Positions 1-54,213 of a stretch of 54,213 nt of DNA are shown piece after piece (position 1 is the stretch's first letter; each line of letters starts with the position of its first letter). The position numbers were made by a program, and so were the translations under genes. The DNA is from a virus. The stretch lies in the UHGV virus genome UHGV-0121358; one strand, given 5' to 3'. Under the pieces are notes generated by a model. It ran no database searches, was not told the DNA's origin, and worked only from the letters and a program-made list of their open reading frames with translations.

Positions 1-1392
1 ATGTACCTCACAAAGAACCGTAAAAGGAAGATTATAAAGGTTATTCTTGATTGGGGCTGTCACCATATCGCTTGCGCGCGTCGCCGCCGTCGTTTCTGAT
101 ATAATAAAAGATGATGCGCAAGGGCCATTTTCAACCTGGGGGGTAGCCAGATAAATATAGTCACCAGATTCAACGACGCCACCAGATTTTGGTGCGTATT
201 GTATTGCAGAGGTTATGTAAGTTTCTTCACTTGCTTGAATCGTTGCCTCTACAAAAATCCAGCCCGCAGCTTCATCTTTGTTAACTCGTGCGGTAAGCCT
301 GTCGGCAGCTACACCAGTGATTTCAACCAATAAAGACCGCGTATTAACAATGGCATATCCAAGATTAGATGAAGCGCTGCCATCGAAGGCTTCAAACCTG
401 ATCCTTAACAGGAGTTCCAGATCCGTTTTAAATCTGCACGATGTCGTCACACACTTATTATCGCCTGATACATCGACAGCCCCCGAGGTTGAAACTACTG
501 CCATATTAAGGGCTGTACTTTGCCCAATTAATGATTCATTACAAACAAACTTTCCATAAGTAAAACCAAAACTATCAGTTCCAACCTCAGCGATATTCAT
601 ATTTGCAGATTTACCCCAAGAAGCTGGAGTTGCTGAATTCAACATGTAGTTTGTTCGCTGACCTTCAATCAATAAACCTTCTTTTTCAAATCGTGGCTCA
701 TTAATTTCCGCCGTTTTCAGTTCGCCAGATTTGTTGATATATGTTGCCGTTGATGCGCGACTGAAATTAACCTGTTTATCACTGGCAACCTGAACCACAT
801 TATCACCAATCTTCACTTTTTTATAACCCGGAGAATAGCCCGTAATCATATCCAGCGAATCATTAAAGGGCATCCACACATCCGGCAGAGGCTGTAAAAC
901 ATACGCGTAAGGCTGCGCCGTCTGATTGGCGTATTCGTGGGCTTCGTCTCTGTATGTCTTAGCTGAATCTGCGGCGCTTGTCGCTGTTGTTGCAGCGTTG
1001 GTTGCAGTTGTAGCTGATTCTGATGCTAATTTTGAGGCTGAAATTACATCTTTGTTGTCGCTGAAAAACTCCACAGCGTCCGCTATTTCTGATTCTTTGC
1101 CCTGATAGTAACGCAGTGTTTCTGCAACATCCTGAGCAAGACCATCCACAGAGATCGAATCTGAAAGCAGGATGCTAAATTTAGTCCCAGCCGGAATAGA
1201 CGGACTTGCCGCCGGAGTTACCGACAAACTTGTTGCGCTTTTTACTTCTGTAATTGAGAAAATCTGCACCGGATTGCTAATGGCAATAAGAGTGCAACCA
1301 ACTCTGATCAGAGATAACGCGGCATTGAATTCAGTCCCTGTTCCGGTAACTGTGTTTCCGCTAACGGCTATCGTGCCAGTTGTGTAAATCAT
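1..1392 (-). CDS. side tail fiber protein, 5' portion (gene continues past window start)
   Basis: Own minus-strand translation: ATG at 1390-1392 with GGAG 8 nt upstream; uninterrupted 464-codon frame to the window edge (MIYTTGTIAVSGNTVTGTGTEF...). Lies directly downstream of J, as stf does in lambda. Absent from ORF track because no stop lies inside the window. Confidence 0.55.
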   Translation of the reverse strand, partial: MIYTTGTIAVSGNTVTGTGTEFNAALSLIRVGCTLIAISNPVQIFSITEVKSATSLSVTPAASPSIPAGTKFSILLSDSISVDGLAQDVAETLRYYQGKESEIADAVEFFSDNKDVISASKLASESATTATNAATTATSAADSAKTYRDEAHEYANQTAQPYAYVLQPLPDVWMPFNDSLDMITGYSPGYKKVKIGDNVVQVASDKQVNFSRASTATYINKSGELKTAEINEPRFEKEGLLIEGQRTNYMLNSATPASWGKSANMNIAEVGTDSFGFTYGKFVCNESLIGQSTALNMAVVSTSGAVDVSGDNKCVTTSCRFKTDLELLLRIRFEAFDGSASSNLGYAIVNTRSLLVEITGVAADRLTARVNKDEAAGWIFVEATIQASEETYITSAIQYAPKSGGVVESGDYIYLATPQVENGPCASSFIISETTAATRASDMVTAPIKNNLYNLPFTVLCEVH

Positions 1393-1574
1393 CGCAATGA
1401 CTCCATTATGTTAATTAACGGAATAATTCTACCATTTTGTGATCTGTGTTGCATTTTATGCTTGCACAAAATGTATTTATTGATTTACGTCAATACAATA
1501 AATCATTTACAGTGAATGTAACTTGCCACAATTTATGATGTAAATTATTGGCGTAAAAATAAAAACAATGCATA

Positions 1575-1598
1575 AAAACGGGGCTTATACCCCGTTTT
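1575..1598. terminator. bidirectional rho-independent terminator between J and side tail fiber genes
   Basis: Perfect 9-bp stem AAAACGGGG / CCCCGTTTT with 6-nt loop CTTATA, T-run on both strands; immediately 3' of J stop (1603). Confidence 0.65.
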
Positions 1599-1602
1599 GT
1601 TT

Positions 1603-4600
1603 TTATGCTGTAGTTGATGCGCTGAATGATCCTGTTCCTCTTGATACTAGCATTGTTGGAGAATACAAAGCTGTACAATATGAGTAGCCTTCTGATGCTG
1701 ATGTTTGTGGGCAATATATTTGCCCGGTAATACTTGATGCCGTTAAACCAGAAAAAGCGCATTGCACTGTTAATGTGCATCCACCATAAGGAACGTAATA
1801 TTGAATTGTTTTACTTTTACCTCCGCAACTAAACGTTACGTTATAAGTTGATCTATATTCACCAGATGCTAATGAAATCGTCGCCATAAGCATAACTGAT
1901 TTCCTCAATGGACTATCCGTGCTGTCGTTATATGTGATGGTTGCGTTATAACTTCCGTTATACCCAAGCACTCGATCTGGACCAACCCCCATGTTAGCAA
2001 CATCACCAACAAACGTTTTAGCTTCCACCGTTCCTGTGAATTTACCGCTACTTGCATACACCTTGCCCCTTACAGTTACGTTGTTGAACTCCGCGTTGCC
2101 ATTTTTATCAATCATCCACCCGGCAGATCCTGATGCGTAGTTTGTTGACTGTATTCGCTGTGCAATCTTAGCGGTAGTGATAGCTGCATCTGCAATTTTA
2201 GCCGTCCCTATTGATGCGTCTTTAATAAACGCTTCGCGCACATACATTGCGCCATTGGTGACATAGAAAGGCGATTGATATGTGCCGTTTGCCGCAGTCA
2301 TTAACACGAAGCGATCAACCAGGAAAATACACTGCGATTGAAAGTTAGTCCCGTCACCAGTAAGGCCAAGCGACATACCTGTTGCGTATGTTCTGCCGTT
2401 GCTATCTGTTGCCAGCTTGATTGAATACGACGCATCTACATTACCTTTAAAGTCGGTAAGCGCTTTCGATGTTGTCTCTATAGCGGTTTTGTTCCCGTTA
2501 ACGGTCACTGTCAACTGATCAATTTTGCTTGATAATGCTTCGTCAGCCGTTGCCATAGCCTGCGACCATTCCGTGATGCTTGAATTTACATCTTCGAAAG
2601 ACGCCGAGATCTGGACAAATTTTTCAGCGCTTGATGCCTCGTGATTTGCGAGTGCCGTTGAGACATCCATTATTTTTGCTGAAATGTTTTCATTAATATT
2701 TGCCTCAAGCGATGCTATAGCCTCCGCGCGGGCCTGGGTTTCGTCTGCTATTGCTGTATCGATCCTTGCTATTTCCGCTTTTGTTTTTATCTGGCCTTTC
2801 CTGTATTTCGCCTCAATAACAGTGCCCATCTTGCTTTGCGCTATTGAGTTGTTGATAAGTGCAATCGAGGCGTTTTGCAGACTTGCTTTCGCCTGTTCTA
2901 TCTTGTCGCTGTTTTTATCAACATCACTTTCAACAGAACCAAGCTCCGCGCTGATGCCTGATATTGCCTGTGCGCGGGCGCTTGATTCATCGGCAATCGC
3001 CTGATCCAAGCGTTTAACGCTGGCGTTCGTGCTATTTTCAAGCGTTGTTAAATCAGCCTTAACATCCGTTATTGCGTCGCTTCTTGCCTGCGTTTCATCT
3101 GATATTGCTTTATCAAGGCGGGAAACGCTGGCGTCAGTTTTCTTATCAAGATTGCTTATTGCTGCGTTTACACCGTTAATAGCTTCAGCGCGGGCGCTGG
3201 CCTCGTCAGCAACTGCGCGTTGCACGTTAGAGATTTGGCCTTTAAGGTTGGAATCCATCGTATTCATTTCTGCCGTGATGGTTTCCAGTGATTCCGCAGT
3301 CGCTTTTTTCTCTTCAGCGATAACGTTGTCAATACGGTCAATTTCCGCCTTCGTCTCTGTTCTACCTTTTTTGTACTGAGCGGTAAGAGTTACACGGGTG
3401 TTAGTCTGTGCAAGTGAGTTATTAATAAGAGCAATAGAAGCGTTTTGCAGGCTTGCTCTTGCTTGCGCCAGTTCGCTGTCAACTTTTTCGCTAGATACCT
3501 CCAGCGAGTCTATTCTAGACTCATGCTGTCCAATATCATCGGCGTTTTCCTTAACCTTTTTATAAAGATCTTCCGTTTCTTTTTTAAGTGTATCCGTGTC
3601 AGCTTTTATTGACCCTGTTTCTGTGATTAGGTTGTCAGTAGCAGTTTTAAGGTCATTCGTAGCGCTTTCGATAAGATCGGTGCGGTCGCCAAGATCCTTA
3701 ATATCACTTACCATTCCCTTAAATTGCTCTGAATTCATCACGTCTTTGGTGACGTAATCGGTGATTTCATCAAAGTTTTCTGTTGGCTTGCCTGATGCTT
3801 CAACGAAGTCTGACACACCAAAGGCATTACGCGTGCGCACATAAACGTAATAGGTGTGCCCCGTGTTCATGCCGCCAAAAGTCCACTGATGACCACGCCC
3901 GGTATATTGTGCTTTAGTGGTTACTGATGCCGGATCGGTGATTTGTGTTTCACCTGAGTAATAAAACTCATAACTAGTGTCAGTGGTAAGCGTTGTTCTG
4001 CTGATCGGGTAAACTGTAGCCTGAAATACACCGGGAACCCAGTTAACTCCTACCGGGGCCGCTGGTGCGCCAATAACCAGATCCACAATGCTTTCCGCAC
4101 CCTTCATGCCCGTGTCATTTCTGCCACGAATGCCTAGTGAGTAGTTGCCAGCATCAATACCATAAAAATCATAACTGTAATTCGTAGTTTCGTAGCTTTT
4201 AACTACGGCCCCCTCTGAATTATATACGCGGATTTCAAATGTCAGGCGATGAGTTGTCGTCAGTGTTTCCCATGTTGCGCGGCATTGAACTGTTTCAGAT
4301 CCAATATTTAACACCTTCAGGTTTTCAATGTTCGGTACGCGGAAGTGATTAAGCGTGTCGTTGTTGACCTCAAAGATTGCGCCATTATCTACTACAGCCT
4401 GTTTGTGCGGGTCATGCTGTGATGCCTCTACAGTGTACACGCTATTATTTTCTGTTTCTGCTACGCTGGTGATTCGACACAATACGGGTTTTGCTGCGTT
4501 AGTTGACACAGCAAATACAGTACCGTTACGAATCCATGCCGGGGCGGATGCAAGGGTAATTTTATTTCCGCTAACTCCGGTGATCTGGTGTTTTTTAAAT

Positions 4601-6183
4601 TTGCCATCACTATCAAGCAGGCTGATGGTGTCACCAGGGGCGATATATTCAGAATCAACTTTATCGACCGTGATAACCCTGCCATTGTTTGCCACGATGC
4701 GACCGCCTAAACGAGCGCCTGCGCGGTTATTGTCGAGTATCTCGATAATATCACCAGGGGTGAAGTGAATTGCGTCACGGGCCATTTTAAACGTGAATTT
4801 TGACGGCTCGCGTTTTGCTGTTTCTATCAGCCATTTGCCAGCGCGGTACGCTTGCCCGCGTGACGTGCAACCGAAAGCCTCTAGCGTGGTTTCGTTATAA
4901 CCATCGCGGGCGATCAGTTCATCATCTGCCACATATTCTTTTGATTGCTCCCAGCCGTTTTCTGGGTCAGTCCATGATACGATCACGGCGTTGTAACATT
5001 CTGCAAGCGGAAGGCTTGAGCGAGTAAACGCGCCATCAACGACGTTTGCATTTGTGATGGTGGCAATTGGATCTTGTGGCGCATCAATCATCACGGTAAG
5101 GCGTTGCCCGTCCCATAACGCGATGCCACGGAACATACCTGCGATGTTATCCAGTAGGTCGCGGGCGCTCATTTGCTCCGTAATGTAAGCGTTGAGAGTC
5201 ATGCGAGGTTCAAGGCCACCATAGCCATCATCAACCAACTGATCGCAGTATTGAGAAAGCACATACAAAGCGCCATCATCAACATCAATGTAACCAGCAT
5301 GTCTAGCAAGCCCAAAGCGCTCGTTTTTAACCAGATACCGGAAAATCCACGCAGGGTTATTGGTGTACGCTTTTTTGAATCCACCAAGCCATAAACCCGA
5401 ATATGTGCGCGTTTCTGTGTTGTAGTTATCAGGAACATCAACAATCAGGCCGCGAAGGTGATAGGTACGGGTGGGCGTATCAGTATACTGATCATGGTCA
5501 ATTACAGCGCCAGCCACGGCGGTATGAGGATAAGACAGGTTATCATCTATTATTTCGCTGTAACTACTCCACCGCGTATCATTCCGCAATAGATCGCTGT
5601 TGCTGTCTGCTGTTATGCGACGAACGCGAATATCAAACGGCTTTTCATCAGGCGCGTTGATAACGTGAGCTTCCAGGTATTCACCACTCTGTTTACCAGG
5701 CCCGATTGTAATGTATTTAACAGGCGACCACGTCGATGATAATGATGGCTTAACATCAACCATTAACACAACGGATGTATTGTATTGATTGCCCTTATCA
5801 TCTGACTGAACGAGAGCATCAACACCAAGATTCAACCTGACGCGGGTAACGTTTGGATCTGAAACAGTCCTGATTATTGGCGTGTCGTGAGTTACCTTTG
5901 CGTTGACGATAACGGTTGATTCGATGGCATTAAAACCATTAATCGGCGATTGGTCAGCCGTGCCGTTGCGCCAGGCTATACTAATCCCCGGGATTGATGT
6001 ATTCCCGTTTGCGTCAGTAACAGGTGTGTCATTAAGCATCACATCATTTAGTGGCGCCTTCTGGTTTACCGGACCGTATATCGGCCCTTCGCTGAGAATA
6101 TCTAAAACACGATAAAACTGTTTATGATACAGGTTATCGTTTAATAATACTGGTGTCTTGGCTTTGCCGCCGCCGCTACTCAT
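1603..6183 (-). CDS. J: host specificity / central tail fiber protein J (tip attachment), 1526 aa with expanded coiled-coil middle region
   Basis: Track ORF. N-terminus and several blocks (GPIYGPV, DTPIIRT, WSSYSEIID, RTYHLRGLIVDVPDNYNTETRTYSGLW, FGCTSRGQA, HFTPGDIIEILD) match my recollection of lambda gpJ; sits after I/K/L as in lambda. Confidence 0.9.
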   Translation of the reverse strand: MSSGGGKAKTPVLLNDNLYHKQFYRVLDILSEGPIYGPVNQKAPLNDVMLNDTPVTDANGNTSIPGISIAWRNGTADQSPINGFNAIESTVIVNAKVTHDTPIIRTVSDPNVTRVRLNLGVDALVQSDDKGNQYNTSVVLMVDVKPSLSSTWSPVKYITIGPGKQSGEYLEAHVINAPDEKPFDIRVRRITADSNSDLLRNDTRWSSYSEIIDDNLSYPHTAVAGAVIDHDQYTDTPTRTYHLRGLIVDVPDNYNTETRTYSGLWLGGFKKAYTNNPAWIFRYLVKNERFGLARHAGYIDVDDGALYVLSQYCDQLVDDGYGGLEPRMTLNAYITEQMSARDLLDNIAGMFRGIALWDGQRLTVMIDAPQDPIATITNANVVDGAFTRSSLPLAECYNAVIVSWTDPENGWEQSKEYVADDELIARDGYNETTLEAFGCTSRGQAYRAGKWLIETAKREPSKFTFKMARDAIHFTPGDIIEILDNNRAGARLGGRIVANNGRVITVDKVDSEYIAPGDTISLLDSDGKFKKHQITGVSGNKITLASAPAWIRNGTVFAVSTNAAKPVLCRITSVAETENNSVYTVEASQHDPHKQAVVDNGAIFEVNNDTLNHFRVPNIENLKVLNIGSETVQCRATWETLTTTHRLTFEIRVYNSEGAVVKSYETTNYSYDFYGIDAGNYSLGIRGRNDTGMKGAESIVDLVIGAPAAPVGVNWVPGVFQATVYPISRTTLTTDTSYEFYYSGETQITDPASVTTKAQYTGRGHQWTFGGMNTGHTYYVYVRTRNAFGVSDFVEASGKPTENFDEITDYVTKDVMNSEQFKGMVSDIKDLGDRTDLIESATNDLKTATDNLITETGSIKADTDTLKKETEDLYKKVKENADDIGQHESRIDSLEVSSEKVDSELAQARASLQNASIALINNSLAQTNTRVTLTAQYKKGRTETKAEIDRIDNVIAEEKKATAESLETITAEMNTMDSNLKGQISNVQRAVADEASARAEAINGVNAAISNLDKKTDASVSRLDKAISDETQARSDAITDVKADLTTLENSTNASVKRLDQAIADESSARAQAISGISAELGSVESDVDKNSDKIEQAKASLQNASIALINNSIAQSKMGTVIEAKYRKGQIKTKAEIARIDTAIADETQARAEAIASLEANINENISAKIMDVSTALANHEASSAEKFVQISASFEDVNSSITEWSQAMATADEALSSKIDQLTVTVNGNKTAIETTSKALTDFKGNVDASYSIKLATDSNGRTYATGMSLGLTGDGTNFQSQCIFLVDRFVLMTAANGTYQSPFYVTNGAMYVREAFIKDASIGTAKIADAAITTAKIAQRIQSTNYASGSAGWMIDKNGNAEFNNVTVRGKVYASSGKFTGTVEAKTFVGDVANMGVGPDRVLGYNGSYNATITYNDSTDSPLRKSVMLMATISLASGEYRSTYNVTFSCGGKSKTIQYYVPYGGCTLTVQCAFSGLTASSITGQIYCPQTSASEGYSYCTALYSPTMLVSRGTGSFSASTTA

Positions 6184-6196
6184 GGTTTTTCTCCTG

Positions 6197-6727
6197 TTAA
6201 CTTACAACGTCTAGAGCGTCTCTGTTATTACTTGTGTCTATGCCTAACGACCCGACGTTTGAACCTATTTTCATTTCGCCCAACAGGATCGGCACTGGTC
6301 TACCCTGGCCTACCTTGTTTTCAATGCTGGTGTAGGTGTTATTAGATATGGTGTTATCTTGTGCGCTTTCTGCTGATGTTTTTATCTTCATGTTGCGAGA
6401 CATAAAGATCGAGAACGCAACGCTAACAACCGAAACACCGATCAAAATCCAGCCTACAACGCCAATTCCTGCAATACCGCCTTCCACCACTGGCGCAACA
6501 ATGACAGTAGTCCCGTCCGGGTATTTACTGTTAACCGCTGCTGGCGCGGTCTTTTCGTCATAATCTTTCCCGGCAATTCGTAAGCGCAACGGAGTGCTTA
6601 AAAACGCCTTTTTGAACTCATGATTCTGCGCAACCAGCAAGCCAAGTCCTTGCGCTGGCGTATCAACGTTTAAACACACCTTGCCGTAATATCTTCGAAG
6701 ATTGCCCGTAAATCTAAATTTGAGCAT
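6197..6727 (-). CDS. I: tail assembly protein I
   Basis: Track ORF; position between K and J; C-terminal ILLGEMKIGSNVGS resembles lambda gpI (VLYGEMRVGSRV). Confidence 0.75.
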   Translation of the reverse strand: MLKFRFTGNLRRYYGKVCLNVDTPAQGLGLLVAQNHEFKKAFLSTPLRLRIAGKDYDEKTAPAAVNSKYPDGTTVIVAPVVEGGIAGIGVVGWILIGVSVVSVAFSIFMSRNMKIKTSAESAQDNTISNNTYTSIENKVGQGRPVPILLGEMKIGSNVGSLGIDTSNNRDALDVVS

Positions 6728-7407
6728 TTGTCAGATCTCCATATTGAGTTGGTCTGTCGAACATACGCGGGCCGCATTTGTTCGCGGCGGCTTAACAGTC
6801 CGGCATTGTCATGATGCAAAACAGTGTTATCGCCCAGGTAAATCATCGCGTGACATGGGTCAGCGCCTTTAAACGGCTGGCGGATAATCACATCACCAGG
6901 CTGAATACTTTTCGCGTCAACCATGAAAAACCCGTTCAATGGCAGGTTTTTTATGTACAGGTTTTCCCCACGCAGCCACCATCCGTCGTGGCGTTCAAAA
7001 TCCGGTAGATCCACGCCGCAAAGGTGATAGGCGTCACGAAAAAGCGAGTAGCAGTCTGTTTTCCCGTGCTCAAATTTACGGCCTAACAGGTGCGCCACCG
7101 GGCGGAATTTTCTAACCCTGCCACCGGAACACAAATACCACGGCAGGCCTGAAATAACCTGCTGTTGTCGATCCCGTGCTGACAATACCAACGAATTGTC
7201 AGTATGGGAGTGAAAAACGGCAGTTATAACGCCTAATTCGTCAGCTTTGATATAATCGTCAGGCGAGATTTTAAAGCTGTTGTGCGGCGTTTCAGACACG
7301 TTGGCGCACGGGTAAAAATAATCGTTATCTATCACCAGCCCGCACACTTCCTCGCACTGGTGGGCTGCCGCATAGCGAATCATTTTATCTTCAAGTGCCA
7401 TAATCAA
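6670..7407 (-). CDS. K: tail assembly protein K (JAB/MPN plus NlpC/P60-like)
   Basis: Track ORF; JAMM-like HSHTDNS...S..D motif and Cys/His NlpC/P60-like residues (DCYSL, HHDN); overlaps L stop by 4 nt and I start as in lambda. Confidence 0.8.
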   Translation of the reverse strand: MIMALEDKMIRYAAAHQCEEVCGLVIDNDYFYPCANVSETPHNSFKISPDDYIKADELGVITAVFHSHTDNSLVLSARDRQQQVISGLPWYLCSGGRVRKFRPVAHLLGRKFEHGKTDCYSLFRDAYHLCGVDLPDFERHDGWWLRGENLYIKNLPLNGFFMVDAKSIQPGDVIIRQPFKGADPCHAMIYLGDNTVLHHDNAGLLSRREQMRPAYVRQTNSIWRSDKCSNLDLRAIFEDITARCV

Positions 7408-8108
7408 CCCACCTTACTGGACCCAGGGAAGCACGAAATCGGTAACGGATTCGGGCGTGGAAAACGCAAACGGCAACCGCTAAGGCGGTGGCTGCATTTG
7501 TCCAGCTTTGGATCACTGGTAGATTCGTCTTTATCGGTAGCTACAGGTCCACCACTATATCCGCAACCGTCGCCGCGATATTGCCATTGGCAAACGTCAG
7601 CGAGGATTGTGCGCCCTGGGATAACCGCCTTGTCAGCATCAATTGGCGTTGACAGTTCATATTGCACCTGGTCGGCTGTTTCTTCGCTCATCGCCTCAAC
7701 GACGTAAAAAGACACCGCCTCGATAGATGGATCTGCATCCGGGTTGCCGTTTGGGAAGTTGATGGCGTCCAGGTATTTTACTTCCACCTGGCGGCGTGTA
7801 ACCTTCATTCCTCGCAGGTCGTTGAAATCGTTGTTCATCCCGGTGATTAGCCCGCCAATGTTGGCTACTACCATCTGCGGGCGTGAGTAAACGCCTTCGT
7901 TTTTCATTTCGAAGCCAGTGGCCTCGATTGGGTAGCTGTTGTAAGTCACTCCCTTCCAGATAACCGGGCCGTAATAGCCATTCGCTCCGGAATGGAAGCG
8001 GATAACCTCGCCACCCATGGGCGTGAGGTCTAATTCAAACAAGTCAATGACCGCGCCGACTCCGGCATCGACGGAATCAATAATCATCTCTCTCGGAATA
8101 TTGCGCAT
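7404..8108 (-). CDS. L: minor tail protein L
   Basis: Track ORF 7404..8141 begins at a GTG; internal ATG (MRNIPRE...) has GGTGAG SD. C-terminal CGYSGGP...DKCSHRLSGCRLRF matches lambda gpL (CGYSGPA...DKCSKCLSGCKFR). Confidence 0.85.
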   Translation of the reverse strand: MRNIPREMIIDSVDAGVGAVIDLFELDLTPMGGEVIRFHSGANGYYGPVIWKGVTYNSYPIEATGFEMKNEGVYSRPQMVVANIGGLITGMNNDFNDLRGMKVTRRQVEVKYLDAINFPNGNPDADPSIEAVSFYVVEAMSEETADQVQYELSTPIDADKAVIPGRTILADVCQWQYRGDGCGYSGGPVATDKDESTSDPKLDKCSHRLSGCRLRFPRPNPLPISCFPGSSKVG

Positions 8109-8161
8109 TTTCTCACCTTGTAATTTTGTGATCTGCGTCACGCTAAATCATACCAAAACGG

Positions 8162-8190
8162 TTGATCGCGATTTTTACAATATGTATATT
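8162..8190 (+). promoter_or_regulatory. sigma70-like promoter for plus-strand moron cassette
   Basis: -35 TTGATC (8162-8167), 17-nt spacer, -10 TATATT (8185-8190), directly after the L gene start on the opposite strand. Confidence 0.35.
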
Positions 8191-8206
8191 GTACTCAAAA
8201 GGAAGC

Positions 8207-8392
8207 ATGGTTAACAAAATGGCGCTGAGGTGTGAAATGGATGATAAGGTGTGGAGGTTGACGGTGTTCCTTGCTGATGGCAGGAAAATGACTGTGGCCC
8301 TGTATAAAGATGAAGGCGAGGCACTTACCGACGCGCTCTTACTCGCTGAAGATGAACGCGTTTTGGGGTACAGGATCGAACCTGTCAAATGA
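8207..8392 (+). CDS. hypothetical small protein (moron gene 1); alternative start 8237
   Basis: Track ORF 8162..8392; in-frame ATG at 8207 after AAGGAAG, or ATG at 8237 after GAGGTG. Confidence 0.4.
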   Translation: MVNKMALRCEMDDKVWRLTVFLADGRKMTVALYKDEGEALTDALLLAEDERVLGYRIEPVK

Positions 8393-8404
8393 GAGGTTAA
8401 CGAA

Positions 8405-8755
8405 ATGCAAAAATATAGTTTAGAAATATGGACTGATAAGTGTGAATGGGAGCGCATGGGCCTGTTTGACACATACGCCGCAGCGCGTGATGAAGGTAGT
8501 GAGTTACTTCGCTGTTGGTCTGGCGCTCGTGATTTTGATATTACTCCGGTCCAAGTACCGGACCTGGTGGAAGAGATGAACCCGAAAGATATTAACTTTA
8601 ACGTCAATGTTGAATTTGCAGACTCTATGGATCAGGCTTGCCCTGGTGAAATACACGCAAAAGGTTTTCCGGCTGACGATCCAGAAGCAAAACGAGAATA
8701 CGAAAAAGCTGCGAAAGACTTCTGCATAGATAACCTGGCCGCATTCGATAAATAA
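8405..8755 (+). CDS. hypothetical protein (moron gene 2)
   Basis: Track ORF; GAGAGG SD 8 nt upstream of ATG; no recognised motif. Confidence 0.5.
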   Translation: MQKYSLEIWTDKCEWERMGLFDTYAAARDEGSELLRCWSGARDFDITPVQVPDLVEEMNPKDINFNVNVEFADSMDQACPGEIHAKGFPADDPEAKREYEKAAKDFCIDNLAAFDK

Positions 8756-8764
8756 GGCGGCAAC

Positions 8765-9013
8765 ATGGGGCGGCGCAATCACGGCGATTATGTGTACACG
8801 CTGAAACAGGCCGCCCGCCTCATCGGTTATCATGAGCACGAATTTATTGATTTGCTGATTGAGCGCGGGATACTGTACCAGGTCTGTTTAACGCTGTACC
8901 CGAAAGCGAAATACCTACAGGAAAAGTTATTCATCATCATGACGGATGAAAACCAGGTTAATCATTCATTCGTCACTGATAAGGGATTGACATATTTGAA
9001 GGGGGCGTTATGA
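8765..9013 (+). CDS. hypothetical protein with possible AlpA/excisionase-type HTH (moron gene 3)
   Basis: Track ORF; segment YTLKQAARLIGYHEHEFIDLLIERGIL resembles HTH_17/MerR-type DNA-binding helices (pattern recognition only). Confidence 0.5.
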   Translation: MGRRNHGDYVYTLKQAARLIGYHEHEFIDLLIERGILYQVCLTLYPKAKYLQEKLFIIMTDENQVNHSFVTDKGLTYLKGAL

Positions 9014-9014
9014 G

Positions 9015-9089
9015 ATGTGCGAACATTACGTTCTGGAAATGATCATTATCATTATTGGATTGTTATGCATTCTGCTATCGACACTATAA
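9015..9089 (+). CDS. possible 24-aa hydrophobic mini-protein (MCEHYVLEMIIIIIGLLCILLSTL)
   Basis: Own translation; ATG 1 nt after the stop of the preceding gene, ends 3 nt before the terminator hairpin. Very short, so weak. Confidence 0.25.
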   Translation: MCEHYVLEMIIIIIGLLCILLSTL

Positions 9090-9117
9090 ACCCCGCCGTG
9101 GCGGGGTATTTTTTAAT
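9090..9117 (+). terminator. rho-independent terminator closing plus-strand moron cassette
   Basis: GC hairpin CCCGC-CGTG-GCGGG followed by TATTTTTT. Confidence 0.7.
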
Positions 9118-9295
9118 CGTAGGATAGAAATGCTACTTCTTTGCCATCCCAAGTCGTACAGCCGATATATCCATCACCCATATCATGAAGATACCACGTC
9201 TCGCCGTTATCAGCTTGTACAGTTAGATCATTAATTTCATAGTCGGCAAACAATGTAAAAGCGCCAGTGCGCTCCACTACACAAAAATAAGGCAT
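9113..9295 (-). CDS. hypothetical small protein
   Basis: Track ORF 9113..9325; internal ATG at 9295 preceded by AGGGGAGGGG SD; lies between M and the moron terminator. Confidence 0.4.
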   Translation of the reverse strand: MPYFCVVERTGAFTLFADYEINDLTVQADNGETWYLHDMGDGYIGCTTWDGKEVAFLSYD

Positions 9296-9305
9296 ATCCC
9301 CTCCC

Positions 9306-9659
9306 CTAATTAATAACTTGCTCAAATGTTGCGTTTAGCGTGTATAGCGGTCCGTCTTTAGTCATGCTCCAGCTACGGCAAACAAAAAGCCTTTGCACGT
9401 TATCCATTGACGGCGACCAGTAAAAAGCCTCGACCGCGCCGCGCGCCCTCAAGAATGCTTCCGCCTGGATTGCTACGTTTTCACCATCACCACATCCGGC
9501 GCTACTGCCCTTAAACACCAGGGTGTAGCTATCAAGTAACGGGTTGATACCTTTAACCTGTCTTTGCTCATAACCATCGCCCAGCTTAACAACTGATACG
9601 TCCGGCTCCCTGGTCACGCTGTAGCTTCGTTGCGGCGTCCATCTGAACACTTCCGGCAT
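9306..9659 (-). CDS. M: minor tail protein M
   Basis: Track ORF 9306..9677 begins at GTG; ATG at 9659. FRWTPQ..., GDGYEQRQ and C-terminal FEQVIN match lambda gpM (FRWKV..., GDGYSQRA, FEQVVN). Confidence 0.8.
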   Translation of the reverse strand: MPEVFRWTPQRSYSVTREPDVSVVKLGDGYEQRQVKGINPLLDSYTLVFKGSSAGCGDGENVAIQAEAFLRARGAVEAFYWSPSMDNVQRLFVCRSWSMTKDGPLYTLNATFEQVIN

Positions 9660-9757
9660 AAAACCCCCATAAGTCACATTTTGTATATATCTTTACGCGC
9701 CTCTACGCGAAAAATGAGATCTTAATCACAATGATTATAGCTAGTTTACAAAATGGC

Positions 9758-9786
9758 TTCACATAGTGCGCAACAAGATGTATATA
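9758..9786 (+). promoter_or_regulatory. sigma70-like promoter for second plus-strand moron cassette
   Basis: -35 TTCACA, 17-nt spacer, -10 TATATA; immediately preceded by the recurrent motif TACAAAATGG (9747-9756). Confidence 0.35.
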
Positions 9787-9827
9787 GAAAGCAAGAAGAA
9801 AAGCAGTACCAACGAAGGAGGCCAAAA

Positions 9828-9983
9828 ATGAAACGCTATGTAGTGGTAATGCTGAACAACGCATTCGAACAAGTGGAAATAGCAATCGTTAAGGGCTTCG
9901 ACGACGCATTCAAATACGGTCAATTCATGATGAATGCAAAAGAAGATGAATACCGTGATTTCTTCCTGAAGGCACTCAACTAA
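9828..9983 (+). CDS. hypothetical small protein
   Basis: Track ORF 9753..9983; in-frame ATG at 9828 with strong AAGGAGG SD 7 nt upstream. Confidence 0.5.
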   Translation: MKRYVVVMLNNAFEQVEIAIVKGFDDAFKYGQFMMNAKEDEYRDFFLKALN

Positions 9984-10000
9984 GGATGATGGGGTGAGTT

Positions 10001-10255
10001 ATGAAACTGGTAGCGATTGATAAAAACCTGAAAGTACAGAAAAACGCACAAGACAGGATTATCAAGAAAGGGAAGGAACTGCTTAAAGCATTTTTGAAGA
10101 AAGAGGCGCGCCCCAAAAAGTTACGTGATGGTTATGGCTTTAAATTCGACATCAACCCTGACTGGAGGCTGTTTAGCGAAGACCTAAAAGTCTGGTTAAT
10201 TATCGATCATCTGGAATATAACAGGCACTGTGGAGTCAAAGGGGTGCATAAGTGA
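10001..10255 (+). CDS. hypothetical protein
   Basis: Track ORF; GGGGTGAG SD; basic, no recognised motif. Confidence 0.5.
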   Translation: MKLVAIDKNLKVQKNAQDRIIKKGKELLKAFLKKEARPKKLRDGYGFKFDINPDWRLFSEDLKVWLIIDHLEYNRHCGVKGVHK

Positions 10256-10364
10256 GGTGGGACATGGAGGACGATAAATTCACCTGGCGGGAGATCTGGA
10301 ATATTTGGTTGGTGATGTTCGGCAGTGGTTACGTCGCACGTAACGGAAGATTATAGGAGGAAAA

Positions 10365-10550
10365 ATGATTATTGACGAAACAGAGTTATGTTACGGAGTT
10401 AGGTTAGATCTTGATGAGGATGGTCGGCTATGGATAACCGAACTCATGGGGACTGACACCCTCGTAATTGACAAATCGCAGGCGACGCAACTTATCGCCG
10501 GGCTTCAAAAATTTATAGATGGCACATTTGAGAACGATCAGGAGGATTAA
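10365..10550 (+). CDS. hypothetical small acidic protein
   Basis: Track ORF; strong TAGGAGGA SD. Confidence 0.5.
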   Translation: MIIDETELCYGVRLDLDEDGRLWITELMGTDTLVIDKSQATQLIAGLQKFIDGTFENDQED

Positions 10551-10552
10551 CA

Positions 10553-10840
10553 ATGGATTTAACCGTCATTGGTCACGCACTGGCTGCGGCGGCTATGCAG
10601 GTTGTTATCGGCCTGCTTACTGGTGATTATCTCACTGGCGGCCTGATTGGATGTACATTCTTTTTTGCACGCGAACACACGCAGGCTGAATATCGTTACA
10701 TAGCGGAATTTTGCGGTGGAAAACGGGAAAGAATGCCGTGGTATGGCGGATTATTACCTAAAGCATGGAATATGGCTAGCGTTTGCGACTTCGCCGCACC
10801 TGTATTCCTGTGCTGTTTGATTTATATTCTCACCATGTAA
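10553..10840 (+). CDS. hypothetical membrane protein
   Basis: Track ORF; CAGGAGGA SD; hydrophobic N- and C-terminal segments. Confidence 0.5.
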   Translation: MDLTVIGHALAAAAMQVVIGLLTGDYLTGGLIGCTFFFAREHTQAEYRYIAEFCGGKRERMPWYGGLLPKAWNMASVCDFAAPVFLCCLIYILTM

Positions 10841-10844
10841 AATA

Positions 10845-10865
10845 AAGGCCGCTTATAGCGGCCTT
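10845..10865. terminator. bidirectional terminator hairpin between moron cassette and tape-measure gene
   Basis: Stem AAGGCCGC / GCGGCCTT with loop TTATA; T-rich flank on the minus strand after the tape-measure stop (10870) and moderately T-rich on plus. Confidence 0.55.
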
Positions 10866-10869
10866 AGTG

Positions 10870-13215
10870 TTATTTGCGGCGCGGTTGCAACATCCCGCCA
10901 GGTCTTTGCGATTCCCTTGTTATCATCTTCATTGCTACACGTTCCATTGTTGATTCAAGTCTGCGGCTGTCTTCTTCGCTAAATCCGTTTGTGGTTTGAA
11001 TACTGATACTGACAGGCATACTAAAACCGCCACCGCCGCCAATATCACGACCAGGAATAACCCTGCCGTTCTCGCCTGGGATCATATATTGGTTGCCGTT
11101 AGACGTCTGGAATAGCTCCGGCCTGTTGTGTTCCCCTACGCGGTACATATTGCCACCAATGACGCTACCACCATTAAAGCGACCGCCGCCGAAAATTGAC
11201 GTAGCCAGCGACATGATCGCAGTGAGCGCAGCCGAACCAGCCGCCGCCCAGCTACCGCCAGTTGATGCAGCCGTTGCCGCCGCCGCCGGGGCCGCCGCCG
11301 CCGCGATGCTTCCCTGAGCGGCAACCGCGCTTGCCGTTGTACTTGCTTGAGTTGCCTTGCTTTGTGTTTCCATCATGATCTGATCTGCTATCCAGTCGGC
11401 TGCTATATCAGAAAGTCTGTTGCCAATATTCCCTAGTATATTGCTCCCTAAGTTAGCAAAAACATCGCTCAATGATTGAGTACCGTTAAGCAGGCCGACA
11501 AGCGCATTGCTCATGCCACCTTTAAGGCCATTAACGCAATCACCGATCAGGCCGTTTGTCTGGCTTTGCGCCTGCCATTGCTCCCATTTCAGATCGCGGA
11601 TCTGTTGCTCATAGGCTAACAATGCCTGTTTCTGTTGCGCTTCGGTAGCGCCCAGGTCGATAAGCATTTGCTTACGGACGGCCCATTCATTTTGTACCTG
11701 CTGAATAGGGTCAACCTCGCCTTTAAGCTGATTCATCGGGCTTACTATTTGCGCCCATTTATCACGCAATTCATCTACCGGAATTTGGGCTAATTCTTCC
11801 TTCAGTTCCTTACCTATCCCTTTTTGCGCGGCGCGGTACTCAAGGAGGGTGATTTTACCCTGGGCGAATGCAGCATCAATGGCCTTGCCGTTCTCTAACG
11901 CTTTGCGCATGGCGGCGGCGTCTTTATTGTACTGGTCAGAAACGCTTATACCCTTGTCACCAAGCGTATCCTCTTTGCTTTTCTTGCTGCCACTCTTCTT
12001 ACCCTTTTTAGGCTTATCAACTGGCTTGTCGAATCCGGTGATCTTGCCGTCGTTGGCTTCTGCCTGTTTCTGCATAAACTCATCATAAGCGGCAGTCGCG
12101 TTTTTAATGTCGTTTGCAAAAGTCATGACTTTACCGACTGTAGGGCCGAATTTCTTCTCATTGTTGCTATTTAGTTCTTCCTTGCGCTTATCTACAACCT
12201 CCTTCATCCATTTGTAGGCGTCCATAAGTGCCTTGATTGGCATCACCATTGCGATGATCTTCTCTGCCACCTCGCCAGCCTTCACAGCCACATCATCAAA
12301 CATGTCGATGAATTCGCCACCAGCCGTTTTGAGTGTATCGAAGCAGGTTTTAGCGAATTTAGCGCCCTCACCTAACCCCTTAACGCCTTTTGTGATTAAG
12401 TCGATAGCTGAGACTACGCCATCTGATACGCCGAAAAGATCATCAAGCTGTTCAACAAGACCCATGATTTCGACTTTAAGCTCATTGATAGCCATGCCGG
12501 ATGTGCGCGGCAACTGAGCAAACTGCTCGTTTGTTTCCTGCGTAGCCGCCTGGATTGCGTTAACCATCCTTTCTGCCGTGATCTTGCCGTCCAGCATTTC
12601 GGCGCGGAACTGGCCCATAGATAACCCCATCTGACGGGCCATTGTCTGTACGATGGTCGGGGTGTTTTCAAGTAGGCTGTTAAATTCTTCAGCACGCAGC
12701 ACGCCGCCGTCTATAGACTGGCGGAACTGGCGCATAGAGTTAGACATCTGTTCCGCTGATGCGCCGCCTAACGCCCCCATTTTCTGAATAGTGCCAACCA
12801 GGTTAAGTAATTGCCCTTCCGTAGCTGACGTGTTCTTCAGTGAGATGGCAAGACCTTGCCATAGCTCGCCAGTATCCTTCAGGCTTTGCCCCGTTTCCCT
12901 GGATATTGCTTTCAGGCCGTCGAAAACCCGTCCGGCGGACTCCGCATCGCCCGTAAGCATTTTGATTTTTACGCGAAGCATTTTTGCTTGCTCCGCCATA
13001 TCCATAAATTGGCGCACAGCCTCGGCAGCAATTAGCAAATGGATAACCCTGGTCAGTGCTTTGATGGATGTTTTCAGGGTGTTTACCTGGCGGTCAGCCT
13101 GTTTTGCGCCGCGCTCTATACGGTCAAAGGCCTGGTCTGCCTGTCGTTGTGCAACGAGAAGTTGACCAGTTTTTGCATCAACTTCGTAATAAATTGTACC
13201 TACACTGGTAGCCAT
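10870..13215 (-). CDS. tail tape measure protein
   Basis: Track ORF, 781 aa, largely alpha-helical with Ala/Gly-rich stretches; located upstream of M-L-K-I-J. Confidence 0.85.
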   Translation of the reverse strand: MATSVGTIYYEVDAKTGQLLVAQRQADQAFDRIERGAKQADRQVNTLKTSIKALTRVIHLLIAAEAVRQFMDMAEQAKMLRVKIKMLTGDAESAGRVFDGLKAISRETGQSLKDTGELWQGLAISLKNTSATEGQLLNLVGTIQKMGALGGASAEQMSNSMRQFRQSIDGGVLRAEEFNSLLENTPTIVQTMARQMGLSMGQFRAEMLDGKITAERMVNAIQAATQETNEQFAQLPRTSGMAINELKVEIMGLVEQLDDLFGVSDGVVSAIDLITKGVKGLGEGAKFAKTCFDTLKTAGGEFIDMFDDVAVKAGEVAEKIIAMVMPIKALMDAYKWMKEVVDKRKEELNSNNEKKFGPTVGKVMTFANDIKNATAAYDEFMQKQAEANDGKITGFDKPVDKPKKGKKSGSKKSKEDTLGDKGISVSDQYNKDAAAMRKALENGKAIDAAFAQGKITLLEYRAAQKGIGKELKEELAQIPVDELRDKWAQIVSPMNQLKGEVDPIQQVQNEWAVRKQMLIDLGATEAQQKQALLAYEQQIRDLKWEQWQAQSQTNGLIGDCVNGLKGGMSNALVGLLNGTQSLSDVFANLGSNILGNIGNRLSDIAADWIADQIMMETQSKATQASTTASAVAAQGSIAAAAAPAAAATAASTGGSWAAAGSAALTAIMSLATSIFGGGRFNGGSVIGGNMYRVGEHNRPELFQTSNGNQYMIPGENGRVIPGRDIGGGGGFSMPVSISIQTTNGFSEEDSRRLESTMERVAMKMITRESQRPGGMLQPRRK

Positions 13216-13257
13216 GATTTAACCTCATGCAAAAATGTGATCTGTGTATCTATTTTA

Positions 13258-13297
13258 TACAAAATGGCTTTACTTCAACGACTCCATTTTGTATAAG
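13258..13297 (+). promoter_or_regulatory. promoter-like region with inverted copies of recurrent motif (TACAAAATGG ... CCATTTTGTA)
   Basis: Perfect 10-bp inverted repeat (13258-13267 / 13284-13293) bracketing -35 TTTACT (13269-13274); -10 TATAAG (13292-13297) after a 17-nt spacer; upstream of lipoprotein gene. Confidence 0.45.
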
Positions 13298-13342
13298 GAA
13301 GCCAAAGGGAAAGGTCAGTAAATCAAGTTAGCGTGGTGGGTT

Positions 13343-14002
13343 ATGAAACGGTTAGCAAAAGTGGCAATGATTGCGGCGGTATTGGGTCTGGTTGGTTGCA
13401 ATGAGGATAATGAAAAAGCGCCTATAGTGACCAATCAAGAACAACAAGCATTAGCAGAGAAAAATGCTAAATGGCTTGCAGAACAACAAGCAAAACAAGC
13501 CGCATACGATGCACAGTTAGAAAAAGAAAATGCTGGTAAACAGTGGCTTGTAGTTGAAAGAAAAGATGATATGCAGGACGCAAAAAACGTATTCCTTTTT
13601 GTGAAAGCAGAACAATTCAGCGGAAGTCTTGATGCTTTCCCGACACTGAAGGCACAGGATAAGAATAAACCGGTATTAACAATCGCTTGCCAGGGTAATA
13701 AAACAAAAATGTTCGTAGCATGGTCACACCATGTAACTGACGCCGGGGACACTACTTATATTAACTACCGGATCGGCGTTCACAAAGCTGTAGCTACTGA
13801 GTGGGGGCGGTCAACTAATTATAAAGCTCTTGGATTATGGGATGGCAAAAAAGCCATCCCAATGATTAAAAAAATGGTTAACGAAAAACAATTCATCATT
13901 GAAGTAGTGCCGGAAGCTGGCGACATTGAGAAAGCAGTGTTTAACATTGATGGTCTTTATAACCACATCGACAAAGTGAAAAACGCTTGCAACTGGAATT
14001 AA
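13343..14002 (+). CDS. lipoprotein, function unknown
   Basis: Track ORF; signal peptide with lipobox LVGC (MKRLAKVAMIAAVLGLVGC); opposite strand to flanking tail genes. Confidence 0.7.
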   Translation: MKRLAKVAMIAAVLGLVGCNEDNEKAPIVTNQEQQALAEKNAKWLAEQQAKQAAYDAQLEKENAGKQWLVVERKDDMQDAKNVFLFVKAEQFSGSLDAFPTLKAQDKNKPVLTIACQGNKTKMFVAWSHHVTDAGDTTYINYRIGVHKAVATEWGRSTNYKALGLWDGKKAIPMIKKMVNEKQFIIEVVPEAGDIEKAVFNIDGLYNHIDKVKNACNWN

Positions 14003-14012
14003 GGGGTAAATC

Positions 14013-14387
14013 ATGAAAAACATAATCAAAGCGGCTCTCATTGGTGTTATGGCTTTAGCTCTTACAGGGTGCGCAAGATCAACTGATTTCGTTAAGTTAG
14101 CTGATAAAAAATTGCAAGTTGGAATGACTTGTGAGCAAGTGAATAAAATAATGGGGGAACCACAAAGAATCGAGCATGACGGTAATTATAGTTATCACGT
14201 ATGGTATTCAGTAACCAGCACGATAGGATTTACTTACATGGATGTTGAAGAATTATCCCCTTCAAGGGTTATCGCAAAGTTTGATAACTGCATCCTAAAA
14301 GAATGGAAAGATCGCAGTAAGGCAAAGTCTGTATACAATACAATCACACACAGTTCACCAGGTACAGCAATTAAAGATTTCAATTAG
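14013..14387 (+). CDS. lipoprotein with BamE/SmpA-OmlA-like segment
   Basis: Track ORF; lipobox LTGC; GMTCEQVNKIMGEP resembles the BamE-type motif (pattern recognition only). Confidence 0.6.
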   Translation: MKNIIKAALIGVMALALTGCARSTDFVKLADKKLQVGMTCEQVNKIMGEPQRIEHDGNYSYHVWYSVTSTIGFTYMDVEELSPSRVIAKFDNCILKEWKDRSKAKSVYNTITHSSPGTAIKDFN

Positions 14388-14401
14388 CAAAACGCCCTGA
14401 T

Positions 14402-15088
14402 CTACCGGGCTTTTTCTTGCTCACGATTTTTCATTCTTTCTAGTGCCTTTTTAGCGGCCTCCATTTGCTCGTCATAAGCACGTTTATTTATGTGAATGTT
14501 TGGCTTGCTTCTCTCGTTTCTTTCGTCTGGCGGCGTTTTAGCGCGTACAGCGGCCCTATATCCGGTCATTGTCATATTCCATGCTTCCGATTCTGACAAG
14601 CCCAGGTGAGCAACGGCAGAATAAACGAATTCCAGCACGTTAAAAGTAGGCTTATATTCCCCTTCCCGGATCTCTCCGGCGTCTTCTTCCGGCCCGTCAC
14701 CGATTAAGCCGTGGTACATGCAATGCTGCGCCAGCGTGATAACGTCACTGGTAGGCATCAGTCCTGGTCTTAGCCGTAACTTGCCGGAAGGAGTAAACCT
14801 ACATTCGCCTAATAGCGTGCCTATTTCGTCGTCTGAGCAACATTTCAGGATGTGCATGGACGTTTGCACCATTTCACCATAACACCGCGCCATAATGCGA
14901 TTGCGAAGGTCTGGATCCGCTGGCAATCGTGATGGATATTTGCCACCGTGTATGGTTGCGAAGTATTCGACCAGTTCGCTGTCACTGCCGATTTTAGCCA
15001 TTGCAGCGAAGCAGGGATTAAACACGTACCGCCTGCCGTCTACCACCGCCGCAAATTGTCCCGTTCGAACATGGATCATAGCTGTCAC
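14402..15088 (-). CDS. putative tail assembly chaperone (between tail tube and tape measure)
   Basis: Track ORF; assignment by position only. Confidence 0.4.
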   Translation of the reverse strand: MTAMIHVRTGQFAAVVDGRRYVFNPCFAAMAKIGSDSELVEYFATIHGGKYPSRLPADPDLRNRIMARCYGEMVQTSMHILKCCSDDEIGTLLGECRFTPSGKLRLRPGLMPTSDVITLAQHCMYHGLIGDGPEEDAGEIREGEYKPTFNVLEFVYSAVAHLGLSESEAWNMTMTGYRAAVRAKTPPDERNERSKPNIHINKRAYDEQMEAAKKALERMKNREQEKAR

Positions 15089-15133
15089 CTTAAAAGAAAG
15101 GGGCCAGATGGCCCCGATTGTTAATATTGATTA

Positions 15134-15610
15134 TTATGCTGCTGGGATGTCGCCAACCGTCACCTTGCCAGCACTTGAACACTCAATGGACCAGGTGGAA
15201 ACGTCGTCGTTAGGGTCTTCTTCTTTAAAGGAAGTGCAAAGAAACGGACCTTCAGTCACATCAGCCGGGGAAACAATTTTAAGCCAAACATATGGTTGCG
15301 ATCCGGTTGTTTCGCCTGGGTTAATAACGTGGCGTTTAAGTGCCTTCTGATTATGAATTTCTTCAGTACGGGATACGCCGTCACCTGAGAAAGAAACAGA
15401 TTTGTAAGTGACAAGTGATTCTTTGGTGTAGTCTGCTGATTTATCAGCGGTGGCGTCTGCGGTTTCCCATTCTACGGAAAGCGTTTTGCCGCGCATCATG
15501 CCTAACGCTTTATAAGAGCCGTCTTCAGGTTTCACGTTAGGACAAGCGATAGCGTAGAATACAGCAACGTCGCGGCCTAAAAACGCGCCTTTTTCGCAAG
15601 TCTGAGACAT
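15134..15610 (-). CDS. major tail (tube) protein
   Basis: Track ORF, 158 aa, between head-tail joining genes and chaperone/tape measure; beta-rich composition. Confidence 0.6.
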   Translation of the reverse strand: MSQTCEKGAFLGRDVAVFYAIACPNVKPEDGSYKALGMMRGKTLSVEWETADATADKSADYTKESLVTYKSVSFSGDGVSRTEEIHNQKALKRHVINPGETTGSQPYVWLKIVSPADVTEGPFLCTSFKEEDPNDDVSTWSIECSSAGKVTVGDIPAA

Positions 15611-15623
15611 GTTTAATTACCTC

Positions 15624-16010
15624 TTATCTGGATATGATGGTTTGAAAAGCTACGGTAAAAATAAAGCGCCCTTCTCTTGTCTGCATCGCAGGAATAGCGC
15701 CAACTGGCTTCATGTGTGTAATTTTATCAGTTTTATATTCTGTTAACATACTTTGACGGATGGCGTCGGCAAGGTCTTCCACTTCACTGATATTTGCATC
15801 ATTACGCGCTGAAATAACCAGGATGCGGAAATAATCACGGGTTATTGCTTCTTCACCAGCCGCGCCGCCGTTCTGCTGGATCACGATGTATCTGTCATTA
15901 TTCGAATTACTTCGCTCATTCCAGAAACGGGCCTGCAAAATATAGCCCTCATCGTATCCGTGAGACTGTATCCAGTCTCTTATATTGTCGTAGACTTCGC
16001 TGCGTTTCAT
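15624..16010 (-). CDS. tail completion / tail terminator-like protein
   Basis: Track ORF; position in head-tail joining block. Confidence 0.45.
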   Translation of the reverse strand: MKRSEVYDNIRDWIQSHGYDEGYILQARFWNERSNSNNDRYIVIQQNGGAAGEEAITRDYFRILVISARNDANISEVEDLADAIRQSMLTEYKTDKITHMKPVGAIPAMQTREGRFIFTVAFQTIISR

Positions 16011-16447
16011 ACTTTGTAACCTTCTACAATCTCTTTATAAATATCGTCTGCGTTGTTTGGATCTTCGAATGCCTTGCGCAAAAATTCCGGCTCCGCGTTT
16101 GGATCCCAATATTTACCTTTTCCAGTACCGCCGCCGAATTCAACCCCTTCGCTAGTCTTGCCGAAATGTTCGCGCGGCTGTCCTTTTAATTTACCTGGCA
16201 TATTGTGCACCCATTCAGCATACCTGGCCGTATATCCCAGCCGTAACTGCATACCATCCGCCGTGCTACCTATATACTGAAATTGGCTGTTAATTAAAAA
16301 ACCCGTATCAACTGGGGTCATGTTCGCCGCGAAGCCACCAGCCAGCATCCCTACTCGCCATAACACCTCATGAGTTTTCTTATCTGTGATTTCCTTTAGC
16401 TCCTGCTTTAATCGCTCCCTGACACGTTTAACACCCTTGATAGGCAT
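16007..16447 (-). CDS. HK97 gp10-family head-tail joining protein
   Basis: Track ORF; N-terminus MPIKGVKRVRERL typical of the HK97 gp10-like family as I recall it. Confidence 0.6.
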   Translation of the reverse strand: MPIKGVKRVRERLKQELKEITDKKTHEVLWRVGMLAGGFAANMTPVDTGFLINSQFQYIGSTADGMQLRLGYTARYAEWVHNMPGKLKGQPREHFGKTSEGVEFGGGTGKGKYWDPNAEPEFLRKAFEDPNNADDIYKEIVEGYKV

Positions 16448-16449
16448 GA

Positions 16450-16818
16450 TTAACCCCCTGTCACGATCTTATAATCCGGCGTGTCATTAAACATACTCAT
16501 GTCCCATTCAACGATTCCGGTTATAACGTTGGCCCCGGCCGCCAGCGGGTCGGAAATATCAGCGGTGTTACCAGTAGCAATCATCCAGCCTTTTTCCGGG
16601 CGCTGTACTGGCTGCATATTGTGAAGCAGTTCGGTAAATACGGTTATTGTATTGCTAACCTCATTGCCGTTTGCGTCTGTTGCCGTGCCGTCGGTGCGCT
16701 CCCATGAGCAATCAATCAGGTATGGTGCACCGTATACATCGGAGTTTGTCCAGTCGTCACGCGTTACGGGGTAAATGGTGGCTAACGCCTTGTAAGTGAA
16801 TCGTGATAATTTACTCAT
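16450..16818 (-). CDS. head-tail adaptor / head closure protein
   Basis: Track ORF; size and position. Confidence 0.45.
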   Translation of the reverse strand: MSKLSRFTYKALATIYPVTRDDWTNSDVYGAPYLIDCSWERTDGTATDANGNEVSNTITVFTELLHNMQPVQRPEKGWMIATGNTADISDPLAAGANVITGIVEWDMSMFNDTPDYKIVTGG

Positions 16819-16996
16819 ATCCGTTGCTCCATTTGATGATTCTCGGATGGGTTTCAGCCACGCGCGGGCAAAGAATTACCCATTCACCAGCATCATTGAG
16901 GTAGGCTGCCACCTGTCGCCCGGTGTCTGTCTTCACCCACACGCGGGTAAACAGTTTCGGCAATAGCGGATCCGGTAATGTCAGGTCGTTCCACAT
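16811..16996 (-). CDS. hypothetical small protein
   Basis: Track ORF within connector gene block. Confidence 0.35.
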   Translation of the reverse strand: MWNDLTLPDPLLPKLFTRVWVKTDTGRQVAAYLNDAGEWVILCPRVAETHPRIIKWSNGYE

Positions 16997-16998
16997 TA

Positions 16999-17385
16999 TT
17001 ACATCCTCCCGCTTTTACCTATCCACAGTCCGGCGTGCGCGGTGTTTTCTGGATCTGCTGGAATTAGTTCGGCTGTACAGTGATGTTTATCAAGTGAGTA
17101 AAGCAACGAATAGGCCGCCTTCCATCGTTTGTTGAAATCGACATAGCGGTATGACTGGCTTGCACCGTTCGGACCCGTCTGCGATGAGACGTATTTATCA
17201 GCCTGGCTGAGTCCTAACAGTCCAATCAGATAAAGCTGAATCAATGTTGCAGTGGAGGCCGGATAGTTGGCATCAAGGCATTCATTAACGCTATTTGCCT
17301 GCTCCACCAGCAAAGATAAGATAATGTCTGGCAGGTCAATACCCTGGCTTTCAAGATATTCCCGCGCCTGTTCTGTAGTGACCAT
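16999..17385 (-). CDS. gp6-like head-tail connector protein
   Basis: Track ORF 16999..17421; internal ATG at 17385 with GGAG SD (MVTTEQAREYLESQGIDLP...). Confidence 0.55.
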   Translation of the reverse strand: MVTTEQAREYLESQGIDLPDIILSLLVEQANSVNECLDANYPASTATLIQLYLIGLLGLSQADKYVSSQTGPNGASQSYRYVDFNKRWKAAYSLLYSLDKHHCTAELIPADPENTAHAGLWIGKSGRM

Positions 17386-17402
17386 TTTGTTTACTCCACA
17401 TA

Positions 17403-17431
17403 CAAAAAAAATCCCCGGCATCGCGCCGGGG
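17403..17431 (-). terminator. rho-independent terminator downstream of major capsid gene
   Basis: Stem CCCCGGC / GCCGGGG with loop ATCGC, followed on the minus strand by TTTTTTTT. Confidence 0.7.
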
Positions 17432-17451
17432 AGTTACAGGAAACGTTCTAA

Positions 17452-18504
17452 TTAAGAATTTTTGCCGTAAACGACACCGGAACGGCCTAACATGTCGCAG
17501 GTGATTTGTAAACCTTCGGCAGACATGATTTTGAAGTTATAGTTATCAGTCGGCATAAAGCGCGGTACAGGTACAACGCCAGTAGTCATACCGATCAGCG
17601 GGGTAATGACATCACGGCGGCGCTGATAAGCAATAATTTCATTGCCTTTCAGTGCAAAGGTCTGGCGGATTTCACCTACCGGGGCGAACGGCATAACCGT
17701 TTGCAGCACGCTACCAACGACAGCACCGTTAACGATGTGCGGGCGGGCAAGGTTAGCCATGATTTCAGGTGATACCCACATCACATCATATTTAGCAACG
17801 AAGTTATTGCGGGCCAGAACACCGAATTCACCAACGGTGAAGAAGTCGATCAGTGCGTCAAATCTTGCAGTGGTCAGGTCAGTTGTCAGGGTTAGTTGCT
17901 GGGTGTTTTTGTGGTTTTTAATACCCATAGCCTTATGACCATCAACCTTGATGTTTTCGTTACCGTTCAGATAGAAGTTAACGCGTGCTTTGTTGAATTT
18001 TTTCAGTTTCAGGCGTTGGCTATCAAGTGCAAGGTCGATACCTACAGTATTCAGACCCTGAGCAAGACGCCAGTTGACACCATAACCAGCCGCGAACATC
18101 GGGATCGGGTCGCCATCGCTGCCGTATTCGGTGTGATCAAAGCCGTGTGGCGCTTGACCATCCATAGACATTACGACTTCATCGTTGATGTCGCCGGATA
18201 CGCTGTACATTTTCAGCGTTTTACCGATAGGAAGTACAGTCTGTACAGCCATAAGGTCGTTTACGATCTCGATGCCGATTTCTTCGGTGTTCAGTTCGAT
18301 GATCTGGTTATCAATTTCTTTCCAGAATGATTTTTCAAAACCACCAACGGCGTTACAAGCAATCATTTCAGCGGTCATGTTTGCTTTGTTCGCTGCAATC
18401 ATGGCGTCATGCTGATCGTTGAAGATATTGCGTTGCGCCCACAGTTCATTCCAGTGTGCCTGCATCCGGCTGTTAGTGGCGAGGTTTTCTTTTGTAAAGT
18501 ACAT
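17452..18504 (-). CDS. major capsid protein
   Basis: Track ORF, 350 aa, follows decoration and scaffold genes and precedes a strong terminator. Confidence 0.8.
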   Translation of the reverse strand: MYFTKENLATNSRMQAHWNELWAQRNIFNDQHDAMIAANKANMTAEMIACNAVGGFEKSFWKEIDNQIIELNTEEIGIEIVNDLMAVQTVLPIGKTLKMYSVSGDINDEVVMSMDGQAPHGFDHTEYGSDGDPIPMFAAGYGVNWRLAQGLNTVGIDLALDSQRLKLKKFNKARVNFYLNGNENIKVDGHKAMGIKNHKNTQQLTLTTDLTTARFDALIDFFTVGEFGVLARNNFVAKYDVMWVSPEIMANLARPHIVNGAVVGSVLQTVMPFAPVGEIRQTFALKGNEIIAYQRRRDVITPLIGMTTGVVPVPRFMPTDNYNFKIMSAEGLQITCDMLGRSGVVYGKNS

Positions 18505-18521
18505 GTTTTTCCCCTTTTAAA

Positions 18522-18893
18522 TTAAGCGACGCGAACGCGGATGAAGTCTTCCGCTTCCAGTTTTACGTCTTCCTGGCAGTATGCGACGGTTACATCACCG
18601 ACCTGGATGGCCTGGTCTTTAGTGTAAGTACCCATGGCAACGCGCATTGCAAACTCGCGGCCTTGTTCCACGTAGTCAGCTACAACGGTTTCACCTGCTG
18701 CGATCGCATCGGCAATGGTTTTACCTTCATGAAATGCAGGGTTAACGATATACAGACGTCCTTCTGCGGTTGTTGCTTTGACGAATTTACCGCTTTCCAG
18801 TTTCACCAGTTCACCCGGTTTTAATTCAGCACCAGCGAGGCGGGTTTCTGTGATTGATTTACCATCAATATTTACACGACGAAAACGAAACAT
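18522..18893 (-). CDS. head decoration protein
   Basis: Track ORF, 123 aa, immediately upstream of capsid gene. Confidence 0.5.
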   Translation of the reverse strand: MFRFRRVNIDGKSITETRLAGAELKPGELVKLESGKFVKATTAEGRLYIVNPAFHEGKTIADAIAAGETVVADYVEQGREFAMRVAMGTYTKDQAIQVGDVTVAYCQEDVKLEAEDFIRVRVA

Positions 18894-18909
18894 TGTGATC
18901 CCCTTTTAA

Positions 18910-20238
18910 TTAGAAATAAGTGTTAAAGTCTGGTACTTCGCCTTTTTTACCTTCGCTTGCTGCGTTGGTAGCCATCGGCGCTGCTTTGCCCAGGGATTTA
19001 AACATTGCATCGAGCGCATCACCGCTTAATGCGTTAGCAACAATTTCGCCGTGTACTTTCGCAACTGCGGCGCGTTTTTCTGCTTCTTCTTTATTTGCGT
19101 TTGCTGCAATTTCTTCTTTAATTGCTTTCTGGTTGGTCTGCAATTCTTCTTGGTTGGTCTGTAATTCTTCAACGCTTGCCTGTAATGGTTTTAATGCCTC
19201 TGCTACTGCATTAGCGATATTGGCGGATAAGCCTTCGTTAATTTCTTTTACCAGTTCGGCGCGTTCTTCTTTGGTCAAAGGCATGGGATCGTCCTCCGAT
19301 TTATTGGCCTTAATTTTTTCATTCAGGGAGAAAAGATTAGAAAGGTGTTCAGCGAACTGAGCAAACCATGATTTACTTTCCTCGTTGGTTGCAAGCTCGC
19401 CATTATTGAGAATAATTTTATCAGCCTGTTTTTCGTATGCGCAAACTTGAGCACTTTCAGTATTAGTGGCGATCGTCACTTCTTTATCAGTGAAGTCCAC
19501 CACGTACACATAATCGGCATCAGGGAATAATTCCCGCGCCGCGTCGGTTAATTGTTTCTCAAGCGTGCGGTAGCTGTTTTCTTTCATTGCCACCGCCATT
19601 AACGGTTTCGCCTGGTCAGTATTAACCATCAACCCTACACCCTGTTCAGGTGAGGCTGCTGGCGGCTCATGCAGCAAAATAGCGTCATGGTCGATCGACA
19701 TAATTTTAACAACGCTGTCAGCGCCCTGGGCTTTCATCTCTTCAGTAGCTGGCATACGTTGACGATATACAGCGACGGACGACCAGATAGGATCTTTGCT
19801 TTCACCTTTTTCCAGTGCTTCCAGTCTGCTTAATAATTCGCGGCCTTGTTCTGAATGGCTGGCGGTTTCCACATCCACCCATTTTTCCACATAAACACGG
19901 TTGCCGCGTAATTCAACGTTTCTGTTCCACGCCCCACAAAAACCAGTGTTTAATCCTTCCGGGCTAAATGCGGAAACAAATTTACCGTCAACGGTAGGAT
20001 GACCCAGCGGGGCGAGTGTCCCCTCCAGTGACTGGTAATTAGCGATAATTTCAGCTTCAGGGTAATATTCCCGATTCATAACGATGTTAAATGGTAACGT
20101 GTAGGACGGGACGACAATATGTTCCCGCCCGTTATACGTTTCCCGGCGGATGGTATTAGCGGTTAATTTGGTATTAACCTGAATCAGTTCTTTACTCACG
20201 GTTTTACTCCCAATCTTCGCCATATTTAGCGTGCGCAA
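18910..20238 (-). CDS. prohead scaffolding / maturation protein (coiled-coil C-terminus)
   Basis: Track ORF, 442 aa, between morphogenesis and decoration genes; C-terminal heptad-like Glu/Lys/Ala-rich region. Confidence 0.5.
   Translation of the reverse strand: MRTLNMAKIGSKTVSKELIQVNTKLTANTIRRETYNGREHIVVPSYTLPFNIVMNREYYPEAEIIANYQSLEGTLAPLGHPTVDGKFVSAFSPEGLNTGFCGAWNRNVELRGNRVYVEKWVDVETASHSEQGRELLSRLEALEKGESKDPIWSSVAVYRQRMPATEEMKAQGADSVVKIMSIDHDAILLHEPPAASPEQGVGLMVNTDQAKPLMAVAMKENSYRTLEKQLTDAARELFPDADYVYVVDFTDKEVTIATNTESAQVCAYEKQADKIILNNGELATNEESKSWFAQFAEHLSNLFSLNEKIKANKSEDDPMPLTKEERAELVKEINEGLSANIANAVAEALKPLQASVEELQTNQEELQTNQKAIKEEIAANANKEEAEKRAAVAKVHGEIVANALSGDALDAMFKSLGKAAPMATNAASEGKKGEVPDFNTYF
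19130..19171. repeat. 21-bp tandem duplication inside scaffold gene
   Basis: TGGTTGGTCTGCAATTCTTCT / TGGTTGGTCTGTAATTCTTCA (2 mismatches), encoding EELQTNQ twice. Confidence 0.6.
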
Positions 20239-21148
20239 CCTTATAGTTTTCTTGCGCCCGATCTAATATTCGTTTGTTTAATATGTTACCGTCTTCGTCA
20301 ACCAATACGGTAATCGTGCTACATTTGCAGTTAATTGAATTTGGGGATCTGCTCCACCATTCGCGCTGCTCATCTATGGTGTATGTTTTCCCGTGCCGCT
20401 GCGCGTGCGATAGCCTGGTAGTCGGTGACAATGCCGAAATGTGCATTTGCATGGTGCGCAGATTAAGCTCTTCTGTCGCCGCTTCTGCCTCATCCATACG
20501 CGCTGTGCGTAACGCTGTGCATATTTCAGTTCGGGCAATACGTTTGCACCTGTATAGCGGCAATTGCGTTTCCTGCTGCAATGTGCGCGCTATTTCCAGT
20601 GGATTTAAACCACGGGCCATCCCTTCGGTTAATCGTCGGGCCATATCCTTCTTGATCTGTGCTGTTAGCCCGCGCATTTCCTCAAATACACGGGTACGAA
20701 CAAGGGCAAGGCGCGTGCGGTAAGTCGTACTTGATAGCACGGCGGATACATCAGGATAAGCGCTTGAGTAAGTAACAGACTGGTTGGCAAGGTTGGCGTA
20801 CTCCTGTGCCGTGCCGCGCTGATATGCCACCTTCACGTATTCCTGCCAAAACCAAAAACTTTCCGGGTCGGTTAGCTCGAATATCTCATCAATCATGTCG
20901 CTGGCGTCCTCCAGCATGTCGTGCAATTCATCCATGTAAATCTGGAAGGTGTATTTTTTATTAACAGCCAGGCTATATTGTATTCTGTCCAGTATGGCGA
21001 TATACGGATCTGCAACTTTCTTCAGGCAGGCTTTAAAACGCTTAATAGCACCAGACCGTAACTTCCATGTCATGGTCGGGTCTTCGGTGTTAGATGGCAT
21101 TATCGCGGCTGGAGGTATTCGCCTGATTATCTTCTTCACCTTCATCAT
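20204..21148 (-). CDS. head morphogenesis protein (Mu gpF / SPP1 gp7-like); true start may be 21100
   Basis: Track ORF, follows portal; overlaps portal 3' end; alternative in-frame ATG at 21100 or 21073. Confidence 0.65.
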   Translation of the reverse strand: MMKVKKIIRRIPPAAIMPSNTEDPTMTWKLRSGAIKRFKACLKKVADPYIAILDRIQYSLAVNKKYTFQIYMDELHDMLEDASDMIDEIFELTDPESFWFWQEYVKVAYQRGTAQEYANLANQSVTYSSAYPDVSAVLSSTTYRTRLALVRTRVFEEMRGLTAQIKKDMARRLTEGMARGLNPLEIARTLQQETQLPLYRCKRIARTEICTALRTARMDEAEAATEELNLRTMQMHISALSPTTRLSHAQRHGKTYTIDEQREWWSRSPNSINCKCSTITVLVDEDGNILNKRILDRAQENYKVAHAKYGEDWE

Positions 21149-22460
21149 CGTCTTCCTCTTCCGTTTCCACTACACTGGCAGGGCCGTCGTATCCGGCAGC
21201 CTCGCGGATTTCGTCACCGCTAAATATTTCTTCACCAGTAGCCAAACAAGCCTGATTGATTTGTGCCATCTTGTCTGCGGCTTCCAGTAGCTCTGCTTTG
21301 GTCATGGCGTTCAGGTCGTCCCATATAACCGATACGTCAATTGGCATACTGATAAGGCGGAGATCTGCCATCTTGCGGAATAGATCCTCAAGCTCACCGC
21401 CGATTTCCTCCCTGCGGGTCATGCAGCGGCTGTTGAAGTAACGCAGGTCTTCGGTTGATGCGCGTTCTCCCTGCTGGTTCCCAACCAAGATGCGGGTTGG
21501 AATATCAACACCAGCGGCGGCGGTTTGCAGGTTTACGTCATAGGTTGATGACGGGTCAGATACGGCAGTAACCAGCGGGCTTACTGTCGCACCCTGTAAC
21601 GCCATCATTACGTCATTACCCTTATTCATTTCAGCCGTAGCCTCATTGAATCTTTCGCGTAACTCTGTAACGTCGCAATCGTATGTTGCAGCCAGGGAAC
21701 GGAAGTCAATCTCTTTATCGAACGAAATGGCAAGCTGACGCGCTGCGTTTTTCAGGAATGATTCACCACTACCGCCTTCCACTTTTTCCAGTGATACGAA
21801 TGCGTTGTAGGAAGGTTCAAGGAAAGCGATGACATCATCAGAATAGTCGCCAAAGATGAATATGCGGTCAGGGTGGATCTTTCTGGCAATGGTCTTACTG
21901 TTAATGCGTTCTTTGTATTCCCACCACGTTGGCAGGCCATAGTTTTCATTATCCGGGTTTTCTTCGAAGTCCTTCGGTGTAAGAGCGCCAGCCCACACAG
22001 GGGTAAATTTTGCAATGCCTACGCCTTTTGTCACTGGCTGATCCCACGGCTTGTTATCTCTGATATGAATTAACAGACCAGAGTAACGACCAATGAGGCG
22101 GCGGCGATCACATTCAGCAACAGTGCGCCAAAATCTGTTGTTAAATTTCTTCTTGATTTCTCTTTCCCACGGTGTTTCCTTTTTCGCTTTCTCGTCTTCA
22201 GTTCCTTCAATCATCTTTGGCTTGGTGCGCCAGCAAGTAGTAACAATCTTTTCTACAGCACCGTGAGCGATGCCGCCGCGTCTGTACAGTTTGTATAGAT
22301 CGTGATACGTGATCTCTTCTTTAAATCCGTATTCACTCCACGCAGCATCACGTTTGGCATCTATCCCCATAGTGAACGGATGTGCCGCTGCATAGCGGGC
22401 AAAGGCCGCCTGTCGTTGTGACAAGGCAGCATTAACCGCCAGTTCTATATTAGATGGCAT
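21090..22460 (-). CDS. portal protein
   Basis: Track ORF 21090..22481; ATG at 22460 with AGGAG SD; ~456 aa with acidic C-terminal tail; directly downstream of terL. Confidence 0.8.
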   Translation of the reverse strand: MPSNIELAVNAALSQRQAAFARYAAAHPFTMGIDAKRDAAWSEYGFKEEITYHDLYKLYRRGGIAHGAVEKIVTTCWRTKPKMIEGTEDEKAKKETPWEREIKKKFNNRFWRTVAECDRRRLIGRYSGLLIHIRDNKPWDQPVTKGVGIAKFTPVWAGALTPKDFEENPDNENYGLPTWWEYKERINSKTIARKIHPDRIFIFGDYSDDVIAFLEPSYNAFVSLEKVEGGSGESFLKNAARQLAISFDKEIDFRSLAATYDCDVTELRERFNEATAEMNKGNDVMMALQGATVSPLVTAVSDPSSTYDVNLQTAAAGVDIPTRILVGNQQGERASTEDLRYFNSRCMTRREEIGGELEDLFRKMADLRLISMPIDVSVIWDDLNAMTKAELLEAADKMAQINQACLATGEEIFSGDEIREAAGYDGPASVVETEEEDDDEGEEDNQANTSSRDNAI

Positions 22461-22538
22461 AATGTTTACTCCTGAATACATGTTTACGCGTTGCTACGCG
22501 AAAAATAGAAAAACTTGTGGGTAGTTGTGAGTCAGATT

Positions 22539-24053
22539 TTAAAATCCGCGCAGGCGCTTCGGTAACATGAGGCCCATCGCCTGTGGCTGGCTTAGTTCGG
22601 TAATGCCCCATACCATTGCGTCCATACGGTCAGGGGATTTTTTTGCGGTAGCTGGCACGTATTCCATCATTTGATTTTCCAGCGTGTACAGCTCACCAGT
22701 GTGGGCTACTCTGCCCTGTGCATACAGTGCAGATATTGGTTCAGCGCGGGCGAATTTGCCTTTGCTTGCGTGTACCTTAACAATGCGGCCTTTGAATCCG
22801 GCATTGCGTAGCGTGGCCTCTGCCATTTCACCGCCCTGGTTTGTTTCGATAACTATCGCGTCAGCTTCATGGATGTTGTAGGCGTTCATTGCTGCTTGCG
22901 CCCAGTCATTAGGTGACATGCGGCCTGAGTAGTCACCGTCTACTGAATACTGAGCATTCTTGCCACCACCATAAGCGGAACAGGCTACAATCCCTGTTTC
23001 GTCTGACTCATCAGATGATGTTGTCGCCGGGTCGATGGCTATCACCGTGCGAATTTTCTCCTGCGTTATCTGCATCATGTGCGCGGCGGTTATCATCGCT
23101 TCAGTCCACAATGCGCCCTCTTGATCGAACTTGCGCGGACACTGCATATATTGAGCTTCGAATGTTCGGCGATGTGATTTAAGAGTTGATTCATCTTTAT
23201 CACTATGCTTATGCAACCATAGCCAGCCATCCGGCAGGTTGTGAGGAACAGGAATAGCAAATTTGTTTTCCGGGTACAGATCCCAATAGTCAAGACTGTT
23301 GTCGATCTTCACTGGCAGGCAAAGGTGATGCCATTTCTCACCACTACCGCCACGTAACAGGTAGCCGGATAAATCATCGTAGTGGATACGCTGCATGATG
23401 ACGATCACTGGCGTTGTTTGCACAGCCAGGCGCGAAGAAAGCGTGTCGTTGTAATTGGTATTAACCTGCTTTCGCACCACATCAGAATAAGCGTCAGCTG
23501 GTTTCAGGGGGTCATCAATAATCATTGCGCCGTTAAACCCAGGTTCCATGTACCCGGCGCGGAACCCTGTCACCTGTCCAAGCGATGACGTCGCATACAC
23601 GCCGCCACCCTGAGTGGTCCACCACAGGTTTTTCGCGTTCGAATCGTTGCGCATTTGCATAGGCCACAATTCCTGATATTGCGGCATCGTGATTATGTTT
23701 CTTGTCTCTGAGGAATTAAGCAAGGCGAGTCCGTGTGAATACGATACATGCAGGAATCTGGTGCGGGGTTCTATTGCGAGGCAGCGGGCCATCATGTGAA
23801 TTGTGGCAATCATTGTTTTGCCATAGCCCGGTGGGATGTTGATTATCAACCTGGTGATTTCACCATTAATAACTCGTTGTAGCGTATCGGCAATTATTCT
23901 GTGATGACGCCCAACCAAAAAGTCCTTGCCAACCTGTTGCTTATAAAAGTAGGAACTAAAAAACAAAGGTGCTGATATGTCTTTGGGAGCACAACCTTTA
24001 ACACACAACCCCCTTAGAACCTCTCTGTCAATCTTTGTCGTCGCAGTCTCCAT
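22539..24053 (-). CDS. terL: terminase large subunit
   Basis: Track ORF, 504 aa; Walker A-like PPGYGKT near N-terminus; follows terS with 26-nt overlap. Confidence 0.9.
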   Translation of the reverse strand: METATTKIDREVLRGLCVKGCAPKDISAPLFFSSYFYKQQVGKDFLVGRHHRIIADTLQRVINGEITRLIINIPPGYGKTMIATIHMMARCLAIEPRTRFLHVSYSHGLALLNSSETRNIITMPQYQELWPMQMRNDSNAKNLWWTTQGGGVYATSSLGQVTGFRAGYMEPGFNGAMIIDDPLKPADAYSDVVRKQVNTNYNDTLSSRLAVQTTPVIVIMQRIHYDDLSGYLLRGGSGEKWHHLCLPVKIDNSLDYWDLYPENKFAIPVPHNLPDGWLWLHKHSDKDESTLKSHRRTFEAQYMQCPRKFDQEGALWTEAMITAAHMMQITQEKIRTVIAIDPATTSSDESDETGIVACSAYGGGKNAQYSVDGDYSGRMSPNDWAQAAMNAYNIHEADAIVIETNQGGEMAEATLRNAGFKGRIVKVHASKGKFARAEPISALYAQGRVAHTGELYTLENQMMEYVPATAKKSPDRMDAMVWGITELSQPQAMGLMLPKRLRGF

Positions 24054-24543
24054 GAGTATTGTACTCCTTATTCAGGTTATCGATTATCTCAAGGACAGTA
24101 GTCTGATTTACTTCTACCTGGACGGGTGCTTCTTCCTTGTTACCGACGATCTCCTGTGTGACGCGTTCGCCGTATTTACGCGGTTGCAGTTTTGCCAGTA
24201 ACCATTTACGAGTTTCAATCATCAGTTGATGGCGGCGGCATTGGTCTTTATCGGTGTTCTCCGCTGCGTCTGCTATGTCGATAATCTCATCAGCCAATAT
24301 CTCAAAACCGATCTCCTTCGCGCGCATGTACATGTCCGAGAACTCCGGCACGTCTCTGAACCATTTAAGGATTGTTGAACGCGCAGGCATATCAGGCATC
24401 TTCGAAATTTTGTTAATACTCTGACCGTCCGCCACCAGCTCACAGATTTCTAATGCCTTTTCTTCGGTATAACCATGCGGACGGCCCGTCTTTTTGGCTG
24501 CTGGCTTTTTATCGTCAGCATTTGCCTTTTTAGTGCGGGCCAT
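24028..24543 (-). CDS. terS: terminase small subunit
   Basis: Track ORF, 171 aa; basic N-terminus (MARTKKANADDKKPAAKKTGRPHGYTEE) with HTH-like segment; immediately upstream of terL. Confidence 0.7.
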   Translation of the reverse strand: MARTKKANADDKKPAAKKTGRPHGYTEEKALEICELVADGQSINKISKMPDMPARSTILKWFRDVPEFSDMYMRAKEIGFEILADEIIDIADAAENTDKDQCRRHQLMIETRKWLLAKLQPRKYGERVTQEIVGNKEEAPVQVEVNQTTVLEIIDNLNKEYNTHGDCDDKD

Positions 24544-24553
24544 AATTCACCTC

Positions 24554-24697
24554 TTAATCATCTTTACCAAATCTTAATTTAAATTCATTCATCATCTTTT
24601 CTACTTCCTGTTCGGAAAGATAGATGGTTTCATTATTTTCTGCTGAATCAAGTGCCTTTCTTATTTCATCTGCTATTTTTAGTTCTTCATCGTTCAT
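24554..24697 (-). CDS. small acidic protein (47 aa)
   Basis: Track ORF 24554..24838 truncated to ATG at 24697 with AAGAGGTGA SD (MNDEELKIADEIRKALDSAENNETIYLSEQEVEKMMNEFKLRFGKDD). Confidence 0.4.
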   Translation of the reverse strand: MNDEELKIADEIRKALDSAENNETIYLSEQEVEKMMNEFKLRFGKDD

Positions 24698-24708
24698 ATC
24701 GTCACCTC

Positions 24709-24792
24709 TTAATATTTGTTGATGATATATACGCAAGCTACAAAACTTGCGCAGTATGTTAAAACTTCCAACCAGTCGAACAGCTCTTTCAT
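24709..24792 (-). CDS. mini-ORF P9, 27-aa hydrophobic peptide (MKELFDWLEVLTYCASFVACVYIINKY)
   Basis: Own translation; AAAGG SD 7 nt upstream; stop TAA lies in the SD region of the next gene. Confidence 0.35.
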   Translation of the reverse strand: MKELFDWLEVLTYCASFVACVYIINKY

Positions 24793-24801
24793 TGTTTACC
24801 T

Positions 24802-24846
24802 TTATGCGAAGAAAACGATAACGACTAACAACGTGCATATAGCCAT
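24802..24846 (-). CDS. possible mini-ORF P10, 14 aa (MAICTLLVVIVFFA)
   Basis: Own translation; no clear SD; may be a decayed array member. Confidence 0.15.
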   Translation of the reverse strand: MAICTLLVVIVFFA

Positions 24847-24862
24847 AATTAAGAAGTCACTG

Positions 24863-24937
24863 TCAGACGTTGATAATCACCCCAATAATAATTAACGCAA
24901 CGGTACACACGATCAACATAATATCAATAGCATTCAT
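24863..24937 (-). CDS. mini-ORF P8, 24-aa hydrophobic peptide (MNAIDIMLIVCTVALIIIGVIINV)
   Basis: Own translation, verified codon by codon; AGGTGA SD 5 nt upstream. Confidence 0.45.
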   Translation of the reverse strand: MNAIDIMLIVCTVALIIIGVIINV

Positions 24938-24945
24938 GCGTTCAC

Positions 24946-25014
24946 CTATTGAGTTAACGCGATCATGGTAAAAACAATCGCAACGATCAGGAAAAAGAAA
25001 TCAAGCCATTTCAT
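24946..25014 (-). CDS. mini-ORF P7, 22-aa hydrophobic peptide (MKWLDFFFLIVAIVFTMIALTQ)
   Basis: Own translation; GGGAGATG SD; ATG overlaps stop of P6 (ATGA). Confidence 0.45.
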   Translation of the reverse strand: MKWLDFFFLIVAIVFTMIALTQ

Positions 25015-25091
25015 TTTTTCATCTCCCGGTATACGTCCACAGCAATAACCACAACTACAGCCACCAGCAATAGCATCTCATATGCGTTCAT
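25011..25091 (-). CDS. mini-ORF P6, 26-aa hydrophobic peptide (MNAYEMLLLVAVVVVIAVDVYREMKK); alternative start 25076
   Basis: Own translation; start overlaps 3' end of P5; AGGTAG SD-like. Confidence 0.4.
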   Translation of the reverse strand: MNAYEMLLLVAVVVVIAVDVYREMKK

Positions 25092-25185
25092 TGACACTAC
25101 CTATAACCAGACCAATGATGATAATTACGGCTACTACGCAAAACATCATCCCGCACATAATCGCCAGTAATTCGAATATATCCAT
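25078..25185 (-). CDS. mini-ORF P5, 35-aa hydrophobic peptide (MDIFELLAIMCGMMFCVVAVIIIIGLVIGSVNERI)
   Basis: Inner part of track ORF 25078..25290; ATG at 25185 with AGGTGA SD 5 nt upstream. Confidence 0.45.
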   Translation of the reverse strand: MDIFELLAIMCGMMFCVVAVIIIIGLVIGSVNERI

Positions 25186-25193
25186 GCCGTCAC

Positions 25194-25268
25194 CTATACA
25201 ACATTCTTCCACCAGAAACAGATAATGACGGCGACCAACGACCACCAGATGAGATCGTAAATATTCAT
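25194..25268 (-). CDS. mini-ORF P4, 24-aa hydrophobic peptide (MNIYDLIWWSLVAVIICFWWKNVV)
   Basis: Own translation; GAAGG SD-like 8 nt upstream. Confidence 0.4.
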   Translation of the reverse strand: MNIYDLIWWSLVAVIICFWWKNVV

Positions 25269-25279
25269 GGTGAATACCT

Positions 25280-25354
25280 TCAGCTTTCAATGAGTATCAT
25301 GATCGCCAGCCATACAGCGACGCAGACAGAAAGGATAATTAGCGGGTCAATCAT
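25280..25354 (-). CDS. mini-ORF P3, 24-aa hydrophobic peptide (MIDPLIILSVCVAVWLAIMILIES)
   Basis: Own translation; GGGGTGA SD 6 nt upstream, overlapping the stop of P2. Confidence 0.45.
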   Translation of the reverse strand: MIDPLIILSVCVAVWLAIMILIES

Positions 25355-25359
25355 ATTTT

Positions 25360-25464
25360 TCACCCCACCAAATACTTGATATATACGTTTATCAGCGCAA
25401 CTATAATAGAACCCACAAGAAACACAGAAACGCCGATTAATCCGGCGATGATGTAAGCATCCAT
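25360..25464 (-). CDS. mini-ORF P2, 34-aa hydrophobic peptide (MDAYIIAGLIGVSVFLVGSIIVALINVYIKYLVG)
   Basis: Own translation; weak SD, but ATG lies 4 nt after P1 stop (translational coupling). Confidence 0.4.
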   Translation of the reverse strand: MDAYIIAGLIGVSVFLVGSIIVALINVYIKYLVG

Positions 25465-25468
25465 AATA

Positions 25469-25537
25469 TCAATGTCCGTATATCAAGATCACAGCGGCAG
25501 CTATGCCAACAAATACGCCTAACAGAAAAGTAAACAT
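25469..25537 (-). CDS. mini-ORF P1, 22-aa hydrophobic peptide (MFTFLLGVFVGIAAAVILIYGH)
   Basis: Own translation; GAGAGGG SD; ATG 2 nt after the stop of the upstream 190-aa gene. Confidence 0.45.
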   Translation of the reverse strand: MFTFLLGVFVGIAAAVILIYGH

Positions 25538-25539
25538 AA

Positions 25540-26112
25540 TTACCCTCTCTTAAAGCTCATAACGCGCGGTACAAGCGCCTCTTTTGCTTTCGGCTTACGT
25601 TTGCCTTTCTTAGCTGGTTTTTTCTCTTCTTTCGGCTCCTCTGCCTGTTCTGCTGCATCAGTCGCCTGCTCTGCCTTTTCTAACGCCTGCTCAACGACTT
25701 CAGCCGCCTGCATCGCTGTGATCTGTGCTTCGTTTGATTCAGCCAGGATTGGGAAGAATGCGTCAAAGATACGTCCAACCATGTAAGCGTAAGTCTCATT
25801 CGCAGGATGAGTAGGATCAGTGGTCGCCACGACGCCTACATCACTTAAAACGTGGAATGTAGTGTGAGCGCATTCATGGACCAGCGTTCCAGTCTCATTG
25901 TTGAATACTGCGATCACGTAGAAATTACCGCCGGTCTCACCAGTACAGGTTAACGTCAGACCGCCAGCTAGTTCGAAATCAGGTTCGATTGGTATTCCGG
26001 CCTTTTCGCAAAATTCATAGAACATCTCGCGGGTCGGGCAAAAGAAAACGGTTGTATGCTCAAAGAGCGGGACTTTGAATTGAGGCAACTTAATGCCTTT
26101 AGCCTTAGCCAT
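25540..26112 (-). CDS. hypothetical protein with HExxH motif (HECAH) and Lys/Ala/Glu-rich C-terminal tail
   Basis: Track ORF, 190 aa; GGAG SD; motif LVHECAHTTFH; low-complexity basic tail. Confidence 0.6.
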   Translation of the reverse strand: MAKAKGIKLPQFKVPLFEHTTVFFCPTREMFYEFCEKAGIPIEPDFELAGGLTLTCTGETGGNFYVIAVFNNETGTLVHECAHTTFHVLSDVGVVATTDPTHPANETYAYMVGRIFDAFFPILAESNEAQITAMQAAEVVEQALEKAEQATDAAEQAEEPKEEKKPAKKGKRKPKAKEALVPRVMSFKRG

Positions 26113-26381
26113 CAGAATAATCTCCTGTCTGGTTTGCTTTTACTTCCTGTTTATACAGCGGCAGGAATGACATAAAACACTGAGAACGGCGCTTCATCAG
26201 TACCGTTTCCAGAATTTTATAAAATTGGTGAATGGCGCTTTCTTCTACCCAGGTAGCGCCCGACCTGTTAATGGGACTGTTGATCCGGTATTACGTGTTT
26301 TTGACTATTCCGCCGTCGCTCGCGGGAAGGATTGACCCGGTTATGGCTGGCTGGCAGAAACGGCGACACGTCCACGCGCTG

Positions 26382-26870
26382 TTATTCTTTGCGTAAGCAC
26401 TGCGTATTGATGTAGTCCTGCAATCCGGTGATCTTCGCGTCTTTTTCTTTTAATTGTTCTCTGAGGGATAGATAAGCCGATTCAGCGTCTGGAGTGAGTC
26501 TACAGGTGGCTCCATCAATGCGGCTGGCGGTTCCGGTATTGTCGAGCAATCGCACTGGTTCGGCGTTGACGTGCAACCGGATAGCGCCGCTATCAATACC
26601 AGTGCGCAGATCGGCAATGTCAGATCTGATAGCTTTAATCTCATCGTGATACCTCTTATCAAGTTTTGACAGTTCGGCGTTTCGCTCCTTCATCTGCTGA
26701 ATAGTGTTACTTGCCGTTTTCAGTGCGCCTTTCGTTACCGTGACTTCTTCCTGTAACCTTGCCGCCTCACCCTGGTAATAACATGTTACGGCGGTCAGTC
26801 CGGCAATAATGCAAACAACAGCGGCGATAATTAACGCCTTCACCTTGTCCACGTTTCCCCCCATTCGCAA
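26382..26870 (-). CDS. Rz: i-spanin Rz
   Basis: Track ORF; N-terminal TM segment then coiled-coil; follows endolysin; contains embedded Rz1 frame. Confidence 0.75.
26450..26644 (-). CDS. Rz1: o-spanin Rz1 (embedded in Rz, alternate frame)
   Basis: Track ORF 26450..26662; from ATG at 26644 gives [24 protein letters not shown]... with lipobox LSGC and Pro-rich mature region. Confidence 0.65.
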   Translation of the reverse strand: MRLKLSDLTLPICALVLIAALSGCTSTPNQCDCSTIPEPPAALMEPPVDSLQTLNRLIYPSENN

Positions 26871-27331
26871 ACGGCATATTCAACCTCGCGGCGGTTTACC
26901 AGGCCTTGCCACTTCTTACCGCCAGCGTATACCCAGCGTTTAAGCTGTGCGCACGCTTCTGATTTCTTGCCGTCATTGAGTAGTTTTAGTAAGGTTGATG
27001 TTTTGAAGTTGGTAGCGCCTACGTTATAGGCGAAGGAATAAAGTGCAGCGCGGGTAAAATCTGATATTTCGACTTTGATATATGGGTCAATCGCTTTTGC
27101 GGTCTTGTGTAGATCTTTATTTAACAAAGCATCGCATTCTGATTGCGTGTAAGTCTTACCAAGCATGATGTCTTTTCCGACGTGTCCATAACATATCGTG
27201 TAAACACCGATGACATCTCTGTACGGCTTATACTCAACGCCTTCAAGATCTTTTATCATCATCCCCGCAATAGCGATCGCCCCACCAGCCGCCGCCGCAA
27301 TAATCTTATTTTTCAGCGATTGGCTAATCAT
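26840..27331 (-). CDS. SAR endolysin (phage-21 R21-like lysozyme)
   Basis: Track ORF 26840..27412; ATG at 27331. N-terminal signal-anchor ([13 protein letters not shown]) then [21 protein letters not shown]...[11 protein letters not shown]...LLNKDL...NPYIKV...[14 protein letters not shown] closely matches my recollection of phage 21 R21. Confidence 0.85.
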
Positions 27332-27332
27332 G

Positions 27333-27533
27333 TTACTTATTCCCCATTCGCGCGTCGTGTTCCTCTTGCGCTCGCTTGTTCTCCTGTGATTTGAAGTAAT
27401 AATTAACGGCAAATGTGCCTACGGTTGATAAGATACCCACAAAGACGGCAATATCATTGATGGTTATCGCGCCGAAAAAAGCAGTTACGGCCCCAGTCAC
27501 ATACGCACATGCCTCCCGTATTCTGTCGAACAT
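27333..27533 (-). CDS. holin (pinholin-like, two TM segments)
   Basis: Track ORF 27333..27578; ATG at 27533 with GGAGGT SD; 66 aa, two hydrophobic segments and charged C-terminus, paired with a SAR endolysin. Confidence 0.75.
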
Positions 27534-27550
27534 AGATTTACCTCCAACAA

Positions 27551-27575
27551 AGCAAAAACCCGGCGCGTGGCCGGG
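27551..27575 (-). terminator. rho-independent terminator immediately upstream of holin (tR'-like)
   Basis: Stem CCCGGC / GCCGGG with loop GCGTG, followed on the minus strand by TTTTTGCTTTG. Confidence 0.65.
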
Positions 27576-27638
27576 CAATTACAATTTCGCATTGTTAGGA
27601 AATATTTTAATCTATTTGTTTTTTATGCGCGATTATGG

Positions 27639-27836
27639 TTACAAATCACCAACCTTGCGCCAGTATCTATGATTAACCATCGTGATAACTTCTTTCGCTG
27701 TCATAGGTAAAAATGGCTCATGCCACCGATCAAGACTACCGAGGCGCATCAAAACGTGCTCACCTTCGAGGCGGTAATAAGCTCGCGTAGCCAATGACTG
27801 ATAAACGCCATCATATTCATGGTCGCTATTTCCCAT
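27639..27836 (-). CDS. hypothetical protein
   Basis: Track ORF; co-oriented with late operon; no recognised motif. Confidence 0.4.
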   Translation of the reverse strand: MGNSDHEYDGVYQSLATRAYYRLEGEHVLMRLGSLDRWHEPFLPMTAKEVITMVNHRYWRKVGDL

Positions 27837-28068
27837 TTTTACGCTCCTTAATGGCTCGCCTGATTTGCTCTGCCGTAGCGTCGAAGAAAGCGATAAACAC
27901 AGTCACAGGCCAAAAAGGAATCTCAAGTCCACCATGTTCGGCACCGCTAAACTTAATAAAACATGACATCAGGATCGCGCCAGCGATATAAAGCAAAACA
28001 GTCACAGCAATAAGGCATTCAATCATAATCATCGTCCTCGTCGTCATGTTCAGCCATGAAATCATCAA
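27826..28068 (-). CDS. hypothetical membrane protein
   Basis: Track ORF; two hydrophobic segments. Confidence 0.4.
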   Translation of the reverse strand: MMISWLNMTTRTMIMIECLIAVTVLLYIAGAILMSCFIKFSGAEHGGLEIPFWPVTVFIAFFDATAEQIRRAIKERKNGK

Positions 28069-28273
28069 CGTCGCGGTAAGTTATCGGCGGGATGTATTCG
28101 AAATCATCAGAATCAAGACCAAGCGTCCTGCTGTCGCCATCGTCATCAATCGTATTCATCCCTAACTCACCGAAAGGACCGTATCCAATGTGGCCCAGGT
28201 ATTCGCAACCAGTCGTAAAGCCAGGGTATTCACCTTTACACCTGATTTTGTATACCTTATTTGATGCGCTCAA
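28019..28273 (-). CDS. hypothetical protein, acidic C-terminus
   Basis: Track ORF; Asp/Glu-rich tail (EHDDEDDDYD). Confidence 0.4.
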   Translation of the reverse strand: MSASNKVYKIRCKGEYPGFTTGCEYLGHIGYGPFGELGMNTIDDDGDSRTLGLDSDDFEYIPPITYRDVDDFMAEHDDEDDDYD

Positions 28274-28580
28274 TTTTAATTCCCCCTTCTTCTCCTTCAG
28301 TCATTTTATATTCTGCCACTAGTTCAGCTCCAACCAATCCCACATCAGCATTAGCTATGCCAGGGAACGCCAGATAGGCAAAAATAAGGCTTTTAATTCT
28401 ATTCAGGTCTTCAAGATGGTCTGCATTAAAAGGCGGTTCAGATACGTGAAAGCATTTAACGTGCGCATCGTCTTCAGTAGCTACACGGAAACATACGCCA
28501 CGTTCACCTGCGAATTGTCCAATTTCTTTATCTTCTGGAAAATTGCCACGAAAAACCTTAACGCTGATAAACTTAGACAT
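28257..28580 (-). CDS. hypothetical protein
   Basis: Track ORF; tightly packed with neighbours. Confidence 0.45.
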   Translation of the reverse strand: MSKFISVKVFRGNFPEDKEIGQFAGERGVCFRVATEDDAHVKCFHVSEPPFNADHLEDLNRIKSLIFAYLAFPGIANADVGLVGAELVAEYKMTEGEEGGIKIERIK

Positions 28581-28603
28581 TTATTATTCCCCTTCGTAAT
28601 AAA

Positions 28604-28903
28604 TTAAAACTCCGCACCAGGTAAGCTACGCGCTTTATTTATAACATCTTGTTTTAACAATAATAGTGAGTGATAATGCATGTTAAACATGCTGCAAAGT
28701 GGCGTTTCACTATTTTCTGACTTAATTTTGAATAACTGGTTTGCAGTAAAAATCATGTCGTCGTCTGTTATGTATAACCAGTCTCCGCGCTTGCCAACTA
28801 CAACATGAGATTTTCCCCAACTGTCTTTAAATTCATAATCGCAGAAGGCATCACCTTTAGGCACTTCAACAAAACAGCACGCAATGAATTTATCGCTTTT
28901 CAT
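28604..28903 (-). CDS. hypothetical protein
   Basis: Track ORF 28604..28972 truncated to in-frame ATG at 28903 (MKSDKFIACC...). Confidence 0.4.
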   Translation of the reverse strand: MKSDKFIACCFVEVPKGDAFCDYEFKDSWGKSHVVVGKRGDWLYITDDDMIFTANQLFKIKSENSETPLCSMFNMHYHSLLLLKQDVINKARSLPGAEF

Positions 28904-28975
28904 GATTAAACCCTTCTGGCTTGATGGGGTCATTTGCCCCACTGGTTCGCATATCTTCCGTGAAAGTAACATTAA

Positions 28976-29227
28976 TCAGAAAACACCTTTATAATCGACA
29001 GTGTATTTTGCTACTAATTTCCATTCACAATAGTTTTCCATGTCGCGCGGTTGCCAGCCTTTCATGCCTACCGCACTCCGCGCACCGTGACGACGATAAT
29101 CATCGTTATAGTCAGCTATGCACCACGGCTGAAGTACAAACATATAATTGGCCTCGTTAACCAGGATCGCCATCTGCTTTCCTGTTGCCTTATCTTTCGC
29201 CCGGAAATAACTTACCCTGATTTTCAT
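28976..29227 (-). CDS. hypothetical protein
   Basis: Track ORF. Confidence 0.45.
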   Translation of the reverse strand: MKIRVSYFRAKDKATGKQMAILVNEANYMFVLQPWCIADYNDDYRRHGARSAVGMKGWQPRDMENYCEWKLVAKYTVDYKGVF

Positions 29228-29438
29228 TTTTAATTACCTCAATCAACATTTCTTCTTCCAGGTTAGCCGGACGTTTACGAAATATCCCGGCAAAAACCAG
29301 ATCGTCGAGTAGGTCTTTACGCTTAAATAACCACTCCTTCATTACCATCCCGTCGTCGCTGCGATATACAACGCCGTTTTTCAAAAAATAAAAAGTGTGG
29401 GTATTCGTCTGAAGGTATAGATCTTCGTAAACGTCCAT
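29190..29438 (-). CDS. hypothetical protein
   Basis: Track ORF 29190..29537 truncated to in-frame ATG at 29438 (MDVYEDLYLQ...). Confidence 0.4.
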   Translation of the reverse strand: MDVYEDLYLQTNTHTFYFLKNGVVYRSDDGMVMKEWLFKRKDLLDDLVFAGIFRKRPANLEEEMLIEVIKNENQGKLFPGER

Positions 29439-29442
29439 GATA

Positions 29443-29670
29443 TTAACCCTCGACCACTTGCAGCCCGCGCCCCTTGTCGCCAACGAAGTCACCCAGGCTG
29501 AACGTATACGACCACGCCGGATTGATGTAATGATCATCAGCGCCAGCGGCGATTAAATCAGCACCGTTAATCATGCAAGTGACATCATCGCTATGAACGA
29601 CATTAACGACCTTACCAACAACCTGTTTCAATGACGGATAACCGTGATCGTGCAAGAATTTGACTTTCAT
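29443..29670 (-). CDS. hypothetical protein
   Basis: Track ORF. Confidence 0.45.
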   Translation of the reverse strand: MKVKFLHDHGYPSLKQVVGKVVNVVHSDDVTCMINGADLIAAGADDHYINPAWSYTFSLGDFVGDKGRGLQVVEG

Positions 29671-29672
29671 CT

Positions 29673-29951
29673 TTACCCCTTATAAGTAACAGCATCAGAG
29701 ATCAACAACACCGCCAACATCTCACCGTCATGTAACGGATCTGGAATACCAAAAAATATATCGCTTTTACTGTCAGGCACTACTACGCGCATATTGCCTT
29801 GTTTATCTTCATGTACGAACCACGGCTTTTCGTGTGGCTCAAACATTCCAAAAAGCAATTTAAGATCTATCTCTTCACCCTTCGTGAATAACGATACATC
29901 CGTTGTAGCGATAACTAACGCTTTCTGATCTGCTGTTTTCTTTGTTCTCAT
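29673..29951 (-). CDS. hypothetical protein
   Basis: Track ORF; stop/start overlap with next gene. Confidence 0.45.
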   Translation of the reverse strand: MRTKKTADQKALVIATTDVSLFTKGEEIDLKLLFGMFEPHEKPWFVHEDKQGNMRVVVPDSKSDIFFGIPDPLHDGEMLAVLLISDAVTYKG

Positions 29952-30226
29952 TCTTCTGTCCCCCAGCGCTCAATGCTGATTAAAAAGTCCCGGATAGCGT
30001 GGCGCTCGTAGCGCGTTGGTTTACGCTTGCGGTATATTTTGAAATCGAACCATTCTTTTTCCTGCTCGAAATCCAGATCGTAAGCAAGCGCCTCAATGTA
30101 TCCGCATTCGTGATACTGGTATGCAACGCCAGCACGAACAAAAAAGCGGGTTTTATCCCGCTTGTGCTCATAGATACGCATATTTACCCCGTTATGCAGT
30201 TGTGTAGCTGTCAACCAGCTTTTCAT
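29948..30226 (-). CDS. hypothetical protein
   Basis: Track ORF. Confidence 0.45.
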   Translation of the reverse strand: MKSWLTATQLHNGVNMRIYEHKRDKTRFFVRAGVAYQYHECGYIEALAYDLDFEQEKEWFDFKIYRKRKPTRYERHAIRDFLISIERWGTEE

Positions 30227-30422
30227 CTTTCATTCTGGCAAGCTGGTCGATGTTCATCGTGTAGCCGCCATCGGAGAAAAGCAATTCCGCCGCTGCGCGA
30301 CGAAAAGCAATATCATCGTGGTTGCGTGTCCATGTAGCGATCACAACGCGTTTCCCGTTAGTGGCGAACATAGACAATTCATTATCAACTACGTCGATAG
30401 CCTGCCAGATTTTTAGCTCCAT
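30192..30422 (-). CDS. hypothetical protein
   Basis: Track ORF. Confidence 0.4.
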   Translation of the reverse strand: MELKIWQAIDVVDNELSMFATNGKRVVIATWTRNHDDIAFRRAAAELLFSDGGYTMNIDQLARMKDEKLVDSYTTA

Positions 30423-30778
30423 GATTTACCCCCGTAAATTTTGAATAATTCCCGTGCCTCCTGATCTCCAAATATCTTCATATGCAGGTCATGCAGTCGT
30501 CGCATTGTGCGGAAGCGCGGTCTAAATTCCTGACTTCGTTTAATGTATTTACCGCCAATTGAATAAATATGCCCGTATGCATACCATCTGTTTCCTACCC
30601 ATATGTCATATTCTTTGCCTTCGTAATTAAATTTGATTGTTAGCTCCCCGAATTCCATTATTAACCCTTTGTCGAGGATGTCATTAAGCATTTCGTCCCA
30701 TTCTTTCAGGAATGGTTGCTGATAAAAACCGAAAAGCGTATTTGCAGCGTGGCAAAGGTAATCAATGATTATTTGCAT
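30413..30778 (-). CDS. hypothetical protein
   Basis: Track ORF. Confidence 0.45.
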   Translation of the reverse strand: MQIIIDYLCHAANTLFGFYQQPFLKEWDEMLNDILDKGLIMEFGELTIKFNYEGKEYDIWVGNRWYAYGHIYSIGGKYIKRSQEFRPRFRTMRRLHDLHMKIFGDQEARELFKIYGGKSWS

Positions 30779-30782
30779 ATTA

Positions 30783-30998
30783 TCACCACATCATATAATA
30801 AACGTTATCGTTAGCTACTTCGTCGGCTCGTTCTTGTGTTAATAGCGGCGCACTTTCCATAAAAGCATCAAAATAATGCCACTTATAAACAAGCATACGC
30901 GCCCATTTGCGGCGCTGGCGCTTATTGTGTCGCAGATCATCAAAAGCCTTTAACGCTTTGTCATACGCCCTTACCAGGCGTTTACGGTTACTTTTCAT
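30783..30998 (-). CDS. hypothetical basic protein
   Basis: Track ORF. Confidence 0.4.
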   Translation of the reverse strand: MKSNRKRLVRAYDKALKAFDDLRHNKRQRRKWARMLVYKWHYFDAFMESAPLLTQERADEVANDNVYYMMW

Positions 30999-31203
30999 TT
31001 TTCACCCTTCCTATTTCCTTGATCTCAATATTGCGCAACCGGACGTCGCACGGCGTTTCAGATTTACCAGTAAGCGCCAGCGTCAGGTTTTCAGGTGTCG
31101 TGTAAAGAATTATCTCTTTACCAGTGCTAAATTTAATTTCTATGCGGATCTCGTTTTCATCACCGCACAATACGCGGCTAATTGACAGGCCAGCTTTTTT
31201 CAT
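30988..31203 (-). CDS. hypothetical protein
   Basis: Track ORF. Confidence 0.4.
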   Translation of the reverse strand: MKKAGLSISRVLCGDENEIRIEIKFSTGKEIILYTTPENLTLALTGKSETPCDVRLRNIEIKEIGRVKNEK

Positions 31204-31231
31204 TGCTCAACAAACCTTAAAATCTGTATTG

Positions 31232-31516
31232 CTAGTAAATATCACACTTTATTGCGAATACCTTCACCGGATCAGGGCCGAATAGTGGATGTTGAATCAA
31301 CTTGATTTCGTACCCCATGTAAGGCAATACGATAATCCGGTCTTTCTCATCATCCGATGGATAACCCCATTTAATGATTAATCTTGTGTACTCCCGCCCC
31401 TCCAGGCGTTTACGCCAGTATTCATTGTAAAGCCGGTATTCCTCAACCTTCTTCCCCGCCCGGATAGCGTGGAAGTATTCTCCTTTTAAATTCAAATGCA
31501 GGTGTTTATTTGCCAT
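31232..31516 (-). CDS. hypothetical protein, possibly ASCH/DUF3850-like
   Basis: Track ORF 31232..31549 truncated to ATG at 31516 (MANKHLHLNLKGEYFHAIRAGKKVEEYRL...); family guess from motif memory only. Confidence 0.4.
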   Translation of the reverse strand: MANKHLHLNLKGEYFHAIRAGKKVEEYRLYNEYWRKRLEGREYTRLIIKWGYPSDDEKDRIIVLPYMGYEIKLIQHPLFGPDPVKVFAIKCDIY

Positions 31517-31853
31517 CACTATCACCCTTAAAATATTGCTCAAGCGCACGTTTGACGTTCATTTCACGCTGATAATTGTTATCGCCGTAGATTGCGGCTG
31601 CCGATACGTGATCGATAATTTGCTGTAATAAATCAGGATGAATTTTTATTTTTTCATCAAGGACAATGCGCTCTGGTTCTTGCGCTACGGCGTTATCTTC
31701 AATAATTTCTATCTCACCACTACCACCGCATCGCGGACAAACAAACTTATCGCCTTGATACAGAAGGAGGCCGCAGCCTTTTTCAGTCTTAACAACCATG
31801 CCGTCGTCGTCGCAGTTTTCGCAATATAACCAACCGATATTAATCATTTTCAT
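31506..31853 (-). CDS. zinc-ribbon protein (CxxC...CxxC)
   Basis: Track ORF 31506..31913 truncated to ATG at 31853 with AAGGGG SD; CENC-x19-CPRC. Confidence 0.45.
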   Translation of the reverse strand: MKMINIGWLYCENCDDDGMVVKTEKGCGLLLYQGDKFVCPRCGGSGEIEIIEDNAVAQEPERIVLDEKIKIHPDLLQQIIDHVSAAAIYGDNNYQREMNVKRALEQYFKGDSDGK

Positions 31854-32040
31854 TGTCGCCCCTTTTATAGATATGCACTGGCTTAACAGGGATGGCGGGC
31901 AATTCGCCATCATTTAACGCGCTTGCCATACCCAATATTAAGCGCGCTTCAGCACCAGTGACTTTTTTTACAACATGCGCCGCCTGTTTTATCTTCGAAT
32001 AAGATAACGGCAAACTGATCGTTTATTTCCAGTTTATCCA

Positions 32041-32763
32041 TCATTCACCTCGCGTCACTCGTTTAATTTCGTTATCAGCCCGCGCCTCTTCTTTGAACAA
32101 TTCAGCGATGGCGTCTTCATAGAAAACCCGGTATTTTTTCCACCATGTTGATCGGCTTACCGGAAATACAAGCTGATTAACCGCACGCCGGACAAGATCT
32201 ACAGGGAAACGCGAGTACCCGCGCCCGCCGCAATGCTGGCACGTTTTGAACACTGGCATTTCCGCTGCTTCACTGGCTGCTTTATCCGGTATCTCGCCGC
32301 GCCCTTTGCATCGTTTACAATGATTGCGAACTTTTCCATGCCCCTTGCATTTTTTGCAAAGGTGTTTTTCTCCGTAGTCGTCAAACGTAAATTTATATCC
32401 GCCGCAATCCATACAAGTTTTTTCTGTCGCGGCACTCTGGCAGTAATCCCGAAACGCGAAAACGGCAACAAGAATAATAAGATCATTGCGTTTGTCCTCG
32501 TCCAGCTCCATGACGTATTCGTAATCTTTTGCCATAGCTCTTAAACGCTCTGTAAGCAAAACTACGGCCCTGTGTTTTTCGGCTTGCGATAGTTCCATCT
32601 TCCCTAAAAAAGCGCTGTAACCAAGCTCTACGCGCGATTGCGCCATACCTGCAGCGGTTAGCGCATCAGTCGTATTAAGCGCATCCGGGGATGTGCCCCG
32701 GCTTTCGTCTGATAATCGCGGTGATTTGGGAAAGTGGAATTTCAGAATGGATTCTAAATTCAT
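32041..32763 (-). CDS. Q: late-gene antiterminator Q (lambda Q family)
   Basis: Track ORF; N-terminus MNLESILKFHFPKSPRLSDESRGTSPD...AAGMAQS and C-terminal Cys-rich motifs (CKRCKGRG, CQHCGGRGYSRFP) match my recollection of lambda Q. Confidence 0.8.
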   Translation of the reverse strand: MNLESILKFHFPKSPRLSDESRGTSPDALNTTDALTAAGMAQSRVELGYSAFLGKMELSQAEKHRAVVLLTERLRAMAKDYEYVMELDEDKRNDLIILVAVFAFRDYCQSAATEKTCMDCGGYKFTFDDYGEKHLCKKCKGHGKVRNHCKRCKGRGEIPDKAASEAAEMPVFKTCQHCGGRGYSRFPVDLVRRAVNQLVFPVSRSTWWKKYRVFYEDAIAELFKEEARADNEIKRVTRGE

Positions 32764-32945
32764 TATTTCCCCCCGTAACGAGCAATAAGTTGTTTACGAT
32801 CAGAAATAGACTGGACTAACTTTTTCTCAAGCTCTTTCAATGCAAGCAATTCGCGCATATGAAAAGCCCGGATTTGTCGGACTGTAGCTAAATCATGCTC
32901 ATCGCGCTGAATATCTATTTGCAGATCTTTAACTTCGTTTTTCAT
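32763..32945 (-). CDS. hypothetical coiled-coil protein
   Basis: Track ORF; overlaps neighbours by 1-4 nt. Confidence 0.4.
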   Translation of the reverse strand: MKNEVKDLQIDIQRDEHDLATVRQIRAFHMRELLALKELEKKLVQSISDRKQLIARYGGK

Positions 32946-33349
32946 TGCTCACCCCACATATTAGTCGCGTATTCGTCAATATCCGGTAGTAGGTCGCCGC
33001 GTTCGCGGATCTTAATAAACAAGCGTCCGCCTTTTACCTTCCGGCAGCGGACAATTTTTATTGAGTCAATTTGTCCATCATCTTTCCAAAATCCGGCATA
33101 AGTAAGGCTGTCAAATAGGCATTTAGGGATATTATCAAGATCCCTGGTCCGGTTATCAGGCGGCGCGGCATAAATGGCGATTGCCAGTCGGCAAGACAGG
33201 TTAATGTCTAGATTTAATAATTCGATGATGTCTTTTACTTGTTCCCGGTATTCCTTCCCCACTTCGCTGATATAGTGAAAACCCCGTGAATGTCGGTAAT
33301 AGCGGTTATTCGATGGCGGGTAAGGCAGGCTAAAAGTATATTCATTCAT
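32942..33349 (-). CDS. rusA: Holliday-junction resolvase RusA
   Basis: Track ORF; LPYPPSNNRYYR...RDLDNIPKCLFDSLTYAGFWKDDGQI matches the RusA family signature (E. coli RusA LPWPPSNNRYYR). Confidence 0.85.
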   Translation of the reverse strand: MNEYTFSLPYPPSNNRYYRHSRGFHYISEVGKEYREQVKDIIELLNLDINLSCRLAIAIYAAPPDNRTRDLDNIPKCLFDSLTYAGFWKDDGQIDSIKIVRCRKVKGGRLFIKIRERGDLLPDIDEYATNMWGEQ

Positions 33350-33951
33350 GCTGCCTTTCTCCTTAAGGCGTCCAATTTCGCCTGATAGATGTTTATTAGC
33401 TCCTTACATTCTGCGATCGTCCATTTATGCGTATCATTGTTGTTTTCCAGTGCTACCACCCTTGCGAGGCCAATTTTTCGAATCAGTGCCGGGCGATACC
33501 CTCCGATGCTGCCGTCTAGTGTCTGGTTGCAGTGCCTACATTGCTTATGGCAATTATCCTCGTTGAAGCGAAGGTGTCCGGCGGCGGCTACCGTCCTGTA
33601 ATGACCTGCATCCCACCCGCATTGCTCACCGTAGTAAGTCCCGCAAGATATACACGGCAAGCGCGCGTCACGTTCGCGAATATAGGCGTTAAATACATTT
33701 TGAACTTGTTTGATCCAATAACTACGCGGATTTAACTGTTTACGCTTCCGGTTGCGTTCTTCCCTCTGGCTATCACGGCGTTTCTTCCGCTCCATAGCCT
33801 TCATAGCCTTCTCACGGTCGCGGCATAGCTGGTCAAACTTCAGTTCTTCCAGACATTCATCGCTGCACCACGTTTGATTGTGATATTTAGGCTCAAAAAA
33901 AACGCCGCAGCATTTGCAACGGCGTCTTATTGGTTTCTTAGGGTTTTGCAT
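33346..33951 (-). CDS. ninG: NinG (Rap) recombination protein
   Basis: Track ORF 33346..34041 truncated to ATG at 33951 with GGGGTGG SD; RRRCKCCG...PRSYWIKQVQ...FNAYIRERDARLPCISCGT...WDAGHYRT...HKQC...WTIAECK matches lambda NinG as recalled. Confidence 0.85.
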   Translation of the reverse strand: MQNPKKPIRRRCKCCGVFFEPKYHNQTWCSDECLEELKFDQLCRDREKAMKAMERKKRRDSQREERNRKRKQLNPRSYWIKQVQNVFNAYIRERDARLPCISCGTYYGEQCGWDAGHYRTVAAAGHLRFNEDNCHKQCRHCNQTLDGSIGGYRPALIRKIGLARVVALENNNDTHKWTIAECKELINIYQAKLDALRRKAA

Positions 33952-33965
33952 AAAAACCACCCCGA

Positions 33966-34142
33966 TTATTCTTGATTCTCTGTTTCGTTCAGCCTTTCGG
34001 CGTGTCCAGCCCTTAGCAAGCGATCTACGCATTCGTTGCACTCGTTACATTCTCCCTTCTTCGTGCTGCATACACTGCACATTGCACGCATGACACTTTC
34101 CCGTTCATAGTCGTCATGCCATTGGTAATTCTCAAAAGACAT
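33966..34142 (-). CDS. ninF: NinF-like Cys-rich small protein (58 aa)
   Basis: Own translation (below track cutoff); AAGGAGAGAG SD; MSFENYQWHDDYERESVMRAMCSVCSTKKGECNECNEC...; RESVMRAMCSVC resembles lambda NinF (KESVERALTCANC). Confidence 0.5.
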   Translation of the reverse strand: MSFENYQWHDDYERESVMRAMCSVCSTKKGECNECNECVDRLLRAGHAERLNETENQE

Positions 34143-34302
34143 AATGCTCTCTCCTTTTTCAGGTGATTTTTACGCATTTCAGCGTTACCGGATTTTTAAA
34201 GAGCATTTTGTTTGTTTGAAGTATACAAAACGGATACATGCGAACAAACAATAAAGCGCCATTATGTGATCCGCATCACACAATGACGCCATTTTGTAAA
34301 CA

Positions 34303-35067
34303 TCAATCCGGTAAAACGCGGTTAAGAGTAGTCCGCGTGATTGCCCGGTCATTAGCCAGGAATACAGCACGGGCGAATCCTCGCGGCGTGAGTGAGCGGA
34401 TCATCTTAGTGCGCTTCGACTTCCCGCCTAACTTCGCGTGCTGCTTACTATCTTCCCACTCATCAGGCATTGGTACAGGCCGAAATAGCGGCTGTTTAAA
34501 TCCGTTGCCGCACCAGATACAAGTTTTCTTCGTGTAGGCGTCGCGGTCGGCGATGTATTCCGGGAAAGCTGGATGCTTATCATCTTCCGGCAGGTAGCCA
34601 CCGTAAGCGCACGGATTAAAAATGAAATCCGGCTTACGCCATAACGTTGACAGTGCTCCAACCGGGTTTTCCACCATCCACGGGACGTGGTACATGTCAG
34701 CAAGCGTTTCTACCAGTTTTGCGTTGTATGCCGCCTTCTGCTGGAAGTAAGGATCTTTTTCACGCTTGCTTGAAAACCAACGAGCGCCGGACACCGCAAG
34801 ATCGTCGCACGGAGGAAAGCCCAGGATAATGTCAGGATCTGGATAAACAGACAATTCAGGGGAGAACATTACCAGGAAATGGCTGTCAATCCATACGTTG
34901 ACATATTCAATGTTAGGATGAATGATCTTGACGCCTTCATAATCGCCATGATTAGCGCCGTCATAATTGAAACAATAACACTTATAGCCAGCGTCGGCCC
35001 AATCTTTAACGGCGTACCCGCTGCCGTCGTACAGCGACCACACCACCCAATTTCTAAGCCCACTCAT
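34303..35067 (-). CDS. C5 cytosine DNA methyltransferase-like protein (noncanonical PCD motif)
   Basis: Track ORF; motif-IV-like GFPPCDDLAVSG and motif-VI-like VENPVG; 254 aa is short for a C5-MTase. Confidence 0.5.
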   Translation of the reverse strand: MSGLRNWVVWSLYDGSGYAVKDWADAGYKCYCFNYDGANHGDYEGVKIIHPNIEYVNVWIDSHFLVMFSPELSVYPDPDIILGFPPCDDLAVSGARWFSSKREKDPYFQQKAAYNAKLVETLADMYHVPWMVENPVGALSTLWRKPDFIFNPCAYGGYLPEDDKHPAFPEYIADRDAYTKKTCIWCGNGFKQPLFRPVPMPDEWEDSKQHAKLGGKSKRTKMIRSLTPRGFARAVFLANDRAITRTTLNRVLPD

Positions 35068-35639
35068 TTCCTACCCTCGAACGTAAAATAGCGACGAATG
35101 ATGATAGTGATCACCGTTACAGCCGCCATTTTTGAGATGAATTGCATAGCTGATATTTCCGGCATAAATGCCATAAACGATAGCGTGGGAAAAATTAACG
35201 CATCACCAATGGCGGACGCTATATTCGCAGGCCAGCGTTTTGAATCGAAATCGCCAGGTAAAATCCGGTAAACACCGCCAGAAATAAGCGCACCGGAAAC
35301 AACCGCGACGAATGACGCGATCGCCACCATCCCGGCATCGTAGTTTATCAGCACCGTGATTGCGCCAGCGGCGGCGCATGTTGTAGCCGACCATTTCAGG
35401 CCGCCGTCATATAACAGGAAGTCACGGATCATCATATTGACGCACACGGCGGCTACCGTGGTGATCGGAATTACCCACGGGCCGCAGTGGTTAACAATAA
35501 GGTTAATGATCACGAAAACGGCGACATAAATGCAGGCCAATAACCTGTCAATTGTCACCCTTTCCATTTTTATGATACCCCGCCGCGCGTAGTAGTGATT
35601 CGTTATCACACTTACCATCAAGCCTGTTTGCAAGGACAC
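35064..35639 (-). CDS. integral membrane protein, unknown function
   Basis: Track ORF; several hydrophobic segments; start uncertain (M1, M8 or M25). Confidence 0.5.
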   Translation of the reverse strand: MSLQTGLMVSVITNHYYARRGIIKMERVTIDRLLACIYVAVFVIINLIVNHCGPWVIPITTVAAVCVNMMIRDFLLYDGGLKWSATTCAAAGAITVLINYDAGMVAIASFVAVVSGALISGGVYRILPGDFDSKRWPANIASAIGDALIFPTLSFMAFMPEISAMQFISKMAAVTVITIIIRRYFTFEGRK

Positions 35640-35705
35640 TATTTAGCGTTACCTTGCTGCTGGCGATTAAGTCGCCTGGTATTGAGGCATTCTTACAGCC
35701 GCAAT

Positions 35706-36056
35706 TTAACGGTATATCAAAACAGCCCGTTTCTTTCTTTGGGCTTCCTCCCGCTCCGTTAATATTTGCTCCGCTTTTAGCGCGTTATAGCTAATCAAAT
35801 CAATTAGCGTGTCTGTCGGATCTGATTTATTGCTTAAAATGGCCTCTAAACGCGCCTCCTTGAGACAAATTAGCAGATCCCATACATCAAGCGGGGTTAA
35901 ATCTGCTCCCTTCTTAGCGTTGTAAATAGTGGCTATTTTTGGCGCTGATTTTTCCTCTTTTTTGTCGTAGCCGTTTTGTTTACCTCTTTGCTCTATGGTT
36001 TCCGCTGCAAGTCTCAATAAATCTGCTGCCTTAGTCATTATCTGCACCTCTTGCAT
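35706..36056 (-). CDS. hypothetical protein
   Basis: Track ORF; overlaps 3' end of methyltransferase gene. Confidence 0.45.
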   Translation of the reverse strand: MQEVQIMTKAADLLRLAAETIEQRGKQNGYDKKEEKSAPKIATIYNAKKGADLTPLDVWDLLICLKEARLEAILSNKSDPTDTLIDLISYNALKAEQILTEREEAQRKKRAVLIYR

Positions 36057-36570
36057 ATAGCTCTTTACGTGTTATCTGCGTGAAAATACATTCATGTCTG
36101 CACCGTGGATGCCAGATCAAGAACAAGCTCCCCTTATTGTTTCCGCTTGCTGGTTTACCCGTCGCGGCATTAATAAACGCCAGCCGCCCGCGCGTGATTA
36201 ATCGGCATTCATTTGCCGTCTCCACGCCGTTCATAAACCAACTAACAGAAGTGTCGGCTGGCAATAACATTACACAGCCAATATGATTTCGGTGGTGTTC
36301 AAACGCCGCCTTATCAACGAATGGTCCCGGATTAGAATATGGTGGATTCATCCAGACATATTCACCAGGCATCGCCACCGCTCCCCACGGGTAATTAAGC
36401 GTGTTCATTTCTTCGGTTATATATCGCGGAACTAATGCATTTGCCTTGTTTGCCGCCACGTCCGCGACGAATTCGAATTCCCGATCCATTCCTCTAAAAA
36501 CAGGTTTCGGCGTCTGCCATAGGTCTTTTATTTCTTTCGGCGTATGACTGCCGCCGTAATCATTTTTCAT
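36031..36570 (-). CDS. phage N6-adenine DNA methyltransferase (Dam-like)
   Basis: Track ORF; NPPY catalytic motif (VWMNPPYSNPGPF), size ~180 aa typical of small phage Dam-type MTases. Confidence 0.7.
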   Translation of the reverse strand: MKNDYGGSHTPKEIKDLWQTPKPVFRGMDREFEFVADVAANKANALVPRYITEEMNTLNYPWGAVAMPGEYVWMNPPYSNPGPFVDKAAFEHHRNHIGCVMLLPADTSVSWFMNGVETANECRLITRGRLAFINAATGKPASGNNKGSLFLIWHPRCRHECIFTQITRKELYARGADND

Positions 36571-36580
36571 TGCGTCCCCC

Positions 36581-36814
36581 TTAGAAATAATCCTGCTCCG
36601 TCCCCCAGCGGTTATTCAGATACCCCACCAACCACACAAAACGCTCAATGCTGATTAGCGGGGCGACCTTGCGATAATGCTTGTCGAGTATCAGCCGCGT
36701 GGCTTTATCGCTGTAGCCGTTCTTCTCTACCTCCGCTTTGCAGGCCGAAAGCGCGGCGCGGGCGGCAGTCTTTACGGCGTTAAATTGCGGCTCTGACATA
36801 TTGAATAAGGCCAT
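36581..36814 (-). CDS. hypothetical protein
   Basis: Track ORF 36581..36973 truncated to ATG at 36814 (MALFNMSEPQF...). Confidence 0.4.
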   Translation of the reverse strand: MALFNMSEPQFNAVKTAARAALSACKAEVEKNGYSDKATRLILDKHYRKVAPLISIERFVWLVGYLNNRWGTEQDYF

Positions 36815-36818
36815 AGGA

Positions 36819-37070
36819 TCACCATGTGTCAGTCCAATCCGGCGCGGCAGTCCAGCAAAAACCAATGAATGCGCTAACAGCCAATAAAGCGCGGGCTGCA
36901 AAAAGAATATTCCCAATGTCGTTAAATTCAGGAAGCGACCACGTAATAAACATAGCCCCCAGCATAATAACACCGATAACAGTCAGGGCCGCCAGGAAAA
37001 CAAAAAGCGTAGCCAAAAGCCACGCCCCCAACCAGTTAAAAAAGCTCTTAAGCATTTTAAACGTCCTCAA
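36819..37070 (-). CDS. hypothetical membrane protein
   Basis: Track ORF; three hydrophobic segments. Confidence 0.4.
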   Translation of the reverse strand: MRTFKMLKSFFNWLGAWLLATLFVFLAALTVIGVIMLGAMFITWSLPEFNDIGNILFAARALLAVSAFIGFCWTAAPDWTDTW

Positions 37071-37260
37071 TTACCCCGCCTTTCACGCGCTCTTTAATAT
37101 CCCATACGTGAGGCTTGCATATTTCTTGATAGTAGTGATCCGGCCTGCTGCCGAAATACCATTTGCCATCCATATAAAAATAAACGCCAGAAAAATTTCC
37201 TGGCGCTGCCTTTGTTGCTGCTTCTGGAATTTTCCATTCCATGTAATGTTTAAATTTCAT
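37057..37260 (-). CDS. hypothetical protein
   Basis: Track ORF. Confidence 0.4.
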   Translation of the reverse strand: MKFKHYMEWKIPEAATKAAPGNFSGVYFYMDGKWYFGSRPDHYYQEICKPHVWDIKERVKGGVIEDV

Positions 37261-37444
37261 GAGTTTTTAAATAACCTCTTCTGAATGCTTTGATGTAAAT
37301 TCCTAATCTCCTTATATGTTGAACGCCATCAATAAGACGTATTAAATAAATCGCTCCTTTTGCGTCAGATACAAATCTACACCCGAAACCAATGCCAACT
37401 AATTTTAGGCTATCAGGTATTCGATAATCAGTTTCTTGTTCCAT
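37250..37444 (-). CDS. hypothetical protein
   Basis: Track ORF. Confidence 0.35.
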   Translation of the reverse strand: MEQETDYRIPDSLKLVGIGFGCRFVSDAKGAIYLIRLIDGVQHIRRLGIYIKAFRRGYLKTHEI

Positions 37445-37542
37445 ACATTACCTCATATGGTATTCAATAAACCACCTGATAAACAGGTATAAGGCAATAA
37501 AACCCCAGAAACAGCACATATAAAACAATGTATCGTCCATAA

Positions 37543-37818
37543 TTAAGCCTCAATAACACCGTAATCAAACGTGCCTAAATACCGTTCGATACTTACAACC
37601 TCAATACCATCAATACACCGTTTCCACACAGACACCTGGCTTTCATTTTCTCTGAAGTGCATATTAGAAAGCACTTCATCGGCTGGATAGTCTTTCCCGG
37701 CGACGTAGGCATCGTGACCTACGCCACCTTCTACGCAATAAAGCATCAATTCGCGTTCCATTTTTGCTTCCTCCGCACCGTAAACCTTTTGATTTCGGCT
37801 TACAAAACGGATATACAA
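37543..37818 (-). CDS. hypothetical protein
   Basis: Track ORF; start uncertain. Confidence 0.4.
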   Translation of the reverse strand: MYIRFVSRNQKVYGAEEAKMERELMLYCVEGGVGHDAYVAGKDYPADEVLSNMHFRENESQVSVWKRCIDGIEVVSIERYLGTFDYGVIEA

Positions 37819-37860
37819 TCACAATACAAAATGTATATTTATGTGATCGGAATTACTCGG

Positions 37861-38481
37861 TTAATGCAGTACACGTTTTCCCTGTTCAGGCGTCGGCTGT
37901 GCGTTTTTCCGTGCGTAATTAAGCACAGCGATAGCCGCCTGTACGCCGAAATCATTTGCACGCATATCATTGCCAACCATTTCACCGTAAAACAATGGCA
38001 TGAGCGCTTTTACTTCTTCCTCTTTGTGGCCTTCCTCAATGCATTTCTGCAACATCTTAACCTCAAAGATATTTTTCATCAGGACGCGCATAGAATGCAG
38101 TGAAACACTACCAAGCTGTTCCTTGTTCAACGGGAAAATGACAGCACTTCCGAACGCGAGCGGATCAACCTCTTCCGGCACTGGTACGCGTCCGAATTCT
38201 TCCTCCATGCGCTTCACAAAAGTAAGAGAGAATACATAACGCGCTACCGATGTTTTTTCTTCCATACTTAAAGACACGTAATCGCGGATTGACGCACCCA
38301 TCACAATATCAACAACCTGTAGCGCCAGATTCAAATCAGCGTCATACGCGCCAGCTTCCATATCTTTCAATACTTCGTGATAATCTTTAATTTCCACTTC
38401 GTGAAAGTTTGCATCATCTGTATAGCGAGTGATCAACATACCTTCATTACCGAGAGAGTAAGCTGTTTTGATGTCGTTCAT
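37861..38481 (-). CDS. hypothetical protein (206 aa)
   Basis: Track ORF. Confidence 0.5.
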   Translation of the reverse strand: MNDIKTAYSLGNEGMLITRYTDDANFHEVEIKDYHEVLKDMEAGAYDADLNLALQVVDIVMGASIRDYVSLSMEEKTSVARYVFSLTFVKRMEEEFGRVPVPEEVDPLAFGSAVIFPLNKEQLGSVSLHSMRVLMKNIFEVKMLQKCIEEGHKEEEVKALMPLFYGEMVGNDMRANDFGVQAAIAVLNYARKNAQPTPEQGKRVLH

Positions 38482-38494
38482 GATATTTATCCTT

Positions 38495-38827
38495 TTATAG
38501 TGGGTGATGCCATTTCATTTCAGTTTCTGAATTAAACGGGTTTCCTTCGCTTGAAAGGAATAAATCACGCTCCCGTTTCAGTTCTTCCGGGCTTATTTCT
38601 ATTTCATCAATCTGACCGAACGATCCCGGCATCATTCGTTTTAAATCAGATAGCGGACGCATAAGGCCGCAGCCGCGTAACAGCATATCGACCGCGAATT
38701 GTCTACGTCCGCCAGCGTCATTGAAGCGCCGCGCCCAGGGCACAACCACGATCCGGCGTTCGAATTCGATAAATAGTGATAGCTTGTTTGTTTCGCTATC
38801 ATATGCTTTATGGAATTTAATTTTCAT
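38495..38827 (-). CDS. hypothetical protein
   Basis: Track ORF. Confidence 0.45.
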   Translation of the reverse strand: MKIKFHKAYDSETNKLSLFIEFERRIVVVPWARRFNDAGGRRQFAVDMLLRGCGLMRPLSDLKRMMPGSFGQIDEIEISPEELKRERDLFLSSEGNPFNSETEMKWHHPL

Positions 38828-39008
38828 TTAACACCTCAACATATTGTTCAAGATGCCATTGACCCACCTCATCATCTTCCTCGTCAAATAATGTTACCTG
38901 ACCACCAGGCCCAAAAGAAAAGGCAGCTATGATAAATTTATACCCATACCACGTACGGATCTTTTCGCCGCCTTTTAAATCTTTAACTTTTACCAATTTT
39001 ATAGCCAT
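38817..39008 (-). CDS. hypothetical protein
   Basis: Track ORF. Confidence 0.4.
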   Translation of the reverse strand: MAIKLVKVKDLKGGEKIRTWYGYKFIIAAFSFGPGGQVTLFDEEDDEVGQWHLEQYVEVLNEN

Positions 39009-39271
39009 ACGCCGAACATCCCATTCAGTCCGGCGAACAATTTCCGCCAGTGGTCTTCAACATAAGCCCGGAACGGCTTAACGCGAACGTTACGGGCCTT
39101 CAGTTCGATCTTGTCAAAGAAGCGCGGCTCTATAATTGTTCCGTCCAGATATTTAACCAGGATCGGACGCTCAAGATCGTTATATGTCTTATTCAGCACA
39201 ACCAGACCAGGGTCTTTACGGTATTCCGGGAGCACGACCAGATCACCCGTTTTGATATTCATGAATGGCAT
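38999..39271 (-). CDS. hypothetical protein
   Basis: Track ORF 38999..39274 (GTG) with ATG at 39271; ATG overlaps stop of upstream mini-ORF. Confidence 0.45.
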   Translation of the reverse strand: MPFMNIKTGDLVVLPEYRKDPGLVVLNKTYNDLERPILVKYLDGTIIEPRFFDKIELKARNVRVKPFRAYVEDHWRKLFAGLNGMFGVWL

Positions 39272-39387
39272 CACATCACCCCGCCGATATAGCTAATAAT
39301 TGCCGCAGTCGCGCCAGCTATTACCACCATGAAGACGAAAGCGACCACATAGAAAACAGCCTTGACAGTATTTTTGTCGACTCGCAT
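39271..39387 (-). CDS. possible 38-aa membrane mini-protein (MRVDKNTVKAVFYVVAFVFMVVIAGATAAIISYIGGVM)
   Basis: Own translation; GAGG SD 6 nt upstream; below track cutoff. Confidence 0.3.
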   Translation of the reverse strand: MRVDKNTVKAVFYVVAFVFMVVIAGATAAIISYIGGVM

Positions 39388-39394
39388 ATAAACC

Positions 39395-39502
39395 TCACAT
39401 GTCAGTAATCAGCTTAACAATCGCCACAGTGATATAGAGTGACGCACTAAGGTAAACAGCCGCCACAGCAACGGCGGCGGATAACATTGCAATCTTTTTC
39501 AT
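39395..39502 (-). CDS. possible 35-aa membrane mini-protein (MKKIAMLSAAVAVAAVYLSASLYITVAIVKLITDM)
   Basis: Own translation; GGAGGGTGG SD; ATG overlaps stop of upstream gene (ATGA). Confidence 0.3.
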   Translation of the reverse strand: MKKIAMLSAAVAVAAVYLSASLYITVAIVKLITDM

Positions 39503-39750
39503 TTGCCACCCTCCGCAATGAACTTATCAAGCCATTTGTTATTAGCCAGCCGTTCGGCATCTTCGCCAAATGATTTACGTTCGCTTAATTCCTTGCGCGT
39601 CGGGAAAGGCCATTTATCGTGCCAGCCCGCCGACGTTTCGAATTCATAGTTATCGCCACCGAATTCGACAAATACATCACCATCGTCTGAGGTTTCCGCA
39701 GTCCCCTGAAAACCGCGCCCGTTATTTTCGCTTAATGTTGTAGCTGTCAT
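39499..39750 (-). CDS. hypothetical acidic protein
   Basis: Track ORF. Confidence 0.45.
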   Translation of the reverse strand: MTATTLSENNGRGFQGTAETSDDGDVFVEFGGDNYEFETSAGWHDKWPFPTRKELSERKSFGEDAERLANNKWLDKFIAEGGK

Positions 39751-39762
39751 GGTAATACCTCA

Positions 39763-40041
39763 TTAATCGTTAATAACCTTGCCCATACGCCCGCGATATT
39801 TGCGCATTCGTGGATCAACATATTCAGGCCACTGCATATCATCAGTTTTCTGTAGCGGGTAAGAACTCGCTCGCCAGTTGTCAAACCAGATTTGCTTCGC
39901 GTACAGGTCACTAAATCTTTTCGCCATTCGATCCGCTGCCGTGCCGCATAAAAAAAGCCCGCGATCGATTTGATCGCGGGCTTCTTTTAATACTTGCTCT
40001 TTTGTTCGTGGTTGCGGTGGCGGTTTTAGACAATCACTCAT
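39763..40041 (-). CDS. hypothetical protein
   Basis: Track ORF 39763..40173 truncated to ATG at 40041, 16 nt after the SSB stop. Confidence 0.4.
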   Translation of the reverse strand: MSDCLKPPPQPRTKEQVLKEARDQIDRGLFLCGTAADRMAKRFSDLYAKQIWFDNWRASSYPLQKTDDMQWPEYVDPRMRKYRGRMGKVIND

Positions 40042-40057
40042 CGCTAACACATTGATT

Positions 40058-40477
40058 CTAAAAAGGAATATCGTCGTCGAAGTCCATCGGAGGCGGATTA
40101 TTCCCGTTATTATTCTGCTGCTGCGGCGGCGCTTTCTGCTGCTGTCCTTGCTGCTGGCCTTGTTGGTTAACATTCATGAATTCAAATTCATTAACCGCCA
40201 CTTCTACCGCAGTCCCCTTCGTGCCGTCGTTCCGGTCATATTGCCGAACATCCAGGCGACCGCTTACCACTATTTTTCCACCCTTGCGGATATGTGGCGC
40301 TAATTTTTCCGCACGCTCACCAAATACCAGGCAAGTGATCCACATTGTCCGCTTGTTATCACCGTAGCCATTCGTTACAGCTAACGGAAAACTACCAATC
40401 GCTTTACCGTTTTGCGTGTAGCGAACTTCCATGTCGTTTCCGATATTCCCGCCCAGCGTAATTGAATTCAAACTCAT
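40058..40477 (-). CDS. ssb: single-stranded DNA-binding protein
   Basis: Track ORF; OB-fold-like N-terminal region, Gln/Gly-rich linker and acidic C-terminal tip DFDDDIPF characteristic of SSB. Confidence 0.85.
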   Translation of the reverse strand: MSLNSITLGGNIGNDMEVRYTQNGKAIGSFPLAVTNGYGDNKRTMWITCLVFGERAEKLAPHIRKGGKIVVSGRLDVRQYDRNDGTKGTAVEVAVNEFEFMNVNQQGQQQGQQQKAPPQQQNNNGNNPPPMDFDDDIPF

Positions 40478-41121
40478 TAACCCATCTCCCCGTTAAGCTC
40501 TGCGACCCGGATGTCATAAACATCTTTTGCCTTGATTCGATGTTCCGATCCTTCCGGTAGTAATTTCCAGCATTTGCCAAATATTTCACGCAGCTTGTTA
40601 GCGTCCTGCGCTTTCGCTGCTGCATCACAGAAACGTGCTAATACTTCATCAGGATTTGGCGGCGCTTTCTTCTGCTGCGGTTGTTGTTTTGGTGGGTTTT
40701 TCTGTTGTCGCGGCTGCTGGCCTGTCTGCTTCGCGTAAGCATCAGTATCAGGATCGCGAGCATCATCTATACAGAATAAACCGTTCAAAGCATATTTACG
40801 CGCGTAACTTGATGTTGCTCCTGTTAGCTGGCTGGCGTCCATACCCTTCTTGTTTTCTTCCTCCCTGGCATAAGCAGTTACCGCTATTACGTCTTCACCG
40901 TCGCTTAGCGTCGCCGTTGCTTTCACATAATAGCGATTGCCGATCAGGACAATTTCATCACTAACAGTCAGCGTGATATTTTGAAGCAGTGGTTTAACCG
41001 CCTCTAAAATATCCTCCGCCGACCTGTAATTATATCCACCAAAATTATTACGCTGATTTTTCGGCGCGTTCAGCGTTTGCTGAATCGTCCATAGCTTTTT
41101 ATGTAACTCTGTTTTCACCAT
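40477..41121 (-). CDS. erf: Erf single-strand annealing recombinase
   Basis: Track ORF; blocks LNAPKNQ, EDILEAVKPLL, DEIVLIGNRYYVKATAT, AREEENKKGMDASQLTGATSSYARKYALNGLF closely match my recollection of P22 Erf. Confidence 0.85.
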   Translation of the reverse strand: MVKTELHKKLWTIQQTLNAPKNQRNNFGGYNYRSAEDILEAVKPLLQNITLTVSDEIVLIGNRYYVKATATLSDGEDVIAVTAYAREEENKKGMDASQLTGATSSYARKYALNGLFCIDDARDPDTDAYAKQTGQQPRQQKNPPKQQPQQKKAPPNPDEVLARFCDAAAKAQDANKLREIFGKCWKLLPEGSEHRIKAKDVYDIRVAELNGEMG

Positions 41122-41267
41122 TTAATCTCCCGTGCTGTTAACACTATGTATAAGGCTTTATTCGCGGCGCTCCACATTTCGGCATCGTGAAGCATTTCCG
41201 CTACTGCCAGTTTGAATTGAAGCGCCTGAATAACCATAATGTCATCTCCGGATGTTTACATTTTGTA

Positions 41268-41558
41268 TTAATGGTAGCGGACTTTATCCAGGGGTTTTTC
41301 CCCTAAATGGCGTGGTTGCGTTGCGTGGTAGTAGCTGCCGCTTTCATTTTCCGTATACCATTTTACTGATCCTTTGCGACGTTCTTTAATGCTATTTGGT
41401 TTGCATCTTTCCTCGTTTGCAAATCGAATAGCTTTATCCACATTGTCTGTTTTATTGATTGCAGGTGATGATTTTCTTTCGTTTTCTCTTTTTATCCTTC
41501 TGCGTTCCCTGGCATTCATTTTGCTATCACATTTACCATATATAATTGTAACGCTCAT
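41268..41558 (-). CDS. N: N-like transcription antiterminator (P22 gene 24-like)
   Basis: Track ORF; GGAG SD; N-terminus MSVTIIYGK...NARERRRIKRE with arginine-rich motif resembles P22 gp24 (MTVITYGK...AKTRRHERRR); nut-like site upstream. Confidence 0.7.
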   Translation of the reverse strand: MSVTIIYGKCDSKMNARERRRIKRENERKSSPAINKTDNVDKAIRFANEERCKPNSIKERRKGSVKWYTENESGSYYHATQPRHLGEKPLDKVRYH

Positions 41559-41614
41559 AATCTGATCTCCGTATATCCTTGATGATACTTAATAAAAAAT
41601 CATCTTCGTTAATT

Positions 41615-41652
41615 GCCGCACTTCCAGCGGCTGACCAGATTGTTAATGAGCG
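41615..41652 (-). promoter_or_regulatory. putative nutL (boxA-like CGCTCATTAA plus boxB-like hairpin)
   Basis: On minus-strand transcript: CGCTCATTAA (41652-41643), 11-nt spacer, hairpin GCCGC-UGGAAGU-GCGGC (41631-41615), between pL candidate and N start. Confidence 0.4.
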
Positions 41653-41906
41653 GCTTAACATCTTTCAACTAATCCCGCAATCATCGCCGTTCCCGGCGTG
41701 ACCTTGCTCACTCCAAGCAAGCTGACTCGTCGCCTTGCGTGCGGTTTCGTGGGGGATGTAACGCTTTAAACACCCCATGCGCCTTGTTATCAGTGCCGCT
41801 TTCGGTCCCCCATCGGGGAGTTACTCCACGGTTGACAAGGTGTTAAGCCTGATTTTTAAAGTGCCAGGAAGTTGCTTTTGTTACCTGCGCCCTTCCTTTG
41901 ACTCGC

Positions 41907-41935
41907 AATATACGCCCCGTAAAACATCGAGTCAA
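41907..41935 (-). promoter_or_regulatory. candidate early-left promoter pL
   Basis: Minus strand -35 TTGACT (41935-41930), 17-nt spacer, -10 TATATT (41912-41907); recurrent motif TACAAAATGG abuts the -35 on its upstream side. Confidence 0.45.
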
Positions 41936-42035
41936 TCCATTTTGTATACTTTTTTAAAATATTTTATATGCCATTGATATTTAAATAATAAATAACGTTT
42001 TCTGTTTACGTTTTGGTGTTTTCCAGGCAAAGAAA

Positions 42036-42053
42036 AGCCGCCATTCGGCGGCT
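42036..42053 (-). terminator. rho-independent terminator after repressor gene
   Basis: Stem AGCCGCC / GGCGGCT with loop ATTC; T-rich tract follows on the minus strand; 6 nt downstream of cI stop. Confidence 0.6.
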
Positions 42054-42058
42054 AATGT

Positions 42059-42706
42059 TTATGGCAGGTTTACGATCTTCGCATCAACCACCACGCCTAT
42101 AATTTTTGATTCTGGATTCATAGGGATTGGCGGATACAGCGGATTGAGCGAACGTAAAAGCCTTTGACCTCCATCAATAATCAACTGTTTAAACGTCGGT
42201 ATCTGCCCTTCCTCAAGCTGGGCTATAACCAGTTTGCCGTCAATAGCTGGCGCGTGCGGGTCCACAAGTATCATCGTCCCCGCCGGGATGCTCAACCCCT
42301 GCGGCGCGTTCATTGATTCACCTTTGGCAACCAGCCAGTAACTGTCATCTGAACAAATAACGCTAGTCGTAACGTGTCGTAATGCTGAACGCCTTGCGTC
42401 ATCCATATTGTTTACTGTGTCCTTCCAGTCAATAACCGGGTAACTACCTAAATCACGCGGCGGCACGGCCTGAAGTGTATTAGAAACAGAATCATCAATG
42501 ACCATGCCATCATGTGTAACAGTAAACTGCCGACGACCAAGCTCGCGCATAATCCGCGCAATATCTTCAAGATTTGGCTCTCGGCGACCGTTCAGCCAGT
42601 GTGACAGGCCGCCTTTAGTTATCCCCATACGATCCGCGAGCGAATCCTGGCTCATGCCCTGCGCCCGCATGAGCTGCTTTGCTAAGTCATACCATTTTGT
42701 TTTCAT
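42059..42706 (-). CDS. cI: cI-type repressor (HTH_XRE N-terminus, LexA/S24 peptidase-like C-terminus)
   Basis: Track ORF; N-terminal HTH (QDSLADRMGITKGGLSHWLNG), C-terminal S24-like region with conserved Ser (GESM) and Lys (PTFKQL); divergent from replication operon. Confidence 0.85.
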   Translation of the reverse strand: MKTKWYDLAKQLMRAQGMSQDSLADRMGITKGGLSHWLNGRREPNLEDIARIMRELGRRQFTVTHDGMVIDDSVSNTLQAVPPRDLGSYPVIDWKDTVNNMDDARRSALRHVTTSVICSDDSYWLVAKGESMNAPQGLSIPAGTMILVDPHAPAIDGKLVIAQLEEGQIPTFKQLIIDGGQRLLRSLNPLYPPIPMNPESKIIGVVVDAKIVNLP

Positions 42707-42736
42707 GTCGCTACCCTATAACCTCAAAAAGTTTGA

Positions 42737-42820
42737 TGCAAGTCACAAAACGTGTATTTTAAGCCTTGATCTTAAAATTCCATTTTGTAAACTTGCAGAC
42801 AAGGTAAGGCCATACTTGCA
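42737..42820. promoter_or_regulatory. candidate operator region: three copies of heptamer ACTTGCA/TGCAAGT
   Basis: TGCAAGT at 42737-42743; ACTTGCA at 42791-42797 and 42814-42820, each followed by CAAGG; in the cI / right-operon intergenic region. Confidence 0.35.
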
Positions 42821-43011
42821 AAGACGCAAGGAAAAAGATAACGGAAGGCACAAAAAGGCACTTACCTTATGCTCTTTAAAAATCCGGTGTCGCTGCGAAG
42901 CGAAAAACAAATATCACGCAACGGCGGGATCTGTTGAGCGGTCAGTCACTGCTATCTAATGCTAATGGGATGCCCGCCCGCGCGTTCACTCTAACCATAG
43001 GAGAAAATGCG

Positions 43012-43269
43012 ATGAGTATAAACATGATTAGTAAAGCATGGAACGTAAAACTTAATAGCCCGATTCAAAAACTTGTCTTAATGGCTCTGGCTGAAAAGGC
43101 AGATAACAAAGGACGGGTACATGATGCATCACGCAAAGAAGTAGCCGCAATGTGTGAACTTCCTGTTCATACGGTACATGATGCCTTCGCCGCGTTAATG
43201 GATAAAGGATTTGTTTGTCGTCTTGATGCATTCAGTGATGTCTATGTAGTGATGTTGCCGGAGGGATGA
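43012..43269 (+). CDS. HTH DNA-binding protein (first gene of rightward operon)
   Basis: Track ORF 42934..43269 truncated to ATG at 43012 with AGGAG SD; KLVLMALAEKADNKGRV...SRKEVAAMCELPVHTVHDAFAALMDKGFV resembles HTH domains of replication initiator N-termini. Confidence 0.55.
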   Translation: MSINMISKAWNVKLNSPIQKLVLMALAEKADNKGRVHDASRKEVAAMCELPVHTVHDAFAALMDKGFVCRLDAFSDVYVVMLPEG

Positions 43270-43272
43270 TCT

Positions 43273-44325
43273 ATGAAGTGGTTTAAGCATGACAGCGATG
43301 CGAACCGCGATGAAAAACTTCAAAACGTTTTGTTAGATTATGGCCTGGAAGGGTACGGGCTTTATTGGTATTGCCTCGAACTAATAACTTATGACGTAGA
43401 TCAGCACAATCTGACTTTTGACCTACGACATGACGCGAGAATCATTGCGCGAAACGTCGGATCGACTGAAAAACGTATAGAAGAAATGATGAAATACTTC
43501 ATCGAAATTGGTTTGTTTGAATGTTCTCAAGGCCACATAACTTGTTTAAAGTTATTGAAAAGGCTTGACCAATCAATGACTTCTAAAAGCGCGTACAGGG
43601 CCGCCATAAACACAGCTAAGGAGCAATTAAAATTAGAAAAGTTAATCAATCCAACACAAAAAGGTCATGATAGGGTCATGACCGGGTCAGGAAAGGGTCA
43701 TGAATTAGAATTAGAAGTAGAAGAAGAAAGAGAAAAAGATATATACACTTCGTGTATTGTCGAAAATGAACAAAAAATGGTCAATCATGATGGCGTAAAC
43801 GAAGCGGCGTTGCGTTGCCTGGCCTTCTACAACGACAAGGCAGGATGCAAATGTCGTGATGCGAAGCCATTCATCGAACTACTGACAGAAACAAAAACAC
43901 GTAAAGCGTATACGGAGGATGAGATCACATTAGTGATTGAGTGGGCTTTAACGCAATGGCGTAGCCGTGGTGGAACACCTAAGCCTATCAATATTTGCCG
44001 GGTAACTAAATTTGATGGGTATCTGACTGATGCTGAACAATGGCGCAAACTGTCAGCCACTGCAAACGCTGCCGACGTGGTGGAAGCATTTAACAGCACG
44101 TTTGACGGCCTGTTACCACCTGTCGAACTGGATCGGGATCTTGAACGCAAGATCTATGCGTTCACTGACTACCTGAAAGACAAAAGCATTAACGGCTTTG
44201 TCGCCTACTTCGAAACATTCAAAAACACGGCTTCAGATTTTTACTTCGGCAATGGCTTCACAGCGACACTTGATTTCCTGCTTAAACCAAAAACGCTACG
44301 CGACACACGCGCAGGCGCTCTTTGA
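43273..44325 (+). CDS. replisome organizer / replication initiation protein (DUF4373-like N-terminus)
   Basis: Track ORF; N-terminus MKWFKHDSDANRDEKL...YGLEGYGLYWYCLEL matches the Lin1244/DUF4373 pattern as I recall it; followed by helicase gene. Confidence 0.7.
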   Translation: MKWFKHDSDANRDEKLQNVLLDYGLEGYGLYWYCLELITYDVDQHNLTFDLRHDARIIARNVGSTEKRIEEMMKYFIEIGLFECSQGHITCLKLLKRLDQSMTSKSAYRAAINTAKEQLKLEKLINPTQKGHDRVMTGSGKGHELELEVEEEREKDIYTSCIVENEQKMVNHDGVNEAALRCLAFYNDKAGCKCRDAKPFIELLTETKTRKAYTEDEITLVIEWALTQWRSRGGTPKPINICRVTKFDGYLTDAEQWRKLSATANAADVVEAFNSTFDGLLPPVELDRDLERKIYAFTDYLKDKSINGFVAYFETFKNTASDFYFGNGFTATLDFLLKPKTLRDTRAGAL

Positions 44326-44458
44326 CCAACCACGATTCGCAAAAATCCAAAATTACCCACAAAACAACCTCACCAGCGAGCTAAAACACGCATGGTGCTA
44401 CGATTGCATATCTTTAGCTATTTAGCTCGTTATAGAGCGTTTTAGAGAGGATTTTAAA

Positions 44459-44560
44459 ATGGACGGTAAACACGTTTTCGCCCTGGCCTTTGCCATCGCT
44501 GCTGCAATCGCTGTTAACGTCGCTTTGTTCGGCGGTTTGTTCCTTCTTATCAATCCATAA
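44459..44560 (+). CDS. possible 33-aa hydrophobic mini-protein (MDGKHVFALAFAIAAAIAVNVALFGGLFLLINP)
   Basis: Own translation; GAGAGGA SD 8 nt upstream. Confidence 0.3.
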   Translation: MDGKHVFALAFAIAAAIAVNVALFGGLFLLINP

Positions 44561-44713
44561 CCTTCATACCAGCCTGTAAATCAAAAATTAGCCACCTGAG
44601 AGCGCCTCTGACGCAATAAGACACTGCAACCTGTGCAAACGGGTTACGCGGTGGGATTTTTGCGTTGTAGCACGTCTGAGGCGTTATATATAAAATTAAG
44701 AAAAGAGGTACAT

Positions 44714-45769
44714 ATGATTGCCACTTATCATGTGAAACTAAATTGTAAGGACACGCAATTACTATCTGTTAATAATCTTGTTTCTGAACTTGAAATCGAT
44801 AGGCTTAAATCATTTGTTAAATACTCTGATCTTTACGGATTTGAGGAATACAAGGATTTTATTATTGATGGTGATGATGTGTATATCACACCTATAACGT
44901 TTATTAGATTCGTTACACCTGGTAAATATAGACATTATGAATATAATGAAAATTGGGTTAAGCCAGTTATTGAATCTTGTGGATTAGTTGATTTACAAGA
45001 TGTGTTTAATAAATATTCAAATAATACCAGAAAAGATAGTCCTTATGCTTATAATTATGTTTTATGGTGTAACAACTATGTTGAAACTAGTGATACTCCC
45101 GGGCGATGCTCTGTGTATGTGTCAAAGGAAGATGCTGAAAAGTATAAAAAATGGTTGTTCGTTACTCGCGGAGTATCAATAGAAAAACTATGGGTAAGGT
45201 TGTTTCATTCAAGCGATATTGCAGATCCAGATACGTTTTTAAATGAACATCTTAATAATGATGAGTTTACCATTGATTTAAATATTGAATATTTTACAGT
45301 TAAAACAAATTATGGATATGAAAGATATATTAGCGATAAGATAGCGGAAAAGTATCATACATGGGGTCAAAATAAAGGTCTTAGTAATAATTTTGAATGC
45401 GGTAATTATAACGACATAGAAAACTTTATTGAATTAAAAAGCGACAAGAATGTAATTGAGGAAATAAAAAGGGAATGTGACGAGAAATTATCAGAAATGA
45501 GTTATAATTGTAAAAATATGATTAGGAAGCGTTATGAACATGCTGGATTAACTATGTACGAAAAACTAAAAGGAGTTAAATTAATAAGGCAATATCCTGT
45601 TAATGTTGCTGGCAACAAGTATTTTATTGATGGCTACGATCTTGTGAATAATATTGCTGTAGAAATTGATGAATCACATCACAAACGGCAAGCAAAAAGC
45701 GATGCGATAAGACAAAAACGCATTGAGGATTATTTGGGGTGCAAGTTTTTTCGTTGTGCTATATCCTGA
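44714..45769 (+). CDS. AT-rich moron protein with C-terminal Vsr/DUF559-like PD-(D/E)xK endonuclease motif
   Basis: Track ORF 44633..45769 truncated to ATG at 44714 with AAGAGGTA SD; strongly AT-rich codons; C-terminus YFIDGYDLVNNIAVEIDESHH...D..R...I...LG..FFR. Confidence 0.6.
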   Translation: MIATYHVKLNCKDTQLLSVNNLVSELEIDRLKSFVKYSDLYGFEEYKDFIIDGDDVYITPITFIRFVTPGKYRHYEYNENWVKPVIESCGLVDLQDVFNKYSNNTRKDSPYAYNYVLWCNNYVETSDTPGRCSVYVSKEDAEKYKKWLFVTRGVSIEKLWVRLFHSSDIADPDTFLNEHLNNDEFTIDLNIEYFTVKTNYGYERYISDKIAEKYHTWGQNKGLSNNFECGNYNDIENFIELKSDKNVIEEIKRECDEKLSEMSYNCKNMIRKRYEHAGLTMYEKLKGVKLIRQYPVNVAGNKYFIDGYDLVNNIAVEIDESHHKRQAKSDAIRQKRIEDYLGCKFFRCAIS

Positions 45770-45803
45770 TGTATACAAAATGTAAACCTGAGGAATTAAC
45801 ATT

Positions 45804-46922
45804 ATGTCGCAAAGAAAAATCAGCGATGAGCAATTGATCGCTGAATATAACAACGGTTTAACGTACAAGCAGATTGCTGAAAAATATGGCATGTCAAAAC
45901 GCAATGTCGAGCGCCTGGGCGCAAAACTGGCGAAACGTGGTTTATTATCAACACGCCGCGCTCCTGGTTTTGGCGTCAATGGCGAGTCGTTGCTAGTCGA
46001 TAAGAACGGCAATGTTATCATGCGCTGGATTAAAACAGCCCGTGACCGCGAAGAAATGGAACAGCTAATGGAAGCGGCCCGCGACGCTTTCACTGATGAA
46101 ATACCACGCGCGGAGGCTGTGCCAGTGCCTGAAATTGATTTTCAAAAAAGCCTGGCACTTTATCCGGTGTTTGATCTGCATATCGGGGCGCTTGCTCATA
46201 AAGCTGAATGCGGTGAGAGCTACGATACTGGGATCGCTGAGCGCGTGTTGAATGACTTCTTTGACTACGCTGTTGGCGCTGCTCCGATGTCTGAAAAAGC
46301 TGTTTTACTTCTCGGCGGTGATGTGCTTCACACTGACGGCCTGTTACCAGTGACGCCATCAAGTAATCACGTTTTAGATTGTGATTCACGCTACGCAAAA
46401 CTGGTTTATGTGGCGATCCGGTCGGTCCGGCGTGCGGTCGGGAAGATGTTACTAAATCATAAGGATGTCGAGATCCAGGTATTATCCGGTAATCACGACC
46501 AATCAGGTATGATCTGGCTACGTGCTGCGCTTGCGGCTTTTTACGAAGATGAGCCGCGCGTGACTGTTGACGTGTCACCTGCCATTGTCCACCACACACA
46601 GTATGGCAAAACATTCCTTGCTTACCACCACGGGCACACTATCAAAAAGCCGGAAAATTTATTGTCTGCTTGCGTAGCTGACTGGCGGGAGGATTTCGGA
46701 AGGTCTGTGGCTGTTTACGCTCACACTGGACATCTGCACCATCAATCAGTTGTTGAAACATCACTTGGAATAGTTGAGCACCACGGCACATTAGCTGGCA
46801 AAGACGCATATTCAACTAATGGCGGCTGGCGGTCGCGGCGTCTGGCAGCGGTGATTATTTACAGCCCGGATCATGGGGAAATTGGGCGCTTTGTTTATTA
46901 CCCTGAATATTCCATTTTGTAA
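45804..46922 (+). CDS. HTH-containing calcineurin-like metallophosphoesterase
   Basis: Track ORF; GAGGAA SD; N-terminal HTH (LTYKQIAEKYGMSKRNVERLGAKL); phosphoesterase motifs DLH, GGDVLH, GNHD, GH-H. Confidence 0.65.
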   Translation: MSQRKISDEQLIAEYNNGLTYKQIAEKYGMSKRNVERLGAKLAKRGLLSTRRAPGFGVNGESLLVDKNGNVIMRWIKTARDREEMEQLMEAARDAFTDEIPRAEAVPVPEIDFQKSLALYPVFDLHIGALAHKAECGESYDTGIAERVLNDFFDYAVGAAPMSEKAVLLLGGDVLHTDGLLPVTPSSNHVLDCDSRYAKLVYVAIRSVRRAVGKMLLNHKDVEIQVLSGNHDQSGMIWLRAALAAFYEDEPRVTVDVSPAIVHHTQYGKTFLAYHHGHTIKKPENLLSACVADWREDFGRSVAVYAHTGHLHHQSVVETSLGIVEHHGTLAGKDAYSTNGGWRSRRLAAVIIYSPDHGEIGRFVYYPEYSIL

Positions 46923-46940
46923 ACCGGAGGCAATAACATA

Positions 46941-48362
46941 ATGGTAACTGAGCAAATAAACTCACTACGGCAGGAACGTGAAGCGTCAGTTATCGGCGGG
47001 CTACTGTTAGGTGGCCTTACTCCTAACGCGCAAGATGTTCTCGCCACACTTGATCCTGAAGTGTTCACGATCCCGCTTTATAAACGTGCGTTTGAAGTTA
47101 TCCGGGCGCAAGCCAGAAACAGAAATCTTATCGACGCGTTATTGGTTGGCGATGAGATTGGCAATGAAAACTTTGTACCGCTAATGCAAACGGCACGATC
47201 GTGCCCTTCTGCTGCCAACCTGAAAGGATATGCGCAACTACTACAGGAAGAACACCAGCGTCGGCAAATGCTGGAACTAATGGAAGACATTCGCTACAAG
47301 CTGGAAACAGGGACGCTTGAAGTCGTCAGGGAGACGATGAAAGATTTTGATTCCCGGTATTCAAAATTAAAGGTAACAAAAGATCAAATTATCCCGGTGC
47401 TGTTGCGCGATGCGGTCCAGGAATACACGGAAGTGTTAAGTAAACGCATGGAGTGTGGCGTGAACTCTGACAACATCAAAACAGGGATTGACCCACTCGA
47501 CGAAATGTTAGGCGGCATTAACGCTACTGATCTGGTGCTTATCGCCGGACGCCCAGGGTCTGGTAAATCGGCGTTGGCGTTGGCAATTGCCCGCGCGGCG
47601 GCTGAACGCCCATACCCTGGAGGCGAAGGTCAGCGGGTCGGCGTTTTGCTGTTCACGCTTGAAATGTCGCTCGATCAGATGACTGAACGCGCTATCGCTG
47701 GCGCAGGGAACTTGTCAACGGATTGCTTACGTAATCCGGTAAAACTGGATGACGAAGGATGGGCGCACGTTGCCCAGGGAATGAGCGCACTTGCTGATCT
47801 CGATGTGTGGATTGTTGATGCATCACAGTTAACTGTCGAGGAAATACGCGCCACAACTGAACGAATGAAGCAGGATTATCCCAACCTGGGTATGGTAATG
47901 ATTGACTACATCGGGTTAATGAAGCTGGCTAAGGCAGAACGTCACGATCTCGCTGTAGGGCAATTGTCGTGGTCATTGAAAATGATGGCGAAAGAATTGC
48001 GCGTACCAGTGGCGGCGCTGGCGCAATTATCCCGCCGCGTCGAGGAACGACCGAACAAGCGACCGAACAATTCTGATCTGCGCGATTCCGGCAATCTTGA
48101 ACAGGACGCAGACCGGATCATCATGGTATACCGCGACGGCTACTACAACGAACAATCTGTTGCACGCGAATACATGGAGATTATCGTTTCAAAAAACCGT
48201 CACGGAAAAACCGGGACTGTTTACCAGCGTTTTGACGACAACGGCAACATATTACCGTGTGACCAGGCCCGCGCGGCGTCAGCTTGCATCCAGTCAATGC
48301 AACAACGTCCGGCGGTAAGCCGATTCTCGCCACGAAACAACCAGAATAAAGCATCTTTTTAA
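46941..48362 (+). CDS. replicative DNA helicase (DnaB family)
   Basis: Track ORF; GGAGG SD; Walker A GRPGSGKS, Walker B-like VMIDYIGLM, and C-terminal motifs typical of DnaB-type helicases. Confidence 0.9.
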   Translation: MVTEQINSLRQEREASVIGGLLLGGLTPNAQDVLATLDPEVFTIPLYKRAFEVIRAQARNRNLIDALLVGDEIGNENFVPLMQTARSCPSAANLKGYAQLLQEEHQRRQMLELMEDIRYKLETGTLEVVRETMKDFDSRYSKLKVTKDQIIPVLLRDAVQEYTEVLSKRMECGVNSDNIKTGIDPLDEMLGGINATDLVLIAGRPGSGKSALALAIARAAAERPYPGGEGQRVGVLLFTLEMSLDQMTERAIAGAGNLSTDCLRNPVKLDDEGWAHVAQGMSALADLDVWIVDASQLTVEEIRATTERMKQDYPNLGMVMIDYIGLMKLAKAERHDLAVGQLSWSLKMMAKELRVPVAALAQLSRRVEERPNKRPNNSDLRDSGNLEQDADRIIMVYRDGYYNEQSVAREYMEIIVSKNRHGKTGTVYQRFDDNGNILPCDQARAASACIQSMQQRPAVSRFSPRNNQNKASF

Positions 48363-48441
48363 TTAACTTGAGCAAACGGCTTACCGGAAAGTTTACCGCT
48401 TTCTGGTGGCTGTTTTCGCGCTTAAATTGAGGCTAAAAACA

Positions 48442-48999
48442 ATGAGCATTGAACTTGAAACAAAAATTATCAACATCCTTGAACTGGATGGCATCGACAC
48501 AATGCAGCAGTTACGCCAGAAAACAGGATTATCAGCGGAATATGACGAAGCAGGATGCTTGCCTGAGACAATTAAACACTTAATCGACACTGGCATTGTC
48601 GAGCGTGTATATACATATTTCGGACCACGCCGCCGCTTGCTTGGTTATCGGATTAAATATTTGTATGCACAACGTCGCGATCGTGTGGCGGCGTTATTTA
48701 GTGACTACAGCGTCAAAAAGCGTATGCGTGACATTAGCGCTGAAACAGGTATCCCGTGGAATTATCTTTCGCGCACCCTGCGTTTAATGGTGCTTGATGA
48801 GACACTTTGCATTGATACAAATAAACATGGCCTTAATTTTTATTCACTGTTTAAACCTGGGCGCTTCGGTCACGCTAATGATCTTGCATTTGATTTTGAC
48901 AGCCGCCTGAATGAATACCGGAAAAATAACGGCCTGCTGCCGGATAAACCAGTATTTGAGATCGAAAAACTTAATGGTGAAACTGGATTGGAATTATGA
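48442..48999 (+). CDS. hypothetical protein
   Basis: Track ORF 48406..48999 begins at GTG; in-frame ATG at 48442 with GAGG SD. Confidence 0.5.
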   Translation: MSIELETKIINILELDGIDTMQQLRQKTGLSAEYDEAGCLPETIKHLIDTGIVERVYTYFGPRRRLLGYRIKYLYAQRRDRVAALFSDYSVKKRMRDISAETGIPWNYLSRTLRLMVLDETLCIDTNKHGLNFYSLFKPGRFGHANDLAFDFDSRLNEYRKNNGLLPDKPVFEIEKLNGETGLEL

Positions 49000-49202
49000 G
49001 ACGTGTAATCTTTTATTTAGTTGAAACATTCATTGATGAATCACATTTCCGTTTCCCATGCAATTCTTGCGGCGCGATGGTTTATACACCGCCACTAATG
49101 CGGAAATATAAACACGTAAAATTTAACCGGTTTTTTGTACCAATGCGTGATGCACTGCGCGCGCTGCGCGGTGAATTACGAAACACAATGCGTATTGTGT
49201 GA
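48996..49202 (+). CDS. hypothetical small protein
   Basis: Track ORF; start overlaps previous stop (ATGA). Confidence 0.4.
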   Translation: MRRVIFYLVETFIDESHFRFPCNSCGAMVYTPPLMRKYKHVKFNRFFVPMRDALRALRGELRNTMRIV

Positions 49203-49211
49203 GGTGGCGTT

Positions 49212-49409
49212 ATGGATAAGGAATTAGATTTAACAGTTGAAGACCTGAGCACGATTGCGGAATACATGCGCGGCGATGATCCTGATCGTCCTGTCGTCGT
49301 TGATATGAAAAAACTAAAAAACGACCATATGGCTAGTTCAAGGCTCATTTCTTTATGGGCGATCATGTATGCGCGTGCACCGCGTGAAAATAGTAACGGT
49401 GTATCATGA
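49212..49409 (+). CDS. hypothetical small protein
   Basis: Track ORF; GAGGTGG SD. Confidence 0.4.
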   Translation: MDKELDLTVEDLSTIAEYMRGDDPDRPVVVDMKKLKNDHMASSRLISLWAIMYARAPRENSNGVS

Positions 49410-49837
49410 AACAAATTAGATTTGAAATAGTTAATGACGCTGTGAAAGAAAATGCTATCAGGCAGATAATGGAAATACAGCCTGATAGCAAAAGCCCGCT
49501 GATAATTACCATCCAGGAGAAAACCCGCTCGCTGAGTCAAAATGCGTTGCTTTGGGCGCTGTTAACCGACATTAGCGATCAGGTTAATTGGTACGGTAAA
49601 AAGCTATCGCCGGAAGACTGGAAATCGGTATTCACTGCCGGGCTTAAAAAATATGGCGTCGTCCCTAATTTGGATAAATCAGGCTTTGTTGTGCTGGGAA
49701 CGTCAACCAGCCGGATGAGTAAATCAGAATTCAGTGAACTAATAGAACTGATCTACTCGTTCGGCGCGGAACATGATGTTCAATGGTCGGGTGATACGAA
49801 ATTAAATGATGAATTCATAAAACGCTGGGGGCAATAA
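49406..49837 (+). CDS. ninB: NinB (Orf-family recombination mediator)
   Basis: Track ORF; blocks FEI...QNAI, ITIQE.TRSL.QNALLWA, VFTAGLKKYGVVPNL, GFVVLGTSTSRMSKSEFSELIELI match lambda NinB as recalled. Confidence 0.85.
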   Translation: MKQIRFEIVNDAVKENAIRQIMEIQPDSKSPLIITIQEKTRSLSQNALLWALLTDISDQVNWYGKKLSPEDWKSVFTAGLKKYGVVPNLDKSGFVVLGTSTSRMSKSEFSELIELIYSFGAEHDVQWSGDTKLNDEFIKRWGQ

Positions 49838-50013
49838 TGGTTAGTTATTACATGGCTAGATCAACGGGGATTTTGTACAAAATAGATCGCCATACGGTGT
49901 ACTACTTCAATAATCAAGCGAATGAATGGCGGGAATGTTTTTCTAAGTTTAAATCTGAAATAGAAAACAACCATGAATATTACATTAAGGTTGACAATGT
50001 AACCGTGGCGTAA
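49837..50013 (+). CDS. hypothetical small protein (58 aa)
   Basis: Own translation (below track cutoff); ATG overlaps NinB stop by 1 nt. Confidence 0.35.
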   Translation: MVSYYMARSTGILYKIDRHTVYYFNNQANEWRECFSKFKSEIENNHEYYIKVDNVTVA

Positions 50014-50027
50014 TTGAGGATAAATAA

Positions 50028-50684
50028 ATGAGTGAATCTAAAGCAATTGGCGTGATTAGCCATCGCACTAACCCTGAATGCTACCCATCGTTTGAAGTAT
50101 CGACATGCAGGGAAGAATATAATTTTGGATCATGTTATTTGGTTGGTGTTCGCGCTGATCGCGACACTTATTCTGTTATGGCGGCAAGCTGGAAGTTTGA
50201 TAAATATGCCAATTTATCTAATAAAGATGATGATGGCATGAATAAAGAAAGTGAAATCATTGACGAATTAATCGAAGATGAGCGGCATGATTGCGATACG
50301 CCAGAAGTTACGGAATGGATGGCAGGAGAAAAGCCTCCATGCGGAGTATGGCTTGAGCTTCTAGATCCTGTCGATGGTCGGAAATATGTTATTCTGAAAT
50401 ACAAGTATATAAGTGATCGCCTTGCTCTTTTTGTAGAAATGGATGCGCCTGATTTTGAACAAGCCGGGGAATGGAAGCATTTCGCTCATAAGTTGTATGT
50501 AGATCCGAAAGAAAAAACACTGGCTGAAATTGCGTTTGCACTTGCTACTAAGGTTATCGGCGAAGATGCTGCAAAAGAAATTGATTTTAACCGCGACAAC
50601 GAATTTTCGTGCGATTATCGCAATATGGCGCAAGCTATTATAGACGGATGTATAGGACACGTTGAATATACGGGTGGTGAATAA
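50028..50684 (+). CDS. hypothetical protein (218 aa)
   Basis: Track ORF; GAGGA SD. Confidence 0.5.
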   Translation: MSESKAIGVISHRTNPECYPSFEVSTCREEYNFGSCYLVGVRADRDTYSVMAASWKFDKYANLSNKDDDGMNKESEIIDELIEDERHDCDTPEVTEWMAGEKPPCGVWLELLDPVDGRKYVILKYKYISDRLALFVEMDAPDFEQAGEWKHFAHKLYVDPKEKTLAEIAFALATKVIGEDAAKEIDFNRDNEFSCDYRNMAQAIIDGCIGHVEYTGGE

Positions 50685-50902
50685 TGGATAAGATCGGGAC
50701 AATACTTATTAATCGTGAGCAAGTGCAAAAAATGTTAGGCGGGCTTAGTAAGTCCGCCTTTTTTAAGCTCGTTAAAAAATGGAAAGATTCTGGAACTCCT
50801 TTTCCTGAACCTGTTAAGGGGATGCCAGCATTAAAGCGCGGCGGATCTCTTTACCGTTATCAGGACGTTATTTCATTTTGTAAATCAATGGGCTTCATGT
50901 AG
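50684..50902 (+). CDS. AlpA/excisionase-like small DNA-binding protein
   Basis: Track ORF; INREQVQKMLGGLSKSAFFKLVKKWKDSGTPFPEPVK fits the AlpA/Xis HTH pattern; 3' end overlaps the integrase 3' end on the opposite strand. Confidence 0.55.
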   Translation: MDKIGTILINREQVQKMLGGLSKSAFFKLVKKWKDSGTPFPEPVKGMPALKRGGSLYRYQDVISFCKSMGFM

Positions 50903-52059
50903 TAATCAGCCAGTTTATTCATCGCCTCGATTTGTTCCCTCACATAGTCATACTGATCATATATAGCCATCATTCCCGCCAGTTTATGACCTAAAACCTT
51001 TTCGGCTACGTGTGGCGCAATGCCAAGCGCTGAAAGGTTTGTCCTTACAGTGCGGCGCAGATCGTGACATGACCACGACTCGCCGCCCATCCTTAGCATT
51101 AAATCCCTTGCAGCTGTTTTCGGCACGCTCCTGTCTACCGCTTCATTCCTTCCAGAAAGCACGGGAACGAAGATAAAATTAAAGCCGTGCAAATCCATAG
51201 CCTCACGCAATAAATCAACGCTAACTGCGGATAAACCGCGTTTAAACTCGTTTCTGTTCTTACTCAATGCGCCAGGAACGGTCCACACACAATTATCAAG
51301 ATCAAAATGCTCGCGTTTTGCGTTTGTTAGTTCGCTTGTTCTGCATCCGGTGAATATAATCAGCTTCATCAATATCTGATTTAGCCGCGCCATTTTTGAA
51401 CTGTCTATAATGCTGATTAGATGGTGAATTTCTTGTATTGATAAAACTCGCTTCCTTTGCGCCGGGTTTTTCCCTACATCCTTCACGCGTAGCAACGATA
51501 TGTCGTCACGCTCCACGCGGCGGCGGCGCATGGCATATTTTATAACCGCCTTCATCCTGTTTAAGACTATTCCGGCCTGAACGGGTGCGCCACCATTAGC
51601 AACCTTTCTAAAAATCCCCTCCCACATTATGGCGTCCATATCATCGACGATATAGCTACCGCATGGTCTGACAATATGCTTACTTAGCATCGCCTCGACT
51701 TGCTTATAGTTGACCATGTTTCTTGCCTGCGGTGATTCCATGTACTCCCTAACAATATCTTCAATCGTTGCCCGTGTAGTAACGCGGGACAAGTGCATTC
51801 TTTTTACGATCGATGGATCTCGCCCTGAGTTTAATACCTCCTTATGCTCCGCCACCGCCGCGCGGGCTTCTTTGAGTGTTATTTCTCCGTAAGTGCCAAT
51901 CTTCATCCGTCGCGGCTTGCCGTTGAATCGGTAGCGATACTGAAAAGATATAACGCCGCGCGGGCTTATCCTGGCAGACAATCCGCCCGCGTCCGGGACT
52001 TCTTCCGGGCCGTCATATGGCTTGCCGTGGATGTTTCGTAATTTGGTATCTGTAAGCAT
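50860..52059 (-). CDS. int: tyrosine integrase (P4-type)
   Basis: Track ORF 50860..52107; ATG at 52059 gives MLTDTKLRN... typical of P4-like integrase N-termini; C-terminal R...HDLRRT...Y catalytic region. Confidence 0.85.
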   Translation of the reverse strand: MLTDTKLRNIHGKPYDGPEEVPDAGGLSARISPRGVISFQYRYRFNGKPRRMKIGTYGEITLKEARAAVAEHKEVLNSGRDPSIVKRMHLSRVTTRATIEDIVREYMESPQARNMVNYKQVEAMLSKHIVRPCGSYIVDDMDAIMWEGIFRKVANGGAPVQAGIVLNRMKAVIKYAMRRRRVERDDISLLRVKDVGKNPAQRKRVLSIQEIHHLISIIDSSKMARLNQILMKLIIFTGCRTSELTNAKREHFDLDNCVWTVPGALSKNRNEFKRGLSAVSVDLLREAMDLHGFNFIFVPVLSGRNEAVDRSVPKTAARDLMLRMGGESWSCHDLRRTVRTNLSALGIAPHVAEKVLGHKLAGMMAIYDQYDYVREQIEAMNKLADYYMKPIDLQNEITS

Positions 52060-52105
52060 AATTTGGTCACTATTTGGTACACACATTTTATGCATGGATA
52101 GTATC

Positions 52106-52198
52106 ATGATAGAAAACGATATGACACGATAGAATAAATATTTCTTTTAGAATCAATATGAAGCGGTGACGATGTGACACGATATGAAATGATAGAAA
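52106..52198. repeat. direct repeats upstream of integrase (candidate arm-type sites)
   Basis: ATGATAGAAA at 52106-52115 and 52189-52198; TGACACGATA at 52122-52131 and 52175-52184. Confidence 0.4.
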
Positions 52199-53413
52199 TG
52201 GCGTTATCCGCTTATCGGTTAAGCCGGTAAGTTGAGTGATAAACGCCATGTCGACCATCTGGTCATCCATCAGCGAAACAGGGGTAGCCATGAGAATGTT
52301 CCTCCGGATGTTGTTAAACCAGCCGGTGTGGTCATGAAAACAGCGCGCCACCTTCACTGGCATAACAACCGGGGAGAAACGTAAAAAATAATCGGGAATG
52401 TGGCTGTCCGGAGATAAACGGGGGGATTGCGATGGCAGAGCCGTAGCGGAATCCCGGGGGGTTGTTGCGAAAAGATGCTTCCGCACGCACGCGCGATAAA
52501 GGAGGGAGGACTTTCGTGAGACAAGGGGAAAACTAGCGTTCTGATAATTGCAGAGTTGTTTTCGGAGGTGGTTACAGTGAGTCAGCCCGTTCCTGGCGAG
52601 GAGGAGACTGATATCACCGATGGGATAAGGCTGTCTGATTGGTATTATAAATATAAGAAGTCATCAGAGAGTAACGTAAAGGATTTGCCAGAGTAAGCTA
52701 AGAGAGTAAATCTCTCCGGTAACAGAGCGCTGTGAAGCATTCTGTATCAGAGTGCAAATACATGAACGCTGATGCGTAAAATCAGCAGTGACACGCCAGC
52801 TCCCCCTGTGCCCATTCCTGTATAAGACATGAACTGAGCGTATTAATGCTCCTGCCCTGAGACTGAGCCGGTGAGTGAGGGGCTGAGAAATCCCTCTTGA
52901 CACTGCTCTAACCAGAAATACTTCCCCGGTTGTTGCGGTGCGTCCGGATCCCCGATAACGGAACACTAAGGCTGTATTGCGGGACACCGGGTAAGTGGCA
53001 GCCTGTAATGTGTTCTGTCAACGCCAGAAAAAATGATTTTTCACACGCGTTATAGACTCACTCCTGTGGACCTGGAAGCCCGTAACTCTGCGGTTGCCCA
53101 CCGACTGACGGAACTGACCGCAAACTTTACGAGTGCGTGCAGGGCTTCAGTCTGGTCACCTGAGCGTTCGGTAACGGAGGCGCGGGCGGTAATAGACTGA
53201 TTTTCAGGTATTACCGGCTTACGGCGTGTGGTTGATATTGAGGGGCTGTGAGTTTCGCGTATTTGTCAGAAACCCAGACGAGTTTTCCTGTATGGGACGA
53301 AATAAGGCAGCGGCAATACCTGGAAAAATTTAATATGGTATGAAGGAGAACCTGTCGGTTACGCTTAATATACCCGGTACACTGTCAGCTCAGGGGATAC
53401 ATGAACCGTTATC

Positions 53414-53614
53414 TCACCAGCTACACAGTATATACACACTGACGCTGACAGTAGTCAGCAGGACCACAATAATCAGTGCCAGCAGTATGGTAACGATACG
53501 GTCTGTATTCCGGTAATAGCCGAAGGGGTCGACAGAACCACAATACGGGCAACACACTGTATTATGAGTAATCGCGTTTCCACAGTCCCTGCACTTCTTT
53601 TTGCGTATCACCAT
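53414..53614 (-). CDS. small zinc-ribbon membrane protein
   Basis: Track ORF 53414..53617; ATG at 53614 with GAGGAGGG SD; CRDCGN...CPYCG then C-terminal hydrophobic helix. Confidence 0.4.
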   Translation of the reverse strand: MVIRKKKCRDCGNAITHNTVCCPYCGSVDPFGYYRNTDRIVTILLALIIVVLLTTVSVSVYILCSW

Positions 53615-53813
53615 CACTCCCTCCTCACAGCCTTACCCGTAACCGGTTTTTTACATTAAAAAAACAACGCTGAAAATTCAACCGTCAGTCCGGAGACGAC
53701 CGTTCGGGTTATCACAGAGTGCCTGAGACAGTGTCCTGCCGGAGGTCACCTCAGGGGCTCTGCGCATTTTTTACGACGTGGTTATTCCGTATGAACCATA
53801 CGGAGATTTAACC

Positions 53814-54213
53814 ATGACCTACAAATACAACCCCTTCTGGCAGCAACGTATTCGTGAGACGGTGCGGCACGCACTGAATGTTCATCCCCGCCTGACGGCA
53901 TTGCGGGTTGACCTGCGTTTCCCGGATGTACCGGCAGCAACGGACGCAGCTGTGATATCCCGCTTCATCAATGCCCTGAAAGCCCGAATCGACGCTTACC
54001 AGAAACGTAAGCATCGGGAAGGTAAACGCGTGCATCCCACAACCCTGCATTACGTCTGGGCCCGGGAGTTTGGGGAGTGCAAAGGTAAAAAACACTATCA
54101 CCTGATGCTGCTGGTCAACCGGGATACCTGGTGTCGTGCCGGCGATTACCGCGCTCCGGGATCACTGGCCGGGATGATTAAACAGGCGTGGTGCAGTGCC
54201 CTGGGAGTGGATG
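53814..54213 (+). CDS. YfjJ/YagK-family (inovirus Gp2-type) protein, 5' part (runs off window end)
   Basis: Own translation from ATG at 53814 with GGAG SD: MTYKYNPFWQQRIRETVRHALNVHPRLTALRVDLRFPD..., resembling E. coli cryptic-prophage YfjJ/YagK proteins as recalled; no stop before window end. Confidence 0.55.
   Translation, partial: MTYKYNPFWQQRIRETVRHALNVHPRLTALRVDLRFPDVPAATDAAVISRFINALKARIDAYQKRKHREGKRVHPTTLHYVWAREFGECKGKKHYHLMLLVNRDTWCRAGDYRAPGSLAGMIKQAWCSALGVD

Follow-up and report, generated by a model that had tools for sequence, protein, structure and literature searches.

Probable secondary-site integration of an mEpimmI-group coliphage into an alpA-family gene of an Escherichia coli genomic island

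At the right end of the window, by which we mean the whole analyzed stretch of 54,213 nucleotides (virus genome UHGV-0121358), a phage integrase gene is followed by an AlpA-like reading frame and by DNA in which few genes are apparent. This arrangement raises the question of where the phage ends and how it came to be joined to the DNA next to it. The initial annotation had taken the region for a prophage that abuts, or shares its integration site with, a second and decayed mobile element. Comparison of the att core and of the host flank, which had been proposed there, assigns int and the downstream sequence to different elements. In our reading, the right end of the window very probably arose when the phage was inserted by its own integrase into the alpA gene of an island and not into its usual attachment site (attB) at abgT. 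The features of the region are compiled in Table 1.

Table 1. Features at the right end of the window (positions refer to the whole window).
Feature	Position	Strand	Basis or remark
Phage integration module	50684-52216		Small HTH gene, convergent P4-like tyrosine integrase and attP P arm
Phage 72-aa HTH protein, convergent with int	50684-50902	+	ORF; annotated and conserved in relatives
P4-like tyrosine integrase, 'type II' of mEpimmI phages	50860-52059	-	Pfam, PHROG
22-bp P-arm motif TTTGGTCACTATTTGGTACACA	52062-52083		Candidate arm-type or accessory-protein site
67-aa fusion ORF	52088-52291	-	27 AlpA codons and 40 codons from the phage P arm
P-arm cluster 1, three tandem 10-bp units (ATGATAGAAA ACGATATGAC ACGATAGAAT)	52106-52135		Candidate arm-type Int sites
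P-arm cluster 2, three tandem 10-bp units (ACGATGTGAC ACGATATGAA ATGATAGAAA)	52169-52198		
attR core CCGCTTATC	52208-52216		Phage/host junction; crossover within CTTATC, 52211-52216
5' fragment (codons 1-27) of the island AlpA-family regulator gene	52211-52291	-	Comparison with the intact HH97 protein
Conserved non-coding island sequence upstream of alpA	52292-53032		
55-aa ORF, Hha/YmoA-family remnant	53033-53200	+	N-terminus missing
Small island ORF, zinc-ribbon membrane protein	53414-53617	-	CxxC...CCxxC motifs and hydrophobic C-terminal tail
YagK/YfjJ-family ('inovirus Gp2 family') island gene, first 133 codons	53814-54213	+	Cut by contig end

The phage and its integration module

The window originates from a short-read metagenome contig (assembly ERZ1755980, NODE_385), and its positions 1-52216 are a prophage of the mEpimmI coliphage group, with mEp010 and MagusPhagus among the relatives. 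It shares 84-96% identity with mEp010, mEp013 and mEp044 over 46.6-52.2 kb and the tail region, its left part matches tail genes of these relatives, and the gene order DnaB, NinB, 218-aa protein, 72-aa protein and int is common to the window phage and the mEpimmI phages. The window thus holds a nearly complete temperate coliphage of this group in its integrated state. For the integration module, the DNA identity to MagusPhagus, mEp010, mEp013 and mEp044 amounts to 88-96%, and the homology stops at 52216.

The integrase comprises 399 aa from the RefSeq-style start, and a 415-aa version beginning at the ATG at 52107 is called in metagenomes. As expected from its previous description as a P4-type enzyme, it combines an N-terminal Arm-DNA-bind_3/DUF4102 domain (PF13356, 1.4e-19, residues 2-87) with Phage_int_M (2.8e-6) and a C-terminal tyrosine-recombinase catalytic domain (Phage_integrase, PF00589, 5.3e-17, residues 205-371, profile positions 2-169 of 172), and it matches PHROG 1, integrase, at 4.9e-64. 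The motifs GCRTSE, HDLRRT and LGH and a C-terminal Y were read by eye from the unaligned translation.

The integrase ORF (50860-52059, or to 52107 with the longer start) and the 72-aa ORF are convergent and have 43 bp in common (50860-50902), as had been noted from the sequence, and the same overlap is present in the annotations of mEp010, MagusPhagus and RefSeq prophages. The convergent gene had also been labeled AlpA/Xis, which the comparisons hint at faintly: against Pfam Phage_AlpA (PF05930) the protein reached E 0.2 and 12 bits, below the cutoff of 21 and hence short of a family match, and weak similarities were obtained to PHROG 4745 'DNA binding protein' (4e-4) and, in BLASTP, to the island AlpA (8e-5 across 28 residues). 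None of the excisionase PHROGs was matched, and a PDB sequence search gave no match. Homologs of the protein are found in E. coli only and are named HTH proteins. By its position beside int, it may be regarded as a candidate excisionase or directionality factor. An AF2 model (pLDDT 75) displays a beta-alpha-alpha...beta-alpha layout, and its top Foldseek matches in the PDB, the CarA N-terminal domain, a putative excisionase (2kvv) and RacA, are MerR-type or excisionase-like, all with E > 0.5 and not significant.

Upstream of int, the two pairs of 10-bp direct repeats that had been pointed out could be located, ATGATAGAAA at 52106 and 52189 and TGACACGATA at 52122 and 52175. Both pairs fall within the two clusters of tandem 10-bp units listed in Table 1, which are kept in six related phages and prophages. 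The pattern AYGATRKRAM has six matches on the forward strand of the whole 54-kb window, five of them in the two clusters, at an expectation of about two per strand. The 22-bp motif occurs once in the window, and a second copy is located on the P' arm of attP, beyond the window. In the attP of MagusPhagus it forms a perfect 22-bp direct repeat on either side of the core (L003, 4379-4400 and 4610-4631), and at attL in contig L011 the P' copy reads TTTGGTCGCAATTTGGTACACA. The 10-bp and 22-bp repeats may represent the arm sites bound by Int.

The junction within the island alpA gene

Every comparison made places the end of the phage homology at 52216, and all insertion contexts lose homology to the window after this position. 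Host homology begins at 52208. Sequence of unambiguous phage origin runs up to 52210, a G at which the host has A, and unambiguous host sequence sets in at 52217. The attP site has the structure GGCGTTATCCGCTTATC-TTTTGAATGG in MagusPhagus and also in a free form of this phage type, while attB, TTTGTAAAACCACTTATC-GGTTAAGCC, is intact in the strains HH97 and MCJCHV-1. The window carries attR, GGCGTTATCCGCTTATC-GGTTAAGCC, and attL, TTTGTAAAACCACTTATC-TTTTGAATGG, is found on the contigs L011 and L012, which match positions 1-16183 of the window at 99.99-100% identity in their prophage DNA. Placed on the coordinates of MCJCHV-1, the two flanks have precisely 6 bp in common (L014, 13990-13995), and nothing is deleted. 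The attL and attR sites are reciprocal, and the crossover lies at the same attP position as in canonical lysogens. Judged from their sequences, the four sites are consistent with a clean reciprocal site-specific recombination, a picture pieced together from different samples, with attL and attR together on none of the contigs examined.

Since the window stems from a short-read metagenome contig and the island flank recurs within E. coli genomes, one might suspect an assembly chimera of a phage contig and unrelated E. coli island DNA. This explanation is hardly credible, given that the breakpoint matches to the base the integrase crossover of all canonical lysogens and that the identity common to attP and alpA, 6-9 bp, is too short to mislead an assembler. 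Moreover, the same junction was recovered from another sample with another assembler (L009; independent assembly ERZ28579261) and the reciprocal attL from two more samples (L011 and L012). The host flanks of the window and L009 are identical for only 397 bp (52217-52613) and then diverge. This segment belongs to a multi-copy repeat, and in principle the assembler could have reached the final 1.6 kb of the window by way of this repeat; three further contigs carry the same gene neighbors as the window flank.

On the island side, the junction interrupts a gene for an AlpA-family regulator. The intact protein of HH97 (WP_000235217.1, 68 aa) scores 33.2 bits against PF05930 (cutoff 21) and 28.9 bits against HTH_17 (cutoff 27), which places it in the family, and its residues 1-27 are identical to the stub in the window. 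The remaining 41 codons are found at attL, past the left end of the window, on other contigs with the same prophage; this 3' part has a stop codon upstream and no start codon. Neither piece is repaired by phage sequence. The reading frame with ...MVDMAFITQLTGLTDKR... at 52088-52291 on the minus strand had been recorded as a degenerate AlpA-like frame. The frame does exist, but the gene is truncated by the phage rather than degenerate. The resulting 67-aa fusion ORF is probably non-functional, yet it is a useful marker of the junction: the exact protein is encoded on three ENA contigs, the source of the window included, and none of 122 homologs is a diverged phage-alpA fusion. All copies at the alpA site represent one phage clone, and independent events are few, one or two.

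Beyond 52216, the window consists of ordinary island DNA. From 52208 to 54213 the flank shows 99.5% identity to E. coli HH97 and to many other strains, with complete identity to HH97 over 52217-52855; given this identity to intact copies, the flank is not decayed, contrary to what had been assumed. In HH97 the flank is annotated with an HTH regulator, two hypothetical proteins and an inovirus Gp2 family gene, and the island neighbors of the disrupted gene are YfjI, YfjJ/YagK, a GTPase and Ag43. Among 5,426 complete E. coli genomes, ~3,700 possess the CP4-like island segment, as a rule in several copies (3,724 genomes with 52292-53813 as query). This interval of ~1.5 kb, in which no convincing genes had been seen, indeed contains no long ORF, and RefSeq genomes annotate just two small genes in it. 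Its 55-aa ORF matches Pfam HHA at E 7.5e-4 and 20.1 bits versus a cutoff of 25, over profile positions 16-45 only, and the homologous stretch is called a partial Hha/YmoA pseudogene by PGAP in other genomes. The small zinc-ribbon membrane ORF recognized before corresponds to the hypothetical protein WP_001297900.1 of HH97 and others, with a sub-threshold zinc-ribbon match only in Pfam (E 0.009). Likewise, the resemblance of the ORF at 53814 to YfjJ/YagK proteins is substantiated by PF11726, YagK_YfjJ_C (1.4e-31, 110 bits with a cutoff of 25.8, residues 21-132).

Transfer RNA genes commonly serve as integration sites for P4-like integrases and CP4-like islands. Together with the presence of island DNA that includes a pseudogene remnant, this could be taken to mean that two tandem elements share or compete for one attachment site in a tRNA or tmRNA gene, the AlpA frame and the following 1.5 kb being a decayed edge. 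However, ARAGORN detected no tRNA or tmRNA gene in the window and no Rfam family scored above threshold in 48000-54213, in line with the initial annotation. In addition, the breakpoint lies within the alpA coding sequence, whose missing 3' part is at the other prophage end, prophage-free strains possess an intact alpA with island DNA on both sides, and the flank is nearly identical to intact copies. A tandem arrangement is therefore very improbable. An attB in the 3' end of a tRNA or tmRNA gene is a typical, though not universal, trait of P4-like integrases, and a tRNA is absent here because neither the canonical site, which lies in the abgT coding sequence, nor the alpA site is one. What stands of the proposed second mobile element is an adjoining older island; the supposed common integration site does not, as the phage lies inside this island.

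Use of abgT, alpA and ompT sites

Type II integrases have been assigned to the 3' end of abgT with att motif II, and the alpA-family island gene is not among the four integration loci given for these phages (PMC11893012). All 13 phage copies in complete E. coli genomes with the full int region are located at the abgT 3' end, beside ogt. The canonical attB, CCCTATCCACTTATCTTTTTGG in K-12, is present in 5,402 of the 5,426 complete genomes, and the phage-alpA junction in none of the 5,426. That attP is joined to alpA in the window concerns this insertion and not the enzyme, as identical phage and Int use abgT on other contigs. In GCA_025783155.2, phage DNA that is 100% identical over 11,357 bp and terminates at the same end base is joined to abgT/ogt.

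The exact 415-aa Int is encoded on 25 contigs. Among the matches listed, six are inserted at abgT and two at alpA, in two island contexts, one is the free attP form and one occupies a third site downstream of ompT; none of the canonical and secondary sites is a tRNA. Sixteen contigs were classifiable, ~8 at abgT and ~6 at alpA, numbers that may include clonal spread. The phages at abgT and alpA are 99.85-100% identical to the window phage and the one at ompT 98.4%. The cores match attP at 15/17 positions for abgT, 13/17 downstream of ompT and 11/17 for alpA, the reduced similarity that characterizes a secondary site. Since the alpA site has just 9 bp in common with the abgT attB (CCACTTATC, formed in alpA by the codons D26-K27-W28), the insertion is best described as secondary-site integration.

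We also considered that alpA might be a regular second target, a conserved HTH-coding motif serving as a multi-copy landing pad, in which case the phage may disable the excision regulator of the island. The junction occurs in two island arrangements, with an IS66 fragment (as in MCJCHV-1) and with YfjJ (as in HH97), both of which are known prophage-free, and this suggests two independent insertions; the two contexts could, however, also stem from inter-island recombination or from the assembly path, and a single phage clone is involved. The share of alpA among the classifiable contigs, the retention of CCRCTTATC in a diverged alpA paralog and the occurrence of the flank in ~3,640 genomes with a median of two copies would fit such a role. 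Against it, a 5-Mb genome should contain any given 9-mer dozens of times by chance alone, the alpA core is a poorer match to attP than that of abgT, and complete genomes contain neither a phage copy at alpA (0/13) nor the junction (0/5,426). We thus regard a regular second target as rather unlikely.

In the secondary-site reading that we favor, the integrase would have exchanged strands with the host at the core CTTATC (52211-52216), the host partner being the abgT attB look-alike CCACTTATC in the AlpA-family regulator gene of the CP4-like genomic island. The phage would thereby be nested in the island and alpA would be divided, its first 27 codons lying at attR and its last 41 at attL. The insertion into alpA would accordingly have been catalyzed by Int.

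Relation to known integration systems

Integration module and phage type are the same as in the mEpimmI type II phages mEp010, mEp013 and mEp044 and in the prophages of UMNK88, RM9245, 09-00049, MLI107 and others (PMC11893012), with the 72-aa gene, the convergent int, the 43-bp overlap, the P-arm repeats and the attP core as common features. While these prophages reside at the abgT 3' end beside ogt, the same attP has recombined with an island alpA-family gene in the window. The integrase also has the domain architecture of P4-type enzymes that target tRNA genes, but differs from them in its protein-coding or intergenic targets, namely abgT, alpA and the region downstream of ompT.

Secondary attachment sites of the phages lambda and HK022 were reportedly described by Shimada, Weisberg and Gottesman in 1972 and in later work by Rutkai and colleagues. 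The window resembles these cases in the arm- and core-binding tyrosine integrase, the partial attB identity around the overlap region, the kept crossover point and the reciprocal attL and attR. Most of the lambda cases were obtained by laboratory selection once attB had been deleted, whereas the event analyzed here comes from natural gut-derived assemblies. It differs further in that the target lies inside another mobile element and that nearly all E. coli genomes possess the canonical attB.

The AlpA-IntA module of the cryptic prophage CP4-57 is said to have been characterized by Kirby, Trempy and Gottesman in 1994. The gene disrupted in the window likewise belongs to the AlpA family (PF05930) and to a CP4-like island, but here AlpA is the target of the integrase of another element and not the regulator of an adjacent int. 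The event is of a known kind at a new site, a natural case of secondary-site integration that is otherwise ordinary. For the host island, the loss of AlpA could impair its regulation or excision.

Phage/host junction and attachment sites

Positions 50684–52216 of the window are 95.6% identical to MagusPhagus and 88–89% identical to mEp010, mEp013 and mEp044 of the mEpimmI group, and this homology ends at 52216. The adjoining sequence (52208–54213) matches thousands of complete E. coli chromosomes with up to 99.5% identity, the genes annotated in its counterparts being those for an HTH transcriptional regulator, two hypothetical proteins and an inovirus Gp2 family protein. The phage match and the host match overlap solely in CCGCTTATC (52208–52216). 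The attachment sites were read from an alignment of the window, the MagusPhagus attP and the uninterrupted locus of HH97, a prophage-free E. coli strain with an intact alpA gene. With a slash separating the two halves of each site, attP of MagusPhagus reads ...GGCGTTATCCGCTTATC/TTTTGAATGG, attB of HH97 ...TTTGTAAAACCACTTATC/GGTTAAGCC and attR of the window ...GGCGTTATCCGCTTATC/GGTTAAGCC. The left junction was obtained from two contigs of other samples (L011 and L012), which were found via the J tail protein of the window, are 99.99–100% identical to it over positions 1–16183 and extend beyond its left end into attL. This site reads ...TTTGTAAAACCACTTATC/TTTTGAATGGCTGG..., and the 3′ portion of the interrupted gene comes directly after it.

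The flanks of attR (scaffold L009 of ERZ28579261) and attL (L011) are collinear with the prophage-free strain MCJCHV-1 (L014) at 99.7–99.9% identity and overlap there in exactly six bases (L014 13990–13995), a pattern characteristic of conservative site-specific recombination. A G/A difference at 52210 and the first host-specific base at 52217 delimit the crossover, and the prophage boundary is now resolved to within 6 bp. Homologous recombination between the phage HTH gene and the island alpA gene was considered as the origin of the junction and rejected, because the breakpoint lies in attP, 1.3 kb from that phage gene. The 67-aa ORF that spans the junction is encoded as the exact same protein on the window's own contig (ERZ1755980 NODE_385_length_54213) and on the independent scaffold L009. 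The initial annotation had failed to find a tRNA or tmRNA at the att site; likewise, ARAGORN detected neither in the whole window, and an Rfam search of 48000–54213 returned no family above threshold. The resolved boundary and site explain this absence of a tRNA.

The split alpA gene and its genomic island

The interrupted host gene encodes a protein of 68 aa (MATPVSLMDDQMVDMAFITQLTGLTDKWFYKLIKDGGFPAPIK...) that passes the Pfam cutoffs for AlpA and HTH_17. In the window, alpA codons 1–27 are kept and fused to 40 codons of the phage P arm. The other 41 codons are found at attL, where a stop codon precedes them by five codons and no start codon lies in between, and alpA is therefore split and not restored. 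Hence, what had been described as a degenerate AlpA-like reading frame is a freshly cut gene and not a product of decay. A search for diverged phage–alpA fusion proteins, which would be a sign of independent events with other phage variants, found the exact fusion alone; the remaining long matches were frameshifted alpA alleles. The alpA gene of MCJCHV-1 sits in a composite island, with the fec operon, IS fragments and a phytase-like gene on one side and genes for a 200-aa hypothetical protein, a YfjI-family protein, a GTPase, Ag43 and a YeeU/CbtA module on the other.

The approximately 1.5 kb to the right of the junction had likewise been taken for decayed sequence. This was not borne out, as 52292–53813 is conserved island DNA that is matched in 3,724 of 5,426 genomes and contains one relic, a 55-aa remnant of the Hha/YmoA family. 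Counterparts of this remnant are annotated by PGAP as a partial Hha/YmoA pseudogene, and the same truncated copy is kept in many island paralogs. The segment 52217–52855 is identical to HH97, and the whole flank (52208–54212) is 99.5% identical to this strain. Upstream of alpA, 740 bp (52292–53032) hold no annotated gene and gave no Rfam match, yet thousands of island copies in E. coli carry this stretch with no or almost no change. The zinc-ribbon membrane ORF and the start of a YfjJ/YagK-like gene further to the right were both confirmed, the latter by a clear family match. The earlier proposal that the prophage abuts a second, decayed mobile element holds for the adjacency but not for the decay, given the near-identity of the flank to HH97, and a shared integration site gives way to a phage nested in the island via a non-canonical attB.

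Features of the integration module and of the adjoining island DNA
Feature	Position	Strand	Remarks
72-aa ORF	50684–50902	+	converges on int, 43-bp overlap
Integrase ORF, P4-like	50860–52107	−	Arm-DNA-bind_3 1.4e-19, Phage_int_M 2.8e-6, Phage_integrase 5.3e-17
22-bp motif	52062–52083		perfect second copy on other attP arm in MagusPhagus
10-bp unit clusters, three tandem units each	52106–52135; 52169–52198		between int start and 52216
Hha/YmoA-family remnant, 55-aa ORF	53033–53200	+	sub-threshold HHA match
Zinc-ribbon-like membrane ORF	53414–53617		annotated as hypothetical protein
YagK/YfjJ family ORF	from 53814		1.4e-31

The integration module of the phage

The convergent and overlapping arrangement of the 72-aa ORF and a P4-type integrase, recognized in the initial annotation, was recovered at the same positions, and all three integrase domains were detected. 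The same overlap is also annotated in related phages and in RefSeq prophages; RefSeq places the int start at ATG 52059, which results in a protein of 399 aa. The direct repeats noticed near the int start are present and belong to two clusters of tandem 10-bp units. Across all 54 kb of the window, the degenerate unit has six forward-strand matches, five of them within these clusters; about two would be expected per strand. The 22-bp motif recurs as a near-perfect copy at attL of the window prophage.

The description of the 72-aa gene as AlpA/Xis-like is plausible by position but weakly supported. The protein matched Pfam AlpA with a non-significant E of 0.2, and BLASTP aligned it to the island AlpA over 28 residues (8e-5). 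One PHROG annotated as ‘DNA binding protein’ was matched (4e-4), and the same PHROG is matched by the island AlpA. The homologs detected are all from E. coli and carry no precomputed Pfam domain. Profile searches and structure searches for an AlpA/Xis relationship were non-significant, the best PDB neighbours of the protein, whose AlphaFold model has a pLDDT of 75, being MerR-type or excisionase-like, all with E > 0.5. Within codons 18–27 of this gene, a strong terminator-like hairpin is found (50737–50759, plus strand; 10 pairs, 6 of them G-C, then T5), which accounts for a weak Rfam L20_leader match (E 0.59), and expression of the gene might depend on phage N-like antitermination via this internal hairpin. 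Scans of 50000–54213 for promoter and terminator consensus sequences yielded counts not above those of shuffled sequence.

Two further phage genes were noted. An AT-rich gene (44714–45769, plus strand; GC about 0.30) between the replication genes and a Lin1244_N gene encodes a 351-aa protein, the last approximately 60 residues of which match DUF559 (Pfam 1.3e-4, above cutoff) and PADLOC mREase_II (2.3e-7); this gene may be cargo that encodes a PD-(D/E)xK nuclease. At the left edge of the window, the gene for the side tail fibre (1–936, minus strand) is 96% identical to its counterparts in the unrelated phages PhiR40_1 and PhiR41_1 and has no match to the mEpimmI relatives, which indicates, at the level of sequence, mosaic tail-fibre exchange.

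One integrase at several chromosomal sites

The type II integrases of mEp010, mEp013, mEp044 and 13 prophages have been assigned to the abgT 3′ end, and ydaM, abgT, mppA and one unmapped locus, and no others, are given for mEpimmI phages (PMC11893012). A full copy of the int region is present in 13 of 5,426 complete E. coli genomes and in all 13 adjoins ogt at the abgT 3′ end, where attB of K-12 is CCCTATCCACTTATCTTTTTGG; the alpA junction was found in none of the 5,426. The integrase of the window is not a specificity variant: GCA_025783155.2 contains 11,357 bp of phage DNA with 100% identity to the window, which stop at the same base but adjoin abgT/ogt.

The exact 415-aa Int is encoded on 25 contigs, for which contexts were counted from the ten places shown and those reported as similar. 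The abgT context is represented by L017, L018 and L021–L024 plus two similar places. The alpA context adjoins an IS66 fragment, as in MCJCHV-1, in L019 (same scaffold as L009) and one similar place, and the zinc-ribbon and YfjJ genes, as in HH97, in the window (L020) and three similar places. L026 shows a third junction (...CCGCTTATCTT/GTAAGCATTTAACC), which in ATCC 11775 and many other strains corresponds to an intergenic position of the DLP12 remnant, downstream of ompT; the attB-like sequence there is ACAATATCCCCTAATCTTGTAAGC, and 142 bp of flank are available in L026. This contig (L026 1–175, ERR1622750) encodes the identical 415-aa Int and is connected, at the same attP position, to the third host sequence, which in ATCC 11775 lies at L027 2990–3025. 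In all non-alpA contexts, homology to the window ends exactly after 52216. Of the 17 positions surrounding the core, 15 agree with attP at the abgT site, 13 at the ompT-downstream site and 11 at the alpA site. On the strength of these junctions, alpA is most probably a secondary, non-canonical site of an abgT-targeting integrase. Contig L025 (SRR31366852, about 834–1100) appears to carry an un-integrated attP in the order tail-fibre assembly gene, P′ arm, core, P arm and int; its phage is 97.6% identical to that of the window over 5.4 kb with an identical Int protein. Judging by this configuration, the sample may have contained phage DNA that was free or replicating.

A general lack of the canonical attB in the species does not account for the use of alpA, since attB is kept in 5,402 of 5,426 E. 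coli genomes. Homology to the K-12 abgT region is lost in about 1,195 of 5,403 complete E. coli genomes from a common point approximately 55 bp left of the att core (L013 about 3393–3396, at the K-12 abgT 3′ end), with the att core and ogt being kept; the pattern resembles a common deletion of the abg operon with one end close beside the attachment site. For strain MLI107, a deletion of >7 kb at the abgT site is described (PMC11893012).

Beyond the junction, the window is identical to L009 for 397 bp (52217–52613), after which the two flanks diverge. An IS66 fragment starts in L009 (8693–9715) 397 bp from the junction, in the ST1193-like context of MCJCHV-1, and the window continues at 52614 into the YfjJ module. 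Both island arrangements also occur in prophage-free strains, and the simplest reading would be that the phage inserted twice, independently, at the same codons. For the last 1.6 kb of the window, another possible origin is a repeat-mediated assembly path or recombination between islands, as the flank segment common to the window and L009 is a multi-copy repeat with a median of two copies per genome. The alpA-site copies all represent one phage clone.

The anatomy of the four att sites, the domain make-up of Int, the repeated arm motifs and the use of several sites by a single Int sequence are shown by computation, and the lambda and P4 integrase paradigm forms the basis for the steps of a possible mechanism. 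By this analogy, the N-terminal domain of Int would bind the 10-bp arm units and perhaps also the 22-bp repeat, its core-binding and catalytic domains would exchange strands around CTTATC, and the 72-aa protein would bias the reaction toward excision. The alpA site would be a poor but usable substrate, owing to heterology beside the 6-bp identity. In analogy to AlpA and IntA in CP4-57, the host island may be less well regulated or excised once alpA is split.

Events of this type were already familiar decades ago, and the mEpimmI phage group was described in 2025; new are the alpA site and the finding that a single integrase uses several sites in nature. Near-identical phage genomes with the same Int protein occupy no fewer than three chromosomal sites in natural populations of E. 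coli (abgT, alpA and downstream of ompT), two of which lie within older mobile elements. This qualifies the picture of one type and one locus for mEpimmI phages (PMC11893012) and is relevant to prophage-boundary prediction, which often assumes one site per integrase. That AlpA-family genes of CP4-like islands are a recurrent natural alternative landing site for this circulating phage clone, and that its P4-like integrase, with one protein sequence at abgT, alpA and downstream of ompT, has a relaxed target choice in nature, appears rather unlikely to us. If true, splitting the island's putative excision regulator would lock the island in place, and the phage would gain a multi-copy attB. If loss of AlpA indeed stabilises the host island, one mobile element would be fixing another.
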